DNA from: an uncultured Methanosarcinales archaeon
GTDB lineage: Archaea > Nanobdellota > Nanobdellia > Woesearchaeales > UBA10107
Reading direction: 5' to 3'
Length of the DNA: 64,000 bases
Assembly: GCA_965231065.1 (NCBI GenBank)
Contig: OZ246410.1
Span: 323,046 to 387,045 of the forward strand
Position numbers and translations under genes: made by a program
Notes under the pieces: model-generated
The model's database searches: none
What the model was told of the DNA's origin: nothing
The model's input: the letters and a program-made list of their open reading frames with translations, nothing else
Part shown: in pieces, positions 1 to 64,000 of the stretch
How the letters are laid out: the number at the start of each line of letters is the position of its first letter
How positions within the stretch are numbered: position 1 is the first letter of the stretch

Positions 1-836
1 GGATGAGGTGCTCTTCTATTTGGAAGATGACCGCAGGTCTGCCGTGCTTTTACTGCTGATTTCATCCATGCATCCAATCGTTCTTTTGTTGATGAATAGG
101 CGTTCAATTTGACAGTCTCTGTCTCCTTTCCGACATGTCGTTCCAATAACTGAGCTCCTTTCGCGATCGCCATCTGTACTGCTGATGTATCGTTCGGATC
201 TTCATGTGTTGAGAAACCAACAGGTACGTTATATCGGTGCCGTAAGAAATCAATCTGATTCAGTTGTAATTTATCATTTGGTGTCGGATACAGTGCGACA
301 CAATGCATCAGTGCGAAATCTTTTCCATTGCTTTCGAAAAGATGAGCGACATAATCGATGTCTTTCATGCTCGCACCTGCTGTTGAACAGACGATTGGTC
401 TTTGCGCTTTTGCAACCCGTTGCAATAATGGCTTATCTCGTGCTGAACAGCTTGCGATCTTGATGATGTCAAAACCATGTCTCTCGATAACATCCACGGA
501 ATTTTCATCAAACGGAGTACATGCAGTCAGTAATCCTAATTTTCTTGCTTCTTTGATGAGAATCTCGAATTCTTCCCACTTTAATCTGGTGCTCATGAAG
601 CGAGGGATGTGCTTGTTTGTCTTGTCGTTGACAAAATCAGGATGTACGAATGTATCTAGATCACGATATTGGAATTTGATAGCGACTTTCGCATTATTCG
701 CTTTCGCGACCTCGGCGACTTCTCTGATGATGTTAAGGCCATGCTCGACGCTACCTTGATGATTATTAGCCATATCAAGAATGAATAGGTCCTTGAATAT
801 AGGATTCCAACCTTTTTCTTCGAAGTTTTCAACCAT
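1..836 (-). CDS. Nonulosonic (sialic/legionaminic/pseudaminic) acid synthase, NeuB family; 3' end runs off the window start
   Basis: Minus-strand ORF open from the ATG at 834-836 to position 1; it is absent from the track because it has no in-window stop. My translation is MVENFEEKGWNPIFKDLFILDMANNHQGSVEHGLNIIREVAEVAKANNAKVAIKFQYRDL...GFSTHEDP...LERHVGKE. The NHxGS, KFQ, FSxHE and ERH motifs are those of the NeuB TIM-barrel family. Confidence 0.7.
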   Translation of the reverse strand, partial: MVENFEEKGWNPIFKDLFILDMANNHQGSVEHGLNIIREVAEVAKANNAKVAIKFQYRDLDTFVHPDFVNDKTNKHIPRFMSTRLKWEEFEILIKEARKLGLLTACTPFDENSVDVIERHGFDIIKIASCSARDKPLLQRVAKAQRPIVCSTAGASMKDIDYVAHLFESNGKDFALMHCVALYPTPNDKLQLNQIDFLRHRYNVPVGFSTHEDPNDTSAVQMAIAKGAQLLERHVGKETETVKLNAYSSTKERLDAWMKSAVKARQTCGHLPNRRAPH

Positions 837-916
837 CTAAACCCTTATCTTTTCTGACAATTCAACTATTTATAAAGTTTATACATGATAAGTCGGAAGT
901 CGTCATCATACGATGA

Positions 917-2302
917 CTACTTTGATGAAATTATTTCTTTTACAATACGTTCTGCAGTCTTGCCATCCGTGGGACCGACAATCATCTTGAGAAGCTCTTT
1001 TCTTCCAAGAGCGTACTTTTTTGGATTTGAAAGTCCTTCTTTCACTTCTTGCAGCAATTCTCCAGTTGTCTGTGCGAATGGAGATGCTTTGTATTCACGA
1101 ATATATCGTAAATGATCGAAGTCACAATGTGATCGTAGACTTTCAAGATACGGACGTGGAGGATTATCAAAATATACATTCACTGATGGTGTATCAAAAC
1201 ATGCTGCATCCAATGTCGAACTACCGCCTGGTGTTATCACTACTGATGAGAATTTCATCAAAGAACCCATGAAGAGATGGTCATCCCAATTCGGGTTCCA
1301 ACTCTTCGGCGGTTCTTTTCCTGTGAGATACCATTCAGGATAATTCATACGGACGTGTTTGTGTTTTTCGAAATTGTGATATTGTTTCCAATTTTTGACG
1401 CCAGGATGCGGTCTGATAACGACGATGGTATTGCTCGGTAGTTGTTTTGAATCGATGCCATTCAGTATCGTATCGACGATGACTTTCTCATTCTCTGTCG
1501 TCAGCCCCATGACATTCTGCGGTATGCCACCCACGTAGGTGATGACTGTCGCATCTGCAGGAATCTTCAGTCGTTTGTATAGCTCTTCTTTTGAGGGAAC
1601 CTCATTCTTGAAGTACGGATCGAACTGTGGAGCACCGACTGCATGCACAATTTTCTTCGGAATGTGATGTATGTGTGTACATTCTTCGATCTGCTTTGGA
1701 GCCCACACTAAAAACAAGTCCGGCATATACATCGGCACTCCTTTCGAAGTGAGATTATCCCAACTTCTGATAAAGGTGATGACCGGAATCTTATTCATCA
1801 ATGCATATTCAACATACGGCATATGGTCAAGCGTTATCATGTTGGTGGAAAACACTTTTTCGATGTCGTATTTCTTGAACAAATCACGTACTGCAGTTTT
1901 CTTTGTCATCCATGAGAGCGATCTGAGGAAACTTTGTAGTGCTTCTGATTTCAGCATCAATGCAAGTGTTCTTCGTGAATAATATCTGAATGGATTCTTT
2001 TGGATATCGCGATCGCGTTTTATCTTGAGACTCGATGTATTGACTCCTGGATATGCCGCAGAAGGGTAGATTGTCCGTGTCATACGAATGTGATCTATGG
2101 TGTCTTCATAAGTAGAAGGCTTGTACACGATTTCTAAATGTAGTCTCGGAAATTTCTTCTTCAGAAAATCAACCATCCAGTCAGCGCAGACAAGAACTAC
2201 CTCTGTTTTTTCAAGAAGTTTCTCAAGAACACCGGCATTGATGATATCTCTGTAAGCAGCTCCCTCTGTGCATATGACGAGTGTTTTACCCCTTTTTACC
2301 AT
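917..2302 (-). CDS. GT-B-fold glycosyltransferase-like protein; donor and acceptor unknown (possibly nonulosonic-acid or TagF/capsule-type transferase)
   Basis: 461-aa ORF. The C-terminal VITPGGSSTLDAACFDTPSVNVYFD segment resembles the GT-B nucleotide-sugar binding motif (xTHGGxGS). It sits directly beside the NeuB-like gene. Confidence 0.35.
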   Translation of the reverse strand: MVKRGKTLVICTEGAAYRDIINAGVLEKLLEKTEVVLVCADWMVDFLKKKFPRLHLEIVYKPSTYEDTIDHIRMTRTIYPSAAYPGVNTSSLKIKRDRDIQKNPFRYYSRRTLALMLKSEALQSFLRSLSWMTKKTAVRDLFKKYDIEKVFSTNMITLDHMPYVEYALMNKIPVITFIRSWDNLTSKGVPMYMPDLFLVWAPKQIEECTHIHHIPKKIVHAVGAPQFDPYFKNEVPSKEELYKRLKIPADATVITYVGGIPQNVMGLTTENEKVIVDTILNGIDSKQLPSNTIVVIRPHPGVKNWKQYHNFEKHKHVRMNYPEWYLTGKEPPKSWNPNWDDHLFMGSLMKFSSVVITPGGSSTLDAACFDTPSVNVYFDNPPRPYLESLRSHCDFDHLRYIREYKASPFAQTTGELLQEVKEGLSNPKKYALGRKELLKMIVGPTDGKTAERIVKEIISSK

Positions 2303-2349
2303 TGTTATAGAAGCCTCTGTTTCATTTATTAAGTTAATGGATGATTCAT

Positions 2350-3024
2350 TCAGCGCTTGGTTATCAGATAGATCCTGTTGTCTGCCAAGAGATCAGTATG
2401 CGGGATGTTGAACCGTATTAGAGGGAATTTGACAGGATACTTTACTAATTGTATCTCTGCGTTATTTCCGAAGTTTGCATACACCAATTTCTCTAGTAAT
2501 GCGTCGGTGATGTTCTGCAGATGATCATTTTTCTTCGTCACTAGTAAATTGTCGCCAGTGAATAAGAAAGATATTCTTCTTCTCAGATTTGAGATATTTG
2601 GTATCGTCATCAGGAACCATCCCTTTGGTTTCAATACTCTGTTGATCTCTTTCAATGCTGATGCAATATTCTCAAGATGTTCGATGACTTCGATCGCAAC
2701 AACACCGTCGACACTCTTATTTTTGAATGGAAGCGGTTCTCTTGAAAGATCGCATTGTTTGAATTTCTTCTTCAGTTCAGGATATGCAAGATAGTTGCCG
2801 ATGTCGACACAATTGATATCATTGAACCCCTGATCGAGCATCCATTTTGAGAAGTGACCGCCGCCAACACCAACCTCGACAATCTTGCTCGTGTTTGGTA
2901 TTGAATTGATAAATTTCTGGATGACCTTGAGCTGATTTGGACGCAGGCAGATCTCATGCTGATAGGCCATACTTTTCTCTTTTCTGTAGTTCTTTATTTT
3001 TTCATATGATATGTATTTGACCAT
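2350..3024 (-). CDS. Class I SAM-dependent methyltransferase
   Basis: VEVGVGGGHFS glycine-rich SAM motif I, and an acidic motif II (VDIGNY). Confidence 0.7.
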   Translation of the reverse strand: MVKYISYEKIKNYRKEKSMAYQHEICLRPNQLKVIQKFINSIPNTSKIVEVGVGGGHFSKWMLDQGFNDINCVDIGNYLAYPELKKKFKQCDLSREPLPFKNKSVDGVVAIEVIEHLENIASALKEINRVLKPKGWFLMTIPNISNLRRRISFLFTGDNLLVTKKNDHLQNITDALLEKLVYANFGNNAEIQLVKYPVKFPLIRFNIPHTDLLADNRIYLITKR

Positions 3025-4002
3025 TTATGCTCTCTTCTCTGTCAATCGTCTGTCGAGCAGCCATTTATTCTCCAATAAATATTTTACCGTGAGTTCAACT
3101 CCCTGCCTTATTGTTTTTTCTGACTTCCATCCTCTCTTCTTAAGTTTGGAACAGTCAAGGAATATGAACGGGCTGTCGCCGACCCATCCGCGTTCTCCGC
3201 CTGAATAAACTCTTTTTGGATTGACGTTGAGTGCTTTACAAATTGTATCTAATGATTCGTTAACACTGATGTATTCATCAGGACCAAGATTGAATATATT
3301 GACTTTATTTTCCTGTGTTGTTAAGATATTCCATATGGCTTTTACACAGTCTCCGATGTACAAGTAAGCTTTTCTTTGTTTACCATCCCCAAGCACTTTA
3401 ATTTCATTTGGATTTTTCAATAAGCTTGCGACAAAATCATAGACGTGACCATGACTGTACCGTTCTCCTAATATCGAGACGAATCTGAAGATGTACGCCT
3501 TCATGCCGAATCCTTCGGCGTATGCTGTGATGATCCCTTCGCTGGCGACTTTATTCGCTGCGTATAAGCTTGTCTGAGTAGGGAATGGACATGTTTCGGG
3601 AGTGGGGAATACATTCGGTTCTCCATAGACTGATCCTGTACTTGAGAACGCGAATTTTTTTACACCGGCCCGTCTTGATGCCTCAAGGACGTTGTAGGTG
3701 ACGATTGTTCCCTGTTCGATATCTTTTCTGGTATTCTGCAGTCCGAATCTGACATCAGCATTTGATGCGAGATGGATCACGATGTCCGGCTTTACTTCCA
3801 TCAATACTTTTTCAGTCTTATCAAAATCGAATAGATCGACCTCATGCAGCTTGAAGTTATTGTGCTGCAGTGCATTCTTCAGGAATTCTTTCTGTCCTGT
3901 AATAAAATTATCCGCGCCTACGACGGTCTGGCCATTATTCAGTAAGAAATCACAGAGATTGCTTCCGATGAATCCTGCTGCGCCAGTGACCAGTATCTTC
4001 AT
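3025..4002 (-). CDS. NAD-dependent nucleotide-sugar epimerase/dehydratase (extended SDR)
   Basis: MKILVTGAAGFIGSNLCDFLL Rossmann GxxGxxG motif, YxxxK (YAANK), 325 aa. Its start overlaps the stop of the MT gene; its stop overlaps the transaldolase start. Confidence 0.8.
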   Translation of the reverse strand: MKILVTGAAGFIGSNLCDFLLNNGQTVVGADNFITGQKEFLKNALQHNNFKLHEVDLFDFDKTEKVLMEVKPDIVIHLASNADVRFGLQNTRKDIEQGTIVTYNVLEASRRAGVKKFAFSSTGSVYGEPNVFPTPETCPFPTQTSLYAANKVASEGIITAYAEGFGMKAYIFRFVSILGERYSHGHVYDFVASLLKNPNEIKVLGDGKQRKAYLYIGDCVKAIWNILTTQENKVNIFNLGPDEYISVNESLDTICKALNVNPKRVYSGGERGWVGDSPFIFLDCSKLKKRGWKSEKTIRQGVELTVKYLLENKWLLDRRLTEKRA

Positions 4003-4709
4003 AACCTGAATCCTGCTTTTGTTGCGTCGTTGTAGAACATCTTCACCGTGTCAAGAGAGAAATCTTTCAGATCTTTCCCAAAACTTTCCATCTTCTTGAT
4101 CAAATCATCAGTGACTGTGATGATGTGGCAGCCGCATTCCTCTGCCTGGATGATATTGTAAGCCTCTCGTGAAGATGCCCATAATATCTTTGTATTTGGC
4201 TGATCCTTGAAAAGATCCACTGCATATTTCATGATCGGCACCGGATCCTGTCCTGCGTCAGCGATTCTTCCTGCGAAGACAGAGATGATGACATCATCAA
4301 TTGAACGGATGACTTTCTTTAGACCATCGATCTGCTCTTTGGTAAAGACAGCCGTAACATTCAACTTAACACCTTCTTTCAACAATTCTTCTATGAGTGG
4401 TATCGCAGAATATCCTTTGGTGTTTGTGATAGGAATTTTGACATTGACATATTCTCCCCACGTAGCGATCTTCGCCGCTTGCCGCTTCATCTCAGGGAAT
4501 TCATCTGAGAAGACTTCAAATGAGATCGGTCTGTTCGGAATCGCAGAGACAATATCTTTTGCAAATGCCTCGTAATCCTTGATCCCTGCCTTTGCCATCA
4601 ATGTAGGGTTGGTGGTAAATCCTTTTACCAAGCCTTCTTTGTATCTGTTGACCATATCGACTTTATTCGCTCCGTCTGCGTAGACGTGTATGTTTAGTTT
4701 TTTGTTCAT
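3999..4709 (-). CDS. tal: Transaldolase / fructose-6-phosphate aldolase family protein
   Basis: GFTTNPTL motif and a VNVKIP Schiff-base lysine region, 236 aa. Transaldolase produces sedoheptulose-7-P, the substrate of the adjacent GmhA. Confidence 0.65.
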   Translation of the reverse strand: MNKKLNIHVYADGANKVDMVNRYKEGLVKGFTTNPTLMAKAGIKDYEAFAKDIVSAIPNRPISFEVFSDEFPEMKRQAAKIATWGEYVNVKIPITNTKGYSAIPLIEELLKEGVKLNVTAVFTKEQIDGLKKVIRSIDDVIISVFAGRIADAGQDPVPIMKYAVDLFKDQPNTKILWASSREAYNIIQAEECGCHIITVTDDLIKKMESFGKDLKDFSLDTVKMFYNDATKAGFRL

Positions 4710-4722
4710 GGTGTATTCCTCC

Positions 4723-6039
4723 TCATATGAATAATGATTGTGCTTCTCTCAGATCTTTCTTTGTGTAATCTGGTTTGATGTTCTGGTAATCTTTCTCTTC
4801 TTTCCTGCCTGAACCGCCGCCTGAAGTCAATAAAACGGTTTTTACTCCTGCATTCTTACCGCAGGCGATGTCAGTCGGTGAATCGCCGATCATCCATGAT
4901 TGTGAAGCGTCGACATTGTTTTCCGCAATTGCTTTTAGTAGCAACCCCGGTTTTGGTTTTCTGCAGTCGCAGTCGATCTTGAGTTCTTTTACTTCGCCTG
5001 CGAATCCTTTTTCAGGGTGATGCGGGCAGAGATAGACTTTATCGATAGTCGCTCCTTTTGCTTCTAGGAGATTTTCTAATTTCTTATTGATGGTATCCAT
5101 TTCCTCAAAGGTACAAAATCCTTTCGCAACACAAGGCTGATTTGTGACGACGTACGTCTTGTAACCAGCTTCCCTGATCTTTCTGATGGCTTCTCCAGCA
5201 CCGCTGATCAATTCAAGTTGTTCTGGTTTTATGACGTCTCCGACATTCACATTTATCGTGCCATCCCTATCTAAGAATACGGCCCTGTTTTTCTCGAATA
5301 TATCTGTCTTGCCGGCTATTTCTTTTAGGAATTGTTCATATTTCTCGATCTTTCCTATTTCTCTGAAGAACTCATTGGTGACATAGCCATATATGCCTGA
5401 ATTGCTCTCAATTAATGAAGGAAACAGTTCTTTGGCGAAATCAAACTTTCTGTCTGATGGTATCTTGCTAAAGACGTTTTTGTTGAATGCATAGATTCCT
5501 GAATTATTATATCTTGCTTCCTGTTGATGATTCTGTCGCTGTTCTTCCGTCGGCCTTTCGATGAATGTTTTGACTCTATTTTCAAGATCCAGAGTGATTA
5601 TGCTTGTGCTTTTGTAATTCCGCGGCAACGGTCTCATACAGATTGTTGCCACACCTTTATTCTTTCTATGGGTTGCAAGAAACTTCTCAAAATCCATGTT
5701 GGTAAGGTTATCGCCGTAATATACTATGAAATCCTCGTCGCTGCCGATTAATGGTTCAGCAAGCTTTACGCTTCCGGCTGTGCCCATCAATTCCTTTGTT
5801 TCCTGCACGTATTGGATATTCAATCCGAATTTCTTGCCGTCTTTGAAGTAATCCTTTACTTTGTCAGCAAGATGCGCTACGCAGAAGATAATGTCTTTCA
5901 TATCATGTTTCTTGAAGAACTCAAGCTGATGCTGTATGAGTGGTTTTCCATTGATGTCGATCAAGCATTTAGGTATCTCTTCGGTGATCGGTCGCATCCG
6001 CGTCGCAAGTCCGCCCGCAACAATAACTATCTTTGTCAT
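4723..6039 (-). CDS. Bifunctional D-glycero-alpha-D-manno-heptose-1-phosphate guanylyltransferase (HddC-like, N-terminal) / D,D-heptose-1,7-bisphosphate phosphatase (GmhB-like, C-terminal)
   Basis: The N-terminus GAGGLATRMRPITEEIPKCLIDINGKPLI is a sugar-1-P nucleotidyltransferase signature. The C-terminus FLDRDGTIN is the HAD/GmhB motif I, with the CPHHP...CDCRKPKPG zinc-binding insert typical of GmhB. Confidence 0.7.
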   Translation of the reverse strand: MTKIVIVAGGLATRMRPITEEIPKCLIDINGKPLIQHQLEFFKKHDMKDIIFCVAHLADKVKDYFKDGKKFGLNIQYVQETKELMGTAGSVKLAEPLIGSDEDFIVYYGDNLTNMDFEKFLATHRKNKGVATICMRPLPRNYKSTSIITLDLENRVKTFIERPTEEQRQNHQQEARYNNSGIYAFNKNVFSKIPSDRKFDFAKELFPSLIESNSGIYGYVTNEFFREIGKIEKYEQFLKEIAGKTDIFEKNRAVFLDRDGTINVNVGDVIKPEQLELISGAGEAIRKIREAGYKTYVVTNQPCVAKGFCTFEEMDTINKKLENLLEAKGATIDKVYLCPHHPEKGFAGEVKELKIDCDCRKPKPGLLLKAIAENNVDASQSWMIGDSPTDIACGKNAGVKTVLLTSGGGSGRKEEKDYQNIKPDYTKKDLREAQSLFI

Positions 6040-6675
6040 TTACTTTCGGATCTGGACTCCCTGTTCGTGAGCTTTTGTATGCTGCGCAATTCGCTCCATC
6101 AGTCCAAAGACAATACCATGTGTCAAGACACCATGTAATCCTTCGACATGTGGCGTGGAATCAGCAGGCAATATGATGCCGATATCAGATAGTTTTGCCA
6201 TCGGACCACCGTCAAAGCCTGAGAATCCGATTGATTTTCCGCCGTGGTCTTTTACATATTGTATTGCCTTAAGAATGTTCTGTGACCATGCTCCTGCTTT
6301 CTCTCCGCCAGAACCGCCATGGACACTGAATGCGACAATAAGATCGCCAGGCTGAAAGAATGTTTTCAGTTGTCCTGTGTATAGTTCACTCCAGCCACCA
6401 TCATTGACCCATGCACTGACTAGTGGAATGTTATCTGATAGTGGAATCGCTCGTATTCCTTTGTGATCGCCGACCATGATTGTTTTTGCCAAGTCAGCTG
6501 CGAAATGAGTCGCATTTGATGCGCTGCCGCCGTTGCCGATGACGAATACCTGTCTGTTATTTTTCCAAGCATCGAATAACAATTCAATTGCCTGGTTCAT
6601 CTTATTCTGATCTACTCTGTCCAATGCAGCATGTGCATCGACCATATATTGTTTGATATAATTTTTGTTTGGCAT
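6040..6675 (-). CDS. gmhA: Phosphoheptose isomerase (sedoheptulose-7-P isomerase), SIS domain
   Basis: VFVIGNGGSASNATHFAADL SIS motif. Start trimmed to MPNKNY at 6675, which has a GGAGGG RBS 8 nt upstream; the track's N-terminal extension would overlap HddA. Confidence 0.75.
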   Translation of the reverse strand: MPNKNYIKQYMVDAHAALDRVDQNKMNQAIELLFDAWKNNRQVFVIGNGGSASNATHFAADLAKTIMVGDHKGIRAIPLSDNIPLVSAWVNDGGWSELYTGQLKTFFQPGDLIVAFSVHGGSGGEKAGAWSQNILKAIQYVKDHGGKSIGFSGFDGGPMAKLSDIGIILPADSTPHVEGLHGVLTHGIVFGLMERIAQHTKAHEQGVQIRK

Positions 6676-6688
6676 AGTTTCAACCCTC

Positions 6689-7675
6689 CTAACCATTGAA
6701 TAAGACTTTTGTCCCTTCGAAATCAAATCTGAACGGTGTCTCGACAAGACCTTCCGCTTTCATGGATTCCTTAAATTTCTTCTGATTGTTATCGCAATAG
6801 AATAAGAAGAATCCGCCGCCGCCTGCTCCCATGATTTTTCCGCCGATAGCGCCGTTCTGCAGCGCGGTTCCGTATATTTTATCTATTCGTGAATCTGACA
6901 TCTTGTCAGATAATTTTTTCTTGGTCTCCCAATGAACATTCATCCATTCGCCGAATCTTCTTGCGTTGCTTGATTCCAGTGCTTTCTTGATCTCATTCCC
7001 TATCTCTTTGATCTGATGAAGACCTTCGATACCTTTGCTTGGATCCTTCTGCGCTGTTTCAGTCTGGTTCTTTAGAACTTCTTCGGCGCTTCTTTGTACG
7101 CCGGTGTAGAACATGAAGCAGTTCTGTTCCAGATCGTTCATAGTCTCTTCGTTGATGGTGACGTTGTTCACCATCGTTGAACCGTTCTTTGCGATCGTGA
7201 AATGCTTGATACCACCAAATGCAGCGATATACTGATCTTGCTTACCGCATGATTCCTTCAGAATATCCATCTGGATCTTTGACGCTTCTTCAGCGATAGT
7301 CTGATGAGAAACAAAATCTCTTTTGAAAATATGCAATGCCTGAAGCAAAGCAACTAAGAATGTTCCTGAACTGCCCAATCCTGAATTCGCAGGAACATCG
7401 GCGTATGAAACAATTTCAACACCTTTGTTGATATTTAGCAGTTTTAGTGCTTCCCTGAATAAGGGATGTTTGATATCGTTAACGTTGTCAACTTCTTCTA
7501 CTTGTGAATATTTTACTCTTATCTTATCTAAGAATTTTGATTCATGGAGAACGACATATACGTATTTGTTTATCGCTGCACTGATGAATGAACCCTTATG
7601 CTGAGAATAGTAGTATGGCAGATCAGTTCCGCCTCCTCCAATCGGTATGCGCAATGGCGCTCGTACAACAATCAT
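6689..7675 (-). CDS. hddA: GHMP sugar kinase, D-glycero-D-manno-heptose 7-phosphate kinase (HddA-like)
   Basis: PANSGLGSSGT GHMP ATP-binding motif, 328 aa, inside the heptose gene set. Confidence 0.65.
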   Translation of the reverse strand: MIVVRAPLRIPIGGGGTDLPYYYSQHKGSFISAAINKYVYVVLHESKFLDKIRVKYSQVEEVDNVNDIKHPLFREALKLLNINKGVEIVSYADVPANSGLGSSGTFLVALLQALHIFKRDFVSHQTIAEEASKIQMDILKESCGKQDQYIAAFGGIKHFTIAKNGSTMVNNVTINEETMNDLEQNCFMFYTGVQRSAEEVLKNQTETAQKDPSKGIEGLHQIKEIGNEIKKALESSNARRFGEWMNVHWETKKKLSDKMSDSRIDKIYGTALQNGAIGGKIMGAGGGGFFLFYCDNNQKKFKESMKAEGLVETPFRFDFEGTKVLFNG

Positions 7676-7749
7676 ATCTTAAACACCAAACTAAGATTTC
7701 TAACTTGTTATATATAAAGGTTTCTTAGAAAGGCTTAAAAATAGGAACA

Positions 7750-8820
7750 TTGGAAGATTTTAAAAACACCAAATTAATACGACTATATATGGAGAAGGGC
7801 AGAGATGAAGAGCGAGTTTGTTTTGTTTTCTGGGATCCTCATTCAATTCATAAAACATGGGCGGAATCTGTTGATGCAAAACCATATTCGTTTGTGCCTT
7901 TCAATTCTAGTGGAATTTCAAAAATAATAAAGTCAAATGGTGTTTTACTACATTTCTTTGCAATATTAAAGTCTCTATTTTTCCTTCCAGAGGCAGACGT
8001 ATACTTGATGGAATCACCAATGATGATCACTGCCCTATTTTTTAAAACATTGTTTTCAAATAAAAAAAAGGTATTTGCAATAGTTTCAGACCCTTTCTTT
8101 TTTGTATTCAATGATTTTAATTCACCAACTAGGTATATTTTCAAACTCTTAATTAAGAGAATTGATGGGTATTTTGCAACCAGTGATATGATGGCCAAAT
8201 ATATAAGTAAAATTGTTAGAGATCCAAAATATGAGATTACAACTCCTTACATTGCTCCCTCTTATCTAAAAATCAATGCAGATTTATCCAGCAAAAATGC
8301 TTGTTTTATTGGACCGCACTTAAACGAACAGAAGGGTGTTGATCTACTTATTGATTCTTTCTCTGTTCTTCCAAATCAGGAACAAAGACAACTTTATCTG
8401 ATTGGCGATGCCCAACAGAAAATTATCGAGAAAAAACAAAGTGAAAAAGTCAACATCCGAATTACGGGTCGGGTTCCAGATCCGGGAATTTATTTGCAGA
8501 AGTGTGGTTTATATTTAAATCTTGCAAGGCTTGAGCCAGCTGGCAGTAATATTTTGGAAGCGATGGCTGCAGGTATTCCTCCAATTGTGTCAGATATGTG
8601 TGGTCTTGCTCCTGAAGTAAGAAGAATAGACCGTAGGTTAATTGTTTCGGCAACAAATAAAAAACAGATAATTAAAGCGGTTGATTGGCTAGAAAACACA
8701 GCTGATCGGAATTTATTAAGTAAAAAGGCAAAGGCAATTGCTAGGTCGTTTACTAAAGAAAATAGCATAGTTGATTTCAGAAATAAATTCAATAAGTTGA
8801 ATCGTGCAGTTTCTATTTAA
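7750..8820 (+). CDS. GT4-family (GT-B) glycosyltransferase
   Basis: The C-terminal EPAGSNILEAMAAGIPPIVSD segment is the GT4 E-x7-E region. The gene is strongly AT-richer than its neighbours and lies on the opposite strand. Confidence 0.7.
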   Translation: MEDFKNTKLIRLYMEKGRDEERVCFVFWDPHSIHKTWAESVDAKPYSFVPFNSSGISKIIKSNGVLLHFFAILKSLFFLPEADVYLMESPMMITALFFKTLFSNKKKVFAIVSDPFFFVFNDFNSPTRYIFKLLIKRIDGYFATSDMMAKYISKIVRDPKYEITTPYIAPSYLKINADLSSKNACFIGPHLNEQKGVDLLIDSFSVLPNQEQRQLYLIGDAQQKIIEKKQSEKVNIRITGRVPDPGIYLQKCGLYLNLARLEPAGSNILEAMAAGIPPIVSDMCGLAPEVRRIDRRLIVSATNKKQIIKAVDWLENTADRNLLSKKAKAIARSFTKENSIVDFRNKFNKLNRAVSI

Positions 8821-9346
8821 CCAATGTGACTTCAAGTTCTGTCGCAGGTGTCAATGTCCTCATGAACGTATCTTCATACAGTGGGAAGAACAATTTAATG
8901 AATAGTTGTGAGACCCATGTCAACGGAAAGTATTTGTAGAATCCGCCGAAGTGAACATCAACTGTAACTTTCCTGAATACAGGCGTCCACCAATCCAATT
9001 CAGACTTCTTATCTAAAATAGTAAATGAAGATATCGCGAAATAATGTTTGTGCTGCCACGAAGAGAATGCCAGGCTATGACCGAAATAAGGAACCTTTAT
9101 TGTTAATTTTCCACCCGGTTTCAATATTCGGTGTAGTTCAGTCAAGCACTTATCAGGATCGTTCAGATGCTCGATGACGTGGCTGCAATAGATCTCATCG
9201 GCGTAATTACTCTTAAACTTGTACGGATACTTATTCAGATCCTGTTTCACATCAATGCCTTTGAAGTTAAACACATCGACATTGATGTATCCGGCCATAG
9301 GCCTCGGTCCGCAGCCAAAATTGACCTTGATTTTTGCCATATCCAT
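8813..9346 (-). CDS. Class I SAM-dependent methyltransferase
   Basis: VNFGCGPRP motif I and ILKPGGKL motif post-II; 177 aa. Confidence 0.7.
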   Translation of the reverse strand: MDMAKIKVNFGCGPRPMAGYINVDVFNFKGIDVKQDLNKYPYKFKSNYADEIYCSHVIEHLNDPDKCLTELHRILKPGGKLTIKVPYFGHSLAFSSWQHKHYFAISSFTILDKKSELDWWTPVFRKVTVDVHFGGFYKYFPLTWVSQLFIKLFFPLYEDTFMRTLTPATELEVTLVK

Positions 9347-9409
9347 GATGAACGTACTTGGTTTTTAAATATATCTCAGCTATCGTGCGAATAATTTATA
9401 AAGCCAATT

Positions 9410-10129
9410 ATGAGGCTTTTCTATATGCTATTTGACCGCATCGCAAAGATATACGCTTGGACTCCAAAAAGCAACAAGCTTCTTGATGTCGGCTGTGACC
9501 GTGGAGACGTAACCAAAGAATTCGTAAGAAAAGCAAAGGATGTCTATGGTCTTGATAGCAACGCAGAAGCTATTGCATACGGAAAAAAACATTACAAAGG
9601 AATCAGACTCAGTGTCGCCAAAGGAGAGAAAATCCCTTTCAAATCAAATGTATTTGATACTGTCGTGATGGGTGATGTGCTGGAGCATGTCATCAATGAA
9701 AAAAAGACAATCCAGGAAGTCCACAGAGTCATGAAAGACAATGGCACATTGGTTCTTTCAGTACCTCACAAGGGATTGTTCAGATTCATTGACACGTTCA
9801 ATATGAAATTCTATTTCCCAAAGTTATACAAATGGTGGAAAGGAAAGAACTACACTCCGAACAATTACATAGTCCAGCCGTGGCATAGACATTATTCATT
9901 GTCTGACTTGAAAAGATTATTCGGTAAGAATTTCGAAGTGATCAGAGTTCACAGAGGAGGATTGCTTGCATATCCGTTGTGCTGGTTATTTGGCGATATG
10001 ACCAAAGATATGTTCGGCAGCAAGATGCATTGGTTCAGAATGTTGTTGGTATGGATCGGTCACATTGATTATAACATTCCGTTTGGACCATTCGGCTATT
10101 CTATTTTAGTCATAGCAAAGAAGAAGTAA
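9410..10129 (+). CDS. Class I SAM-dependent methyltransferase
   Basis: LLDVGCDRGD motif I and VMKDNGTLVLSVP; 239 aa. Confidence 0.7.
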   Translation: MRLFYMLFDRIAKIYAWTPKSNKLLDVGCDRGDVTKEFVRKAKDVYGLDSNAEAIAYGKKHYKGIRLSVAKGEKIPFKSNVFDTVVMGDVLEHVINEKKTIQEVHRVMKDNGTLVLSVPHKGLFRFIDTFNMKFYFPKLYKWWKGKNYTPNNYIVQPWHRHYSLSDLKRLFGKNFEVIRVHRGGLLAYPLCWLFGDMTKDMFGSKMHWFRMLLVWIGHIDYNIPFGPFGYSILVIAKKK

Positions 10130-10894
10130 TCATTTGCTGTGCTTCATCTCATAGAACTTCATGTATTTCATAAACTGATAGAAGCCACTGCATGATGCGC
10201 AATAGAGGCCGACATAACCGTGTTTCCACAGTCCTTTTCCGAAATACCATAGAAGAAACTCGAATGGAACCCGTGCAAATGCATTAAACAGAATAGAAAT
10301 ATCTGATGCATGCGGATTCTGCTTATACAGATTACGAGCTTCTAATGTCGTGTACTTATTATATCGTGCGAAGTAATCACTGACGTCCTTGAAGCTGTAA
10401 TGATGCAATAGCCCATTCAACGTCGCTGTCTCGCCCTTGATGTAGACTTTCTCATGGATGCTGTGTTTGAATGATCCTTTTGAACGGCGATACAATCGTA
10501 GTATGTTTGTTATTGTGATCGGCGTTTCCATGAATACGTAATCCAGTCTTCTGATATAGAATCCATTGTATTTAGTACCATTCTCGATTATGTTTTTAAT
10601 TTCCTTATACAAATCCGGAGAGACGATCTCATCTGCGTCTAAACTGAAGATCCAGTCGTGTTTTGCCTTTGCGATTGCGATGTTCTTCAGCTCTGCTCCG
10701 CTGATCTTGTTATTTGGATCAGGAAGGTTGTAGAATCGTGAAGTATATTTTCTGCAGATCTGCTTTGTCTTATCCGTTGAATCGCCGTCAAGAATGACAA
10801 TATCGACACTCAGTCCTTTGACTGCTTCGAGGCATCTACCTATGATGTGCTCGACATTCTTCGTTAATATTACGATCGATAGTTTTTCAGTCAT
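10130..10894 (-). CDS. GT2-family glycosyltransferase (GT-A fold)
   Basis: LSIVILTKN...ILDGDSTD...SLDADE (DxD) motifs; 254 aa; paralog of the next gene. Confidence 0.75.
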   Translation of the reverse strand: MTEKLSIVILTKNVEHIIGRCLEAVKGLSVDIVILDGDSTDKTKQICRKYTSRFYNLPDPNNKISGAELKNIAIAKAKHDWIFSLDADEIVSPDLYKEIKNIIENGTKYNGFYIRRLDYVFMETPITITNILRLYRRSKGSFKHSIHEKVYIKGETATLNGLLHHYSFKDVSDYFARYNKYTTLEARNLYKQNPHASDISILFNAFARVPFEFLLWYFGKGLWKHGYVGLYCASCSGFYQFMKYMKFYEMKHSK

Positions 10895-11655
10895 TTTCGT
10901 TGTATCAGTTCAAACTCCTTACATTTAGTGTATAATAACCAGCGATACCAAATATCATTCGCGGTCAGCACCAGGCCATAGAACCCGTAGATCCACGCGC
11001 CTTTGATCATGCGTATCAGGAAGTAGCCAATGGATGTAGCGAGCATCTTCCAAAAAGGATAGTGATCTCCCCGCTGAACCATGAGCTTCGCATCATTGGT
11101 CGTATAGTTGTTTGTCTTGACAAACAGATGATGCAGTCCCCGATATCCACCGAAATGGATGATATCCTTTTTTAATCTTCCTATCTCTCCTTTGATCTCG
11201 AGGAATCCATGGACTCCTTGTAGATTGAAGCGTGCCTTATTCTTCTTAAATAGACGGAGCTGATAATCAGGATACCATCCGCCAAAACGGAGCCATGTAT
11301 TGTTCACGAAGTTCTTGCGCGGTATCTTGAATGCGTTATTGTTTGTATCTTTTGAAAGTAATGTGTCTATCTCTTGCTTTAATTCTTTAGATACCTCTTC
11401 ATCCGCATCCAGATATAATATCCATTCAGATGTGCATTTATCAGTACCGATCTGCTTGTTCTCATTAAGATTCAGCTTATTCGATACGGTAAAGACCTTG
11501 TTGGTGTATTTCTTTGCGATATGTTTTGTCCTATCGGTGCTTGCGGCATCAATCACAATTATCTCATCAGCCCAGCCTTTCACACTTTTCAGTGTTCTTT
11601 CGATGTAGTCTTCTTCATTATGTGCCAGAATACTGACTGAGATATTCGGCCTCAT
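10891..11655 (-). CDS. GT2-family glycosyltransferase (GT-A fold)
   Basis: ISVSILAHNEE...VIDAASTD...YLDADEE; 254 aa; ATGA overlap with flanking genes. Confidence 0.75.
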   Translation of the reverse strand: MRPNISVSILAHNEEDYIERTLKSVKGWADEIIVIDAASTDRTKHIAKKYTNKVFTVSNKLNLNENKQIGTDKCTSEWILYLDADEEVSKELKQEIDTLLSKDTNNNAFKIPRKNFVNNTWLRFGGWYPDYQLRLFKKNKARFNLQGVHGFLEIKGEIGRLKKDIIHFGGYRGLHHLFVKTNNYTTNDAKLMVQRGDHYPFWKMLATSIGYFLIRMIKGAWIYGFYGLVLTANDIWYRWLLYTKCKEFELIQRK

Positions 11656-12704
11656 AAAAATTTCCTCAACGCAGGAATCACCCGTTCTGCCTTTAATTTT
11701 TTGAGATTTCCCTGTATCGTAACTGATTTTTTATCATTATACCCCCACACCCGAGAATCTTCTGGTCCGAATAGGGTTATCATTCTTGCCTTTACAGCCC
11801 GTGCGATGTGTGCAGGACCAGTATCGGGACCGAGGAACAAATCACATTTCTGTATTATCACTGCAAGCTGTTTCAATGTTGTCTTGCCACAGAGATTTAC
11901 GTAGTTTGTATGTTTCATGTTATGGATGATATCTTCAGCAAGATCCTGTTCAGATCTGCTGCCGGTAAAGATAACGGTGTGGTGATGTTCATTCGCATAA
12001 TCAGCAAGTTTTGCCCATTCTGTATTATTCCACAGCTTTGCTCTTCTTCCAGCACCAGGATTCAATACGAGCGCTTTCTTGATGTTGAATTTTCTGAATG
12101 TCGAGTCTGCAAACGCAGAATCTTGTTTCGAGATAGCGAGTTCCATCTCCTTATTCATCGTATTGGCACCGATCGCACGAGCTAGATCAAGATTTCGTTC
12201 AATGGTGTGTTTCAGATGTTCGTCATATTTAACAGTCTTATTCAGTAAGAATCGGAATCCGCGCAGTCCATAACCGATTCGATACCCACCAATCAATGAT
12301 GCGAACAGAATATTCCTCGGATCATCATGCATATCGATGATGATGTCATATTTTTCCTTCCTGAGTTTAGGGATTATCTTAAACATCTCTGTCCATGAGC
12401 CATTCTTTGCGAGCCACGGTGTATTCAGCACAATGGGATGCGCATCTTTATTCCCATCCAACACTTCTTTCGAGAATGATCTCACCAAGACATCGATTTC
12501 TGCGTCCGGAAACCGTTCTTTCAACGCTCTGAATGTCGGTGTCGTCAGCAATACATCACCGATGTGTTCGACCCGTATCACAAGAATCTTTTTGATATGT
12601 TTTGGCATCCGTTTCAGTTTTGTCCAGAAAAAGAGAATACTGCCGAGTATGTCAACTGCACCTAAGAACGGCTTCAGCCACCCTGCGACTTTGTACTTAA
12701 GCAT
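11652..12704 (-). CDS. GT9-family glycosyltransferase (LPS-type heptosyltransferase homolog)
   Basis: KKILVIRVEHIGDVLLTTPTFRALKERFPDAEIDVLV is the RfaF/WaaC-type N-terminal motif. The C-terminal GPDTGPAHIA is the GT9 donor-binding motif. Confidence 0.75.
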   Translation of the reverse strand: MLKYKVAGWLKPFLGAVDILGSILFFWTKLKRMPKHIKKILVIRVEHIGDVLLTTPTFRALKERFPDAEIDVLVRSFSKEVLDGNKDAHPIVLNTPWLAKNGSWTEMFKIIPKLRKEKYDIIIDMHDDPRNILFASLIGGYRIGYGLRGFRFLLNKTVKYDEHLKHTIERNLDLARAIGANTMNKEMELAISKQDSAFADSTFRKFNIKKALVLNPGAGRRAKLWNNTEWAKLADYANEHHHTVIFTGSRSEQDLAEDIIHNMKHTNYVNLCGKTTLKQLAVIIQKCDLFLGPDTGPAHIARAVKARMITLFGPEDSRVWGYNDKKSVTIQGNLKKLKAERVIPALRKFL

Positions 12705-14169
12705 TCTGTTCCTTTATGACGACAGTTCCTGATGAGAAGACTGGCTTGTAATTGGCGATTTTCTGTTTCGCAGCAGGATCCAACGCAGAATAATCCTGGA
12801 TGAGTATGTATCGGGTGGTGATCGTTTCAGGCATCTCTTGTTCAAGCACGAAGTTATTCAGTTTTGAATACACTAAAAGCCACTTGAAGTCTCGGAATGA
12901 GGAGTCGCCCTTGTAGTTCTTCACATAGGTGATCGGTATCGACGGGTCTTTTGCCAGGAACTGAGCTACCTGCATCTCGTCCTGAGTGATCGCAGGTTCT
13001 AATTTTCCATAGAGGAAGCCGAGCTCTCCGACCTGGAACAGCAAAGTGAAGATCAAGATCAGCGAAAACAAAAATCTCGTGTGTTTATTTTTTAAACCAT
13101 TCACGATCATGACCGATGCAGGCAACGCAAGCAGTATGAAGAAGAACGGATAGAACCGATAGACAAAGTATCGTGCAAAGACACCTACAGGGATAACAAA
13201 TAAGTTGACAGCGACAATCACGCTTGCAGCGACAAAAAGACTAATGATGTCCCACTCCTGTTTCCAGAGCAGGTAAAGAAGTCCAATTGCTGCTAACGTA
13301 ACAATGAACGGTCCATCAACGACGAGGAAGTATCCCCATGCCTTCGGATAGCCGTCTCCCATCTTGAGGAGTGCGGCAATGATACTCGAAAGGAATCCTT
13401 GTCTGCCTGATGCGGCGAATAAATATAGTTTAGTAAGCACTGCAGCAAGTATGAGCATCGGCAGCAAAAATAGCGATGATTTTCCGAACAGATCCTTCTT
13501 CTCTTTCCAGACCGCTTCGATCTTTGGCAGTTTCAACTGCACTTTCTCCTTTGCGGAAATACCGATTACCAATCCGATCTCAAGCAATGTCAGGAACGCG
13601 GCTATTGGTGTGTATGTCAGATACGTCAATACTGTCAATGCGAGAGCACCGCAGAGATAACTATTTCTTCCTGTTCTGAAATATTTAAGCGTGAAGTACA
13701 GTGAAGGTGCAATCAGACAGAATGAAACAAAATAAGGATAATGACCAGTAAGATGTGAGAAGTATGCTCTGAAGTTTAAAGCAGAGAATAGTGAACCAAG
13801 CAATGCGACATTTCTATCTTTTGTTAATTCAAAGAACAACAAGTACACAAAGAATGTCGATAGCAGGAAAAATACTGCGGTATACGCGCCGTTGATCCAG
13901 AATACATCATGGCCAACATATTTCAATAACAATCCGAATGTAACGACTGCGAATGGTGGATAATCAGAGACATGCTGCTCCAATGATCCTGGTTTGTTAT
14001 ATGCAGGATTCTCCGCAGAGATGCCGCCTTCAGCATAGGTCCTTGCCAAAGCGTAGTATGTCGCACCATCTGTCTGTGTTACTGGTGCATTAAATACAAA
14101 AGCAGGATACAACGCAAGAACTGCATTGATGACTAGGATGATGACGAGCGCCCAATTGCTGTTTTTCAT
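12697..14169 (-). CDS. Polytopic membrane protein, probable GT-C glycosyltransferase (PMT_2/ArnT-like)
   Basis: 490 aa, at least 10 predicted TM helices, with an early loop motif TDGATYYALARTYAE (a DE/xRYAE-like GT-C loop) and a soluble C-terminal domain. Confidence 0.45.
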   Translation of the reverse strand: MKNSNWALVIILVINAVLALYPAFVFNAPVTQTDGATYYALARTYAEGGISAENPAYNKPGSLEQHVSDYPPFAVVTFGLLLKYVGHDVFWINGAYTAVFFLLSTFFVYLLFFELTKDRNVALLGSLFSALNFRAYFSHLTGHYPYFVSFCLIAPSLYFTLKYFRTGRNSYLCGALALTVLTYLTYTPIAAFLTLLEIGLVIGISAKEKVQLKLPKIEAVWKEKKDLFGKSSLFLLPMLILAAVLTKLYLFAASGRQGFLSSIIAALLKMGDGYPKAWGYFLVVDGPFIVTLAAIGLLYLLWKQEWDIISLFVAASVIVAVNLFVIPVGVFARYFVYRFYPFFFILLALPASVMIVNGLKNKHTRFLFSLILIFTLLFQVGELGFLYGKLEPAITQDEMQVAQFLAKDPSIPITYVKNYKGDSSFRDFKWLLVYSKLNNFVLEQEMPETITTRYILIQDYSALDPAAKQKIANYKPVFSSGTVVIKEQNA

Positions 14170-14219
14170 GGAATATTGCAGTAAAAGTATGTTTAAAAAT
14201 GTTTCTTTGCTATGAATGC

Positions 14220-15272
14220 TTATAACAGGCTTTTAACGGCTTTTTCGACTTCCTGGACAGATATGCGCTTCATCCACTTGCCTTTTTTGGAAGCAGATGG
14301 CTGCTTGCCGAACAATTCGTACTCTTCTTCATAGATGTCTTGGTCATGCCAGATCGCGATGCTCTCATCATGCAGCGGCGCTTTTCGTTTTGGATTCGTC
14401 GGTCCGAATAAACTGACGATCTTTTTATTGACCGCTGATGCGATATGCATCGGGCCTGAGTCATGCGTCACGATGACTGCACATCTCTTCATAATCGCTG
14501 CTGATTGCTTGATGTTCGCCGCTCCAGCACTATTGATCACATTCTTGTTCTTGATGAATCGTATGACATCCTCATTCAATTGTCTATCATTCGGTCCGCC
14601 GATCAAGATGATCTTGTGATTGTTTGATAATCTTTGGATCAATTCAATGTATTTCTCTGTCTGGAATTTTCTGATAGCGCCTGATTCTCCGGGATTTTCT
14701 CCGCCGCCGCCGAGAAGCATACCGATTACTTTTCCAGTGAGTTTATTTTTCCTGAAAAATGAATCTGCGAACGAAAGATCTTTCTTTGGCACTGTAAGAT
14801 CAAGCTGTGTATCTTTCGTATCTGGTTTTATGCTGATTGCTTCAAGCAATGATAAGTAATAAATGATTTCATGCTGTGCCTGTTGATATATGATCGAATC
14901 AGTATGGTATTTTCCCTCTCTATTTCTATTGAAGCCTATCCTGGTTGGTATATTGCATAATTTCATGAACAAACCAAAGATCCAGTGCTTATCTAAGATG
15001 AAGGCAGCATCGAATTTTTCTTTTTTGATCTTATTTCGCAGCGAAAGGACCTTGAATATATTTTTCCTGAAAAACATATTCTGGTCGAATCGTTCGATAC
15101 GGTTGATATTCTTATTTCCCTCGAGAACTGATGCGGAATAGGTGCCGACATAATAGACAATCTGGGATTTCGGAAACTGTTTTCGTAACTGTCTGACAAA
15201 TGGCGTCGTCATGAGTACATCACCGATGGCGCCAGTCTTGAATATGAGGATCTTTCGTGGATTTTCCATCAA
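14220..15272 (-). CDS. GT9-family glycosyltransferase (heptosyltransferase homolog)
   Basis: KILIFKTGAIGDVLMTTPFVRQLRKQFPKSQIVYYV and THDSGPMHIA. Confidence 0.75.
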   Translation of the reverse strand: MMENPRKILIFKTGAIGDVLMTTPFVRQLRKQFPKSQIVYYVGTYSASVLEGNKNINRIERFDQNMFFRKNIFKVLSLRNKIKKEKFDAAFILDKHWIFGLFMKLCNIPTRIGFNRNREGKYHTDSIIYQQAQHEIIYYLSLLEAISIKPDTKDTQLDLTVPKKDLSFADSFFRKNKLTGKVIGMLLGGGGENPGESGAIRKFQTEKYIELIQRLSNNHKIILIGGPNDRQLNEDVIRFIKNKNVINSAGAANIKQSAAIMKRCAVIVTHDSGPMHIASAVNKKIVSLFGPTNPKRKAPLHDESIAIWHDQDIYEEEYELFGKQPSASKKGKWMKRISVQEVEKAVKSLL

Positions 15273-16387
15273 CCTTCCCTCTTCAATTTCTCGATTGTTT
15301 GTAATACATCATCCACCGAGATCGCATTCATGCATTCTCGCTGCTCTTTCGTGAGGTGTTTCGGCACCAGTTCCCGTTTTGTATTATCAAGGAAGGGACA
15401 GCCATGGACCGGTTTCCATAAGGAAATATTCCCTTTTCCATACGGTCCCCATAATACAGGTGTATTCGGACCGAACAATCCTATTGTCTTTGTCCCCATC
15501 GCCGCAGACACATGCATCAGTCCTGAATCATTGCTGATGACGATGTCGCAGTTCCGAATCAGTTCAGCTGACTGCGGTAAGGTAAATAGGCCAGCGGCAT
15601 CGATGCATTCATGGTTCATTCCCTGCTGTATCTTCTCGACAACTCTTCTGTTGCTTTTCGAATCGATGAGTATGACTTTCGTATGATGGCGTTCCAATAA
15701 GGTATCGGCAAGCTCCGCGAATCGTTCGATCGGCCACATCCTATACTTGACAGACTCAGCGACGCCCGGAGCGATACCGACGACGAGATTATTTTTTGTG
15801 ACTTTCTTTTCCTTGAGATAGTGCGCAACTATGTTTTTATCTTTTTGTGAAATAGAAAGCGGCATCAACGCATCGACATCGTACGTACTTCCCACTTTTC
15901 TCGCAAAATCAAGATAATTCTGAACCATGTGCTGTTTCTTGCTGAAATGGACTGTTTCATGATATGTATTCTTCCGTATGCCATGATCAAAACCGATCCT
16001 GAACTTAGAAGTAAGGAATGCGATTGCTGCAGAAATGCTCAGTGCCGGTTCTGCGTCGATGCAGAGATCATAGCTTCGGAACCGTTTCAGTACATTAAAC
16101 AAACCAAAGTCAATGATCTGATGTACGTCGTGCTGTCCTTCAAATACGACTCTGTTTCTCGGATGCGCGAGCACATCGATCTGAGCAAGAGGGAATTCTC
16201 GTTTCAGCGCTTTGATCGTCGGTAACAATACGATTGAATCTCCCAGCGCCCAGAACTTGATGACAAGGATCTTTTTGATCTTATTCTTCTTGAATGCTGT
16301 CTTTTTCTTTAATTTTCCGAATACATAATCAAGCGGACTAAAGAAATACGCATCTACGATCCGCTGTAGCTGGATTGCAAGGGACAT
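15269..16387 (-). CDS. GT9-family glycosyltransferase (heptosyltransferase homolog)
   Basis: KILVIKFWALGDSIVLLPTIKALKREFPLAQIDVLA and SNDSGLMHVS. Confidence 0.75.
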   Translation of the reverse strand: MSLAIQLQRIVDAYFFSPLDYVFGKLKKKTAFKKNKIKKILVIKFWALGDSIVLLPTIKALKREFPLAQIDVLAHPRNRVVFEGQHDVHQIIDFGLFNVLKRFRSYDLCIDAEPALSISAAIAFLTSKFRIGFDHGIRKNTYHETVHFSKKQHMVQNYLDFARKVGSTYDVDALMPLSISQKDKNIVAHYLKEKKVTKNNLVVGIAPGVAESVKYRMWPIERFAELADTLLERHHTKVILIDSKSNRRVVEKIQQGMNHECIDAAGLFTLPQSAELIRNCDIVISNDSGLMHVSAAMGTKTIGLFGPNTPVLWGPYGKGNISLWKPVHGCPFLDNTKRELVPKHLTKEQRECMNAISVDDVLQTIEKLKREG

Positions 16388-16389
16388 GT

Positions 16390-16725
16390 TTATTTTCTTT
16401 TAACCCGCTGTATTGCAGTCTCTCGCACAACCTTTGTGATGGTCTGTTGCATCTCGTCCATGATTACATACAGTCTGAAGTTCAGATAGAACAGCAATAT
16501 GACTGCGACATACAGTATAAGATCGGCCGGTCTTCCGATACCAAGGAATGTCGAGACGTATCCTAGTGAAGTCGGCGTTATGATGGCAAATATTGCAAAG
16601 ACCCAGACGATAGTCCAGAACAAGACCTCGAATTTCTTGATAGTCCCTTCTTTGAATCTCAGATATACTCTGCTCAGTGCAAACAGCACGAACACGATTA
16701 ACAATATTTGTATTGGTTCTACCAT
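16390..16725 (-). CDS. Small 3-4 TM membrane protein (DUF2304-like accessory of Dol-P-sugar GT2 systems)
   Basis: 111 aa, hydrophobic helices with a basic C-terminal tail; overlaps the upstream GT2 stop. Confidence 0.5.
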   Translation of the reverse strand: MVEPIQILLIVFVLFALSRVYLRFKEGTIKKFEVLFWTIVWVFAIFAIITPTSLGYVSTFLGIGRPADLILYVAVILLFYLNFRLYVIMDEMQQTITKVVRETAIQRVKRK

Positions 16726-17411
16726 TATTGCATCAGTCTCCGAAGCATAGTCTTGATTGCGATCTCGACACCTTTCAGCAGATGGAATCTGCCGTGGTGC
16801 GTATGTTCTTTTGAGTACTCAGTATATTTAATGGTTACGGACACTTCCTGATATCGAACCTTCTTCTTGAAGACCTCGATCAGGATCTCAGAAGCATGCT
16901 CCATCTTGTCTTGTTTTATCTCAATCTTCTCGGCTGCTTTCCGTGACATTGCGCGGAAGCCGCATTGCGAATCAGTCAATCTGACGCCATAGAACATCCG
17001 TAAGAACAGTCTCCCGAGCACTAAGATGAACCGTTTTGACGGCGGTATGTTGGACGTCTTTCCGAGGAATCGCGATCCCATAGTAATATCGGCTTTTCCC
17101 TTGACAATCGGCGCTATCATCGCCGGAATGTCCTCCGCCTGCATCTGTCCGTCTGCATCGAAATGGACAATGATGTCAGCGCCATGACGCAATGCATATT
17201 CGTTGCCGGTGACCAATGAAGCTCCCTGGCCACGATTAACGATGTGAGTTAATACGGTCGCTCCTCTCTGCCGTGCGATCTTTTCAGTATTGTCCTTCGA
17301 ATTATCATTGACGACGATGATGTTGTGATATCCGTGATGTTTCAGCGTATCAACAACTCTGCCGATTGATTTCTCTTCGTCATGCGCCGGAATTACGATG
17401 AATATCTTCAT
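16725..17411 (-). CDS. GT2 polyprenyl-phosphate (dolichyl-P) sugar synthase, DPM1/AglD/ArnC-like
   Basis: MKIFIVIPAHDEE...VVNDNSKDNT...HFDADGQ...QCGFRA motifs. Start trimmed to M29 at 17411, giving an ATGA overlap with the upstream stop. Confidence 0.75.
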   Translation of the reverse strand: MKIFIVIPAHDEEKSIGRVVDTLKHHGYHNIIVVNDNSKDNTEKIARQRGATVLTHIVNRGQGASLVTGNEYALRHGADIIVHFDADGQMQAEDIPAMIAPIVKGKADITMGSRFLGKTSNIPPSKRFILVLGRLFLRMFYGVRLTDSQCGFRAMSRKAAEKIEIKQDKMEHASEILIEVFKKKVRYQEVSVTIKYTEYSKEHTHHGRFHLLKGVEIAIKTMLRRLMQ

Positions 17412-18130
17412 TTTGCGATCACCCGTCCTAATAATCTGAGGTAGCCGATAATTGTCTTCAGTTTCTTCATCTTGCTCTTGCCGATGACTCTCCACTTGAA
17501 GATGATCGGCACTTCATACATGCTGAATCCTGCTTTCTTCGCACAGATAAGAAGTTCCGGGTAATATTCGAAATTTCTGAATACAGTCTTGTTCTTGATC
17601 TTATCTATGACTTTTCGTTTGTATAATCTGTATCCTGAGGTCTTGTCTTTGACCCACAATCCAGTAAGGATCGAAAGTATCTTGTTCATCCACTTGCTCA
17701 GGGTCACTTTCCACAGCGGCATGCCTTCCATCTTGCCGCCTTTGATATACCGTGAACCGATGATGATATCCTTATCTGTCTTTTCCATCGCAGCGATGAA
17801 CATCGGCAATTCTTCCGGTTGGTGATTCAAATCAGCATCCAATGTCAATACATGTGTCGCATCTCTTGAAACTGCATCAAAACCAGCTCTGAATGCAGGA
17901 CCGACACCGATCGGCCCGGGGTAATACAACGTCCTGATCTTGCTCATGCCTTTCTTCTTCATCTGTATTAAACTATTATATCCGCTCTTCTCTTTGGTGC
18001 CCTGCAATACATAAAGCAGTTCAAAGTCAATGTTCAGTTTCTTGAAGACCCTATAGAACCGTTCGGCAAGTTTCTCTACATTCCCTGCTTCATCGTAAGC
18101 AGGCATCACGACTGAGATTTTCATCTTCAT
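17408..18130 (-). CDS. GT2 polyprenyl-phosphate sugar synthase-like
   Basis: MKMKISVVMPAYDEAGN...TLDADLNHQPEE; start trimmed to M16 at 18130, with an ATGA overlap. Confidence 0.7.
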   Translation of the reverse strand: MKMKISVVMPAYDEAGNVEKLAERFYRVFKKLNIDFELLYVLQGTKEKSGYNSLIQMKKKGMSKIRTLYYPGPIGVGPAFRAGFDAVSRDATHVLTLDADLNHQPEELPMFIAAMEKTDKDIIIGSRYIKGGKMEGMPLWKVTLSKWMNKILSILTGLWVKDKTSGYRLYKRKVIDKIKNKTVFRNFEYYPELLICAKKAGFSMYEVPIIFKWRVIGKSKMKKLKTIIGYLRLLGRVIAK

Positions 18131-18468
18131 ACGACAAAAGTCACCCCGATGATGATGAGCAGTATGCCGAGCCATTTGTATTTATTCATCTTTTCATTGA
18201 GATACTTCATCGATAATAGGTTGACCCAGACATAATTCAACGAGGCGATCGGATACAGCACGGTTAATTCGTGGCCTCGCAATGCGACGACGAAGATGAT
18301 CGATGACAGTCCGTAGAAGAACAGACCGGTCAGTAGTATGTAATTCGTAAGAACATGCACTAGTTTTTTATGTGTTCGCATAGAGCCGAACTTCAGTCCC
18401 ATCTGTCCGAGTCCGGCGCAGATCGAAGAGATCACTGCAAGCGCTATGGAGATAATTTGGGTATTCAT
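18127..18468 (-). CDS. Small 4-TM SMR/EamA-like membrane protein (ArnE/ArnF- or GtrA-like flippase subunit candidate)
   Basis: About 113 aa from MNTQIISIAL; four hydrophobic helices; ALRGHELTVLYPI motif. Start trimmed to 18468, overlapping the upstream stop. Confidence 0.55.
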   Translation of the reverse strand: MNTQIISIALAVISSICAGLGQMGLKFGSMRTHKKLVHVLTNYILLTGLFFYGLSSIIFVVALRGHELTVLYPIASLNYVWVNLLSMKYLNEKMNKYKWLGILLIIIGVTFVV

Positions 18469-18836
18469 CGCTGTCTCCCTTTGCCGACCAAGGCGACACC
18501 GGCGATGATGATCAGGACACCGAGCCATTTATGCAGTGTCATGGAATCAGTATGGAAAAATATCGGCGATAAGATGCCTACCCAGATGAAACTGGTGGCC
18601 ATAACCGGATAGATCACTGTCAACTCTCCATGGCGCAGGGCCTTTATCATGAACAATAATCCGATGCCGTATGAGAATAAGCCAAGATACAGGAAGTGAT
18701 TGAACAGTAGTGATGCGACATCAGTCAGCTTGTTCGCAGCGAATTTGAAGAAGATCTGACCGATGGAACCGAAGAATGCAGCGATTGCTATGAGGGTGAT
18801 GCCAAGCACTGTTGTCTTTTCCCTTTTTTGTTTCAT
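18465..18836 (-). CDS. Small 4-TM SMR/EamA-like membrane protein, paralog of the previous gene (second flippase subunit candidate)
   Basis: 123 aa; ALRHGELTVIYPVMATSFIWVGIL; TGATG overlap with the upstream GT2. Confidence 0.55.
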   Translation of the reverse strand: MKQKREKTTVLGITLIAIAAFFGSIGQIFFKFAANKLTDVASLLFNHFLYLGLFSYGIGLLFMIKALRHGELTVIYPVMATSFIWVGILSPIFFHTDSMTLHKWLGVLIIIAGVALVGKGRQR

Positions 18837-28640: not shown

Positions 28641-29342
28641 ATGACTAAAGCAAGCGCAACAGCACAGAAATATATTGATAATATCGTGAAGGCTGAGGTA
28701 CCTACTGAACAGGTCACTCCGAATTTCTATTCAGCATTAAGAAATTTCCATTCAAAAGGCGCAATCCCTGACGGGTATGCAGGCAATGCATATTCTAATC
28801 GGGATTTAGTTGAAACTGATTTGAAGAAAGGTAAGAAATTGAAACGAGAACACCTCGGAAAGACAGTTGAAGTTCTTGAAGCACTTGTTAAAGAAGGAGC
28901 TAATTTTGGTAATCTCGAAACAGACGATTCATACTTAGAGAAAATAAACAAAGAATCACGATATATTTTCATGCCACAGAAGAATTACAAATCAATGATT
29001 ATCGGATTCCTTGCAGGAGCTGTAATCGGCGCAGCAGGTTCGCTTGGTATTGAAGATATGATCAATCATTACAAACACGCACCGGTTGTTGTACAACCAG
29101 TTGTTGAACCAACAGCTATTCCAACTGCTGTACCAACACAAGTGCCAGTAAAGAGTACTTACGTTAAACCAACAAAGGTTCCAACGAAGCATATCGAACA
29201 TACTGTTGTAAAACCAACACCAGTTGTTGAACAACCAAAACCAACTCCTAAGCCACAGCCAACAGCAACTCCAATTCCAGCAGCACCAGCAGGTGGAAAG
29301 AAGAAACTTGGCGGAAGCGCACAAGAGGCTCCTGATTTGTGA
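28641..29342 (+). CDS. Bitopic membrane protein with cytoplasmic N-domain, single TM helix and Pro/Thr/Val-rich extracellular tail
   Basis: 233 aa; TM helix MIIGFLAGAVIGAAGSLGI; C-terminal PT-rich low-complexity region. First gene of an operon with 11-13 nt intergenic spacers. Confidence 0.5.
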   Translation: MTKASATAQKYIDNIVKAEVPTEQVTPNFYSALRNFHSKGAIPDGYAGNAYSNRDLVETDLKKGKKLKREHLGKTVEVLEALVKEGANFGNLETDDSYLEKINKESRYIFMPQKNYKSMIIGFLAGAVIGAAGSLGIEDMINHYKHAPVVVQPVVEPTAIPTAVPTQVPVKSTYVKPTKVPTKHIEHTVVKPTPVVEQPKPTPKPQPTATPIPAAPAGGKKKLGGSAQEAPDL

Positions 29343-29353
29343 GGTAACAAACA

Positions 29354-31099
29354 ATGAAAACACTAAAAAACATAATCAACGCAATTCCAATCGTAGCAGC
29401 TACAATGCTGCCGTTTGAATTGTATGCAGCATCAATACCAGGAAGAGTATTGGCACCAGCAACCGCGACAGCCGTAGCTACACCAGTCGCTAGCCCAACA
29501 GCTATCGCAACACCGGTCGTAGAAGCGAAATCTAATACAGCAAACGCTCAGAAAGCAACAAAGGAGAAGACTTCTAAGAAAGCAAAGAAGCTCGTCTTCC
29601 CACCTGAAGCTTTGACTGATCTATCTATCCTTGTAAATGATGAACCAGTCACTGTCAAGGATCTTAACATGGCATCAGGCCAGGAAACAATCTACATCAT
29701 GGACAACAACGGCGATAAGAAAATCGGCGGACTATTGTCTGATTACGTCGCATTCTTCACAGGAAGCGAAGATCCAAACAAATATGTCTGGAGTCTTACA
29801 GAACATGATTCTGATTACAATAAATTGAGAACTCTTTCATTCTCTAACAGACAGATGAAAGGTTCAATCATAGAGGCATTGACAAGTTTCCCTCTTGACC
29901 CTCAGAAGATATACGCATTGTCTACTACTTTGAGCATCAAGAGAACCGGAAAGGATGTAAGCACTTCAAAACCACTTGTATTGAGCAGAAATCAGCTCGT
30001 AAAGATGGGTTTGCATAATGCTTTATTCGACAAGAAAAATTACATGGGAGCATCAAAAGAACTTGAGCAAGTCAATTTCGCTGATGTCCAGGGAGTTTAC
30101 TTAGTTCCATCAACCGCACTTTTATCAGGCGGAGAAAAGAGATATGTATTCAAGGTAAAACCATTCGGCGCTACAGAAGAATCAGTCATACCGGATAAAA
30201 ACATGGTACGTGATGTTGAACTTACTTCTACAGCGACCAAAAATCCTAAAGTAAAGAAAGCGCTTGAAAATCTTTTAAACAGCAATCTAGACTCGGACAG
30301 CGACGATTCAGAAGGAAAGACAGCAAACTGGATGAAATCAAAGTACGGATCTGTGAATATCGGATTGACTAATCTATCTGATCATATCACGACTACAAAA
30401 TCAGACGGCAAAGTAAGCACTGTTCAGAATGAACAGTCATACACAGGCCGAGGACTTGTTGTCAAGATGGACGGACAGTACAAGTTCAAACCAGTCATCG
30501 CACGAGGCGGACTTGAAGCAGACTTGATGAATTTCAAAGATTATGATCGAACACAAGTGAGCGGACATGCTACTCTTGATAGAAATATCAACAGCAAAAC
30601 GATGCTTGGCTTGGGAATCGCATACAGAAATGATTCTGTAGACAACTTCGCGCTTGGCGATGGTTATGTCGGCACAGCTCATGTCTCGGCGATCGGTCCA
30701 CGACTTGAAGCTGTCAATCAGCGAGGAAGTTCAAAGATGACCGGCTCATTGGAATTATTGAATGGAAATCGAGAGACTACAGTCTCAAATCCAGCATATC
30801 CAGCACTTGCATTCACAAAGACTGGCGAATACCATGCGACAAACATCGGTGTCGGTTACCAGCAAGCACTTGGTCATGGAATGGATTACTCAGTAGAAGG
30901 AATCTTCACACCATACAGCGAGAACGGCAAGGATAAATCCTATGCGCAGGCACAAGGAACATTCAGCTATGTCAAGAATGTCAAGAAGATGCCAGTAGAA
31001 GCTAAACTTTCACTTGGCTACGGACGACAGACTGGCGGATACGATTCATTCAAGAAATCAAGAACGAATATCGGTCTTGGTGTCGGAACTCGATTTTAA
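29354..31099 (+). CDS. Secreted protein with Ala/Thr/Pro linker and a C-terminal beta-barrel-like domain ending in a Phe-terminal beta-signal
   Basis: 581 aa; N-terminal hydrophobic segment; the roughly 240 C-terminal residues are Gly/Tyr/Thr-rich with alternating hydrophobic periodicity; last strand NIGLGVGTRF-COOH. Confidence 0.5.
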   Translation: MKTLKNIINAIPIVAATMLPFELYAASIPGRVLAPATATAVATPVASPTAIATPVVEAKSNTANAQKATKEKTSKKAKKLVFPPEALTDLSILVNDEPVTVKDLNMASGQETIYIMDNNGDKKIGGLLSDYVAFFTGSEDPNKYVWSLTEHDSDYNKLRTLSFSNRQMKGSIIEALTSFPLDPQKIYALSTTLSIKRTGKDVSTSKPLVLSRNQLVKMGLHNALFDKKNYMGASKELEQVNFADVQGVYLVPSTALLSGGEKRYVFKVKPFGATEESVIPDKNMVRDVELTSTATKNPKVKKALENLLNSNLDSDSDDSEGKTANWMKSKYGSVNIGLTNLSDHITTTKSDGKVSTVQNEQSYTGRGLVVKMDGQYKFKPVIARGGLEADLMNFKDYDRTQVSGHATLDRNINSKTMLGLGIAYRNDSVDNFALGDGYVGTAHVSAIGPRLEAVNQRGSSKMTGSLELLNGNRETTVSNPAYPALAFTKTGEYHATNIGVGYQQALGHGMDYSVEGIFTPYSENGKDKSYAQAQGTFSYVKNVKKMPVEAKLSLGYGRQTGGYDSFKKSRTNIGLGVGTRF

Positions 31100-31112
31100 T
31101 AGGTAAACTACA

Positions 31113-32774
31113 ATGAAAATGAAAAGCATTTTTTCAATTATTTTCGCACTGGTGTTAGTAGCTACGTCTGCATTCGCAGCTGGTTACGTAACACTGAACA
31201 ATGATGCGTCAGCATCAAAGGATCTTACTTGCACAGTAAGCCCTGCAACATCAGGATTGAGCTACATCTGGACCAAGAACGGTCAGTCAGTAAACCCTGA
31301 TGATGTTTCTGAATCACAATATGTCATTCCAGCGTCAAAGTTGACACGAGGAGACACATGGCGATGCGAAGCAGTCAAAGACCTTGGATATGACCTTGGA
31401 GAATTCTCCTACGGTTATGATTCAGCGGTCATTGTAAACGCAGCACCTCAATTTACTTCAGCACCGGTACTTTCAGTAGTTACAGGAAGCGCCTATGTAT
31501 ACGATTCAAACGCAGTCGATGGAGACGGCGATGTACTCACCTATTCATTAACGTCAGCACCAGTAGGCATGACTATCAATCCAAACAATGGTTTGATCAC
31601 ATGGACTGCAGGATCTCCAGGTCCATACGGAGTATCAATCTCTGTCACAGACGGTTCTGCTACTGATGTACAAGCATTCACAATCACAGTAACTCCAAGT
31701 GCAGGAATACTTCCTGTCACAGCGATCGCAACACCGAATTCAGGAAGCGTGCCGTTGAATGTAGCATTCAGCACAACTATTGTCGGCGGAACAGCACCAT
31801 TCACCTACGCATGGGATTTCACGAATGACGGAACATATGATTCATTGGCAGCAACGCCTACACATACATACAGTACTGCAGGCACTTACACAGCGCTTGT
31901 ATTAGTCTCAGATTCAATGGGATTAGTCGGCACTGACACAGTAACGATCACGGTCAACCCAGTCTCAGGACCAGGAGCGCCAGTCTTTACGACTACTTCA
32001 TGCCCTGACGCAAAAGTTGATGAAGCGTACACTTGCGATATCAACGCGAATGGAAATGGAACTGTGACATTTAGTTTAGTTTCAGGACCAAGCGGCATGA
32101 CTATCAATAGCACTACAGGAATTGTTTCATGGACACCATCAACTGATGGTTCTGTCTCATTCACTGTCAGAGCGACTGCAGGCATCTTGTCAACCGACAA
32201 GACATACACAATCGATGTCAATGGCAATGCTGCGAGTCAGGATGACTTGTTTGTAGACGACATCGTTTTCAGCGTAGAACAATTCTACGAAGGAGACACA
32301 CTTGATGCTCTTGTTACGTTAGAAAACCAAGGAAATGACAGATTCAATGACTTGAAAGTCACTATGTCTATCGATGATCTTGGCCTTGAAGCAAGTACTG
32401 CAAAGTTCGACTTACGAGACGGTGAGAAAAAGACAGAGGAAATCACTCTGGACTTACCAGCATCTGTAGCAGAAGGTAATTACATGGTCAAGTTTGTCAT
32501 CAGCAATGATGATGTACGATTGGTCAGATACCAACAGATCTTCATACATGGAAGTTCTGCAACAGCTAAGAATGTTCAGGTTGTTTTCAACCCAAGCATC
32601 ACAGCATCAGCACCGGTTGAGCAGAAGTCATCTATCAATTGGCTTGGAATCTGGTTCATGGTATTGCTTATCTTGATACTTTTGGCTGTCTCAGCATACT
32701 TAGTACGCAAGGCACGAGAAGGTACTCAACAGAAAGAAGTAAGCATTATTGCTTTAGATAATGAACAGATTTAA
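31113..32774 (+). CDS. Surface adhesin-like protein: signal peptide, Ig-like/cadherin-like domains, PKD domain, CARDB-like domain, C-terminal TM anchor
   Basis: Signal MKMKSIFSIIFALVLVATSAFA; PKD signature PLNVAFSTTIVGGTAPFTYAWDFTNDGTYDS; C-terminal WLGIWFMVLLILILLAVSAYLV followed by a basic tail; many N-x-S/T sequons. Confidence 0.65.
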   Translation: MKMKSIFSIIFALVLVATSAFAAGYVTLNNDASASKDLTCTVSPATSGLSYIWTKNGQSVNPDDVSESQYVIPASKLTRGDTWRCEAVKDLGYDLGEFSYGYDSAVIVNAAPQFTSAPVLSVVTGSAYVYDSNAVDGDGDVLTYSLTSAPVGMTINPNNGLITWTAGSPGPYGVSISVTDGSATDVQAFTITVTPSAGILPVTAIATPNSGSVPLNVAFSTTIVGGTAPFTYAWDFTNDGTYDSLAATPTHTYSTAGTYTALVLVSDSMGLVGTDTVTITVNPVSGPGAPVFTTTSCPDAKVDEAYTCDINANGNGTVTFSLVSGPSGMTINSTTGIVSWTPSTDGSVSFTVRATAGILSTDKTYTIDVNGNAASQDDLFVDDIVFSVEQFYEGDTLDALVTLENQGNDRFNDLKVTMSIDDLGLEASTAKFDLRDGEKKTEEITLDLPASVAEGNYMVKFVISNDDVRLVRYQQIFIHGSSATAKNVQVVFNPSITASAPVEQKSSINWLGIWFMVLLILILLAVSAYLVRKAREGTQQKEVSIIALDNEQI

Positions 32775-32832
32775 TACTAAAATAACCGTTAAATCACAAC
32801 AGATAGTTACTACTCACGAATAAGAAAATAAA

Positions 32833-32847
32833 CGAAAGGTTTATATA
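32833..32847 (+). promoter_or_regulatory. Consensus BRE/TATA promoter (CGAAAGGTTTATATA), copy 2
   Basis: TTGGGGG element about 30 nt downstream of the TATA, a GGAGG RBS, and the ATG at 32922. Confidence 0.6.
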
Positions 32848-32921
32848 CAAGCTATCGGTACAGAGTGTAACTTTGGGGGTTTTTAGACGAACACATTCAT
32901 ATTGTTTGGAGGAACATAACA

Positions 32922-34217
32922 ATGAGTAAAACACTAAAGGCATTCGGAATTGTCGCTATGCTATTCTTAGCTCTCGTAGGAGCAGTAGCAAGCGCTAACG
33001 CTACCCTGGACCCACTAGGCGTACAGGTACTAGACGTAAAGGTAAATGGAGATTCTTTAAACGCTAATCAAGCAGTAAAGACTCAATTCGACAGAAATTC
33101 CGATCTTGATGTCAAGGTTCAGCTCCAAACAGACAGCAATACAACGGTTAATGATGTCGAAGTCACCGTATTCTTAACAGGAACGAAGGACGACATTTCA
33201 AAGACATCAACACCATTTGATGTTGCACCAAGCACTATCTATACAAAGTCATTCACATTGACTCTTCCGCAACGGGTCGATGCAGGTCAGTACCAACTAC
33301 GAGTTGTCGTCGCAAGTCCAAATAGCGACACTATCACATATGAGTACCCACTCGATGTTGCACCAGTCGATCATAGCATCGCAATCAAGGAAGTAACATT
33401 CTCGCCAAACGATAAGGTATTGGCAGGACGAGCTTTCACTGCAGTCGCACGATTGAAGAACTACGGTCAGAAGACTGAAAACGATGTCAAAGTCGTAGCA
33501 AGTATCCCAGAACTAGGCGTTTCTGAGACAGACTACATCAATCAGATTGACGCAGACGAAACAGTATCATCTGAAGAGATGCTATTACGAATCCCAGCAA
33601 ACACAAAGACTGGCGATTACAACGTTGAAGTCTCTGTCTTTTACGATGATTACGATGTGAAGACTAAATCAGTCTACACAATGCATGTAGAAGGCGATGA
33701 TAATGCTGCTCAGGCAATGGGAAGCGCATCAGGTAAGACAGTTGTTTCTGTCGGTGTCCAGGCGCAGTCAGTTGCACGAGGAGAAAACGGTGTCATCTAC
33801 CCGATCACAATAACAAACAACGCAAACACAGCGAAGACATACACATTCGCAGTATCAGGCGCAAGCGACTGGGCAACAGTCAAGATCAGCCCATCAAATG
33901 TCGTCATCCTGAATGCAGGCGAAACAAAGCAAGTGTACGTTTATGTCGCAGCTAATGAAAACGCAGCTGTCGGTGAACGAGTCTTCGGCCTTGATGTGAA
34001 AGCTGGCAACGATGTTGTCCAACAGATCCCATTGAAGGCAGATGTGCTTGAATCAGCAAAGAGCAACTGGAGCGGCTTCAAGAGCATCTTGCAGATCGCA
34101 GTCATCTTGCTGATTGTGCTTATCGTCGTCTTGGGTATTGTTATCGCATACCAGAAGAAGATGAAAGGCGCTGACAACAAAGTAGAGAATGAGCAGATCG
34201 CTCAGACGTACTACTAA
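32922..34217 (+). CDS. Cell-surface protein with repeated CARDB/Ig-like domains and C-terminal TM anchor (S-layer or sheath protein candidate)
   Basis: Signal MSKTLKAFGIVAMLFLALVGAVASA; beta-rich repeats; C-terminal ILQIAVILLIVLIVVLGIVIAY plus basic tail; strong promoter; oligo-T terminator after the stop. Confidence 0.55.
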   Translation: MSKTLKAFGIVAMLFLALVGAVASANATLDPLGVQVLDVKVNGDSLNANQAVKTQFDRNSDLDVKVQLQTDSNTTVNDVEVTVFLTGTKDDISKTSTPFDVAPSTIYTKSFTLTLPQRVDAGQYQLRVVVASPNSDTITYEYPLDVAPVDHSIAIKEVTFSPNDKVLAGRAFTAVARLKNYGQKTENDVKVVASIPELGVSETDYINQIDADETVSSEEMLLRIPANTKTGDYNVEVSVFYDDYDVKTKSVYTMHVEGDDNAAQAMGSASGKTVVSVGVQAQSVARGENGVIYPITITNNANTAKTYTFAVSGASDWATVKISPSNVVILNAGETKQVYVYVAANENAAVGERVFGLDVKAGNDVVQQIPLKADVLESAKSNWSGFKSILQIAVILLIVLIVVLGIVIAYQKKMKGADNKVENEQIAQTYY

Positions 34218-34340
34218 TTTTTTTAATTTTCTTTTAATTAAAATTTATTTTTTATGATCCCAACCTTTCTCACATTGTTGTTAGAATCAATCTTTAGTTA
34301 TGTGAAAGAATTTCTTAAATAAAATAAAAATAATGAGCAA

Positions 34341-34505
34341 TTACTTGCTCATCAATCCACTATGTGAGCCCTTAACGTGCTGCCATAGCTTTTTTGTCAT
34401 CATTGAAGGGACTAATTTTCCTGAACCGAAGACGTCTTTCATTGAACATCCGCACTTCGCGAAAGAAACAGTCATTCCTCCGAATGGTACTCGTTTTCCT
34501 GCCAT
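34341..34505 (-). CDS. Unannotated small protein (54 aa, Cys-containing) with its own promoter and RBS
   Basis: My translation is MAGKRVPFGGMTVSFAKCGCSMKDVFGSGKLVPSMMTKKLWQHVKGSHSGLMSK. On the minus strand: a BRE/TATA (CGAAACATATATAAAG) about 55 nt upstream of the ATG, and a GAGAGGTGA RBS 8-10 nt upstream. Below the 60-aa track cutoff; the antisense 64-aa plus ORF looks spurious. Confidence 0.4.
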   Translation of the reverse strand: MAGKRVPFGGMTVSFAKCGCSMKDVFGSGKLVPSMMTKKLWQHVKGSHSGLMSK

Positions 34506-34640
34506 ATTGTTTTTCACCTCTCTGTAATTGTCTATCTACGTCCTAAAAAGCCTGTTTTCTTTATATATGTTTCGCATTTTTACCTCTAAAAACGCTCTCA
34601 TTTACCTCTAAGAATCAAAAGTGTTTTTCTTCAGGAGTGA

Positions 34641-35606
34641 CTAATTACGAGGGAAAATAAGACTGAATTCAGTGAGATATTTCTCAGCTAATGCAGGACT
34701 GTCGATGATCAACAGGTTCTCATCGTTATTGGTATCGCCATTCAGGGTAGGATTCATCGAGCCGGTGATCACATAGCGATGGTCAACAACGAATACTTTG
34801 TGGTGCATATTGCCTTTATTGTTGTCCCACTTTACCATGATGCCGGCGTCAGCAAGTTTCTTGAACTGAGAATACTGACTGCTTTGGGTTTTCTCCATAA
34901 TGCCCTTCACAATGACATTCTCTTGCTTTTTCTTGACCAAAAGATCTCCGATTTCGTTATGGGTGAATGAAAAGGTCATGAAATAGATGCTTTCCTGCGC
35001 CGTATCGAGCGTATACAGCGCTTTATTGGCGCACCAGTCTTCAGGACAGAAGTATACTTCGATATGTTCGTCGTTCAGATAGAACTCATTGTGCAACGAT
35101 TTCGCTCCGCCGGAGAATGTTCCTGCATGCAACTCTTCAAATTCATCAGTATAGGTCTGCGCTATGTTCTTTGAGCGGATTATCAGTAGATTATTGTCAT
35201 TCAATTCAGTATCACGGAGTGTCGGGTTCATGGAACCGGTAATGACTATCTCATTATCCAGAATGCAGAACTTATTGTGCATCTGCGAGTACTTGGAGTC
35301 GATGACCGCATGCATCTCACTTCTATTCGAGCTTTGATCATCCAGTACGAGTTCTGCTTTTTTGTTATTTAGAATAGTTATGACCTCTGGAATGTCAACA
35401 TCGTATAAAGCGCACTTGATGTCAGTCGCATTCAGCAGATATGAGGAGAATATGCTTCTGCAATTTTCTCCTGGACAAAAATGTACCTCTGGTGCAGGAC
35501 CGTACTCCTTTAGTACTGGAGCTGAAGCACTGCTGGTAACTATGTTGCCAGTCGTGGGACAAGCCGTGAGAATAAATAACACAATAATAAGTAGCTCTTT
35601 TTTCAT
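34641..35606 (-). CDS. Secreted phospholipase D-family protein with two HKD motifs (PLD/Nuc-like)
   Basis: Signal peptide MKKELLIIVLFILTA; HNKFCILDNEIVITGSMN and HHKVFVVDHRYVITGSMN (HxK(x)4D(x)6GSxN, twice). Confidence 0.7.
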   Translation of the reverse strand: MKKELLIIVLFILTACPTTGNIVTSSASAPVLKEYGPAPEVHFCPGENCRSIFSSYLLNATDIKCALYDVDIPEVITILNNKKAELVLDDQSSNRSEMHAVIDSKYSQMHNKFCILDNEIVITGSMNPTLRDTELNDNNLLIIRSKNIAQTYTDEFEELHAGTFSGGAKSLHNEFYLNDEHIEVYFCPEDWCANKALYTLDTAQESIYFMTFSFTHNEIGDLLVKKKQENVIVKGIMEKTQSSQYSQFKKLADAGIMVKWDNNKGNMHHKVFVVDHRYVITGSMNPTLNGDTNNDENLLIIDSPALAEKYLTEFSLIFPRN

Positions 35607-36163
35607 TGGATCGCTTTCTTGAACTCTGCTGCTGATTTTGTCAAGCCAAAGACAGCACTGGGATACTTCTTCTGTATCTTTTCGACTGTCTCATCCTTTT
35701 TCATATCTTCGAACGGTATCTGTAGTATCTGCGCCGCCTGTTTGAGTTCTTTTGATGAGACAGACTTGAATATCTTGACAAATTTCTGAGTACTTCCAAT
35801 AACAGCGAAGTTTGGTTTTGATTTTGTTAACTCTTTGTAGAACTGTTCTGCTTCATCATCAGCAGTCCAAGGCACGACGATCTTATCATACTGCGGAAAA
35901 TCCTTCATTAACACACTTTTATCGTATTCGTCTGTTGATTCTGTCACTTTCAATGGCATTCCTTCAACAATCTTATCAAAGAATAGCTTCGCTAATGCAC
36001 CAAACACTAGCACCCGTTCGTCTTTCTTGAATGGAGTATCGGCTCTGATCTCTTTCTTTACTCTGTTGGTCATTATCTCAATGAAGCAGTCGTTGCAGAC
36101 ATCCCCGTTGGGATACTTTACAGTCGCTTCATTGGCACACTTAAAACATTTCATTATCTTCAT
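35603..36163 (-). CDS. Zinc-ribbon protein resembling the N-terminal region of TtuA/NcsA-type PP-loop ATPases but with a degenerate PP-loop
   Basis: MKCFKCANEATVKYPNGDVCNDCFIEIMTNRVKKEI...ERVLVFGALAKLF. The CxxC...CxxC plus helix pattern aligns with the TtuA N-terminus, but the position of SGGKDS reads FGALAK; 186 aa. Confidence 0.3.
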   Translation of the reverse strand: MKIMKCFKCANEATVKYPNGDVCNDCFIEIMTNRVKKEIRADTPFKKDERVLVFGALAKLFFDKIVEGMPLKVTESTDEYDKSVLMKDFPQYDKIVVPWTADDEAEQFYKELTKSKPNFAVIGSTQKFVKIFKSVSSKELKQAAQILQIPFEDMKKDETVEKIQKKYPSAVFGLTKSAAEFKKAIQ

Positions 36164-36256
36164 TGAAAGCCTCTCCTTTATTTCTCTATTTATTTTCTAT
36201 ATAGTAAATATTTAATCTATTCGTGTTATTTTTACCATTCTTAAATGGTAAAAGAA

Positions 36257-36272
36257 CGAAAGCTTTATATAT
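36257..36272 (+). promoter_or_regulatory. Consensus BRE/TATA promoter (CGAAAGCTTTATATAT), copy 3, with no downstream ORF
   Basis: Same cassette as copies 1 and 2, including the TTGGGGGCAGGTTTT element about 30 nt downstream; it sits in the intergenic region between two minus-strand genes. Confidence 0.5.
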
Positions 36273-36294
36273 GACTTTATTTTTCTTATAGTAT

Positions 36295-36370
36295 TGGGGG
36301 CAGGTTTTATTCTCATAGTCTATCACCTCTTTTCCCTAGCAAATGCCTTTACCGGCATTTGCGAAGGGTT
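36295..36370 (+). ncRNA. Candidate small RNA: promoter-proximal transcript with a 9-bp perfect hairpin (GCAAATGCC-tttacc-GGCATTTGC), extended by CCC/GGG
   Basis: Orphan consensus promoter; longest plus ORF downstream is 13 codons; strong stem-loop at about 36334-36368 followed by TTT. Confidence 0.3.
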
Positions 36371-36390
36371 TAATTCATCAATAGAAACAA

Positions 36391-38067
36391 CTATCTTCTA
36401 AACTGAATATGTGTTCTTCTCTGTTTCCGCATCGAGAATAATATACTTCCAATGAACAATCCCAGGACAAAGGTCAGCAATGCACGTGTATCTATATTGA
36501 CCCCAAACGGCTTCTTCTGCGGGAAATAAATATCCAGATTGCTCAATTCAATACCGTACTCAGCATACAATAATGCAGTATATTTCTCATTCTCTTTCAA
36601 GACATCAGCATATTCATAGTAACTATATCCGAGGATCGGGAATGTCCCTTTCTCGATCTGTTTCTGGATTGCTTTTTTCGCAGCGATGATCTTATTATCC
36701 AGAAGATCATTCACATTTTCATCGGCGATGTAGATGGTGCTCAACGCAGAAGAGATCTCTGCCTCTGATTTTGATGCTTTGAACAAACAGAGAGCATAAT
36801 CGCTGGAATTCAGATATTGTTTCGCGCTTTCAAGACCTTTCTTTGATTCATCAACCAGATGCGGGATGTAGATCTGAATGTAATTGTACAATTCTTCCAC
36901 TTCGTTGATCTTCAGCATGCAGCTATCTTTCAATTTTGATTCGTCAATCTGCTTTCCGGCAAAGCCCATGAATCGCAGCCATGCTGATGCGCTGTAGGTC
37001 CGTTCAATCGCATAGCTTAGATCAGAAGTCGAATTGCGTTCACGTGCTTCCTTGATATTCTCGCGTGCATCAATGATTCGTTCCTGCACGATCATCGCCG
37101 CTTCCAAATCGCCGAGTCGTGTGAGTTTTGTATTGTTCAATCCTGTCTCGAGCTCATCCAGCTGCGCTGTTGTTTGCAGCAACTCTGTTTCAATCTCGGC
37201 ATGAGAGATATTCTGTATCTTGAATATGACCTGCCTGAAATACACATTCGCGCCAAAACATCTGCTTGCAGATGAATAGTATTTTCCTTCCTTCGATAGT
37301 TCAGCCGCTTTTTGCGATAGGTTCGATCCCTGTTCGTAGATTCCTTTTGCATCTTCTGGTATTTTCTTAACATCGATAGTATTCTGTATCGTTTCTGTTC
37401 GTTTGCAGATGTTCTCATTCAGATCTTTCATGATAGAAACATACGTTGCATCAGGAACCAATGGCGGGTATACTTTTTTAGTATTAGTGAATATTTCATA
37501 CGCTTCTTCGACATCAGAGACCTCGATGACGCTCACGTTAAGTTCTTTCCCGAATGCGATGAGTCCAGTCGCATTCTCTTCTCCTTTTGGAATCAAAATG
37601 CGTTTTAATCCGGCATCGACAGCGGCCTTTATTTTCTCTCGTGCACCGCCCACCACGCCGACAACACCGCCTGAATTGATAGTGCCGGTGATCACGGTGT
37701 AGGAATCGATTTTTTTATTCTCTAACGAAGCGATCGTCAGTAGTGTGATGGCAGCTCCTGCGCTTGGGCCAGCGACAATCGGAGAATTCGTCTGTAATGA
37801 ATAGATAAAATCCTTGTTCAAACAATAGTTTTCAGAGATCTTGCAGGCGATCGTCTTACCGATGCGCAGCGATATCTGCGTATCAATCTGCGATAATGGA
37901 TACGTCTCGATGAAGACACGTCCGGAGCCATCGATAATGTCAAGATTCAGATCAACGACCGTACCTTGTTTGTTTCCATCTGTGACCGCGAGGAGTTTAA
38001 TCGTGCCTCGTTGCGCGAATGCAGCAGGCATCAGCAATAAGAACAGCAGAAACAGATACTTCTTCAT
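36391..38067 (-). CDS. Secreted/membrane-anchored Lon-like S16 serine protease domain protein (no AAA+ module)
   Basis: Signal MKKYLFLLFLLLMPAAFA; IVAGPSAGAAITL (Lon catalytic Ser) and GGAREKIKAAVDAGLKRILIPKGEE (catalytic Lys region); long helical middle region; C-terminal TM plus basic tail. Confidence 0.65.
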   Translation of the reverse strand: MKKYLFLLFLLLMPAAFAQRGTIKLLAVTDGNKQGTVVDLNLDIIDGSGRVFIETYPLSQIDTQISLRIGKTIACKISENYCLNKDFIYSLQTNSPIVAGPSAGAAITLLTIASLENKKIDSYTVITGTINSGGVVGVVGGAREKIKAAVDAGLKRILIPKGEENATGLIAFGKELNVSVIEVSDVEEAYEIFTNTKKVYPPLVPDATYVSIMKDLNENICKRTETIQNTIDVKKIPEDAKGIYEQGSNLSQKAAELSKEGKYYSSASRCFGANVYFRQVIFKIQNISHAEIETELLQTTAQLDELETGLNNTKLTRLGDLEAAMIVQERIIDARENIKEARERNSTSDLSYAIERTYSASAWLRFMGFAGKQIDESKLKDSCMLKINEVEELYNYIQIYIPHLVDESKKGLESAKQYLNSSDYALCLFKASKSEAEISSALSTIYIADENVNDLLDNKIIAAKKAIQKQIEKGTFPILGYSYYEYADVLKENEKYTALLYAEYGIELSNLDIYFPQKKPFGVNIDTRALLTFVLGLFIGSILFSMRKQRRTHIQFRR

Positions 38068-39155
38068 AGTTTGCGGTGGACGTCAAACTCTCTCATCTTT
38101 CTTCGATGTTTGAGATATCGTCGTAATCCATGTTTATCGTTCTGATATTCATATATTTTGAATAGAACAAATAGTGCAACCAGTATTCCAAACGTGATCC
38201 ATGCCCATTTTGCGGTCTTCGACAGTGGCTTACTCTCTTTTGGAGGAGCAGGATTGGTTTCCGTTGCTGTTGTACCCGCATCTGAAGCGAGCAATTGATC
38301 CCGTTTCAGGTTATAATCAGTTTTTGGTCCTTCATTGCCTGCGAGATCGACTGCCGTAACTGAGAATAAGCTGTCATCAGTGGATACCTCCCAGAACAAC
38401 TGCTGGGTCGAAGCGATACTCTTGATCGTGTTATAGATATTATAATGATCAATGCCATTGTTGTCTGTCGCCGCAGCCCATGTAATTCTTGCTTTGTCAT
38501 CGATTGATTCATATTTGAGAGTGCTGACTGCGCTTGGTGGAGTCACATCGTATACGAATTCGATCTGGAAGAATCCCTGCATCAAATTATCCTGTGCATC
38601 ACTGCACTTTACAAAGACTCTGTTCAATCCTTCGGCAAATGGTAACTCGATAGAATGATTTTGTTGGAGGATCGCTTCTGTGGCAACAAGACTTGTTTCG
38701 CTGAAGCCTGCTTTACAGCTCGCTGGTTCATCAGTAGTAAACATGAGAACTTTTGAATTTGAATATATCTTTGATGGACTGTTGACTACTGGTGCTTTTG
38801 AATCGCCGCCATACGTCTTGCTTGCTTCTGAAGAAAGGTTGACCAGATCATACACGATGAGCTTGAAGGTATGCTGCAGACCATCATCTTTTGTCTGGTA
38901 CAGACTGATCTGGTGCGTTCCGGTGAGCTGTTCCCGATGGAGCAATTCGCTGTCCTGATATACTTCAAGATGATCAAGACCCTGATCGCTTTCTATCTCC
39001 CAACTTACCTGCACTTGATCGGGAAATGTTCGTTTCACATCGAATGAGGTGATCTGCGGAGAAAGTGCGTATGCAATCATGACTGAACATACTAGTATGC
39101 CAAGAATACCTGCTAATTTACGTTTGTCCATGGGGTATATGATGAATTCCGTCAC
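38064..39155 (-). CDS. Surface protein with fibronectin-III/Ig-like domains, N-terminal signal-anchor and C-terminal TM helix
   Basis: 363 aa; beta-rich repeats; C-terminal WAWITFGILVALFVLFKIY plus basic tail. Confidence 0.5.
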   Translation of the reverse strand: MTEFIIYPMDKRKLAGILGILVCSVMIAYALSPQITSFDVKRTFPDQVQVSWEIESDQGLDHLEVYQDSELLHREQLTGTHQISLYQTKDDGLQHTFKLIVYDLVNLSSEASKTYGGDSKAPVVNSPSKIYSNSKVLMFTTDEPASCKAGFSETSLVATEAILQQNHSIELPFAEGLNRVFVKCSDAQDNLMQGFFQIEFVYDVTPPSAVSTLKYESIDDKARITWAAATDNNGIDHYNIYNTIKSIASTQQLFWEVSTDDSLFSVTAVDLAGNEGPKTDYNLKRDQLLASDAGTTATETNPAPPKESKPLSKTAKWAWITFGILVALFVLFKIYEYQNDKHGLRRYLKHRRKMREFDVHRKL

Positions 39156-39176
39156 CTAATATTTAAATTTTACTGC

Positions 39177-39974
39177 CTATAAGAGCGGTTTTATGAGTAC
39201 AGGGGTGACAAACACCTCTATTAGCGCAGCGATGATGATGACTAGGATCGATAGGATGAGCAGGACTGTTCCGTCTTTGATGACGTTCTGGAATGTGTTG
39301 GTGCCGACTTTCTCTTTAAAGAATCCTTTTGAGATGACTCCGCCAGCAAGTGCTGCAAGCAAAAAACCAAATACTTCGGGAATGATGTGGATAGAAAGGA
39401 TCGCGGTGCTCAGTACCTTCTGCTGTGTGATTAATTGTGTCGCTTTCAGTATGAATGTCGCGAAGACGCTTGCGTTCAGTACGATCAAGAATAAAGCACC
39501 GATGCCGTAGAATAGAGACAAGATGAATGCGATCACAACAATGGATATGTTGTTGAAGATGATGCTGAATAACTGCGGAACTTTCTGAGTCGGTATCTTG
39601 ATGAAATTACCGACCAATCCTTGCTTCTCCAATATTGAATTTTGATATGAAACAGAGTCAGGAACATACGATCCCATAAAGATATAACTGAAGAAGATGC
39701 CGATGAACAGACACAGGAATATGTCCATGAGCACCGCATGGTTCCGAAAGAAATGGTACAATCCTCTTTTTCGTTCCATCTTCTCTCCGATGGTCACTAG
39801 TTTCGCAGTCGAAGGAATGAGCAATAAGGTGATGAAGAAGACCATGGAAAATGAAACGCTGTTCGGGAAGAACATCTGGGCCGTGCCATAACTCAATAAT
39901 ACGTAGATGGCTCCTAAGAGAAATGAATATATCTTCCGTTTTCCGATGCTGCTGAGAAACTGTTCAAATCCCAT
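39177..39974 (-). CDS. Polytopic membrane protein (6-7 TM; SpoIIM/DUF95-like?)
   Basis: 265 aa, hydrophobic throughout. Confidence 0.35.
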   Translation of the reverse strand: MGFEQFLSSIGKRKIYSFLLGAIYVLLSYGTAQMFFPNSVSFSMVFFITLLLIPSTAKLVTIGEKMERKRGLYHFFRNHAVLMDIFLCLFIGIFFSYIFMGSYVPDSVSYQNSILEKQGLVGNFIKIPTQKVPQLFSIIFNNISIVVIAFILSLFYGIGALFLIVLNASVFATFILKATQLITQQKVLSTAILSIHIIPEVFGFLLAALAGGVISKGFFKEKVGTNTFQNVIKDGTVLLILSILVIIIAALIEVFVTPVLIKPLL

Positions 39975-42110
39975 TTAATGATGACCGAATCTCTTGAAGT
40001 AGCGATCCCAGTCATCCTCTCCTTTTCTTTTCCAACCGAGGACGTAGAGTGTTGCACCAATTAATACAAGTGCAAGTAATGCTGTCTTATTGATTCCTTT
40101 CGCATAGTCTATCAAGACGGCGAAACCAGTACCGATGCCGAACGCCTGTTCACCAGTCACTATATTATTTGCTGCTGGTGTTTCATTCGCTTGATTGTTT
40201 GAAGCTAATTGTGAAAGATCTTTGTTGACATTCGCAGTATCTATGACTGTCGGCGCTGCAGGAGTTGGGAGGATTATTCCGCCGCCGGATGAACTAAATG
40301 TTCTCTTCTTTCCGCCACCTGTATTTCCATTACCGTTGCCGCCACCATTATTTGGTGGTGGATTGGAACATTGGGCTGTGTCGATTGTGCACGTAGTAGT
40401 ACACGTGACTGTTCCTTGGCTGAATCCATAATTAGAGCAGATATCGGTTGTGGATCCGTCACACTGCTCTCCGGCATCGACAATGTTGTCACCGCAGTAG
40501 GAACCAACACTGATCTGTGCAGTTGCGGTGAACGTATCAGCGCCATTTGTGTATGTCGCAATGATTGTATACTGTCCGTTTGCCTGTGGTATTCCGAGTA
40601 ATGTATCGAATGTTCCTGTCTGATTATTTATTACCAAGGCCTCATTCTGCAGGATTTCTATCACATCGATCGTTCCGCTCGGTATGTTGCCGTCATCGGT
40701 ACTGATTGTTCCTGTAAGTGCTAGTGATATATTATTATTTGCAACGCTTGCATCTGTATTTGTCTGATTCAAGCTCATGGAGAGTGTGAAGGTCTTTCTG
40801 ACTCTGAACTGTGCTGATTGTGATGTTGACTGTCCAAGATTATCAGCTGCGGTTACCTGGACTGTATATGTTCCCGTCGTCGTCGCTGTTGTCGTTGGGA
40901 GTATTATCTGCCCGTTCGTTATTGTTGCTGGTATCGCATTATTGTTCGGATCAGTGATTGTTGCGGTGACTGAATTTTGGTCAACACCGGAGCCAGTATC
41001 TGCGATGACTGCATCGATGATGACATTATTTCCTCTGTCTGTCACATTCGGAGCAGTCAGGGTGATCGTCGGTGCTTGGTTGTCGATAGTGAATGTTTGT
41101 GTTCCTGAACTTCCTTGAAGATTGACTTCGTCAGTACAGTCGACATTCCATGTATATTGTCCATCAGTAACCGGAATCGTGTACGAATTACTTACTCCTG
41201 TCGTTACTATCGCATTTGCATTACCATTAGCCGTTACCATGCAATTCAATTGCGTCGCATAATTATCCTGCGCATCGAACTGTAAATTTACATTTGTCGC
41301 GGTAAGGAATTGATTGTTTGTCGGTGAAGTTAATGTGACTGTCGGCGCTGTCCTGTCAATTATGGTAGTCAGGTTAGCTGTTGCTGCGGTATTTCCGCCA
41401 TTATCGGATGCATCGAAGAAGAAGCAGACATCCCCTTCTGGCCATGCGGTAAGATCTTGAGTGCTTGAACAGATGCCATTTGAACATGTGTTCGCGAATG
41501 TATTGTAGACTGTACTTGATGTATTTGTTGTGTTGTCGAATATCAGATCGCAGTTCGAGAGATGCAGATTTGAACCAGCGATGCCTGTCTGTGCATCATT
41601 TGCAGCTGCTGAGAATAATTCATTACCTCCTGAGATGTATGGTCCTGGTGTTGTATTGGTTATGACTGGCGGGAGATTGTCATTCAACACCTGTAGTTGT
41701 ATTTGATTCGCATTGGAATCACCATTTACATCTGTTGTGGTGATGATCCAGTTATAGGTTGTATCTTGATTTACATTATTTGCCAATGCCGAGAATCCGA
41801 AATTCTGGTTGCCCCAATTGCTGATCGCATTAGTCGTTGTCGAGAATGTGATTGAATTATTATTTGTAACAGACCATCCTAATAATGCAGTAATGCTGTT
41901 GACGCTGAAGCCGCTGTTTTGCACATCGACTTGGTTGATCGCTGATGTGCTGGTTATGTCATTTGCAACGTTTAACCCAATATTGACGGGGTTTGTCTCA
42001 TAGATGGGGGCGTAATTAGTTGTGACCGTTGCGGTGTGGACCGCAAAGACAGAAGTGAGTAATGATAAGAATACAATTAAGTCTATAAGTCCTCTCTTCA
42101 CTGGGGTCAT
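39975..42110 (-). CDS. Large secreted adhesin-like protein with multiple Ig-like repeats, Cys-rich module, Gly/Asn low-complexity stalk and C-terminal TM anchor
   Basis: 711 aa; signal LIDLIVFLSLLTSVFA; SYCGDNIVDAGEQCDGSTTDICSNYG...CTTTCTIDTAQC; NGGGNGNGNTGGG; C-terminal ALLALVLIGATLYVLGWKRKG. Confidence 0.55.
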   Translation of the reverse strand: MTPVKRGLIDLIVFLSLLTSVFAVHTATVTTNYAPIYETNPVNIGLNVANDITSTSAINQVDVQNSGFSVNSITALLGWSVTNNNSITFSTTTNAISNWGNQNFGFSALANNVNQDTTYNWIITTTDVNGDSNANQIQLQVLNDNLPPVITNTTPGPYISGGNELFSAAANDAQTGIAGSNLHLSNCDLIFDNTTNTSSTVYNTFANTCSNGICSSTQDLTAWPEGDVCFFFDASDNGGNTAATANLTTIIDRTAPTVTLTSPTNNQFLTATNVNLQFDAQDNYATQLNCMVTANGNANAIVTTGVSNSYTIPVTDGQYTWNVDCTDEVNLQGSSGTQTFTIDNQAPTITLTAPNVTDRGNNVIIDAVIADTGSGVDQNSVTATITDPNNNAIPATITNGQIILPTTTATTTGTYTVQVTAADNLGQSTSQSAQFRVRKTFTLSMSLNQTNTDASVANNNISLALTGTISTDDGNIPSGTIDVIEILQNEALVINNQTGTFDTLLGIPQANGQYTIIATYTNGADTFTATAQISVGSYCGDNIVDAGEQCDGSTTDICSNYGFSQGTVTCTTTCTIDTAQCSNPPPNNGGGNGNGNTGGGKKRTFSSSGGGIILPTPAAPTVIDTANVNKDLSQLASNNQANETPAANNIVTGEQAFGIGTGFAVLIDYAKGINKTALLALVLIGATLYVLGWKRKGEDDWDRYFKRFGHH

Positions 42111-42152
42111 CTAAAAGATAGATATAGTCAAAATGCTATATAAAGGTTACGT

Positions 42153-42716
42153 TTATTTCGCCTGTATCGTTATTTTGTTTATAATTACGTCAGTCACTGG
42201 TTGGTCATCAGCATTTGTCTTTGTGTTGCTGATCTTCTCGACAAGATCATATCCTTCGATGACTTTGCCGAAAACCGGATGCTTACCGTTCAAGAAAAAG
42301 TTATTCGCTACGTTGATGAAGAATTGTGAACCGCCTGTGTCCGGTCCGGAATTTGCCATTGCGATTGTACCTGGGTCATTCTTTAATCCTGCTCCAAACT
42401 CATCTTTGATATGATATCCAGGACCGCCAGTGCCCCATCGTGATCTTAATGAAAGATCCTTTGATAATGGATCTCCGCCTTGGATCATGAACTTAGCTAT
42501 TATTCTGTGAAATCTCGTTCCGTCATAGAAACCTGACTGCGCTAATTTGATGAAATTAGCAGTGGTAATTGGTGCTTTGTCTTCAAACAATTCAATCTTG
42601 AATGTTCCTTGATTTGTTTCAAATACTGCTATTCTGTTCATAGTCTTTGATGACATGTTCACATATAAAAGGATTGTGATGAGGACTACTATTCCTATTA
42701 TTATGTTTTTCTTCAT
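42153..42716 (-). CDS. ppiB: Cyclophilin-type peptidyl-prolyl cis-trans isomerase with N-terminal membrane anchor/signal
   Basis: FHRIIAKFMIQGGDP cyclophilin motif; N-terminal IIIGIVVLITILLYV. Confidence 0.8.
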   Translation of the reverse strand: MKKNIIIGIVVLITILLYVNMSSKTMNRIAVFETNQGTFKIELFEDKAPITTANFIKLAQSGFYDGTRFHRIIAKFMIQGGDPLSKDLSLRSRWGTGGPGYHIKDEFGAGLKNDPGTIAMANSGPDTGGSQFFINVANNFFLNGKHPVFGKVIEGYDLVEKISNTKTNADDQPVTDVIINKITIQAK

Positions 42717-45022
42717 TGTGTTTCTTCTGTTGGCGCTTTCACAACCTTTTTCTTCACCGTTTTCTTCGCTGCTGCTTTCTTAGGCGCTTTCTCTTTCTTG
42801 ACTTTCTCTTCAGCAGGTTTGAATTTAGGAGCGACAACAGTTCCATCCAATTTCATCATGAACCTACATTTCGGATAATTGCTACACCCATAGAATTTCC
42901 CATAGAAGCTCTGCTTCAAGATAAACTGTCCGCCGTCGTTCGGACAGATCATCTGAGCCGCTGTCAATTTAGGAGCTTCAGCTTCTAATTGCTTCTTTGT
43001 AGGACAATCCTTATTGACACAGAGTTCCTGAGGTTGTTTACGGGCTTTTATCACTTTAACCATAGGATATCCGCATGCAGGGCATTCCTTGCGTGCAGGG
43101 ACTACTTTAGCGAATGGCGGTAGATTGAAGGTAGTCTGACATTCAGGGTATTTGTTACAAGCGACAAATAATCCATATTTTCCTCTCCTGATCTGCAGGT
43201 CTCCTTTTCCGCATTTCATACATTTGCCGACGTAACTCAGTTCGTCTCTTGTTTCCAACGTAGCTTTCAATAATTCTTTTCCGATATCTGATTCATTCTT
43301 CTTGAATTTCTCAAGTATCTTGTTGATCGTATCCTTGGCTTCGCCCAGAACTTTTTCTTCAGTCTGTTTCTTGCCTCGTATCTCCTCCATCTCTTCCTCG
43401 AAGTGTCTGGTCAATTGCTCATCCAACATCTCCGGCATATATTTCTTAAGAACTTTTACCGTTTCAATACCTAAGTCTGTCGCCTGGATGCTGTTCTCAT
43501 TGACATATCCTCTTCTGAATAATGTTTCGACTATCTCTGCACGAGTAGCCTTCGTCCCAAGACCTCTTTTCTCTAATTCCTTGATTATGGAAGCAGGAGT
43601 ATATCTCTTGGGAGGTGATGTTTCCTCAGCAAGCATCAGTATCTCTTTTACTGTTATTTCTTCTCCGATCTTTAATTGCGGAAGTTCTTCGTCTTTCATC
43701 ATTGCATATTTTCCATACAGTGTATGCCAGCCTTTCTCCACCGTGACTGTTCCAGAAACAGTAAAGATCTCTTTATTGATGTCAATCTCAATCTTCTGCG
43801 TCTCTCTCGTCGCGGGATCTCCGAAGATCGCGAAGAATCTATGGACAATCAAATCATACACTTTTGCCTCTCTATCTTCTAATCCTTTCGGCGGTATTCC
43901 AGTCGGGTGTATGGCTGGATGAGCAGGATCGGTCTTCTCTCCTTGATTCGGGATTAATTTTCCAGACAATACTGTCTTTGCCAATTCGGTATAGTTGCTG
44001 TTCTTCGCTAACTCCTGCAAGACGCTCTTAAGATTCAATTCTTTAGGCAATTGCTGAGATGAAGTTCTTGGATATGAGATATATCCGCCGGTGTACAATG
44101 CCTGGGCGCATTCAAGCGTATTCTTAGGACTTATTCCAAGTGTCTTATATGATTCCATCTGTAATGAAGTCAAATCAAAAGGAACCGGAGGACTCTGTTT
44201 GAATCTTGTTTTTGTTATATTTTTTACGACAGCTTTCTTTCCTTTGCACGTATCGTATACTTTCTGCGCTTCATCCTTCTTCCAGAATTTGTCTGTCTTG
44301 TGCAATGCGACTATATCTGAAGCCTTTGCTTTTCCATGAAGCTCAATCTGCCAATACGGCACCGGAACGAATTTCTTTATTTCATCTTCTTTATCCACTA
44401 ATATCTTCAGCGCAGGACCTTGTACGCGGCCGATCGAGATTATCTTGAATTGTCCTGCGTTCTTTATCGCGATGCTTAACGCTCTTGAATAATTGATGCC
44501 GTACATCCAATCCAGGAAATGTCTCGTTTCACCCGCATTCGCTTGGCCCCAATCAAGTGTCTTAGACTTCGTTTCGTATGATTTGACCAAATCAGGTTTT
44601 GTCAACGTAGAATATTTCATCCTGTTTGCATCTTTTTTCTTGCAGATGAACCTAATTATATTCAATCCAATAACTTCTCCTTCGATATCAAAGTCAGTCG
44701 CTACGGTAAATTCGTTCGCATCTTTCGCGAGTTTCTTCAATACGGCGACATATTTCTTTGTATACGCTGCGCCTTTATTTGTCTCAGAAGCTTCTTTCCA
44801 CTCGATATCAAATACAGGATATGTCCACTTCCCTTTGTTTCTTTCCGCGACAGAGTAGAGATGACCGACTGCAGAACCGATTGCTATGTCTTTGTTTCCA
44901 TGAGTGATGAGATAGTAGGGAACTCCGTTATTTGACTCTTTTATTACCTTACCATCAGCGAGCGCTTCAGCTATCTTTTTTGCAGAATTCGGTTTCTCTG
45001 TAATGATGAGTTCATGGACCAT
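42713..45022 (-). CDS. topA: DNA topoisomerase, type IA (Topo I/III-like) with three C-terminal zinc ribbons
   Basis: Toprim LIITEKPNSAKKIAEAL; GRVQGPALKILVDKEDEIKKF; active-site region GGYISYPRTSS; C4 ribbons (CMKCGKG...CNKYPEC, and others). Confidence 0.85.
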   Translation of the reverse strand: MVHELIITEKPNSAKKIAEALADGKVIKESNNGVPYYLITHGNKDIAIGSAVGHLYSVAERNKGKWTYPVFDIEWKEASETNKGAAYTKKYVAVLKKLAKDANEFTVATDFDIEGEVIGLNIIRFICKKKDANRMKYSTLTKPDLVKSYETKSKTLDWGQANAGETRHFLDWMYGINYSRALSIAIKNAGQFKIISIGRVQGPALKILVDKEDEIKKFVPVPYWQIELHGKAKASDIVALHKTDKFWKKDEAQKVYDTCKGKKAVVKNITKTRFKQSPPVPFDLTSLQMESYKTLGISPKNTLECAQALYTGGYISYPRTSSQQLPKELNLKSVLQELAKNSNYTELAKTVLSGKLIPNQGEKTDPAHPAIHPTGIPPKGLEDREAKVYDLIVHRFFAIFGDPATRETQKIEIDINKEIFTVSGTVTVEKGWHTLYGKYAMMKDEELPQLKIGEEITVKEILMLAEETSPPKRYTPASIIKELEKRGLGTKATRAEIVETLFRRGYVNENSIQATDLGIETVKVLKKYMPEMLDEQLTRHFEEEMEEIRGKKQTEEKVLGEAKDTINKILEKFKKNESDIGKELLKATLETRDELSYVGKCMKCGKGDLQIRRGKYGLFVACNKYPECQTTFNLPPFAKVVPARKECPACGYPMVKVIKARKQPQELCVNKDCPTKKQLEAEAPKLTAAQMICPNDGGQFILKQSFYGKFYGCSNYPKCRFMMKLDGTVVAPKFKPAEEKVKKEKAPKKAAAKKTVKKKVVKAPTEETQ

Positions 45023-45173
45023 GCCATGTAGGGTTTTGTATTTTATTTAAAAAGCTTTGTTAATTGAGCAGAGACGCCCTAAAACCCTGTTTTAAGCTGT
45101 TTTTTGCACAAAATTTAAAAACGGAAACGACTAAAGTAGTCATAGTAAACACTTTGGAGGTGTTTTAGACAAA

Positions 45174-45539
45174 ATGGCAAGAAAAAGTAACTTAACCAAT
45201 TGGGCGTTCTTGATTGGTGCTTTGATTTCAATACTTGTTGGAATCGGAGCAGCATCTGGCGCAGCGTATGCATCTAATAAGTGGATCCCGGTCATCTTAG
45301 TGGTACTCGGATTGCTCGTTGGACTGGTAAACGTAACATCGAAAGAAATGACAGGCTTTTTGGTCGCAGCAATCGCATTGCTCGCGTTTGGAGCAGGCGG
45401 ATTAAATACGCTTGACACATTAATACCAAAGCTTGGTACATTATTAGGAAGCGGAGTCCAGGCATTCGGATTCTTTATCGGCGCAGCAGCAGTTGTTGTC
45501 GCAGTAAAGGACGCATGGGGCATCGCATCCCACAAATAA
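45174..45539 (+). CDS. Small 3-4 TM membrane protein
   Basis: GGAGGTG RBS 9 nt upstream; Gly/Ala-rich helices. Preferred over the overlapping antisense ORF 45140-45535. Confidence 0.5.
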   Translation: MARKSNLTNWAFLIGALISILVGIGAASGAAYASNKWIPVILVVLGLLVGLVNVTSKEMTGFLVAAIALLAFGAGGLNTLDTLIPKLGTLLGSGVQAFGFFIGAAAVVVAVKDAWGIASHK

Positions 45540-45540
45540 G

Positions 45541-45580
45541 CTGAAGAGCTTATTTTATTTTTTTATTTTTTTAATATATT
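45541..45580. terminator. Bidirectional terminator: AAGCT-gaag-AGCTT hairpin followed by oligo-T tracts, between convergent genes
   Basis: Sequence taagctgaagagcttattttatttttttatttttttaat. Confidence 0.5.
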
Positions 45581-45880
45581 CTAAATATGATAATAAACAC
45601 CTCCCGCGATAGCCGGCACGATTGATAATTCTGCTCCGTCCTTTACCGCGCTCTCAAGACCGTTCAGGTTCCGTATATCTTCCTGATCTATGTAGTGATT
45701 GACGAACCTGTTCAGATCTCCATTTAGGTACAATCTCTCTCTGGCCTCAGGATAGTGGTGGATCAGAGCTTCCAAGACCTTGTCATAGGTCGTTGGATTT
45801 TTCTTGAGATCCAAAACAACTTCAGTTTGATCGTCACATATCTTTCTCAATGGTATTGGTATCAATATTTTTACTGTCAT
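45581..45880 (-). CDS. MoaD/ThiS/SAMP-like ubiquitin-fold protein with a 5-residue extension (VYYHI) after the Gly-Gly
   Basis: ...DGAELSIVPAIAGGVYYHI*; beta-grasp-like MoaD pattern (VKILIP...EVVLD...LNG). Confidence 0.55.
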   Translation of the reverse strand: MTVKILIPIPLRKICDDQTEVVLDLKKNPTTYDKVLEALIHHYPEARERLYLNGDLNRFVNHYIDQEDIRNLNGLESAVKDGAELSIVPAIAGGVYYHI

Positions 45881-45915
45881 GGGTCCTCCTGCGTATTGTT
45901 GTCAATACGCTATTC

Positions 45916-45931
45916 AGAATAAATCTATTCT
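45916..45931 (+). promoter_or_regulatory. Perfect 6-4-6 inverted repeat AGAATAaatcTATTCT upstream of the HTH-CBS regulator; a second near-palindrome ATTCTTATAGGAAT at about 45957-45970 abuts the TATA
   Basis: TATA TTTATATA at 45973-45980; leaderless ATG at 46003. Confidence 0.35.
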
Positions 45932-46002
45932 CTTTTAAATAATCTCTTGACAGTATTATTCTTATAGGAATATTTATATAGGTAGACGCTTCTTCCAAAG
46001 CG

Positions 46003-46536
46003 ATGGAAATCGAACGAATAAAACAGATCCGAAGATCATTGGGAATCACCCAGCATGAGCTCGCGAATCTTGCGCAGGTATCCCAATCACTCATAGCAAA
46101 ATTAGAATCAGGAGCTCTTGACCCTTCCTACTCAAAGGCAAAGCAAATAATAAATGCTCTTCAAACGCTTGAAGGAAAGAAAGAACAGATTGTCAGGGAT
46201 ATCATGCACGAGAAGATCATCTCTTGCAGTCCGGATGATGAAGTCAAAGATGTGATACGTCTGCTGTCAAAACATGCTATTTCTCAAATACCAGTCATCG
46301 AACATAAGCACGTCATAGGAATCATAACAGAATCAGACGTCATCAAGAATCTTGAGCATAACAAAAAGCATGTCAGAGATATCATGAGTGATGCACCGCC
46401 GGTATTGAATCAGAATACAAAACTCAGTGTCGCGAAAGAACTGCTCAAGTATCAACCCTTACTAATAATCTCTGAGAAGGGAATTATCAAAGGAATTGTA
46501 ACGAAGGCTGATCTTATCAAGAAACTGAACCAGTAG
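46003..46536 (+). CDS. Transcriptional regulator: XRE-type HTH domain fused to a CBS-domain pair
   Basis: LGITQHELANLAQVSQSLIAKLESG (HTH_3); two CBS repeats (IMHEKIISCSPDD..., VRDIMSDAPPVL...). Confidence 0.7.
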   Translation: MEIERIKQIRRSLGITQHELANLAQVSQSLIAKLESGALDPSYSKAKQIINALQTLEGKKEQIVRDIMHEKIISCSPDDEVKDVIRLLSKHAISQIPVIEHKHVIGIITESDVIKNLEHNKKHVRDIMSDAPPVLNQNTKLSVAKELLKYQPLLIISEKGIIKGIVTKADLIKKLNQ

Positions 46537-47131
46537 TCATATTATCAACATTGATTGCACTGCTTGGCTTGCAGTATTCTTCTGGTATCGTATAGACGTG
46601 CTGATTCTTGCAGGCGTAGTCGACACCGTTGATGTTTTCTACCGGCAATATCTCAAGGTACGTCACTCTGCCGATCTCTTTCACGAGATCTTCATAATTG
46701 ATAGCATACGTTCGAATACCACCTGGCACGAGATGTTCTGTTCTCTTGACATTCTTTGTGCCGCCTGATTCTCCGGTATAGAGTAACCACAGTGCAGGAA
46801 TCTCTACCTTTGCAGCACTGCCAATCTTAAGGTTGAAACTTGTCTTGGTATTGTCGTTCCATTTGCAGCCTCCATAGACGATTGTCGAGTATCTGCATGT
46901 CTTGCTGATGAGGAGTGTTTCGCTTTCAGGTTCAGGAGCAGTTATATTACTGACTATTGTTGTATTTGTCTTCTGCACTTCTTCCTTGGGTTTGTTTAAA
47001 TCAGGTGTCTGAGAAACAATCTTCTGTATGGACTGTTCGCTTTCAATATCCTTCTGGACGCACGCAGTAGCTATGAATGCAATAACTATCAACGCCATGA
47101 TGAACGCAGTTTTCATATTTTTAAATTTCAA
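46517..47131 (-). CDS. Secreted/lipoprotein-like hypothetical protein
   Basis: Signal MKTAFIMALIVIAFIATAC (lipobox-like Cys). Confidence 0.4.
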   Translation of the reverse strand: MKFKNMKTAFIMALIVIAFIATACVQKDIESEQSIQKIVSQTPDLNKPKEEVQKTNTTIVSNITAPEPESETLLISKTCRYSTIVYGGCKWNDNTKTSFNLKIGSAAKVEIPALWLLYTGESGGTKNVKRTEHLVPGGIRTYAINYEDLVKEIGRVTYLEILPVENINGVDYACKNQHVYTIPEEYCKPSSAINVDNMTTGSVS

Positions 47132-47190
47132 GCGTCTTCATTTATATACTTTGCGGCAATGTTTATTAATCGCTATCACTTTGCCATCGT

Positions 47191-48135
47191 ATGTTTGAAG
47201 ACATCATACATGCCATTGATTTCTCTACGCGTTTTGAAGGAGAAGAGGTTGATTTAGGTGCTTTGCATCACAAGACGATTCCTTTCTCTGAAAAGAATTT
47301 CAGGCATTTACCATCGCACGGTTCCGGCACCATCTCTTTTGTCGACGGGGGCAACGCAGAACTCTTGAGATCTCCTAGTTTCTCCCTGCAATTGTGCAGG
47401 GTTGCGCACGTTACCTATGACAAAGGAGAGCGCATCGAGCAAGAACGGAAAGAATTTTTTGTGTTAGTAACGATCATCAAAGGTTCCTTTGTCGTGAAGA
47501 CCTTCGGCGAAGATATCTCTTTTTCAGTGAGCATCGATGATGAGCATTTCAAGTCAGGAACATCAAGAGGCACTCCATCTTCTGTTGTCTCTGCGATACG
47601 GAGATTCGCTGAACTGAAACTTGCTGCATCTCTTAATGCAGATGTCATTGTCCTGGATGGTTCGTTGCAGCAGACCTATCCATTCGAAGATAAATTCATG
47701 CGTGAATTGTATAAGAAAAAAGTAATTGGTTTCTGCAAGACATCTTCAGTATTGACAAAGTCAGGCAATTCCGCTCTTGCGTTGATGAATCTGCATAAAG
47801 GTGCATTTGTCTATCATCCGGTCGCAGAACTCTCTGATCTTACCTATCAGGCTCACATCTGCTTTGTACGATTGCATGAAAAATCAAACTATGTCTTCAA
47901 GATTGATTTTCATGGCAAGATCGATGATACGGTTCTTGCGCTCTTAGCAGAGAATTCCAGAGATCCTGTATTCTTGGGGTATCCGTATGGATTGGTGCTT
48001 GCAGATAAGCTCGCGAGAGTCTCGAATGATGAACTGGAGTACTACAAGACGAAGTTCATTTCTCAGATAAAGAACGATGACTTATTGAGATATCTGAATG
48101 CCTTGAACGCCCATGATGTGCTTGATCATGTCTAG
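47191..48135 (+). CDS. nurA: NurA-like 5'-3' nuclease domain protein (standalone; no adjacent HerA)
   Basis: ISFVDGGNAEL (NurA motif I, xDGS/G), DVIVLDGSLQQ (motif like LMDGSL), and the C-terminal GYPYGLVLADKLARVS motif. Confidence 0.45.
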   Translation: MFEDIIHAIDFSTRFEGEEVDLGALHHKTIPFSEKNFRHLPSHGSGTISFVDGGNAELLRSPSFSLQLCRVAHVTYDKGERIEQERKEFFVLVTIIKGSFVVKTFGEDISFSVSIDDEHFKSGTSRGTPSSVVSAIRRFAELKLAASLNADVIVLDGSLQQTYPFEDKFMRELYKKKVIGFCKTSSVLTKSGNSALALMNLHKGAFVYHPVAELSDLTYQAHICFVRLHEKSNYVFKIDFHGKIDDTVLALLAENSRDPVFLGYPYGLVLADKLARVSNDELEYYKTKFISQIKNDDLLRYLNALNAHDVLDHV

Positions 48136-48401
48136 TGTTTCTGTTTCTCTTTCGCGCTAAAGAATTCTCCCCTGAATAATTGACCGATGATACTCAGCAA
48201 TGTAACGATGAATCCGATGCCTGCGATAATATTGGTCATCAATTTCAGTGTTGGTATGATGTCACAGTAGCCGCCGACATCAGGACAATATCCCGCTGAA
48301 ACAGAATCCATGAATCTGAATACCAGATTAGCTTCACTTGGTATGGCAAGATGAAGCATAAGTATCAAGACAATCAATGACGGTATCGCGCCGAGTTTCA
48401 T
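48132..48401 (-). CDS. Small membrane protein (signal/TM, CxC pair, C-terminal TM)
   Basis: 89-aa ORF, hydrophobic N- and C-termini; weak. Confidence 0.25.
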   Translation of the reverse strand: MKLGAIPSLIVLILMLHLAIPSEANLVFRFMDSVSAGYCPDVGGYCDIIPTLKLMTNIIAGIGFIVTLLSIIGQLFRGEFFSAKEKQKH

Positions 48402-48454
48402 GTATATCTATGTTTACAAACCTTTTTAAATACTTTACCCTTTAAATTTCATAG

Positions 48455-50710
48455 GTGATACACATCAATCGCATCAAGTGGTTCAAAGAGATTTCTAAGG
48501 ACGATATCGCTTCAGTAGGCGGCAAAGGAGCGAATCTGGGCGAGATGTACAATATGAAATTACCCATCCCGCCAGGATTCTTCGTAACTGCACAAACATA
48601 CAAGGAATTTATCGAAAAGACAGGTATTGTTTCCGAGATCAAGCGCTTATTGTCAAATATGGACGTCGAAAATACAGCTGATTTGCAATCCAAAGCAAAT
48701 CAGGTTCAAAAATTAATAGTCACGACACCGGTCACACATGAGATCCAGGAAGATATTCTTGAAGCGTATGCCGCATTGAACACTGAAGATGTCTTTGCCA
48801 AAGGAAATGATGTCTTTGTCGCAGTGAGGAGTTCTGCGACTGCAGAAGATCTTCCGGAAGCATCGTTCGCAGGACAACAGGCGACGTATCTGAATGTCAA
48901 AGGGAAAGATCAATTGATCAAAGCGATCAGGATGTGCTGGGCTTCATTGTTCACCGCCCGAGCGATCTATTACAGGACGAAGAATAAATTCGATCACCTG
49001 AAAGTCCTGATCTCTGTTGTTATTCAGAAGATGGTAAATTCAGAGCAGGCAGGCGTCATGTTCACGGTCAATCCATCGACCAACAACAGAGGAGAGACTG
49101 TCATCGAAGCAGTCCATGGATTAGGAGAGACCGCTGTCTCAGGCGAAGTCAATCCTGATATCTACATCATCGACAAAGAAGAATTAATGATCAAGACACG
49201 GACATTGAAGATGCAGCAATGGGGATTATTCAGGGATAAAGATGGTAAAAATGTGAAACTTTCCATCCCTGAAAAAACTGACAAACAGCAGGTCATCACT
49301 GATGAAGAGATCCTTCAGCTCGCGACATACGGTAAACAATTGGAGGAGCATTATGGAAGGCCACAGGATGTCGAATGGGCAATCGAGAAGAGCAAGGTAT
49401 ACATTGTCCAGACGAGAGCAGTCACAACATTAAAATCAAGAGAAGTAGGAGCAGAAGTTCCTGGCGAAGCGATCGTTCGCGGTCAGACCGCTTCGACTGG
49501 TGTCGCTTCTGGCACAGTTAAAATCGTCAAGCGTATGGAAGACCTTGACAAAGTGCTTGAAGGAGATATTCTTGTTACGACGATGACAAATCCTGATATG
49601 GTTGTTGCCATGAAAAAGGCGGCAGCGATCGTGACTGATGAAGGCGGCATCACTGCTCATGCAGCGATTGTCTCAAGAGAAATGGGCATTCCGTGCATTG
49701 TCGGTACTGAAAACGCCACTCAAGTCTTGAATGATGGCATTATCGTTACGGTGGATGCGACGCACGGCAAGGTTGTCTTTGGCAGAGTTGTTGCTGAGAA
49801 AACAAAACAAGAGATTAGACAAAAGGTGTCTACAAAGACAAAATTAAAATTAATACTTGATTTGCCTGATTTCGCAGAAGTTGCTGCAAAAACAGGAGCC
49901 GACGGCATCGGATTATTTAGACTGGAGATATTGATTGGAGAGAATGGCATACACCCCGCTGAATACATCAGACAGAATAAAGACGAGGAATACACCAATA
50001 TGCTTGTCATGCAATTAAAGAAAGTCGGCGAAGCGTTCAAAGGCAAACCAATCTGGGTGAGGACTTCTGATATGCGTACGGATGAATATCGAGGTTTGCG
50101 CGGCGGCGATCAGGAACCGCATGAAGCGAATCCGATGATCGGCTGGCACGGCATCAGACGAGGTTTGGATCAGTCAAGAATTTTACGAGCAGAATTTAAT
50201 GCCATCAAGAAATTACATGAGAAAGGATATACTAACTTTGGCATTATGATCCCCTTCGTGATTCGAGTTGAAGAACTGAGAAAAGCAAAGGAGATATTCA
50301 GATCATTGGGAGTAGAGCCTGTTTCAGACATCCCATTCGGTGTCATGATCGAGACGCCTGCTTCGTGCTGGATCATCGAAGATATCTGCAAAGAAGGTAT
50401 CTCGTTTGTTTCCTTTGGCACGAATGATCTGACACAATTGACGTTAGGTATCGACCGAGATAATGAGAAAATAGCTAAATTATTTGATGAGATGCATCCT
50501 GCGGTCTTAGGCGAGATGCTTGGTGTCGTGAACATGTGCAAGAAATACAATGTGGAGACTTCGTTGTGCGGCCAATCTGGATCCAGACCTGAAATGGCAA
50601 AATTCTTAGTCATGATTGGTATCAATTCCATCGCGGTCAACAGAGATGCAATCTATGTGACGAGTGAAATTGTTCAGAAAGCAGAGGCAGAGCATAATGT
50701 TGCCATATGA
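48455..50710 (+). CDS. ppsA: Phosphoenolpyruvate synthase (pyruvate, water dikinase)
   Basis: GTG start 27 nt downstream of a TTTTTAAATA TATA box; VGGKGANLGEM; the phospho-His domain GGITAHAAIVSREMGIPCIVG; a C-terminal PEP-utilizing TIM barrel. Confidence 0.85.
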   Translation: MIHINRIKWFKEISKDDIASVGGKGANLGEMYNMKLPIPPGFFVTAQTYKEFIEKTGIVSEIKRLLSNMDVENTADLQSKANQVQKLIVTTPVTHEIQEDILEAYAALNTEDVFAKGNDVFVAVRSSATAEDLPEASFAGQQATYLNVKGKDQLIKAIRMCWASLFTARAIYYRTKNKFDHLKVLISVVIQKMVNSEQAGVMFTVNPSTNNRGETVIEAVHGLGETAVSGEVNPDIYIIDKEELMIKTRTLKMQQWGLFRDKDGKNVKLSIPEKTDKQQVITDEEILQLATYGKQLEEHYGRPQDVEWAIEKSKVYIVQTRAVTTLKSREVGAEVPGEAIVRGQTASTGVASGTVKIVKRMEDLDKVLEGDILVTTMTNPDMVVAMKKAAAIVTDEGGITAHAAIVSREMGIPCIVGTENATQVLNDGIIVTVDATHGKVVFGRVVAEKTKQEIRQKVSTKTKLKLILDLPDFAEVAAKTGADGIGLFRLEILIGENGIHPAEYIRQNKDEEYTNMLVMQLKKVGEAFKGKPIWVRTSDMRTDEYRGLRGGDQEPHEANPMIGWHGIRRGLDQSRILRAEFNAIKKLHEKGYTNFGIMIPFVIRVEELRKAKEIFRSLGVEPVSDIPFGVMIETPASCWIIEDICKEGISFVSFGTNDLTQLTLGIDRDNEKIAKLFDEMHPAVLGEMLGVVNMCKKYNVETSLCGQSGSRPEMAKFLVMIGINSIAVNRDAIYVTSEIVQKAEAEHNVAI

Positions 50711-51128
50711 GCACGCGTTGTATGGTTTGATTGTTGCCGTTGTTCTGTTTTTATTCCATTTGATTCCATTAACAGGCGCGTTGATACTCTGGCTAGTCTC
50801 ATTTCTTATTGATGTCGATCACTATGCGTTCTATGTATTGGCAAAACACGATTTTAATCTGAGACGTGCGTATCATTTCTTTGCTCATCAGGATAAGAGT
50901 TATTACAAACAAAAGAGTGAGTATCGCGCTCCATTGTGCGCATTTCACACTGTAGAAGTTCTATTGTTAGTGATTGTCTTGTCTTTCTATTACAAAATCG
51001 CACTTTACATCTTGATTGGTATGCTGTTGCACTTCATCGGTGATTTCTATCACACCATCATCCTGATGAAAGCACCGCGATTGAGAAGATACACTATTTT
51101 TAATTTCATAAAAGAAAAGTTATTCTAA
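50697..51128 (+). CDS. Membrane-bound metal-dependent hydrolase-like protein (DUF457/YdjM-like)
   Basis: Start trimmed to MLPYEHALYG, overlapping the ppsA stop; 4 TM helices; conserved His/Asp (IDVDHYAFY, HFIGDFYH). Confidence 0.4.
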   Translation: MLPYEHALYGLIVAVVLFLFHLIPLTGALILWLVSFLIDVDHYAFYVLAKHDFNLRRAYHFFAHQDKSYYKQKSEYRAPLCAFHTVEVLLLVIVLSFYYKIALYILIGMLLHFIGDFYHTIILMKAPRLRRYTIFNFIKEKLF

Positions 51129-52061
51129 GACGTATATCTCTCTGCTCAGTGAGCCATGCACATAGTTTGTATAGTGTCCTTTTATTTTCAATTTACTCTT
51201 CATCAGCAGCTTTTTAGCATTGAAAAAGCTCGGGAATATCACGACAGCTCGTTTTTTCAATATTTTCTCTAGATTCTTGATGAATTTCGCATACAGATCT
51301 TTTCCAATATTCTTTGTATTCTTACCATACGGCAGGTCAGTCACGATGTAGTCATATTTCTTCTTTATTACAGTAGCATCCTGGTGAAACAGTGAATATC
51401 TGGTAATATTGTAGTGCTGCAGATTCTTTGCGCATAACCGAACGTACTCTCTGTCAAGATCAGAGCCAATCGCCTGTAATCCCATCAAGCCTGCTTCAAT
51501 GAGGAAGCCGCCAAGGCCGCAGAACGGGTCGTAGACTGACTTTGTAGCACCGGTCAGGTTGACACAGACCCGTGCTAATTTCGGATTCATGCTGAATGGC
51601 TTTGTCTCAGGTCTTAGATGAGGCTTCCGGGATGAAAATTTCTCTGAATTTTCCCATTCTGGCACAAATAGGTAGAATTTCTTCTTTGTTTTTACGATGA
51701 CGATCTTCGTTCCCGGACTGTCCAAGTCGACTCTTGGATGCTTCAAGAGGTCATAGATCATGCCGCCGAACTTCCTGCCGAGACTGTGAGAGGCTTCCTT
51801 CTTCTCAAACACCGTGACTGCAAAGCTTTCTTTGATGAGTTTATTCCAGTTGAATGACTTAATTTTCTTCTCTATGTCCTTGTGTATCACTTCAAAGAGC
51901 AACGAACCGATCAATCGGGTGTACGCAAGTCTATCGGTTGTCTTTTTCGTATTTACCAACAGGACATTTTCGTCCACTTTTCCTGTACCGATCAATGCAG
52001 CTACCTCTGCTTCTGCGAGGGGAATGTTCTCTTTAGAAAGAAAAAATAACTTCATTTCCAT
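51120..52061 (-). CDS. tRNA (guanine10-N2)-methyltransferase, Trm11/archaeal Trm-G10 family (THUMP + class I MTase)
   Basis: DPFCGLGGFLIEA (SAM motif I); VTDLPYG (D/NPPY-like motif IV); N-terminal THUMP-like region. Confidence 0.7.
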   Translation of the reverse strand: MEMKLFFLSKENIPLAEAEVAALIGTGKVDENVLLVNTKKTTDRLAYTRLIGSLLFEVIHKDIEKKIKSFNWNKLIKESFAVTVFEKKEASHSLGRKFGGMIYDLLKHPRVDLDSPGTKIVIVKTKKKFYLFVPEWENSEKFSSRKPHLRPETKPFSMNPKLARVCVNLTGATKSVYDPFCGLGGFLIEAGLMGLQAIGSDLDREYVRLCAKNLQHYNITRYSLFHQDATVIKKKYDYIVTDLPYGKNTKNIGKDLYAKFIKNLEKILKKRAVVIFPSFFNAKKLLMKSKLKIKGHYTNYVHGSLSREIYVLE

Positions 52062-52146
52062 TGAAAATCAACATTCTGTTTATAAAAGTTGCCATATTGC
52101 AAATAAATCAAAATCTTTAAAAAGCATCAAATGAATTATAATCGTT

Positions 52147-52455
52147 ATGGGGCGAGGAAGACCAGTTAAGTCAACCATCAGGCAAAATATCGTAGAGATT
52201 CTCAACGTGAAGGGTGAGCTCTATGGGTATGATATCTATAGAATCTATAGGGAAATCTTCCCAACCATCACTCTACGTTCTATCTATTATCATCTGAAGA
52301 AAGGACTCACGACCGGGGAATTCGTCGTCAAAGAAGTCAGGAAAGAGAAAGGTTCATTTTCCTGGGGTGGCGAGACCGAGAAGATCTATTACACTCTTGG
52401 TCCAAAAGCGCAGCCACGAGGCGAACAGCGCGTGAAGGATTATTTTAAGAAATAA
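52147..52455 (+). CDS. Small winged-helix DNA-binding protein
   Basis: 102 aa; GYDIYRIYREIFPTITLRSIYYHLKKGLTTGEFV helix-turn-wing pattern. Confidence 0.4.
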   Translation: MGRGRPVKSTIRQNIVEILNVKGELYGYDIYRIYREIFPTITLRSIYYHLKKGLTTGEFVVKEVRKEKGSFSWGGETEKIYYTLGPKAQPRGEQRVKDYFKK

Positions 52456-52830
52456 TTACTGTATTTGTCTGTATTTGATGTTATTCTCAGAGAGCTTAAA
52501 TGTCTTTACCACATAGTCCTTTACCTTTTCATAATCATATCGTTTACAGGAGAATACATCGACACAGATCTCGTTCGCCGGTACAAAGGTATGGATTGCG
52601 ATATGTGAGAAGTCGACAATAGTGAATCCAGTGATGCCAGGATTGATGGGGAGTCCTTCAATAACAACAGGTCCATGAAGAATCTGCATCTCGCAGAGGT
52701 TAGCTATGTCTCGTAATGCCTGTTCAACTCGTTTCTTATCGGTGATTATCTTAGGATCACAGTTGACTGCGTCAACAATGATATGAAATCGCCGCTCAGA
52801 TTTCTGTTCTGCGACAAGTTTTTGTTTCAT
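52456..52830 (-). CDS. speH: Pyruvoyl-dependent S-adenosylmethionine decarboxylase proenzyme, class 1b (SpeH-like; could also be an arginine decarboxylase paralog)
   Basis: HIIVDAVNCDPKI...GFTIVDFSHIAIHTFVP...VDVFSCK matches H(L)IVEFYGCD...LAESHLSIHTWPE...VDVFTCG. The serinolysis-site Ser is present but is preceded by Phe, not Glu. Confidence 0.65.
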   Translation of the reverse strand: MKQKLVAEQKSERRFHIIVDAVNCDPKIITDKKRVEQALRDIANLCEMQILHGPVVIEGLPINPGITGFTIVDFSHIAIHTFVPANEICVDVFSCKRYDYEKVKDYVVKTFKLSENNIKYRQIQ

Positions 52831-52891
52831 CTTTTATTTTTTCAATGTATGTGGGCGCTTATTTATAAAAATATCTTTTTTGAGAAATTTT

Positions 52892-54070
52892 TCAGAAAAA
52901 TCCAGTGAACAGAGTTATCATGATGATCGCAAAGAAAAACATACTGACAAAGCTCCACCATTTCATCGCTGTCTTTTCATTCTTGAATATTGCTCTGAAG
53001 AGTTCCCGTGACATCTGTCCGCCGTCAACAGGTCCGATTGGAACCAGATTGAAGAGTCCGATTCCCAGACTGAGCGCGTACAGCCAGTACAGAAGCCCCA
53101 TGAACCATAAAATAACCAAAGCGGTAATTGATCCATATTTCGCTTCGAAACTCGGTTTGATCGACTGATCCTGGCTTACCAGAACTCCCAGATATGGTTT
53201 AGAAGCATTTTGGGGATCAGGACCTAACATTATATTGAATGTGCCGTTGGTGGTCATTACATTGACTGTATCGCCTACTTTTTTAGTTTTTAGCGCCGCT
53301 GAAAGATTATCGACGGTGAGAATCTCTATGTCATCTACTGCTTTGATCGTCGAACCTTGCATGACTCCTGCCATCTGTGCAGATGAGTTCTCGCCGCTGA
53401 ATCCTTCGATCTGGGTGCCTTCATATTGTATGATGTTGGATGCAACCGGCACACTCAATAAGATGAACAGAACCAAAAATAAGCCTCCGGTGAGGATATT
53501 TGAGAATGGACCCGCTGCAAAGACTGATAATTTCTGCATTTTGGTCCGTTTTGCCAGGGTTTTCTCATCTGGTTCTACAAATGCAGCAGGGATGACTGGT
53601 ACCAAGACGCCTAAAAAGGCAAATCCTGATGATTTGATCGGAACGTTATGCAACCGTGCTACAACACCGTGACAGAACTCATGAATGGTTGCTATGAAAA
53701 AGATCGAGATGATCCAATAGAAGAATGGTACATAGAAGCCGCCTTTGACCTTGAATGGCAGGACTAATGAGACGCTTGCTGCTGCAGCGGGAGCCAAAAA
53801 GATATCAAGCAACCCTTTGATAAGGAGCCATGCGATGACGAAGATACCGAGTGTTCCGATATACACGCCTGCTTTTGAGAGAAAATCAACCAATTTCGGA
53901 TGTTTCTTGGAGATGGAATCCATCTGTTTCAGTCCAAGCTTAGTCTTATACATTGCAAAATACAAAAGTGGCCACAAAATCTTCTGTACTTGAAGTTTTT
54001 CTCTGTTTTTGATCAAAAAGAGGCTTAACAGAACCAGAAAGGTGATCGATGCGAGTGATTCTATGCTCAT
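52892..54070 (-). CDS. Site-2 protease (M50 family, RseP-like) with PDZ domain
   Basis: HEFCHGVVARL (HExxH) in a TM helix; PDZ-like region GENSSAQMAGVMQGSTIKAVDDIE; LFNLVPIGPVDGG (LDG motif). Confidence 0.75.
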   Translation of the reverse strand: MSIESLASITFLVLLSLFLIKNREKLQVQKILWPLLYFAMYKTKLGLKQMDSISKKHPKLVDFLSKAGVYIGTLGIFVIAWLLIKGLLDIFLAPAAAASVSLVLPFKVKGGFYVPFFYWIISIFFIATIHEFCHGVVARLHNVPIKSSGFAFLGVLVPVIPAAFVEPDEKTLAKRTKMQKLSVFAAGPFSNILTGGLFLVLFILLSVPVASNIIQYEGTQIEGFSGENSSAQMAGVMQGSTIKAVDDIEILTVDNLSAALKTKKVGDTVNVMTTNGTFNIMLGPDPQNASKPYLGVLVSQDQSIKPSFEAKYGSITALVILWFMGLLYWLYALSLGIGLFNLVPIGPVDGGQMSRELFRAIFKNEKTAMKWWSFVSMFFFAIIMITLFTGFF

Positions 54071-54112
54071 TGTGTTTTTGTCTGAAACCTAATTTATAAA
54101 ACTTGTGGCGTT

Positions 54113-55978
54113 TTAAGAATACTTATTCAATATCTTTTCCCAGGATTCATCAGCGACATGGACAGAATCATTCTCTTCCTTTGCTGGCAAAGGCGTATAC
54201 AAAGAATCAACCATATTTGTAGTTACTGGCGATAATGGTACGTGAGAAAGCATTTTCAACAGCAATTCAGGCAATTTTATCTTCAACGGCGTCTTCTTTG
54301 TCATTTTACATATCTTATCAATAACTTCTTCGATGTTGACCCGTTTCTTTGAACCTAAATAGACTACCTTATGTTCAAATCGTTTATCGACAATTATATC
54401 GGTGATGTGCTCAACCAATGAATCAATATCAATCAACTCAAGATTTTTAGGCGTATTCGCCGGAATGGGAACAACGAATGCTCCTTTCTTTATTTTAGTA
54501 GCAAGTTTTGATATAAACGCTTCTCTGCTTATGACCTGTCCTGGCTTAAGGATAGTCCAATTTATTTTTTGTTTCTTAACCTGTTGTTCGGCAAGGTATT
54601 TGGATCTTCCATATATTCCTTTAGCAGATGCATGCGCTGCTTCACTGCCGAAGAACACGAATCGCTTGACTCCTTCACATGCTTTAGCAAGATTTGCTGT
54701 TCCATTAATATTTATTTTCTGATACTCTGATTTCTTGTATTTTCTTGAGGCAGTCAGCGCCGCTGCATGTATGACAATATCCTGCCCTTTTACGAATGAT
54801 GCAGGATCTGCAAGATCGCAGCGCATATATTCTATCCCTTCCGGAATCTTGCTGATATTTCTGCTATCATGGATGCCGCATCTCACGGTAAATCCTTTTT
54901 CCCAGAGTCTCTTGACTAGTCTGCTGCCAATCATACCGGTCGCTCCGGTGATGGCGACCTTGATGTTGTTCTTATGATGTTGTTCTTTTGGGATAGATGT
55001 TTTTCCTTTTTCAAATCGCTCTGGATTTATGTTCGTGATGTTCCAGATTCTTGTATCGTAGTCGACATAGACATCATCCAGCAGTGCAAGGATCTTTAAT
55101 GCAGGGGCGATTCCTGCTTTTGCACCAATGACTTCTAGTTTAGATCCGATGTTGATCAGGAATTTTGGAACTTCGAACTGCTTGGTTTTGAATCCGTTGT
55201 TCTTCCCGTAATTATGTACTAGTTCTCCCATGGATAGTGGGTGTTTATCATCGACATAGTAAATTGTATCATCCAGATCCTTATCAACAATATCTGCGAT
55301 GACAGATGCGACATCGCTCGCTTCGATGATACCTAATTTTCCAGGAGTTGATGGAATCGGTATCTTCTTAGCAAGATTAGCCATGCCTTTCACAGAGATC
55401 ATCAATCCCATGGATGAAGTTTTGCCGTATAAACTTCCTAGTCTTAAAATCACGGGCTTGAATCCGTATTTCTTGGAATATTCTGAGATCTTTTTTTCTG
55501 CCATCAACTTACTTAATCCATATGGCGCTATTTTCTTCAGCGTATTGAATGAAAATCCAGAATCAAGCATGGTGCTGCATGCTTTTGCCATCACGCTTGA
55601 AGTGAAAATAAAATTGACGCCTTTCAGCTTGTTTCCAAGCGCTTCCATGAACGAACTAAGAACTTCGACATTATCTTTGTGCAGCACCTCATATGTTGCG
55701 CCTTGATTGTTGTTTGCAGCCATGTACACGACTGCTAAAGGAGAATGAATATCCGTCAACGCTTTTCTGTAATCGTTGACATTCCCATGAGCGGGGTAGT
55801 TCATGGTCTTAACACCTAAACCTTCGTAATTCTCAATAAGTTTTTCTTCAGGGATGCCTTTGCCGGCCATCCTGATGGCTCCAGAATCTGGAATTAAGCA
55901 GAGAACCTTGTTTTTCTTAACGATCTTTGGAATCAGAAGAGAACCGAGAAAACCGGTAGATCCGGTTACAATAATCAT
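54113..55978 (-). CDS. Fusion of two NAD(P)-dependent epimerase/dehydratase (extended SDR) domains
   Basis: Domain 1 has IIVTGSTGFLGS...YGLSKLMAEK; domain 2 has KVAITGATGMIGS...YGRSKYLAEQ; a single continuous 621-aa ORF. Confidence 0.6.
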   Translation of the reverse strand: MIIVTGSTGFLGSLLIPKIVKKNKVLCLIPDSGAIRMAGKGIPEEKLIENYEGLGVKTMNYPAHGNVNDYRKALTDIHSPLAVVYMAANNNQGATYEVLHKDNVEVLSSFMEALGNKLKGVNFIFTSSVMAKACSTMLDSGFSFNTLKKIAPYGLSKLMAEKKISEYSKKYGFKPVILRLGSLYGKTSSMGLMISVKGMANLAKKIPIPSTPGKLGIIEASDVASVIADIVDKDLDDTIYYVDDKHPLSMGELVHNYGKNNGFKTKQFEVPKFLINIGSKLEVIGAKAGIAPALKILALLDDVYVDYDTRIWNITNINPERFEKGKTSIPKEQHHKNNIKVAITGATGMIGSRLVKRLWEKGFTVRCGIHDSRNISKIPEGIEYMRCDLADPASFVKGQDIVIHAAALTASRKYKKSEYQKININGTANLAKACEGVKRFVFFGSEAAHASAKGIYGRSKYLAEQQVKKQKINWTILKPGQVISREAFISKLATKIKKGAFVVPIPANTPKNLELIDIDSLVEHITDIIVDKRFEHKVVYLGSKKRVNIEEVIDKICKMTKKTPLKIKLPELLLKMLSHVPLSPVTTNMVDSLYTPLPAKEENDSVHVADESWEKILNKYS

Positions 55979-56136
55979 TTCCTTCGCATTGGTCTGAGAA
56001 TCTTGCTATTGCACTTTCTGCATTTGACGAGACCAGCAAGCACCATCATATTGGAAGATCTGATTACTGATTTGCATTTTCTGCATACGAATTTTCCCTT
56101 GATGAGTCGTGCTTCTGCTTCTGGAAACTTTGCCAT
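55975..56136 (-). CDS. rpl40e: 50S ribosomal protein L40e (unannotated, 53 aa)
   Basis: My translation is MAKFPEAEARLIKGKFVCRKCKSVIRSSNMMVLAGLVKCRKCNSKILRPMRRK. FPEAEAR N-terminus and C-x2-C...CRKC...LRP zinc-ribbon as in archaeal L40e. Stop overlaps the downstream gene start; lies directly downstream of aIF5A. Confidence 0.55.
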   Translation of the reverse strand: MAKFPEAEARLIKGKFVCRKCKSVIRSSNMMVLAGLVKCRKCNSKILRPMRRK

Positions 56137-56138
56137 AA

Positions 56139-56534
56139 TTATTCCTTGATCTGTTTCATCACTTTATCGTCTAATATTTCCCAATAAATGATCGTGACGC
56201 CTTCCTTGACCTTGTCTTTCAATTCATCAGGGATTGTCATATCCAATGTCTCGAATGTTGATGCGTCCATGATGTTGGCTTTATTGCCGTTAATCGAAAG
56301 GACTTGCGCTTCTTTCTTGCCGATGACCGGCACTTCGACTGAACCATGCGGCATAACGATGTCTCGTTTCTTTTCATCGATGATGCCTACAGCGACAATT
56401 CTGAATTTTGCGTGACCGTGCTTACCTGGTCTTGAGACATCGACAGAAACTACCTTACAGGCAGATTCATCGATTATCATCAAGCTGCCTGGCTTGATCA
56501 ATGAAACGTCAACAACTTTCCTTTCTCCTGTCAT
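56139..56534 (-). CDS. eif5a: Translation initiation factor 5A (aIF-5A), hypusine-containing
   Basis: SRPGKHGHAKFRIVAVGII hypusine loop (GKHGHAK); 131 aa. Confidence 0.85.
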   Translation of the reverse strand: MTGERKVVDVSLIKPGSLMIIDESACKVVSVDVSRPGKHGHAKFRIVAVGIIDEKKRDIVMPHGSVEVPVIGKKEAQVLSINGNKANIMDASTFETLDMTIPDELKDKVKEGVTIIYWEILDDKVMKQIKE

Positions 56535-56595
56535 CGTAAAAACACCTAAAACTGAGGATTATGGGTCATTTATAAAGCTTTTGGGAGTGAAATAG

Positions 56596-56667
56596 GTGCA
56601 CTGGCTGGGATTCGAACCCAGGCGAACAGCTTGGAAGGCTGTGATGCTACCGCTACATTACCAGTGC
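56596..56667 (-). tRNA. tRNA-Gly (anticodon UCC)
   Basis: Reverse complement reads GCACTGG-TA-ATGT-AGCGGTA-GCAT-C-ACAGC-CTTCCAA-GCTGT-TCGC-CTGGG-TTCGAAT-CCCAG-CCAGTGC-A-CC. Cloverleaf verified by hand; resembles the archaeal tRNA-Gly consensus. Confidence 0.8.
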
Positions 56668-56725
56668 TTTATCGGTATTCTTGAGCTAATGTTTTATTTA
56701 AATAGTTAACTAAGTGAAGAAGGGG

Positions 56726-57772
56726 CTAGATCAGTTCCCTAAACTGTTCCAAAAACCTATCAAAGTCATGTTTCTTGATTCCTGCGCCGCATGCTAAGTC
56801 ATGTCCGCCGCCGTAACCGTCAAGACCTTCAAGCGCTTTCAGCAATTTAGTTCTGATCTCAACAGAAGCAGATCGTAAAGAACATTTCATCTCGCCATCT
56901 TTCTCCCGTGCGATAATTATGATCTTCTTTGGATATTTGTAGATCAGATTATTGGAAATATCTGAGGTGAATGTCGCATCACCAAGGCTGGGATATCTAT
57001 ACACAAACAACTTTCCTTTCTGTTTCTTCATCTCCTGTTCAGCATGTGCTAGTATCTCTTGGTATTGCTTGTTGACTTCTTCATATCGTTTATAGATCGC
57101 TTTGCCTGCTTCTGTCTTCTGTTCTAGTATCTCAGTTGGATCATTAATCTTCATCATCTCGGCGATATGTTTTTTGACTGAATCCGTCTTTCCCTTCAGG
57201 ATGAAGTTAATTATAGTACATAATCTTCCGATCTCTGACTCAAACCGCGCCTTCGCCGGATCTTTTATCTTCGGATCGATGAGTTCAGGATGTTCTTTAC
57301 CGAATTCTTTCGTCTCTTTTGTGACATGCCAGTCGAATGTCGTACCGACAGCAGCAAGCCATAAATTCTCTTTAACGACATTGTAACAGATTGTTGTAGT
57401 AGGAGAAGAATCATCCTTGTCATAATCTCTCGGATTAAATACTTTCATGCCAGTCACTTCGGCATCACCAAGATGGTGGTCGACTTGGATCACCGGTACT
57501 TTGACTTCATCGACAAATTCCTGTGAAATGCCCATTGTTGGAATGTCCAATAAAAATATCTTATCCGGTTGAATTTCTTGAACACGTTTCAGCATGTTGA
57601 CATCGACCATGCGTTCAACACGCACGATGCCGACGCCTTCTTTTTTGTACTTGTAGAGCAATAAGAATGCGCACAAACCATCGCCATCCTTATCATAGAT
57701 GAATAACGGGTTCTTGCAGCTATCTAATTCTTCTTTCAGTTCCTTTAATTTCTTTGCTGGAAGCATAAGCAT
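56726..57772 (-). CDS. DHH-family phosphoesterase (DHH + DHHA1; NrnA/RecJ-like nanoRNase/exonuclease)
   Basis: VIQVDHHLGD (DHH) and C-terminal GGGHDLACG (DHHA1). Start trimmed to MLMLPAKK (57772), which has its own TTTATAAG TATA upstream. Confidence 0.65.
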   Translation of the reverse strand: MLMLPAKKLKELKEELDSCKNPLFIYDKDGDGLCAFLLLYKYKKEGVGIVRVERMVDVNMLKRVQEIQPDKIFLLDIPTMGISQEFVDEVKVPVIQVDHHLGDAEVTGMKVFNPRDYDKDDSSPTTTICYNVVKENLWLAAVGTTFDWHVTKETKEFGKEHPELIDPKIKDPAKARFESEIGRLCTIINFILKGKTDSVKKHIAEMMKINDPTEILEQKTEAGKAIYKRYEEVNKQYQEILAHAEQEMKKQKGKLFVYRYPSLGDATFTSDISNNLIYKYPKKIIIIAREKDGEMKCSLRSASVEIRTKLLKALEGLDGYGGGHDLACGAGIKKHDFDRFLEQFRELI

Positions 57773-57861
57773 TAACTCTTTCTGTTCATTTAAATAGTTT
57801 CTTATAAAGCACGAGACAGCTACGGCAAATGTATATAAACTTAATTTCATAATAAAATACA

Positions 57862-59016
57862 ATGAGACATGGAGGTAAGACAGCATATCTAAAAAAGCTT
57901 ACAGATAAATTCCAGTTCAAATCAATCGATGTCGGCACCGAGATGGACGGTTCTTCTCCTCCGGGTGTGTTTGTTGGAAGATTTGGCTATCCGAAAGTTC
58001 TCATAGGACCATTATTGACACCACAGCACGGCGATACCGAAGTCATGGACAAACCAGAAGCATGGATACCCGAAAAAAAGAATCCTGATGATGTGATTAA
58101 TTACCGATTGAATCTGGTTAGAGGAAAACAATCAGTCGGCATCAAAGAACTCGACAATAAACTGGTTCAGCAGATGCGAGAGATCGCTCTGGCAAAGAAT
58201 TCTGTCGAATCAGAGGCATCATTCACAAAAAAACCACGAGGATTCAATATAAATGAAGAGACCCAACCTTTTGGTCCAAGTGCAGAACTGAATAAATTTT
58301 CAGTTGGCAATGTCAAGTGGGAACAAAAACTAGAGAAAGTATTTAATGATACTGACCTCAAAGCGAGAGATGCTGTCTTGGACTCATACAAAAAAGGCGT
58401 TCTAGTATCACAAATACAAAAAGCATTCTCAATCGGTTCGATGGGAATGAAAGATAACCGGAAATTGGTTCCGACACGATGGTCTATTACAGCGATCGAT
58501 GATACTATTGGAAAACATTTGGTCGATGAGGTAAAGCAAAATGATCTGATCAGTGAATATCGCGTCTATGAATTCAAGGCGTTCAACAATTATTTCGCCA
58601 TTATGCTCACACCTACTTTTTGGCAGTATGAGTGGATGGAAGCGTTCATCAAGGTCATGGGCAATGAAGTCGCTGTTTTCGCTGATCATGAAGAATTTAC
58701 CGGCAAGAAGGAATATTCATCCGTCGGCGGCTGTTTTTATTCGGTTAGATTGGCAGTCGCTGAAAAACTAAAAGAAGAACGAAGACAGGCAGGTGCGATC
58801 GTATTCAGAGAAGCATATCCCGGTTACGTACCATTAGGTGTTTGGCTGTGTAGGGAATTGACAAGAAACGCTATGAAGACAAAGCCATTACTGTTTGAGA
58901 ATGAGTCATCTGCATTGAATCATATCTCTTCCAAATTGATGTTATCGATGGACCGCTTCAGAAGAGAAAGTGTATTCTTGAATACAAAACAGATGATGAT
59001 CACGAATTACTATTAG
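57862..59016 (+). CDS. Conserved hypothetical cytoplasmic protein (384 aa)
   Basis: Leaderless ATG 27 nt downstream of a GTATATAAAC TATA; no motif I can assign confidently. Confidence 0.3.
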   Translation: MRHGGKTAYLKKLTDKFQFKSIDVGTEMDGSSPPGVFVGRFGYPKVLIGPLLTPQHGDTEVMDKPEAWIPEKKNPDDVINYRLNLVRGKQSVGIKELDNKLVQQMREIALAKNSVESEASFTKKPRGFNINEETQPFGPSAELNKFSVGNVKWEQKLEKVFNDTDLKARDAVLDSYKKGVLVSQIQKAFSIGSMGMKDNRKLVPTRWSITAIDDTIGKHLVDEVKQNDLISEYRVYEFKAFNNYFAIMLTPTFWQYEWMEAFIKVMGNEVAVFADHEEFTGKKEYSSVGGCFYSVRLAVAEKLKEERRQAGAIVFREAYPGYVPLGVWLCRELTRNAMKTKPLLFENESSALNHISSKLMLSMDRFRRESVFLNTKQMMITNYY

Positions 59017-60842
59017 TCTTCAACCACCGCTTTTATCCTTCTGATGCCTGCAGCGACACCTTCTTCTTTTATGATCTTGAACACACCGACTTCAGAAGTA
59101 TTTTTGACATGCGGACCCATGCATATCTCCATAGAGTAATTACCAACTTTATAGACTGATACGCGAGGAGGGTATCGTACACCGAACTCTGACTGAGCTC
59201 CTTTCTCCTTCGCTTCGTCGACACTCATCTCTGATTTAGTAACATCGAGTCCCATCTTGACGACCCGATTGACTTCGTCCTCAACCCTCTTCACTTCTTC
59301 TGGCGTCAATTTTCTTCCAAAATTAAAGTCAAATCGTAATCTCTCTGCGGTGATGTTTGATCCTTTCTGGACGATGGAAGGATCAACGACTTTACGCAAC
59401 GCTTCATTCAATAGATGTGTTGCAGTATGCATGCGTGTCGTTCTGGTTCCATGATCAGCCAATCCGCCCTTGAATTTCTTTTCAGCACCAACTCTTGATA
59501 ATTCCTGGTGTTTTTCATATTCTTCTTTGTACGCGGCGGTATCAACCACCAACTCATTTTCATGCGCTAACTCGATGGTCATCTCAATGGGAAATCCATA
59601 GCTCTGGAATAATAGGAATGCAGTCTTGCCAGGTATCTTATTGTCTCCTTTCTGATCCAATTCAGCTGCTATTTTCTGGAATTCTTTCAGTCCGTTGATG
59701 ATCGTCTTCCTGAATTTCTGCTCTTCTTTTGTCAATTCAGTAAGGATGTGTTCTCGTTTCCGTTCAAGGATCGGATAATCATCTTTATACATATCGATGA
59801 TGAACGCTGCTATTTCGCCGCAGAAGTCTTTTTCGATGCCCAGACCGATACCATGTTTCATGGCTCGTCTGATGAATCTTCGTAATATGTACCCTTGATC
59901 ATTGTTGGAAGGAACGATGTCACGCTCATCTCCTAAAATAAAAGTAGCTGCGCGCATGTGATCGGTGATGATCCTGAATGACTGGATATTCTCTTTTGTC
60001 TGCTTCCTGCCTGATATCTTTGATACTTTATCCATGATCGGCTTGAACAACTCTGTCTCATACACATCAGCATATCCTTGGATGACCATCGCGGTACGCT
60101 CGACACCCATGCCCGTATCGACATTTTGTTTTTTCAGCGGATGAAATTCACCGTCTTTAGTCTTATTGTACTGCATGAACACATCATTCCAGATCTCTAC
60201 CCAGTTCTTATCTTTCGGGTCAAATACTTTGGGCGCAGGCTTATCATTCGGTTTCCAGTAGAACATCTCGGTATCAGGACCGCAGGGACCGGTCTCTCCT
60301 GCTGGACCCCACCAATTATCTTCTTTCGGTAAGAATGCGATTCTTTCTTTCGGAACGCCTTGACTCGTCCATATCTTTGCTGCTTCTTCATCCTTTGGAG
60401 CATCTTGGTCGCCAGCAAAACAAGTGACTGCCAATCGATTTTTATCCAAAGCTAACCATTTTTTATCAGTGAGGAATTCCCATGACCATGAAATAGCTTC
60501 TTTCTTGAAGTAATCTCCTAATGACCAGTTGCCAAGCATCTCGAAGAACGTGGTGTGTGTCTCATCACCGACATGATCGATATCCTGAGTCCTGATGCAT
60601 TTCTGTACGTCACACAACCGTTTTCCTAATGGATGCGGTTCTCCCATCAAGAAAGGAACCAATGGGTGCATGCCTGCGGTTGTGAAAAGAACAGTCGGAT
60701 CGTTCTCGGGAGCCAATGAAGCAGAAGGTATGACTACATGTCCCTTGGTCTCAAAAAATTTCAGATATTTTTGCTTCAATTCTTTGCCTTTCATGAGTGT
60801 AACGAATGAAATGGCCTGCACGACTGGGTCGGGCAACTGCAT
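59013..60842 (-). CDS. alaS: Alanyl-tRNA synthetase, short bacterial-type (catalytic + tRNA-recognition + editing core; no C-Ala domain)
   Basis: LFTTAGMHPLVPFLMG, WNDVFMQYNK and DTGMGVERTAMVIQ (class II AlaRS core); editing-domain HTATHLLNEALRK...CMGPHV; only 609 aa. Confidence 0.75.
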   Translation of the reverse strand: MQLPDPVVQAISFVTLMKGKELKQKYLKFFETKGHVVIPSASLAPENDPTVLFTTAGMHPLVPFLMGEPHPLGKRLCDVQKCIRTQDIDHVGDETHTTFFEMLGNWSLGDYFKKEAISWSWEFLTDKKWLALDKNRLAVTCFAGDQDAPKDEEAAKIWTSQGVPKERIAFLPKEDNWWGPAGETGPCGPDTEMFYWKPNDKPAPKVFDPKDKNWVEIWNDVFMQYNKTKDGEFHPLKKQNVDTGMGVERTAMVIQGYADVYETELFKPIMDKVSKISGRKQTKENIQSFRIITDHMRAATFILGDERDIVPSNNDQGYILRRFIRRAMKHGIGLGIEKDFCGEIAAFIIDMYKDDYPILERKREHILTELTKEEQKFRKTIINGLKEFQKIAAELDQKGDNKIPGKTAFLLFQSYGFPIEMTIELAHENELVVDTAAYKEEYEKHQELSRVGAEKKFKGGLADHGTRTTRMHTATHLLNEALRKVVDPSIVQKGSNITAERLRFDFNFGRKLTPEEVKRVEDEVNRVVKMGLDVTKSEMSVDEAKEKGAQSEFGVRYPPRVSVYKVGNYSMEICMGPHVKNTSEVGVFKIIKEEGVAAGIRRIKAVVED

Positions 60843-60921
60843 TTCATTGTTAAAAGAAGTATTGTGGCTGTTTTTATAGTTTATGGTATGGGCTCCCTCT
60901 GCCTTTTCTTTGTTGGGGTGG

Positions 60922-61347
60922 TTAAGAAGAGAAATTGCCTAGGGAGCCATGAGATTCTTTCTTCCACAGCATGCCGATCTTGTTTAATTCATCGACAAAC
61001 TTATGGCTGATGACATATTTTTTCTTGTAGAGATCATAGTCGATCATCCCCATGGATCGCATCGGTGTCAATATCCTGTCGTAGAACTGTCTTTTGTTAT
61101 AGGAGATCTTCACATTCTCATTCTTCTTGATCGGTCCGATAGAGATCTCTGTCTCGGTCATCATACCAGCATGCAGAGTATTTGCGAAGATACTCATCTG
61201 AGTCTTGTCCAAAGCACCGACATGTGATTTCATCTCCCGCAATAAAAGTTTAGCGACCGTGACTTGCTGGTCTGTAGCGAACACTACGGAGAAGATATCG
61301 TCAGGCATGTGGAATATATCGAACAAGATGACCATGAATTCATTCAA
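60922..61347 (-). CDS. Hypothetical protein (141 aa)
   Basis: ORF only. Confidence 0.25.
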   Translation of the reverse strand: MNEFMVILFDIFHMPDDIFSVVFATDQQVTVAKLLLREMKSHVGALDKTQMSIFANTLHAGMMTETEISIGPIKKNENVKISYNKRQFYDRILTPMRSMGMIDYDLYKKKYVISHKFVDELNKIGMLWKKESHGSLGNFSS

Positions 61348-61735
61348 GGTTGTTCGGTATATAAATGTTACCCTTTAGTATACTGGTGTCTATAAGTATG
61401 TTTAAATTGATAAATGAGCGTCCATGAGTGGCAGTTTTATTATGTCATAGTATCTCGGTACGATCTGATTTTTCTTTGTAAAAATTACTCTTTTCTCAAT
61501 TAATATTACTTGAAGCAGCAAATCTGATTAATCCCGTGCAGAAATTTCTGATATTATTTTTTTTGTTTTCATCTGTGTATGCACTTCTTTCTCTTCTAAA
61601 GAAATATTTTCTTATCGCTTTGACTCACTCCCAGTAAGAAATCGAAAATAGATAAGTATATAAAATAAAAGTTAATTGATTATGATTACATATATAGGTT
61701 GCAATAGTCACATTAGAGTTACTAAGGGGGAATTA

Positions 61736-62005
61736 ATGAAAACAAAGGAGACATTCGGCGTATTTTTCCGTGAAAAGCCAGCAATGATGTTGTTGGGTCT
61801 GCACAATGCCAAAGGTCCCATCTACGCTTCTTCATTAGCCAAAAGTGTCGACTGCACTTATTCTCATGTGGTCAAGATATTGCAGCACATGGAACAGTCA
61901 AATCTGATCAGCTTTCAAAAGACAGGGCGACTGAAGTTGCTCACCTTAACAAAAGAAGGAAGAACAGTCGCAGAGCACATAAACCAAGTTAAAAACCTTC
62001 TATAA
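61736..62005 (+). CDS. Small winged-helix transcription regulator (MarR/TrmB-like)
   Basis: Start trimmed to MKTKETF, which has a GGGGG RBS; LAKSVDCTYSHVVKILQHMEQSNLISF recognition-helix pattern. Confidence 0.45.
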   Translation: MKTKETFGVFFREKPAMMLLGLHNAKGPIYASSLAKSVDCTYSHVVKILQHMEQSNLISFQKTGRLKLLTLTKEGRTVAEHINQVKNLL

Positions 62006-62046
62006 GCCCAAAGTCTTATAAATGAGTATTTTTCATTAAATTCTAC

Positions 62047-62121
62047 AGCGAGATAGAGCAGCCTGGAGTGCTCGTCGGGCTCATAACCCGAAGGTCGGTG
62101 GTTCAAATCCACCTCTCGCTA
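62047..62121 (+). tRNA. Initiator tRNA-Met (anticodon CAU), archaeal type with A1:U72
   Basis: AGCGAGA-TA-GAGC-AGCCTGGAGT-GCTC-G-TCGGG-CTCATAA-CCCGA-AGGTC-GGTGG-TTCAAAT-CCACC-TCTCGCT-A; three consecutive G:C pairs in the anticodon stem; a TTATAAAT box about 25-30 nt upstream; CCA not encoded. Confidence 0.8.
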
Positions 62122-62180
62122 TTTCACTGTCGCTGTGGTAGTGACCCGAACTAAGTTCGTGCGGACCACAGCTCCTCATT

Positions 62181-62322
62181 GTCGCTGTGGCACAGCTCGG
62201 TACTGCGCTGGATTGCTACGATAGCATGTGCACGATGTTTGTATTGACAAAAGATGAATGCACATTCCTTGCAGATATTCAGTTTCCGAAAGGATTCCCC
62301 GGTTCAAATCCGGGCAGCGACG
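62181..62322 (+). tRNA. tRNA-Ser (anticodon GCU) with a roughly 58-nt intron at the canonical 37/38 position
   Basis: Exon 1 (62181-62218) has acceptor GTCGCTG, a 3-bp D-stem GCA/TGC with a long D-loop, anticodon stem CTGGA, and loop TTGCTA. Exon 2 (62277-62322) has A-TTCAG, the long variable arm TTTCCGAAAGGATTC, T-arm CCCGG-TTCAAAT-CCGGG, CAGCGAC, and discriminator G. The intron contains the ATGTGCA...TGCACAT helix. Confidence 0.6.
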
Positions 62323-62436
62323 TTTTCTATTCCAGATAGTGAGCTGCATGGGCCCGCACGACAGTAGTCGGGCGTTTGTCCGGGCAGCGACGTTTATTTT
62401 CTTAAACTTTAAATAAGAGTTATTGTTGGACTGATC

Positions 62437-62739
62437 ATGACGAATGACTTGCAGACAAAGTTGAAAAGCGGACTTTACATCACAATCGGTTCTGCAAAGA
62501 AAGATGTAATCTATGATATGGATGACTGCGGATTTGTCAAATGGATTAATTTTGTTGCAGATCAACAAAAAGACAGTTTGGTTCGACACATCGCAGCAAC
62601 GTATGATCCAAAGAGAGATGGTGCGCTGTCGCCTATGATCCGTTCAGTTTACATCAGTGGATTTGAGCGTGATGGTGTCAAATTCAATAAAAATATTCAA
62701 GAATGGTCTGAGTTCGAGAAACGAATGTTGAGAAGTTAA
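62437..62739 (+). CDS. Hypothetical protein (100 aa)
   Basis: ORF only. Confidence 0.25.
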   Translation: MTNDLQTKLKSGLYITIGSAKKDVIYDMDDCGFVKWINFVADQQKDSLVRHIAATYDPKRDGALSPMIRSVYISGFERDGVKFNKNIQEWSEFEKRMLRS

Positions 62740-63197
62740 TATGTTCTATTTCTTTTATTGTTCGCTTGTCGTCTGATCTTGCTCTTCTTCTTGTCTTTTC
62801 TGATGTCCTGTTCCCGTCGTCTGATCTGTTTCTCTGATTTGTTCTGTGATTTTCTGACTTGATTCCGGTTGCTGACATCAAGATGGAAGCGTTTCTTCGC
62901 CATATTCAACAATGCGACAAAGGCCTCGTGCACTCCCCGCGGCAGATCCCAGTCATGCACGTGATCAACATTGATGGAGTTCTCAGCATAGATCAGCTTG
63001 AGATGCACAGAATATTTTGCTCGCTTACCGCCCTTGTTATATGCCTTGACGTGCACCAACACATTGATATCATTATGTACATCTCTTTGGAGAACAGGAA
63101 AATATTCCTGAGCGATACCTTTGACAATAGTCTGTTCCAGTGGTTCTAGTTCACGCAGGCCGGTGAATTCCAATTGATTGAACGGACCGAATGCCAT
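62736..63197 (-). CDS. Basic-tailed protein with possible ribosome-hibernation-factor (HPF/YfiA)-like fold
   Basis: LEFTGLRELEPLEQTIVKGIAQEYFPVLQR...VDHVHDWDLPRGVHEAFVALLNMAKK loosely matches the HPF beta-alpha-beta-beta-beta-alpha pattern; C-terminal tail of about 45 residues is Lys/Arg-rich. Confidence 0.25.
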   Translation of the reverse strand: MAFGPFNQLEFTGLRELEPLEQTIVKGIAQEYFPVLQRDVHNDINVLVHVKAYNKGGKRAKYSVHLKLIYAENSINVDHVHDWDLPRGVHEAFVALLNMAKKRFHLDVSNRNQVRKSQNKSEKQIRRREQDIRKDKKKSKIRRQANNKRNRTY

Positions 63198-63275
63198 ATG
63201 ATAACTATATTTGCTACGTTTTTAAACCTTTTGAATCCGAAACATTTTTAATGAGCATTTCACATTCTCTACTGA

Positions 63276-64000
63276 ATGAAGAAATCAACTCTGCTCATTC
63301 TGATCATCTCGACGATACTTCTTGTTTCCTGTGCAATACCGGTACAGCAAGCAGCTCCTTCGCAAGCTCCAGCGCAACAACAAGAACAAGCCGCAACGAT
63401 CGGCGCAACAGTCACTTCAGCACCGACTTCTGTCCAGGGAGGAGAAAAATTCCAGATCAGCTGGAGAGTCCAGGGAACACCGAAGACAATCATATCCCAT
63501 ACTGCGATCCAATACGACACAGAATCTCATCCGGGAAGCTTAGGGCTTGATGTTATTCCTCCGAAAGTAGGATACAAACAACTGACAACCGAATACGTAT
63601 CCGGTCAATATTATTTACCGAGTACATTCATGACAACCATCGCTGCTCCAAAGGATGCAGACATGATTTATTTCAGAGCATATGCAATCATCAACGGTGA
63701 GAATTACTGGAGTCCTGAACAATCGATCAAAATCCTGAAAGGCTCTGAATCGCAGAGCGCGAGTTCTGTAAAATCATTCACGATATTGGCAAATGACAAG
63801 GTAGCAAGTCCGAATGCGTTGACGGTAGCGAAAGGAACGCACTTCTTCATTACGTTCACCGTCGATACGACAGATGTCTATCACGCCGGCCTTGATTTTA
63901 AAAGTTCGATATTTAATAGTCCTTCTGTAAAGCCAGGAACTTCATGGACAACACCTGAATTGACTGCAGATGCGTCATTCAAGATCTCTGCATACTGGCC
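63276..64000 (+). CDS. Secreted lipoprotein-like hypothetical protein, 3' end beyond the window
   Basis: My translation is MKKSTLLILIISTILLVSCAIPVQQAAPSQAPAQQQEQAA... It is open to the window end. Confidence 0.45.
   Translation, partial: MKKSTLLILIISTILLVSCAIPVQQAAPSQAPAQQQEQAATIGATVTSAPTSVQGGEKFQISWRVQGTPKTIISHTAIQYDTESHPGSLGLDVIPPKVGYKQLTTEYVSGQYYLPSTFMTTIAAPKDADMIYFRAYAIINGENYWSPEQSIKILKGSESQSASSVKSFTILANDKVASPNALTVAKGTHFFITFTVDTTDVYHAGLDFKSSIFNSPSVKPGTSWTTPELTADASFKISAYW

Follow-up and report, generated by a model that had tools for sequence, protein, structure and literature searches.

The 64,000-nucleotide stretch of DNA analysed here (the window) encodes three genuine family 9 glycosyltransferases (GT9a, GT9b and GT9c; Table 1) in the genome of a Woesearchaeota-like DPANN archaeon. 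Far from being an oddity, the three proteins represent orthogroups a, b and c of a conserved archaeal cassette, which is found in many DPANN metagenome-assembled genomes (MAGs) and in cultured Methanocaldococcus in the order GT2-DUF2304-GT9c-…-GT9b-GT-C-…-GT9a, often adjoining AglB. We give a probability of about one half to the reading that these enzymes use ADP-heptose to heptosylate a lipid-linked AglB-pathway glycan, the product of a nearby HddA-type operon feeding the neighbouring GT4 and GT2 enzymes instead. The archaeal host named in the initial annotation is borne out by TopA (761 bits), NreA, a PACE-CTERM-type S-layer protein and AglB/STT3 (WWDFG) on the same contig; G+C is even across the window, and the nearest named homologues are from Woesearchaeota/Nanoarchaeota.

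Table 1 Features of the GT9 region and the adjoining heptose operon
Feature	Coordinates	Strand	Evidence
HddA-type NDP-heptose operon	2350-7675	-	Pfam and NCBIfam; PDB sequence matches
Methyltransferase	2350-3024	-	Pfam/NCBIfam
GalE-like SDR	3025-4002	-	PDB sequence matches
Transaldolase	3999-4709	-	Pfam/NCBIfam
NTP_transferase + HAD(GmhB) fusion	4723-6039	-	Pfam/NCBIfam; PDB sequence matches
SIS/GmhA	6040-6747	-	Pfam/NCBIfam
GHMP kinase	6689-7675	-	Best solved relatives WcbL, 3k85, C. jejuni HddA; E 1e-43 to 1e-38
GT4	7750-8820	+	Pfam
SAM methyltransferase	8813-9346	-	Pfam
SAM methyltransferase	9410-10129	+	Pfam
Two GT2 glycosyltransferases, directly downstream of GT9a	10130-11655	-	PF00535 E 1e-21, 9e-18
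GT9a, GT-B inverting glycosyltransferase, putative heptosyltransferase	11652-12704	-	PF01075 E 1.3e-43; orthogroup a
GT-C fold membrane glycosyltransferase, rare family	12697-14169	-	AF2 and Foldseek
GT9b, GT9 glycosyltransferase	14220-15272	-	PF01075 E 1e-28; orthogroup b
GT9c, GT9 glycosyltransferase	15269-16387	-	PF01075 E 1e-39; orthogroup c
DUF2304 small membrane protein	16390-16725	-	PF10066 E 4e-24
GT2	16725-17495	-	PF00535 E 3e-22
GT2	17408-18175	-	Pfam
Two small EamA proteins	18127-18528, 18465-18836	-	Pfam
GT2	18836-19528	-	Pfam
PTPS_related/DUF6541/YfhO-like membrane protein	19530-21575	-	Pfam
Membrane protein without family assignment	21509-23389	-	
GT2	23379-24065	-	Pfam
PMT_2 (GT-C)	24062-25726	-	Pfam
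AglB, STT3 oligosaccharyltransferase	25708-28449	-	PF02516 E 1.5e-31, PF21436; WWDFG at residue 597

Family membership and donor sites of the three GT9 proteins

All three open reading frames match the Pfam profile PF01075 (Glyco_transf_9) far above its gathering cut-off of 22 bits, in agreement with their original placement in GT9 and not in GT4 or GT1. The motifs quoted at that time are present in each of them, both at the N-terminus (KILVIRVEHIGDVL, KILIFKTGAIGDVL and KILVIKFWALGDSI, the second deviating slightly from the given pattern) and at the C-terminus (GPDTGPAHIA, THDSGPMHIA and SNDSGLMHVS). The frames are intact and translationally coupled, GT9b probably starting at the ATG at 15269, one codon inside the listed TTG (349 aa according to the gene caller). 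Pairwise identity among the paralogues is 29-30%. They share with WaaC, WaaF and WaaQ (CAZy GT9; PDB 2H1H, 6DFE, 1PSW) and an uncharacterised Veillonella GT9 (3TOV) the PF01075 domain, the GT-B fold, a G-D motif near the N-terminus that carries the catalytic Asp, and a donor site made of Lys/Arg, Glu/Asp, D-[ST]-G and His. In line with this, the AF2 model of GT9a (pLDDT 96.4) has 3tov, WaaF (1psw) and WaaC (2h1h) as its best structural matches, with TM scores of 0.7-0.8. However, the window proteins are only 18-22% identical to the Waa enzymes, score below the NCBIfam equivalog cut-offs for WaaC, WaaF and WaaQ, and differ from them by an N-terminal extension of ~35 aa in GT9a, where it is conserved, and in GT9c. 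A neighbour-joining tree, which carries no support values, likewise puts the three in archaeal clades of their own, distinct from WaaC and WaaF.

Using the donor contacts described for WaaC (bioRxiv 10.1101/2021.06.16.448588), we found that D50, K223, E257, D294-T-G and H299 of GT9a correspond to D13, K192, E222, D261-T-G and H266. The equivalents of D13, K192, E222, D261, T262 (T/S), G263 and H266 are otherwise kept, with the exceptions of an R at the K192 position of GT9b and GT9c and an N at the position of the ribose-binding E222 in GT9c; the catalytic Asp, a basic residue, D-[ST]-G and His are thus retained throughout, and the heptose-contact residues are unchanged. The initial annotation had suggested an altered donor specificity, to be sought in the donor pocket. 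Aligned with orthologues from an ADP-heptose context, the window proteins showed no residue specific to the HddA context at conserved or donor-contact sites, and their donor-site residues are those of the orthologues adjoining ADP-heptose genes, which argues against that suggestion.

The cassette in other archaea and its setting in the window

Each orthogroup contains both DPANN and Methanocaldococcus members, and members score about twice as many bits against their own orthogroup as against either of the others. The orthologues, from Woesearchaeota/Nanoarchaeia MAGs and Methanocaldococcus indicus SL43 (NZ_CP186926.1), are 35-58% identical to the window proteins; their annotation reads merely 'glycosyltransferase family 9 protein'. 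GT9b shares 44-48% identity with the genes after HldA in loci L024, L025 and L030, and GT9c shares 39-47% with those after DUF2304 in L020, L075 and L088. In all relatives the cassette begins with the GT2-DUF2304 pair, with synteny in L085, L088, L090 and L092, and AglB adjoins the cassette in L088, L090, L092 and L011. The gene order is GT2-DUF2304-GT9c-GmhA-HldC-HldA-GT9b-membrane protein-…-GT9a in L085/L086, AglB-GT2-DUF2304-GT9c-GmhA-HldA-GT9b-… in L088, AglB-GT2-DUF2304-GT9c-HldA-GT9b-…-GT9a in L092, and HldC-HldA-HAD-GT9c-GT9b-SDR-GT9a in the complete genome of M. indicus (L030).

As these orders illustrate, the relatives carry HldA and/or HldC, or a fused HldE, within the cassette or next to it (motif matches in 10 archaeal loci, with proteins that reach or approach the NCBIfam domain cut-offs), and GmhA lies beside most loci, though not all. 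Since orthologues of all three GT9s neighbour these genes, ADP-heptose is the ancestral and usual donor context of the cassette. The initial annotation had paired the trio with a GDP pathway, a view that the comparison weakens. The window itself has no such genes within the cassette, a condition that GT9a shares with its closest relatives (L084 and L091; 56-58% identical): in all three loci a GHMP kinase, GmhA and an NTP_transferase lie within 5-9 kb, and no HldA or HldC is found near GT9a. L084 has kept GT9a and the GT-C protein without GT9b and GT9c, and in L090, a fourth relative, an NTP_transferase directly follows DUF2304, in the slot normally held by heptose genes. A change of donor would be expected to leave such a pattern.

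AglB is the first gene of a co-directional block in which 17 genes, down to the last GT2, are tightly packed on one strand; the extracytoplasmic-decoration genes (17408-25726) overlap or lie within 50 nt of each other. The GT2 pair downstream of GT9a, with 4-nt overlaps, is kept in L084 and L091, as is the trio of GT4 and two methyltransferase genes that separates GT9a from the heptose operon. The protein encoded at 12697-14169, which overlaps GT9a by 8 nt and has a syntenic counterpart of 541-554 aa in relatives, matches no Pfam or NCBIfam family. Its AlphaFold model (pLDDT 89.8) identifies it as a GT-C fold, as the initial annotation had it, since Foldseek aligns the model with STT3/PglB/AglB, ArnT, AftA, DPY19 and PMT (E ~1e-7, TMq 0.5-0.58). 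The family is rare (33 representatives among 1.84 billion proteins), with an invariant D34 in the first loop (QTDG).

Heptose pathways in the window and elsewhere on the contig

Four kilobases downstream of GT9a lies the HddA-type operon, which is shared only by the nearest relatives (conserved in L084, partly in L091). It comprises the same four enzyme families as bacterial HddA-type systems, with a kinase nearest to WcbL/HddA and matches to GmhB and HddC relatives, and resembles them in that its product would serve a surface glycan and not an LPS core. It departs from them in the fusion of nucleotidyltransferase and phosphatase, the transaldolase within the operon, NCBIfam scores below equivalog cut-offs, an archaeal host and a putative nucleotide base; we know of no bacterial HddA-type system paired with GT9 transferases. 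The operon would produce an alpha-linked NDP-heptose, with GDP as the nucleotide by analogy. The claim that GDP-heptose is the only route encoded holds in so far as the sole heptose pathway in the window is of the HddA type (alpha-anomer, GDP-like), but the 'G' is not established, because the best solved relative of the nucleotidyltransferase domain is annotated as a UTP-glucose-1-P uridylyltransferase and HddC matches are low (72 bits in the comparison with solved structures; 97.9 bits against a 300-bit cut-off in NCBIfam). The operon also contains a GalE-like SDR that the initial annotation did not list; it scores 53.6 bits on TIGR02197 (HldD; cut-off 274.6), and NCBIfam detected no equivalog-level HldD in the window.

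A motif scan and tblastn with archaeal HldE found no HldE, HldA or HldC in the window, the lack of HldE having been noted before. The same contig, however, encodes an intact HldA-type kinase elsewhere: a search with archaeal HldA retrieved P0142 (313 aa, 61% identical), with intact GGAAN and DVTGAGD (GAGD) motifs and 321.8 bits on TIGR02198, slightly below the cut-off of 345, as are some relatives. P0142 lies on a 773,982-bp contig (NCBI and Logan run SRR8931244), attributes that it shares with every window protein tested. HldC was not among the best 120 database relatives of woesearchaeal HldC (which reach down to ~50% identity), and with HldA found and HldC not, the ADP route can be taken neither as complete nor as absent. 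The initial annotation had named hldE or hldD homologues elsewhere in the genome as evidence against its idea, and P0142 goes half of the way towards that. Two heptose-related kinases, the GHMP kinase and P0142, are thus kept, and one would expect the latter to have disappeared from a reduced genome with no need for beta-heptose phosphate.

Donor assignment and a proposed glycosylation pathway

That a complete ADP-heptose route is not demonstrated here, with HldC absent from both the window and the best 120 relatives, weakens the preferred reading and lends weight to the original idea that the GT9s have switched to the HddA-type product (GDP-heptose), from which inverting enzymes would make beta-heptosides. 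No complete nucleotide-heptose route was seen other than the HddA-type operon, which accompanies GT9a in 3/3 members of the nearest subclade; in addition, WaaC reads adenine via a backbone carbonyl (bioRxiv 10.1101/2021.06.16.448588), so a changed base preference need not appear in side chains. Those three co-occurrences nevertheless share their gene order and probably go back to a single inherited cluster instead of independent events. In each of them, GT9a is separated from HddA by GT4 and GT2 genes, whose products are conventional users of alpha-linked NDP-sugars. A switch would also need the opposite anomer (alpha instead of beta), beyond another base, a much larger demand on an unaltered sugar pocket, and conserved and donor-contact positions show no clade-specific substitution. 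Given further that each of the three GT9s has orthologues embedded with HldA/HldC in other archaea, and that this genome retains HldA, we consider a switch unlikely; the literature searched yielded no GT9 that uses GDP-heptose.

HldA without a detectable HldC, a combination also seen in L088 and L092 (cassette HldA, no adjacent HldC), could instead point to a hybrid route in which P0142, GmhB and an NTP_transferase-type enzyme replacing HldC supply a non-canonical NDP-beta-heptose to the GT9s. The position of the NTP_transferase in L090 and the unchanged heptose contacts would fit such a scheme, but we know of no NTP_transferase-fold enzyme that acts on beta-heptose-1-phosphate, the local one is fused to GmhB in an operon with an alpha-specific GHMP kinase, and the non-detection of HldC, based on the best 120 matches, is weak evidence; the scheme is improbable. 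We give little credence to the GT9s transferring another nucleotide sugar or being decaying remnants after loss of the donor pathway, to which the sub-equivalog Waa scores, the cassette devoid of ADP-heptose genes and the Asn of GT9c might point, as against intact, coupled frames, conserved catalytic and donor motifs, consistent linkage to heptose genes in relatives and the two retained kinases.

Under the preferred ADP-heptose reading, the GT9s would be GT-B enzymes, soluble or peripherally bound, that work on the cytoplasmic side of the membrane and successively add heptose to an oligosaccharide carried on polyprenol (dolichol) phosphate, in the way that the paralogues WaaC, WaaF and WaaQ act in series on lipid-anchored Kdo2-lipid A. 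Kdo2-lipid A cannot be the acceptor used here, because the host lacks both an outer membrane and LPS, and the genes, unlike those of the Waa enzymes, share an AglB (N-glycosylation) operon with genes for GT-C enzymes. The ADP-heptose genes would be dispersed, with HldA elsewhere on the contig and GmhA and GmhB shared with the local operon. The NDP-heptose of that operon, possibly modified by the GalE-like SDR and methyltransferases, would most naturally be used by the adjacent GT4 and GT2 enzymes, because these families conventionally take alpha-linked NDP-sugars. The analysis shows directly the family and fold of the proteins, their orthology and synteny, the conserved catalytic and donor-site residues, and an HldA gene on a contig that equals the window's in length and sources; from these we infer the transferred sugar, the acceptor, the donor nucleotide and this division of labor between the two heptose routes.

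The remainder of the operon resembles ArnC-ArnE/F-ArnT, GtrA/B/V and archaeal AglB clusters in its GT2 candidate polyprenol-P-sugar synthase, two small EamA-like proteins, GT-C transferase and STT3/AglB (WWDxG), all within one operon here. It differs in having several distinct GT-C proteins, including the rare family without a Pfam model, and in its coupling to GT9 enzymes, a pairing for which we found no description in the literature searched. The GT2-DUF2304 pair and the remaining GT2s, together with the EamA pair and the GT-C proteins (12697-14169, 19530-21575 and 24062-25726) may add further sugars outside the membrane, drawn from polyprenol-phosphate sugars, before AglB would transfer the finished glycan to surface proteins. 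A lipid- or protein-linked heptose-containing glycan, already proposed in the initial annotation, is a sensible product, and Thermoplasma acidophilum offers the one precedent for a heptose-containing archaeal N-glycan (PMC11407970). With even odds, the a, b and c enzymes would constitute a conserved 'tri-GT9' heptosylation cassette within an AglB-headed surface-glycan operon.

Glycosyltransferases of an AglB gene block

The three proteins that the initial annotation had described as GT9 enzymes (here GT9a, GT9b and GT9c) indeed carry the motifs quoted for them, match Pfam PF01075 (Glyco_transf_9) far above its gathering score of 22 bits, and share 29–30% pairwise identity. The AlphaFold (AF2) model of GT9a (pLDDT 96.4) adopts a GT-B two-Rossmann fold whose top Foldseek matches are a Veillonella GT9 (3tov) and the E. 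coli enzymes WaaF (1psw) and WaaC (2h1h/6dfe), with E-values of 1e-22 to 1e-17 and TM scores of 0.7–0.8; the fold was compared for GT9a only, family membership of GT9b and GT9c being judged from sequence alone. Subunits of the chloroplast NDH-PSI supercomplex (9grx_1, 7wff_a and 7f9o_6; TM ~0.7, E down to 2e-15) rank directly behind the bacterial GT9 structures in this search. Alignment to WaaC numbering, using published donor contacts (bioRxiv 10.1101/2021.06.16.448588), places equivalents of the catalytic Asp (D13), D261-[ST]-G and H266 in all three proteins, whereas the K192 position is occupied by K in GT9a and R in the other two, and the E222 position by E in GT9a, D in GT9b and N in GT9c. 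By sequence, by the fold of the GT9a model and by active-site residues, the three proteins are members of GT9; GT4 or GT1 identity is ruled out by the Pfam and Foldseek matches.

The public records examined list these genes as "glycosyltransferase family 9 protein" or "ADP-heptose:LPS heptosyltransferase", or under related names for an LPS heptosyltransferase. Their best NCBIfam matches are LPS heptosyltransferases II and III, all under the equivalog cut-offs (149.6 against 170.2 for HepIII; 119.4 and 114.3 against 134.6 for HepII), and in comparison with the models TIGR02193, TIGR02195 and TIGR02201 the proteins do not score as orthologues of WaaC, WaaF or WaaQ. Those bacterial enzymes act on Kdo2-lipid A, an acceptor that is ruled out for the window's GT9s because the host is a monoderm archaeon. 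Proteins of the GT9a orthogroup also share a conserved extra stretch of about 35 aa at the N terminus (residues 1–38), absent from WaaC, WaaF and GT9b, in which D18 and G21 are invariant and Y4, P12 and F25 nearly so (alignment A2); it is helical at residues 8–24 and 26–30 in the AF2 model and may be a membrane-association or partner-binding element. GT9c carries an extension of similar length.

The membrane protein interposed between GT9a and GT9b is one of a rare family without a Pfam model, which has 33 representative clusters in 1.84 billion proteins. Its earlier assignment as a GT-C enzyme was confirmed by its AF2 model (pLDDT 89.8, 23-sequence alignment), which matches STT3/PglB/AglB, ArnT, AftA, DPY19 and PMT with a Foldseek probability of 1.00, and by an Asp in the first external loop (D34, in QTDG) that is invariant in the 23 family members, as are P22, P29, Q32, N93, G94, R134, G142, W278, A393 and W430.

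All four genes lie in a packed run of 17 minus-strand genes, from AglB to a GT2 gene (10130–10894), with overlaps or gaps of at most 50 nt. The block starts with AglB, PMT_2 (GT-C), GT2, an unassigned membrane protein, a PTPS_related/DUF6541 membrane protein, GT2 and two small EamA proteins, and ends with GT2, GT2, DUF2304, GT9c, GT9b, GT-C, GT9a, GT2 and GT2. By gene content, the GT9s belong to an AglB-type glycosylation block, with a putative N-linkage. The stretch 16390–19528, with a GT2-DUF2304 pair, further GT2s and the two adjoining EamA proteins (133 and 123 aa), is reminiscent of polyprenol-phosphate-sugar modules of the ArnC plus ArnE/ArnF or Gtr type. With the three or four GT-C-like membrane proteins that the operon also encodes, this suggests that glycans are decorated extensively outside the cytoplasm. 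Two methyltransferases and a GT4 separate the block from an HddA-type heptose operon.

Features of the window and gene order of related archaeal cassettes
Feature	Positions	Strand	Length	Matches or gene order
AglB	25708-28449	-	913 aa	STT3 PF02516 E 1.5e-31; WWDFG at residue 597
GT9c	15269-16387	-	372 aa	PF01075 136.8 bits, E 1e-39
GT9b	14220-15272	-	350 aa, probable ATG start one codon in	PF01075 100.7 bits, E 1e-28
GT-C fold glycosyltransferase	12697-14169	-	490 aa	no Pfam or NCBIfam match
GT9a	11652-12704	-	350 aa	PF01075 149.5 bits, E 1e-43
GHMP kinase	6689-7675	-		best NCBIfam match HddA NF049969, 170 bits against cut-off 600
GmhA	6040-6747	-		TIGR00441 90.8 bits against cut-off 209
NTP_transferase-GmhB fusion	4723-6039	-		GmhB models 151 against 178 and 139.3 against 149.6
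Transaldolase	3999-4709	-		over its equivalog cut-off
GalE-like SDR	3025-4002	-		TIGR02197 (HldD) 53.6 bits against cut-off 274.6; best solved relatives archaeal GalE-like
Methyltransferase	2350-3024	-		
Loci L085/L086				GT2-DUF2304-GT9c-GmhA-HldC-HldA-GT9b-membrane protein-…-GT9a
Locus L088				AglB-GT2-DUF2304-GT9c-GmhA-HldA-GT9b-…
Locus L092				AglB-GT2-DUF2304-GT9c-HldA-GT9b-…-GT9a
Locus L030, Methanocaldococcus indicus SL43, complete genome NZ_CP186926.1	4434-15212			HldC-HldA-HAD phosphatase-GT9c-GT9b-SDR-GT9a-GT4-GT2

Four genes for secreted or surface proteins (28641–34217) lie directly upstream of AglB and are read from the other strand. They encode a PT-repeat protein, Ig-domain proteins of the He_PIG/PKD type and a PACE-CTERM-like candidate S-layer protein that ends in a transmembrane anchor. 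These proteins, and an Ig-domain protein at 39975–42110 in which N-X-S/T sites are densest (1.55 per 100 aa), are plausible glycosylation targets; the sequon density of the adjacent surface proteins was uninformative.

The host is a DPANN archaeon; the nearest named homologues of GT9a come from Woesearchaeota/Nanoarchaeota, and the window encodes a PACE-CTERM-type S-layer protein alongside archaeal TopA and NreA. Together with AglB and a G+C content that is even across the window, TopA and NreA rule out that the contig is a bacterial contaminant. Rfam and tRNA scans of the window returned two tRNAs only. Elsewhere in it, 54113–55978 encodes two fused SDR (epimerase/reductase-like) domains in 621 aa, and 59013–60842 a PRK01584-type alanine-tRNA ligase of only 609 aa.

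A three-gene cassette in archaea

A scan of one genome per species recovered 80 loci encoding GT9a relatives. In the archaeal loci, the GT9 reading frames fall into three orthogroups corresponding to GT9a, GT9b and GT9c, each scoring about twice as high against its own orthogroup as against the other two. A neighbour-joining tree, computed without support values, resolves one clade per orthogroup, each containing both DPANN MAGs and cultured Methanocaldococcus, and all three lie outside E. coli WaaC and WaaF.

The same cassette recurs in relatives with ADP-heptose genes embedded in it (table), and the archaeal three-GT9 set is therefore, as far as gene neighbourhoods indicate, a recurrent module whose usual partner is the ADP-heptose pathway. 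HldE PfkB and/or cytidylyltransferase motifs lie beside the GT9 genes at 10 archaeal loci, and the HldE-type genes tested there score close to or above the NCBIfam cut-offs for the RfaE domains. The window's version reads GT2-DUF2304-GT9c-GT9b-GT-C-GT9a, the embedded ADP-heptose genes being absent. In relatives, syntenic 541-aa membrane proteins have only marginal similarity to the window's GT-C protein (E 2e-4 over the N-terminal 130 aa), which is no more than suggestive of homology.

Several of these loci have features of their own. In L088 (1–3246; assembly GCA_974447225.1) and L092 (2348–5677; GCA_975468935.1) the cassette opens with an AglB to which a peptidyl-prolyl isomerase domain of the FKBP_C type is fused (1109–1127 aa); the window's AglB is without this domain, and a separate cyclophilin gene is found at 42153–42716. 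The M. indicus array continues with another GT and a sulfotransferase, and adjoins an IS240-type transposase.

Heptose supply and the GT9 donor

The operon at 2350–7675 was initially read as a GDP-type heptose route. Its alpha-anomer, HddA-type character appears well supported at the family level because the best solved relatives of the kinase are WcbL (4usk/4usm) and HddA (4n3o), along with 3k85 (E 1e-43 to 1e-38); the operon context is in keeping with this. In the fusion protein, the HAD-IIIA domain models exceed their cut-offs and solved GmhB structures (3l8e and 2gmw) match at E 4e-30. The GDP part of the claim is not established by sequence comparison: the nucleotidyltransferase domain scores 97.9 bits with HddC NF049965 (cut-off 300) and 138 bits as a Man-1-P guanylyltransferase, and among solved structures an annotated UTP-Glc-1-P uridylyltransferase (138.7 bits) outscores HddC (5xhw/6jq8, 72 bits). 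The kinase is 89% identical to its nearest relative, at locus L002 (13364–14330), where the neighbouring genes are 57% (GT9a), 59% (GT-C), 61% (transaldolase), 70% (HddC) and 76% (GmhA) identical; this excess would point to unusually strong constraint or to a recent exchange of the gene.

The accompanying claim that HldE and HldD are missing stands for the window and falls in part for the genome. A motif scan and tblastn with eight archaeal queries found no HldE, HldA or HldC in the window, and neither the GalE-like SDR of the operon nor the SDR fusion (40 bits) qualifies as HldD. A database search with the HldA of locus L003, however, retrieved P0142, a 313-aa protein (61% identity, E 7e-111) that has intact GGAAN and DVTGAGD motifs and scores 321.8 bits with TIGR02198 (cut-off 345; archaeal relatives 317–352). 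P0142 and the checked window proteins agree in the length of the longest contig (773,982 bp), in their sources (NCBI and Logan) and in the sequencing run (SRR8931244), which places a predicted PfkB-type heptose-7-phosphate kinase (RfaE domain I) in this genome, outside the window. Its gene (L082 4777–5718; L083 3573–4514) sits between OB-fold and TctA genes, beside LonB and far from glycan genes. No HldC on the 773,982-bp contig was among the best 120 relatives of the L003 HldC, down to ~50% identity; this is a weak negative because L088 and L092, which have HldA in the cassette and no adjacent HldC, likewise gave none among the best 120 listed. The ADP-heptose route thus appears partly present (GmhA, GmhB and HldA), with the HldC step unlocated. 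A hybrid route, in which HldA, GmhB and the NTP_transferase make a non-canonical NDP-beta-heptose, seems to us improbable.

Our preferred reading, to which we assign a probability of roughly 0.5 as a whole, is that the three GT9s would heptosylate a polyprenol-phosphate-linked glycan of the AglB pathway using ADP-heptose, that the ADP-heptose genes would be dispersed in the genome, and that the HddA-type NDP-heptose, possibly epimerised and methylated, would form a second heptose stream for the adjacent GT4 and GT2 enzymes. The HddA route yields the alpha anomer, and GT9 enzymes take a beta-linked donor. A true donor switch, in which the GT9s accept an alpha-linked NDP-heptose, would fit the surroundings of the three closest GT9a sequences (those of the window, L084 and L091; 56–58% identical to one another), all of which have a GHMP kinase, GmhA and an NTP_transferase 5–9 kb from GT9a and lack HldA/HldC nearby, as well as those of L090 (GT9a 52% identical), where an NTP_transferase directly follows DUF2304. 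L084 (assembly GCA_964572885.1) retains only GT9a and the GT-C protein of the cassette. However, the gene order common to the window, L084 and L091 (GT9a-GT2-(GT2)-MT-MT-GT4-…-HddA) suggests that they carry one inherited cluster and not independent associations. In all three, moreover, GT4 and GT2 genes, whose products conventionally use alpha-linked NDP-sugars, lie between GT9a and the HddA operon.

The donor pocket likewise speaks against the altered donor specificity proposed at the outset. The window's GT9s do not differ from orthologues encoded beside HldA/HldC at the columns aligned with WaaC donor contacts, and the GT9a alignment contains no column with a residue common to the three HddA-context GT9a sequences and absent from otherwise conserved orthologues. 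A relaxed test yields nine positions that separate the HddA-context GT9a proteins from the others, none at a WaaC donor contact. Side chains are no guide to base preference, because WaaC contacts adenine N6 via a backbone carbonyl (bioRxiv 10.1101/2021.06.16.448588). With the pocket unchanged, accepting an alpha-linked sugar would need an inverted sugar-binding geometry, and we regard the switch as unlikely. GT9s that act on something other than heptose, or are decaying, are an improbable alternative as well. The broader proposition that the lineage of the window, L084 and L091 has uncoupled a GT9 from ADP-beta-heptose, with the GHMP-kinase/NTP-transferase route supplying GDP-alpha- or non-canonical NDP-beta-heptose, is doubtful; between GDP and ADP, the conventional ADP is the more likely donor.

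Possible archaeal heptosylation

Both GT9 enzymes and ADP-heptose are regarded as hallmarks of the LPS core of Gram-negative bacteria; ADP-heptose is also a signal in innate immunity. In the literature searched, nothing relevant turned up on GT9 enzymes or ADP-heptose in archaea, or on a GT9 that takes GDP-heptose. The pertinent reports were limited to GDP-heptose candidates for anammox S-layer O-glycans and to heptose in the Thermoplasma N-glycan (PMC11407970), the one case known for archaeal N-glycans. What appears new here, on the genomic evidence, is the presence of putative GT9 heptosyltransferases in an archaeal AglB-linked glycan cluster, in both DPANN and cultured Methanocaldococcus.

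If the conventional reading holds, these enzymes would take a known family to a new acceptor and into a new domain of life, uncharacterised so far but no surprise. If the GHMP-kinase/NTP-transferase route does feed them, they would be the first GT9s whose donor is not an ADP-sugar, and this within an archaeal pathway of N-glycosylation. The window's lineage, with GT9s beside an HddA-type pathway, is a natural experiment that could reveal how GT9 donor specificity is set. The general cassette is a more valuable lead than the GDP-versus-ADP twist. It recurs as a three-gene unit in AglB-linked glycan clusters of archaea, mostly accompanied by its own ADP-heptose genes, and leads one to expect that archaea make ADP-heptose and carry heptose on surface glycans. 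Both predictions are directly testable in a cultivable methanogen, with M. indicus as a tractable organism for archaeal heptosylation.

What the first reader, a model, noticed from the sequence alone, without database searches (positions are those of the whole stretch)
28641..32774. A candidate outer-membrane beta-barrel protein in an archaeon, co-transcribed with a PT-rich TM protein and a PKD/CARDB adhesin
ORF 29354-31099 (581 aa) has an N-terminal hydrophobic/secretory segment, an Ala/Thr/Pro linker, and a roughly 240-aa C-terminal region rich in Gly, Tyr and Thr with alternating hydrophobic residues. It terminates -N-I-G-L-G-V-G-T-R-F-COOH. Hydrophobic residues sit at positions 0, -2, -4, -6 and -8 with a C-terminal Phe. 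That is the classic beta-signal of bacterial and mitochondrial outer-membrane beta-barrels. Earlier strands look similar, for example AKLSLGYGRQTGGYDSF. The same genome encodes LPS-core-type GT9 heptosyltransferases and a heptose pathway. It also has a secreted Lon-like protease, a signal-anchored cyclophilin and many anchored adhesins, which fits a compartment outside the cytoplasmic membrane. Together these raise the possibility of a diderm-like envelope, as in Ignicoccus or Altiarchaeota, or at least of an undescribed barrel-forming surface component. The three genes are separated by only 11-13 nt and sit behind one consensus promoter.
Basis: partly seen in the sequence, partly recalled or inferred. 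Interest (0 to 1): 0.7.

Follow-up and report, generated by a model that had tools for sequence, protein, structure and literature searches.

The report
Bacterial-type beta-barrel protein in an archaeon
A tiny symbiotic archaeon (Woesearchaeota) encodes a secreted protein whose tail is confidently predicted to fold like the 12-stranded pore proteins of bacterial outer membranes, a protein class not known from archaea, so it points to an unrecognised lipid-embedded surface or host-contact device.

Summary
ORF 29354-31099 (581 aa) is real and ends NIGLGVGTRF. It is the middle gene of a three-gene operon behind one archaeal BRE/TATA promoter.

Every strand has an uncharged hydrophobic stripe at the end nearest the termini, and the stripe is conserved in the homologues.

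The family is tiny: 6 proteins among 1.84 billion representatives. It has no Pfam, NCBIfam or PDB sequence match. All six members sit in one conserved synteny (AglB / TM protein with Pro-Thr tail / barrel / Ig-like adhesin / S-layer-like protein), and two of the loci carry Woesearchaeota labels.

The window is archaeal (aIF5A, archaeal TopA, Nre, AglB).

The diderm inference is not shown. No Omp85 or Lpt genes lie in the window, the neighbouring envelope proteins use C-terminal TM helices (monoderm style), and the GT9/heptose genes sit in a glycosylation cluster next to AglB.

Barrel fold: likely. Which membrane it sits in: open (host membrane, own outer layer, or own membrane).

The parts
28556..28569 (+). 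Archaeal BRE/TATA-like promoter element GAAAGGTTTATATA of the three-gene operon
   Evidence: Exact 14-mer about 72 nt upstream of the ATG at 28641. The only other exact copy is at 32834. There were 7 matches at up to 2 mismatches against 1.07 expected. No copy lies between the three genes.
28641..29342 (+). Gene 1: bitopic membrane protein (233 aa). It has a cytoplasmic N-domain, one TM helix (about residues 117-137) and a roughly 95-aa extracellular Pro/Thr/Val-rich tail ending KKKLGGSAQEAPDL
   Evidence: only a weak PT-repeat hit. A gene with the same layout (TM helix plus Pro-rich or Cys-rich tail) precedes the barrel gene in L002/L008 and L011, and Pro-rich C-terminal fragments precede it in L006 and L013. 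Sequence similarity to these is not significant.
29354..29431 (+). Gene 2, residues 1-26: Sec-type signal peptide (proposed cleavage LYA|AS)
   Evidence: Direct reading. All five homologues have classical n-h-c signal peptides with AxA-like sites. No predictor was run.
29432..29590 (+). Gene 2, residues 27-79: Ala/Thr/Pro-rich then Lys-rich low-complexity spacer
   Evidence: pLDDT below 35, predicted disordered.
29591..30280 (+). Gene 2, residues 80-309: fast-evolving mixed alpha/beta N-terminal ('passenger-like') domain ending in helix 298-309
   Evidence: AF2 pLDDT 45-85. It aligns clearly in four of the five homologues, poorly in P0005. No Pfam, NCBIfam or PDB sequence match.
30281..30343 (+). 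Gene 2, residues 310-330: acidic Asp/Ser-rich linker between the helix and the barrel
   Evidence: pLDDT below 50 for residues 310-325.
30344..31099 (+). Gene 2, residues 331-581 plus stop: predicted 12-stranded transmembrane beta-barrel ending GLGVGTRF
31113..32774 (+). Gene 3: signal peptide, Ig-like He_PIG/PKD/CARDB adhesin, C-terminal TM helix (553 aa)
   Evidence: Pfam He_PIG 6e-24, PKD_4 2e-12, CARDB 3.6e-4 (21.1 bits, under Pfam's 22.7-bit cut-off). It is 37% identical to the gene after the barrel gene in L002 and 34-42% to that in L007. A He_PIG/PKD gene holds the same position in L006 and L013.
32834..32847 (+). Second exact copy of the promoter element, serving the S-layer-like gene
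32922..34217 (+). Conserved neighbour: S-layer-like protein (NPCBM_assoc x3, FixG_C Ig-like domain, C-terminal TM helix; 431 aa)
   Evidence: Pfam. It is 64-65% identical to the syntenic genes in L006 and L002.
25708..28449 (-). Conserved divergent neighbour: AglB/STT3 oligosaccharyltransferase (913 aa)
   Evidence: Pfam STT3 1.5e-31. It is 55% identical to the syntenic gene in L002. The same arrangement occurs in L008-L011.

Best explanation
Gene 29354-31099 encodes a Sec-exported, two-domain envelope protein of a Woesearchaeote (DPANN archaeon).

After the signal peptide and a disordered Ala/Thr/Pro spacer comes a fast-evolving alpha/beta N-domain, then a short helix and an acidic linker. 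The last 250 residues fold into a 12-stranded transmembrane beta-barrel of the bacterial outer-membrane class, the size class of NanC/KdgM and of autotransporter translocators.

The barrel's uncharged hydrophobic belt means it sits in a lipid bilayer. It serves as the protein's membrane anchor and possibly as a narrow pore, and it holds the N-domain at the cell surface.

It is made together with gene 1 and gene 3. Gene 1 is a cytoplasmic-membrane protein whose long Pro/Thr-rich tail could span the space outside the membrane, like the spacer of TonB. Gene 3 is an Ig-like adhesin. Together they form a conserved surface and cell-contact module.

Shown here: the ORFs, the operon layout, the archaeal origin, the conserved synteny, the predicted barrel fold and the conserved amphipathic belt.

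Inferred: that the belt faces lipid, which membrane receives the barrel, and that the three gene products work together.

My estimate for the receiving bilayer is as follows:
- the membrane of the partner or host cell at the contact site: about 0.35
- an outer lipid layer of the archaeon itself: about 0.25
- the archaeon's own cytoplasmic membrane, entered from outside: about 0.15
For: Fold:
- AF2 with the 6-sequence alignment gives 12 strands over residues 331-580 at pLDDT about 75-93. The single-sequence run gave nothing.
- Foldseek against PDB and BFVD gives the same class.

Membrane character:
- In each of the 12 strands, the five alternating residues nearest the termini side are 83% hydrophobic and 5% charged.
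- The same face is 19% hydrophobic further out. The opposite face is 28% charged.
- The same alignment columns in the five homologues are 69-82% hydrophobic, against 32-35% on the other face.

C-terminus: four of six family members end in aromatic-R-F or G-x-G-x-R-F.

Weak sequence echoes: homologue P0003 hits PF13505 OMP_b-brl at E 0.0013. The best, non-significant, PDB profile hit is the AlgE barrel.

A real, conserved archaeal gene:
- Six family members share the same synteny.
- The P0006/P0007 protein is labelled Candidatus Woesearchaeota by NCBI.
- The window carries aIF5A, archaeal TopA, Nre and AglB.

Operon: gaps of 11 and 13 nt and one BRE/TATA element.

Fast evolution consistent with surface or host exposure: the barrel is only 22-28% identical over local stretches, against AglB 55% and the S-layer-like protein 65%, for the same genome pair.
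Against: - There is no significant sequence match to any known barrel family.
- No beta-barrel assembly machinery is known in archaea, and none is in the window.
- No second barrel candidate is in the window.
- Neighbouring envelope proteins use C-terminal TM helices, the monoderm pattern. That leaves no obvious second membrane of the cell's own.
- Insertion of a single-chain OMP-type barrel into a foreign membrane from outside has no established precedent.
- Interaction among the three gene products is inferred from the operon alone.
Confidence: 0.6

Rival explanations
1. Resident outer-membrane protein of a truly diderm Woesearchaeote. The cell has a second lipid membrane, and the barrel is one of its porins or autotransporters, assembled by an unidentified insertase that reads the conserved C-terminal G-x-G-F-R-F signal. 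Gene 1 tethers the two membranes.
For: - The OMP-type fold with a belt and a terminal Phe.
- The last strand is the most conserved block among P0002, P0005 and P0006, with 11 of the last 13 residues invariant.
- The gene lies in the core envelope cluster and carries the same exact promoter element as the S-layer-like gene.
- Double membranes have been reported for the DPANN ARMAN cells, Ignicoccus and SM1 (PMC4243693).
- GT9 and heptose genes are nearby.
Against: - No Omp85, POTRA, Lpt, Lol or lipid-A gene and no second barrel is in 64 kb.
- The adhesin, S-layer-like protein, Lon-like protease and Big-domain protein are all anchored by C-terminal TM helices, as in monoderm archaea.
- The GT9 and heptose genes are contiguous with AglB and the GT2 and GT-C genes, which suggests glycan synthesis for glycoproteins.
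- Only six family members exist among 1.84 billion representatives.
- The one characterised archaeal OM pore (Ignicoccus Ihomp1) is, to my knowledge, alpha-helical.
Confidence: 0.2
2. Soluble or lipid-carrying barrel, not a membrane protein. The hydrophobic face lines the lumen and binds host-derived lipids or other hydrophobic ligands in the space under the S-layer.
Against: - The hydrophobic stripe is confined to the termini-proximal half of every strand and is enriched in aromatic residues. That is the geometry of a membrane belt, not of a filled core.
- The opposite face is Gly-rich and 28-46% charged, as in a water-filled lumen.
Confidence: 0.12
3. No barrel at all. A Gly/Tyr-rich amphipathic beta region has been over-interpreted by AlphaFold2 from a very shallow alignment. 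The real fold would be a beta-sandwich, a beta-helix or a fibrous surface structure.
For: Only six sequences at 17-23% identity to the query over the barrel domain. The single-sequence run gave pLDDT about 25. There are no significant sequence hits to barrel families.
Against: - pLDDT reaches 93 over 250 residues, with 12 regular hairpins and connections of 2-8 residues.
- Three independent fold searches agree on one class.
- The belt periodicity is conserved in homologues that were not used to choose the positions.
- The strand number is even and both termini lie on the same side.
Confidence: 0.1

Closest known systems
KdgM/NanC family of 12-stranded outer-membrane porins (Pfam PF06178; PDB 2wjr, 4pr7, 8xua)
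   Different: No sequence similarity: 6-11% identity in the superpositions and no Pfam hit at E up to 10. To my knowledge KdgM/NanC have no 300-residue N-terminal extension. They are bacterial and live in an LPS-containing outer membrane.
Type Va autotransporters (Pfam PF03797; NalP 1uyo, EstA 3kvn, EspP, AIDA-I, BrkA, Hbp)
   Different: No PF03797 match. The N-domain is a small alpha/beta domain, not a beta-helix (EstA also departs from the beta-helix rule). The helix (298-309) is separated from strand 1 by a 20-residue low-confidence acidic linker, so a pore-filling helix is not established. No BAM or TAM is known in the host domain of life.
[not shown]
   Different: No sequence relationship. 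They have different N-terminal modules and are bacterial.
Archaeal double-membrane envelopes (Ignicoccus, ARMAN, SM1/Altiarchaeum) as reviewed in PMC4243693
   Same: They are the only setting in which an archaeal 'outer membrane protein' would be expected. ARMAN are also DPANN.
   Different: The literature I could search reports no beta-barrel membrane protein for them. To my knowledge the Ignicoccus pore protein Ihomp1 is alpha-helical. Here an S-layer-like protein with a TM anchor is encoded next door.
TonB-type periplasm-spanning tether (analogy for gene 1 only)
   Same: A membrane anchor followed by a long Pro-rich (KP/TP/VP) spacer, encoded next to a beta-barrel partner.
   Different: No TonB C-terminal domain and no Pfam match. 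It has a large cytoplasmic N-domain. The resemblance comes from memory and composition only and was not tested.

Membership tests
OMP-class transmembrane beta-barrel (structural class) | Closed antiparallel barrel with an even number of strands and both termini on one side | tested here: met
   [not shown]
OMP-class transmembrane beta-barrel (structural class) | Uncharged lipid-facing hydrophobic belt with aromatic residues and a polar lumen | tested here: met
   The belt positions are 83% hydrophobic and 5% charged, against 28% charged on the other face. The same columns in the homologues are 69-82% hydrophobic, against 32-35%. The in/out direction is inferred.
OMP-class transmembrane beta-barrel (structural class) | N-terminal Sec signal peptide | tested here: met
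   n-h-c regions with AxA-like sites in all six members, read directly from the sequences. No SignalP-type tool was available.
OMP-class transmembrane beta-barrel (structural class) | C-terminal beta-signal: last residue aromatic, with alternating hydrophobic residues | tested here: met
   The window protein ends I-G-L-G-V-G-T-R-F. P0002, P0005 and P0006 end Y-G-x-A-G-F-R-F. P0003 and P0004 have 2-4 extra residues after the aromatic position. The motif alone is not rare: AglB also fits it.
OMP-class transmembrane beta-barrel (structural class) | Located in an outer membrane and assembled by Omp85/BamA | not testable with these tools
   No Omp85 or POTRA gene is among the window ORFs scanned. 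The other roughly 710 kb of the genome could not be read.
Type Va autotransporter (PF03797) | Sequence match to the autotransporter beta-domain model | tested here: not met
   No PF03797 hit at E up to 10 for any of the six members.
Type Va autotransporter (PF03797) | C-terminal 12-stranded barrel preceded by an alpha-helical segment that fills the pore | tested here: inconclusive
   The barrel requirement is met. Helix 298-309 is predicted but is separated from strand 1 by a low-confidence linker. Its position relative to the pore could not be inspected.
Type Va autotransporter (PF03797) | Passenger domain exported to the cell surface (usually a beta-helix) | tested here: not met
   The N-domain is predicted as mixed alpha/beta at pLDDT 45-85. 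Its side of the membrane is unknown.
KdgM/NanC porins (PF06178) | Sequence match to the family model | tested here: not met
   [not shown]
OMP_b-brl (PF13505) | Score above Pfam's gathering cut-off (28.7 bits) | tested here: not met
   Only P0003 hits, at 19.4 bits and E 0.0013. The window protein has no hit.
Diderm archaeal envelope | A second lipid membrane seen by electron microscopy | not testable with these tools
   The papers I could search hold no imaging of Woesearchaeota.
Diderm archaeal envelope | Further outer-membrane proteins and lipid or protein export machinery in the genome | tested here: inconclusive
   None is in the 64-kb window, and neither domain has a paralogue there. Envelope neighbours are anchored by C-terminal TM helices.
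LPS core biosynthesis | GT9 heptosyltransferases acting with lipid A/Kdo genes | tested here: inconclusive
   Three GT9 genes, SIS, GHMP kinase and an NTP-transferase/HAD fusion are present. No Lpx or Kdo genes are in the window. The cluster is contiguous with AglB, GT2 and GT-C genes and is syntenic in the relative, which fits glycoprotein glycan synthesis.

The most novel reading that the evidence does not exclude
Woesearchaeota possess a native family of OMP-type beta-barrel membrane proteins. They would therefore have either a genuine second (outer) membrane with its own barrel-assembly route, or a porin that the symbiont plants in its host's membrane to tap it. Either case would be the first transmembrane beta-barrel system native to Archaea. 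It would overturn the view that such barrels are confined to bacteria and their organelle descendants.
Probability: 0.4. Interest if true: 0.92.

Novelty: new variant of a known kind. Interest (0 to 1): 0.72.

Why it matters
Single-chain transmembrane beta-barrels are treated as a hallmark of bacterial outer membranes and of mitochondria and plastids. To my knowledge archaea are thought to lack them, and the one characterised archaeal outer-membrane pore is helical.

A conserved, chromosomally encoded, Sec-exported OMP-type barrel in DPANN archaea has no detectable bacterial relative. That would mean one of three things:
- some archaea build a lipid layer outside their cytoplasmic membrane
- symbiotic archaea deliver a porin into partner cells
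- barrels can serve as anchors in archaeal membranes

Each possibility bears on how DPANN cells, which cannot make many metabolites or lipids, obtain them from hosts. Each also bears on the evolutionary origin of beta-barrel membrane proteins.

The finding gives a concrete, clonable target: a 250-residue domain for refolding, conductance and localisation experiments.

Tried and rejected
- AF2 on the single sequence gave pLDDT 30 and was useless.
- The word-indexed homologue search found only the query itself. It failed again with alignment A1. With A2 it returned only P0002 and P0003.
- The exhaustive HMMER search gave the five homologues.
With A3 it found only loci of the P0006/P0007 protein: 1 genome and 3 metagenome contigs.
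- The afdb50 fold library was unavailable, so archaeal AlphaFold-database relatives could not be sought.
- Sequence searches of PDB gave nothing significant with the full protein, the full profile, the N-domain profile or the C-domain profile.
- Pfam and NCBIfam gave nothing above cut-off.
- Rejected: bacterial contamination or misbinning. Archaeal markers and an archaeal promoter lie on the same contig, and the synteny with AglB holds in four loci (window, L002/L008-L010, L011).
- Rejected: recent horizontal transfer from bacteria. No bacterial homologue reached E below 1e-3 among 1.84 billion representatives.
- Rejected: a virus or mobile element. The gene sits in a collinear core envelope region of about 25 kb shared by two genomes.
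- Rejected as evidence for LPS: the GT9/heptose cluster (see the membership test).

Full report
**1. The observation**

The ORF list shows three same-strand genes at 28641-29342 (233 aa), 29354-31099 (581 aa) and 31113-32774 (553 aa). They are separated by 11 and 13 nt. Each start codon has a GAGGT/AGGT-type motif 8-10 nt upstream.

The 581-aa product starts MKTLKNIINAIPIVAATMLPFELYA|AS. An Ala/Thr/Pro-rich stretch follows at residues 34-56. The protein ends ...AKLSLGYGRQTGGYDSFKKSRTNIGLGVGTRF.

The last 251 residues hold 13.1% Gly and 6.0% Tyr, against 4.5% and 2.7% before them. Thr is not enriched.

An exact GAAAGGTTTATATA (BRE/TATA-like) lies at 28556. The only other exact copy is at 32834, before the next gene. 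There were 7 matches at up to 2 mismatches against 1.07 expected, and none lies between the three genes. The operon reading is therefore supported by sequence.

The C-terminal pattern alone is weak evidence, because AglB in the same window also ends in an alternating pattern with a terminal Trp.

**2. The organism**

The window carries these archaeal markers:
- aIF-5A above NCBIfam cut-offs
- archaeal-type topoisomerase I (TIGR01057, 761 bits)
- archaeal Nre N- and C-domains
- a 913-aa STT3/AglB

The source contig is 774 kb. The protein of one homologue cluster is labelled Candidatus Woesearchaeota archaeon by NCBI (HIH39338.1, MBS3115564.1). It also lies on a contig of Woesearchaeota isolate UBA10107. 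This is a DPANN archaeon, not a bacterial contaminant.

**3. The family**

The protein has no Pfam, NCBIfam or PDB sequence match.

An exhaustive HMMER scan of 1.84 billion representatives found only five relatives, with E from 2e-19 to 9e-4. All have classical signal peptides. Three end ...SYQQ(L/I)YGxAGFRF.

Every member sits in the same neighbourhood:
- a bitopic membrane protein with a Pro-rich or Cys-rich extracellular tail
- the barrel gene
- a He_PIG/PKD Ig-like adhesin with a C-terminal TM helix
- where the contig reaches far enough, a divergent AglB upstream (L002/L008-L010, L011) and an NPCBM_assoc S-layer-like protein downstream (L002/L008-L010, L006)

About 25 kb around the gene is collinear between the window and the UBA10107-type genome: GT9, GT2, EamA, a YfhO-like GT-C, GT2, AglB, then the operon, the S-layer-like gene, PLD, a Lon_C protease and SpoIIM.

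Between those two genomes, identities are as follows:

| Protein | Identity |
|---|---|
| AglB | 55% |
| S-layer-like protein | 65% |
| Adhesin | 37% |
| Barrel protein | 22-28% over local stretches |
| Gene 1 | not significant |

The first two operon genes therefore evolve much faster than their neighbours.

**4. The fold**

AF2 on the single sequence failed (pLDDT 30).

With the six-sequence alignment A1, the N-terminal 110 residues stay disordered. Residues 110-309 form a mixed alpha/beta domain (pLDDT 45-85) that ends in helix 298-309. Residues 310-325 are low-confidence.

Residues 331-580 form 12 antiparallel strands of 14-24 residues, joined by connections of 2-8 residues, at pLDDT about 75-93.

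The fold searches agree:
- Foldseek against PDB gives only OM barrels in its top 50, with E down to 1e-7.
- Foldseek against BFVD puts phage-borne autotransporter beta-domains and porins first.

A near-complete, low-rmsd superposition on NanC implies a closed barrel.

**5. Is it a membrane barrel?**

I oriented each strand from the end nearest the N and C termini. On one face, the first five alternating residues are 83% hydrophobic and 5% charged, with aromatics enriched. Further along the same face, hydrophobicity drops to 19%. The opposite face is Gly-rich and 28% charged.

This describes a coherent belt roughly ten residues tall around the termini-proximal half of the barrel, with a polar extension beyond it. 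Bacterial OMPs have the same geometry.

Belt positions chosen on the window protein alone are 69-82% hydrophobic and 4-9% charged in the five homologues. The other face there is 32-35% hydrophobic and 34-46% charged.

There are weak sequence echoes. P0003 hits PF13505 OMP_b-brl at 19.4 bits (E 0.0013, below the cut-off), and the best non-significant PDB profile hit is the AlgE barrel.

I could not read the model coordinates. The outward direction of the hydrophobic face is therefore inferred.

**6. Architecture and mechanism**

The domain order is signal peptide, spacer, N-domain, helix and linker, then a C-terminal 12-stranded barrel ending in Phe. This is the layout of type Va autotransporters, and loosely that of FapF and PcoB. 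There is no sequence membership in PF03797, PF06178 or PF13505, and the N-domain is not a beta-helix.

Gene 1 encodes a cytoplasmic N-domain, one TM helix and a tail of about 95 residues rich in Pro, Thr and Val, including KPTPKPQP. The homologous position in other loci has the same kind of protein. The L006 copy also carries a DTDGDGVLDADD calcium-binding-type motif.

An extended tail of that length could reach about 20-30 nm from the membrane. I therefore propose, as inference only, that it tethers or contacts the barrel protein, much as TonB reaches outer-membrane barrels.

Gene 3 is an adhesin of about five Ig-like domains anchored by a C-terminal helix.

My best reading is a surface and cell-contact module. 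Its barrel is embedded in a bilayer and holds the N-domain, and it may also act as a NanC-sized pore.

**7. Which membrane?**

This is the open point.

Against an outer membrane of the cell's own:
- No Omp85, POTRA, Lpt, Lol or lipid-A gene and no second barrel candidate is in the 64 kb.
- The S-layer-like protein, the adhesin, the Lon_C protease, a 363-aa protein and a 711-aa Big-domain protein all combine a hydrophobic signal-type N-terminus with a C-terminal TM helix. That is the standard monoderm archaeal anchoring.
- The three GT9 genes and the heptose-type genes (SIS, GHMP kinase, NTP-transferase/HAD) lie in a glycosylation cluster that runs into AglB and is syntenic in the relative. That fits glycoprotein glycans as well as it fits LPS.

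For an outer layer:
- The gene is in a core-envelope location and shares its promoter element with the S-layer-like gene.
- The last strand is strongly conserved in three members.
- Double membranes have been reported in ARMAN (also DPANN), Ignicoccus and SM1 (PMC4243693).

For insertion into a partner cell's membrane:
- DPANN archaea are generally symbiotic.
- The gene shares an operon with an adhesin.
- The barrel and the tether evolve very fast.
- Woesearchaeota and Pacearchaeota carry giant murein-transglycosylase proteins, interpreted as tools for attaching to bacterial cell walls, possibly those of hosts (PMC8204110).

Against host insertion: no precedent exists for inserting a single-chain OMP-type barrel from outside.

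My estimates:

| Claim | Probability |
|---|---|
| Barrel fold | about 0.85 |
| Lipid-embedded | about 0.7 |
| Target is the host or contact membrane | 0.35 |
| Target is the cell's own outer layer | 0.25 |
| Target is the cell's own cytoplasmic membrane | 0.15 |

**8. What is known**

Full-text searches found no report of an OMP-like barrel in Woesearchaeota or other DPANN. Two Woesearchaeota genomics papers mention no outer membrane, porin or LPS.

To my knowledge, transmembrane beta-barrels of this class are considered absent from archaea.

**9. Verdict**

The barrel interpretation is supported by prediction and by conserved sequence physics. The diderm extrapolation is unproven, and the local context somewhat disfavours it.

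This is a new, sequence-orphan family with a known fold in an unexpected domain of life. I rate it a new variant of a known kind, with high interest that depends on experimental confirmation.

Noticed in passing
window 1-25726 (minus strand), e.g. GT9 at 11652-12704, 14220-15272, 15269-16387; SIS 6040-6747; GHMP kinase 6689-7675; NTP-transferase/HAD fusion 4723-6039: A 25-kb glycosylation cluster runs into AglB. It holds three GT9 heptosyltransferase-like genes, heptose-nucleotide-type genes, seven GT2, one GT1, YfhO-like and PMT_2 GT-C enzymes, methyltransferases and a transaldolase. Part of it (GT9, GT2, EamA, YfhO-like, GT2, AglB) is syntenic in the UBA10107-type Woesearchaeote (L008). This suggests a heptose-containing glycan on envelope glycoproteins rather than LPS.
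   Followed up: partly
window 28556-28569 and 32834-32847: The identical 14-nt BRE/TATA-like element GAAAGGTTTATATA precedes both the barrel operon and the S-layer-like gene. In each case it lies about 72-75 nt before the ATG. This suggests co-regulated, probably strong, expression.
   Followed up: partly
window 36391-38067 (-), 38064-39155 (-), 39177-39974 (-), 39975-42110 (-): A block of envelope genes is conserved in the relative (L008). It comprises a protease with only the Lon_C domain, a signal peptide and a C-terminal TM helix; an unannotated 363-aa protein with a C-terminal TM helix; a SpoIIM-like membrane protein; and a 711-aa Big-domain protein. The membrane-anchored extracytoplasmic Lon-type protease is unusual.
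   Followed up: no
L006:3-299 (upstream gene fragment) and L008:8773-10041: The gene-1 counterparts in other Woesearchaeota carry extra extracellular modules before the Pro-rich tail. L006 has a thrombospondin-type-3-like DTDGDGVLDADD motif. L008 and L011 have a Cys-rich CxxC...C...C knot. C-terminal endings recur: ...SDDVEIKGL in L006 and ...SDDVELKGL in L007.
   Followed up: no
window vs L002: Evolutionary rates inside one syntenic block are strikingly unequal. The S-layer-like protein is 65% identical, AglB 55%, the adhesin 37%, the barrel protein about 22-28% locally, and the gene-1 protein is unrecognisable.
   Followed up: partly
L002:6458-8353 / L008:10001-11761: The called start of the P0006/P0007 homologue overlaps the upstream gene by 41 nt. 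A 567-aa form (P0008) starting at MKKLNLKS... is probably the true start, which would give the same short intergenic layout as in the window.
   Followed up: no
window 59013-60842 (-): The alanine-tRNA ligase is the short 609-aa form (NCBIfam PRK01584, 833 bits) rather than the roughly 900-aa archaeal form. It lies next to an archaeal Nre gene on the opposite strand.
   Followed up: no
window 42153-42716 (-): The cyclophilin has an N-terminal hydrophobic anchor (IIIGIVVLITILLYV). This implies an extracytoplasmic prolyl isomerase, a folding helper outside the membrane that could serve secreted proteins such as the barrel protein.
   Followed up: no
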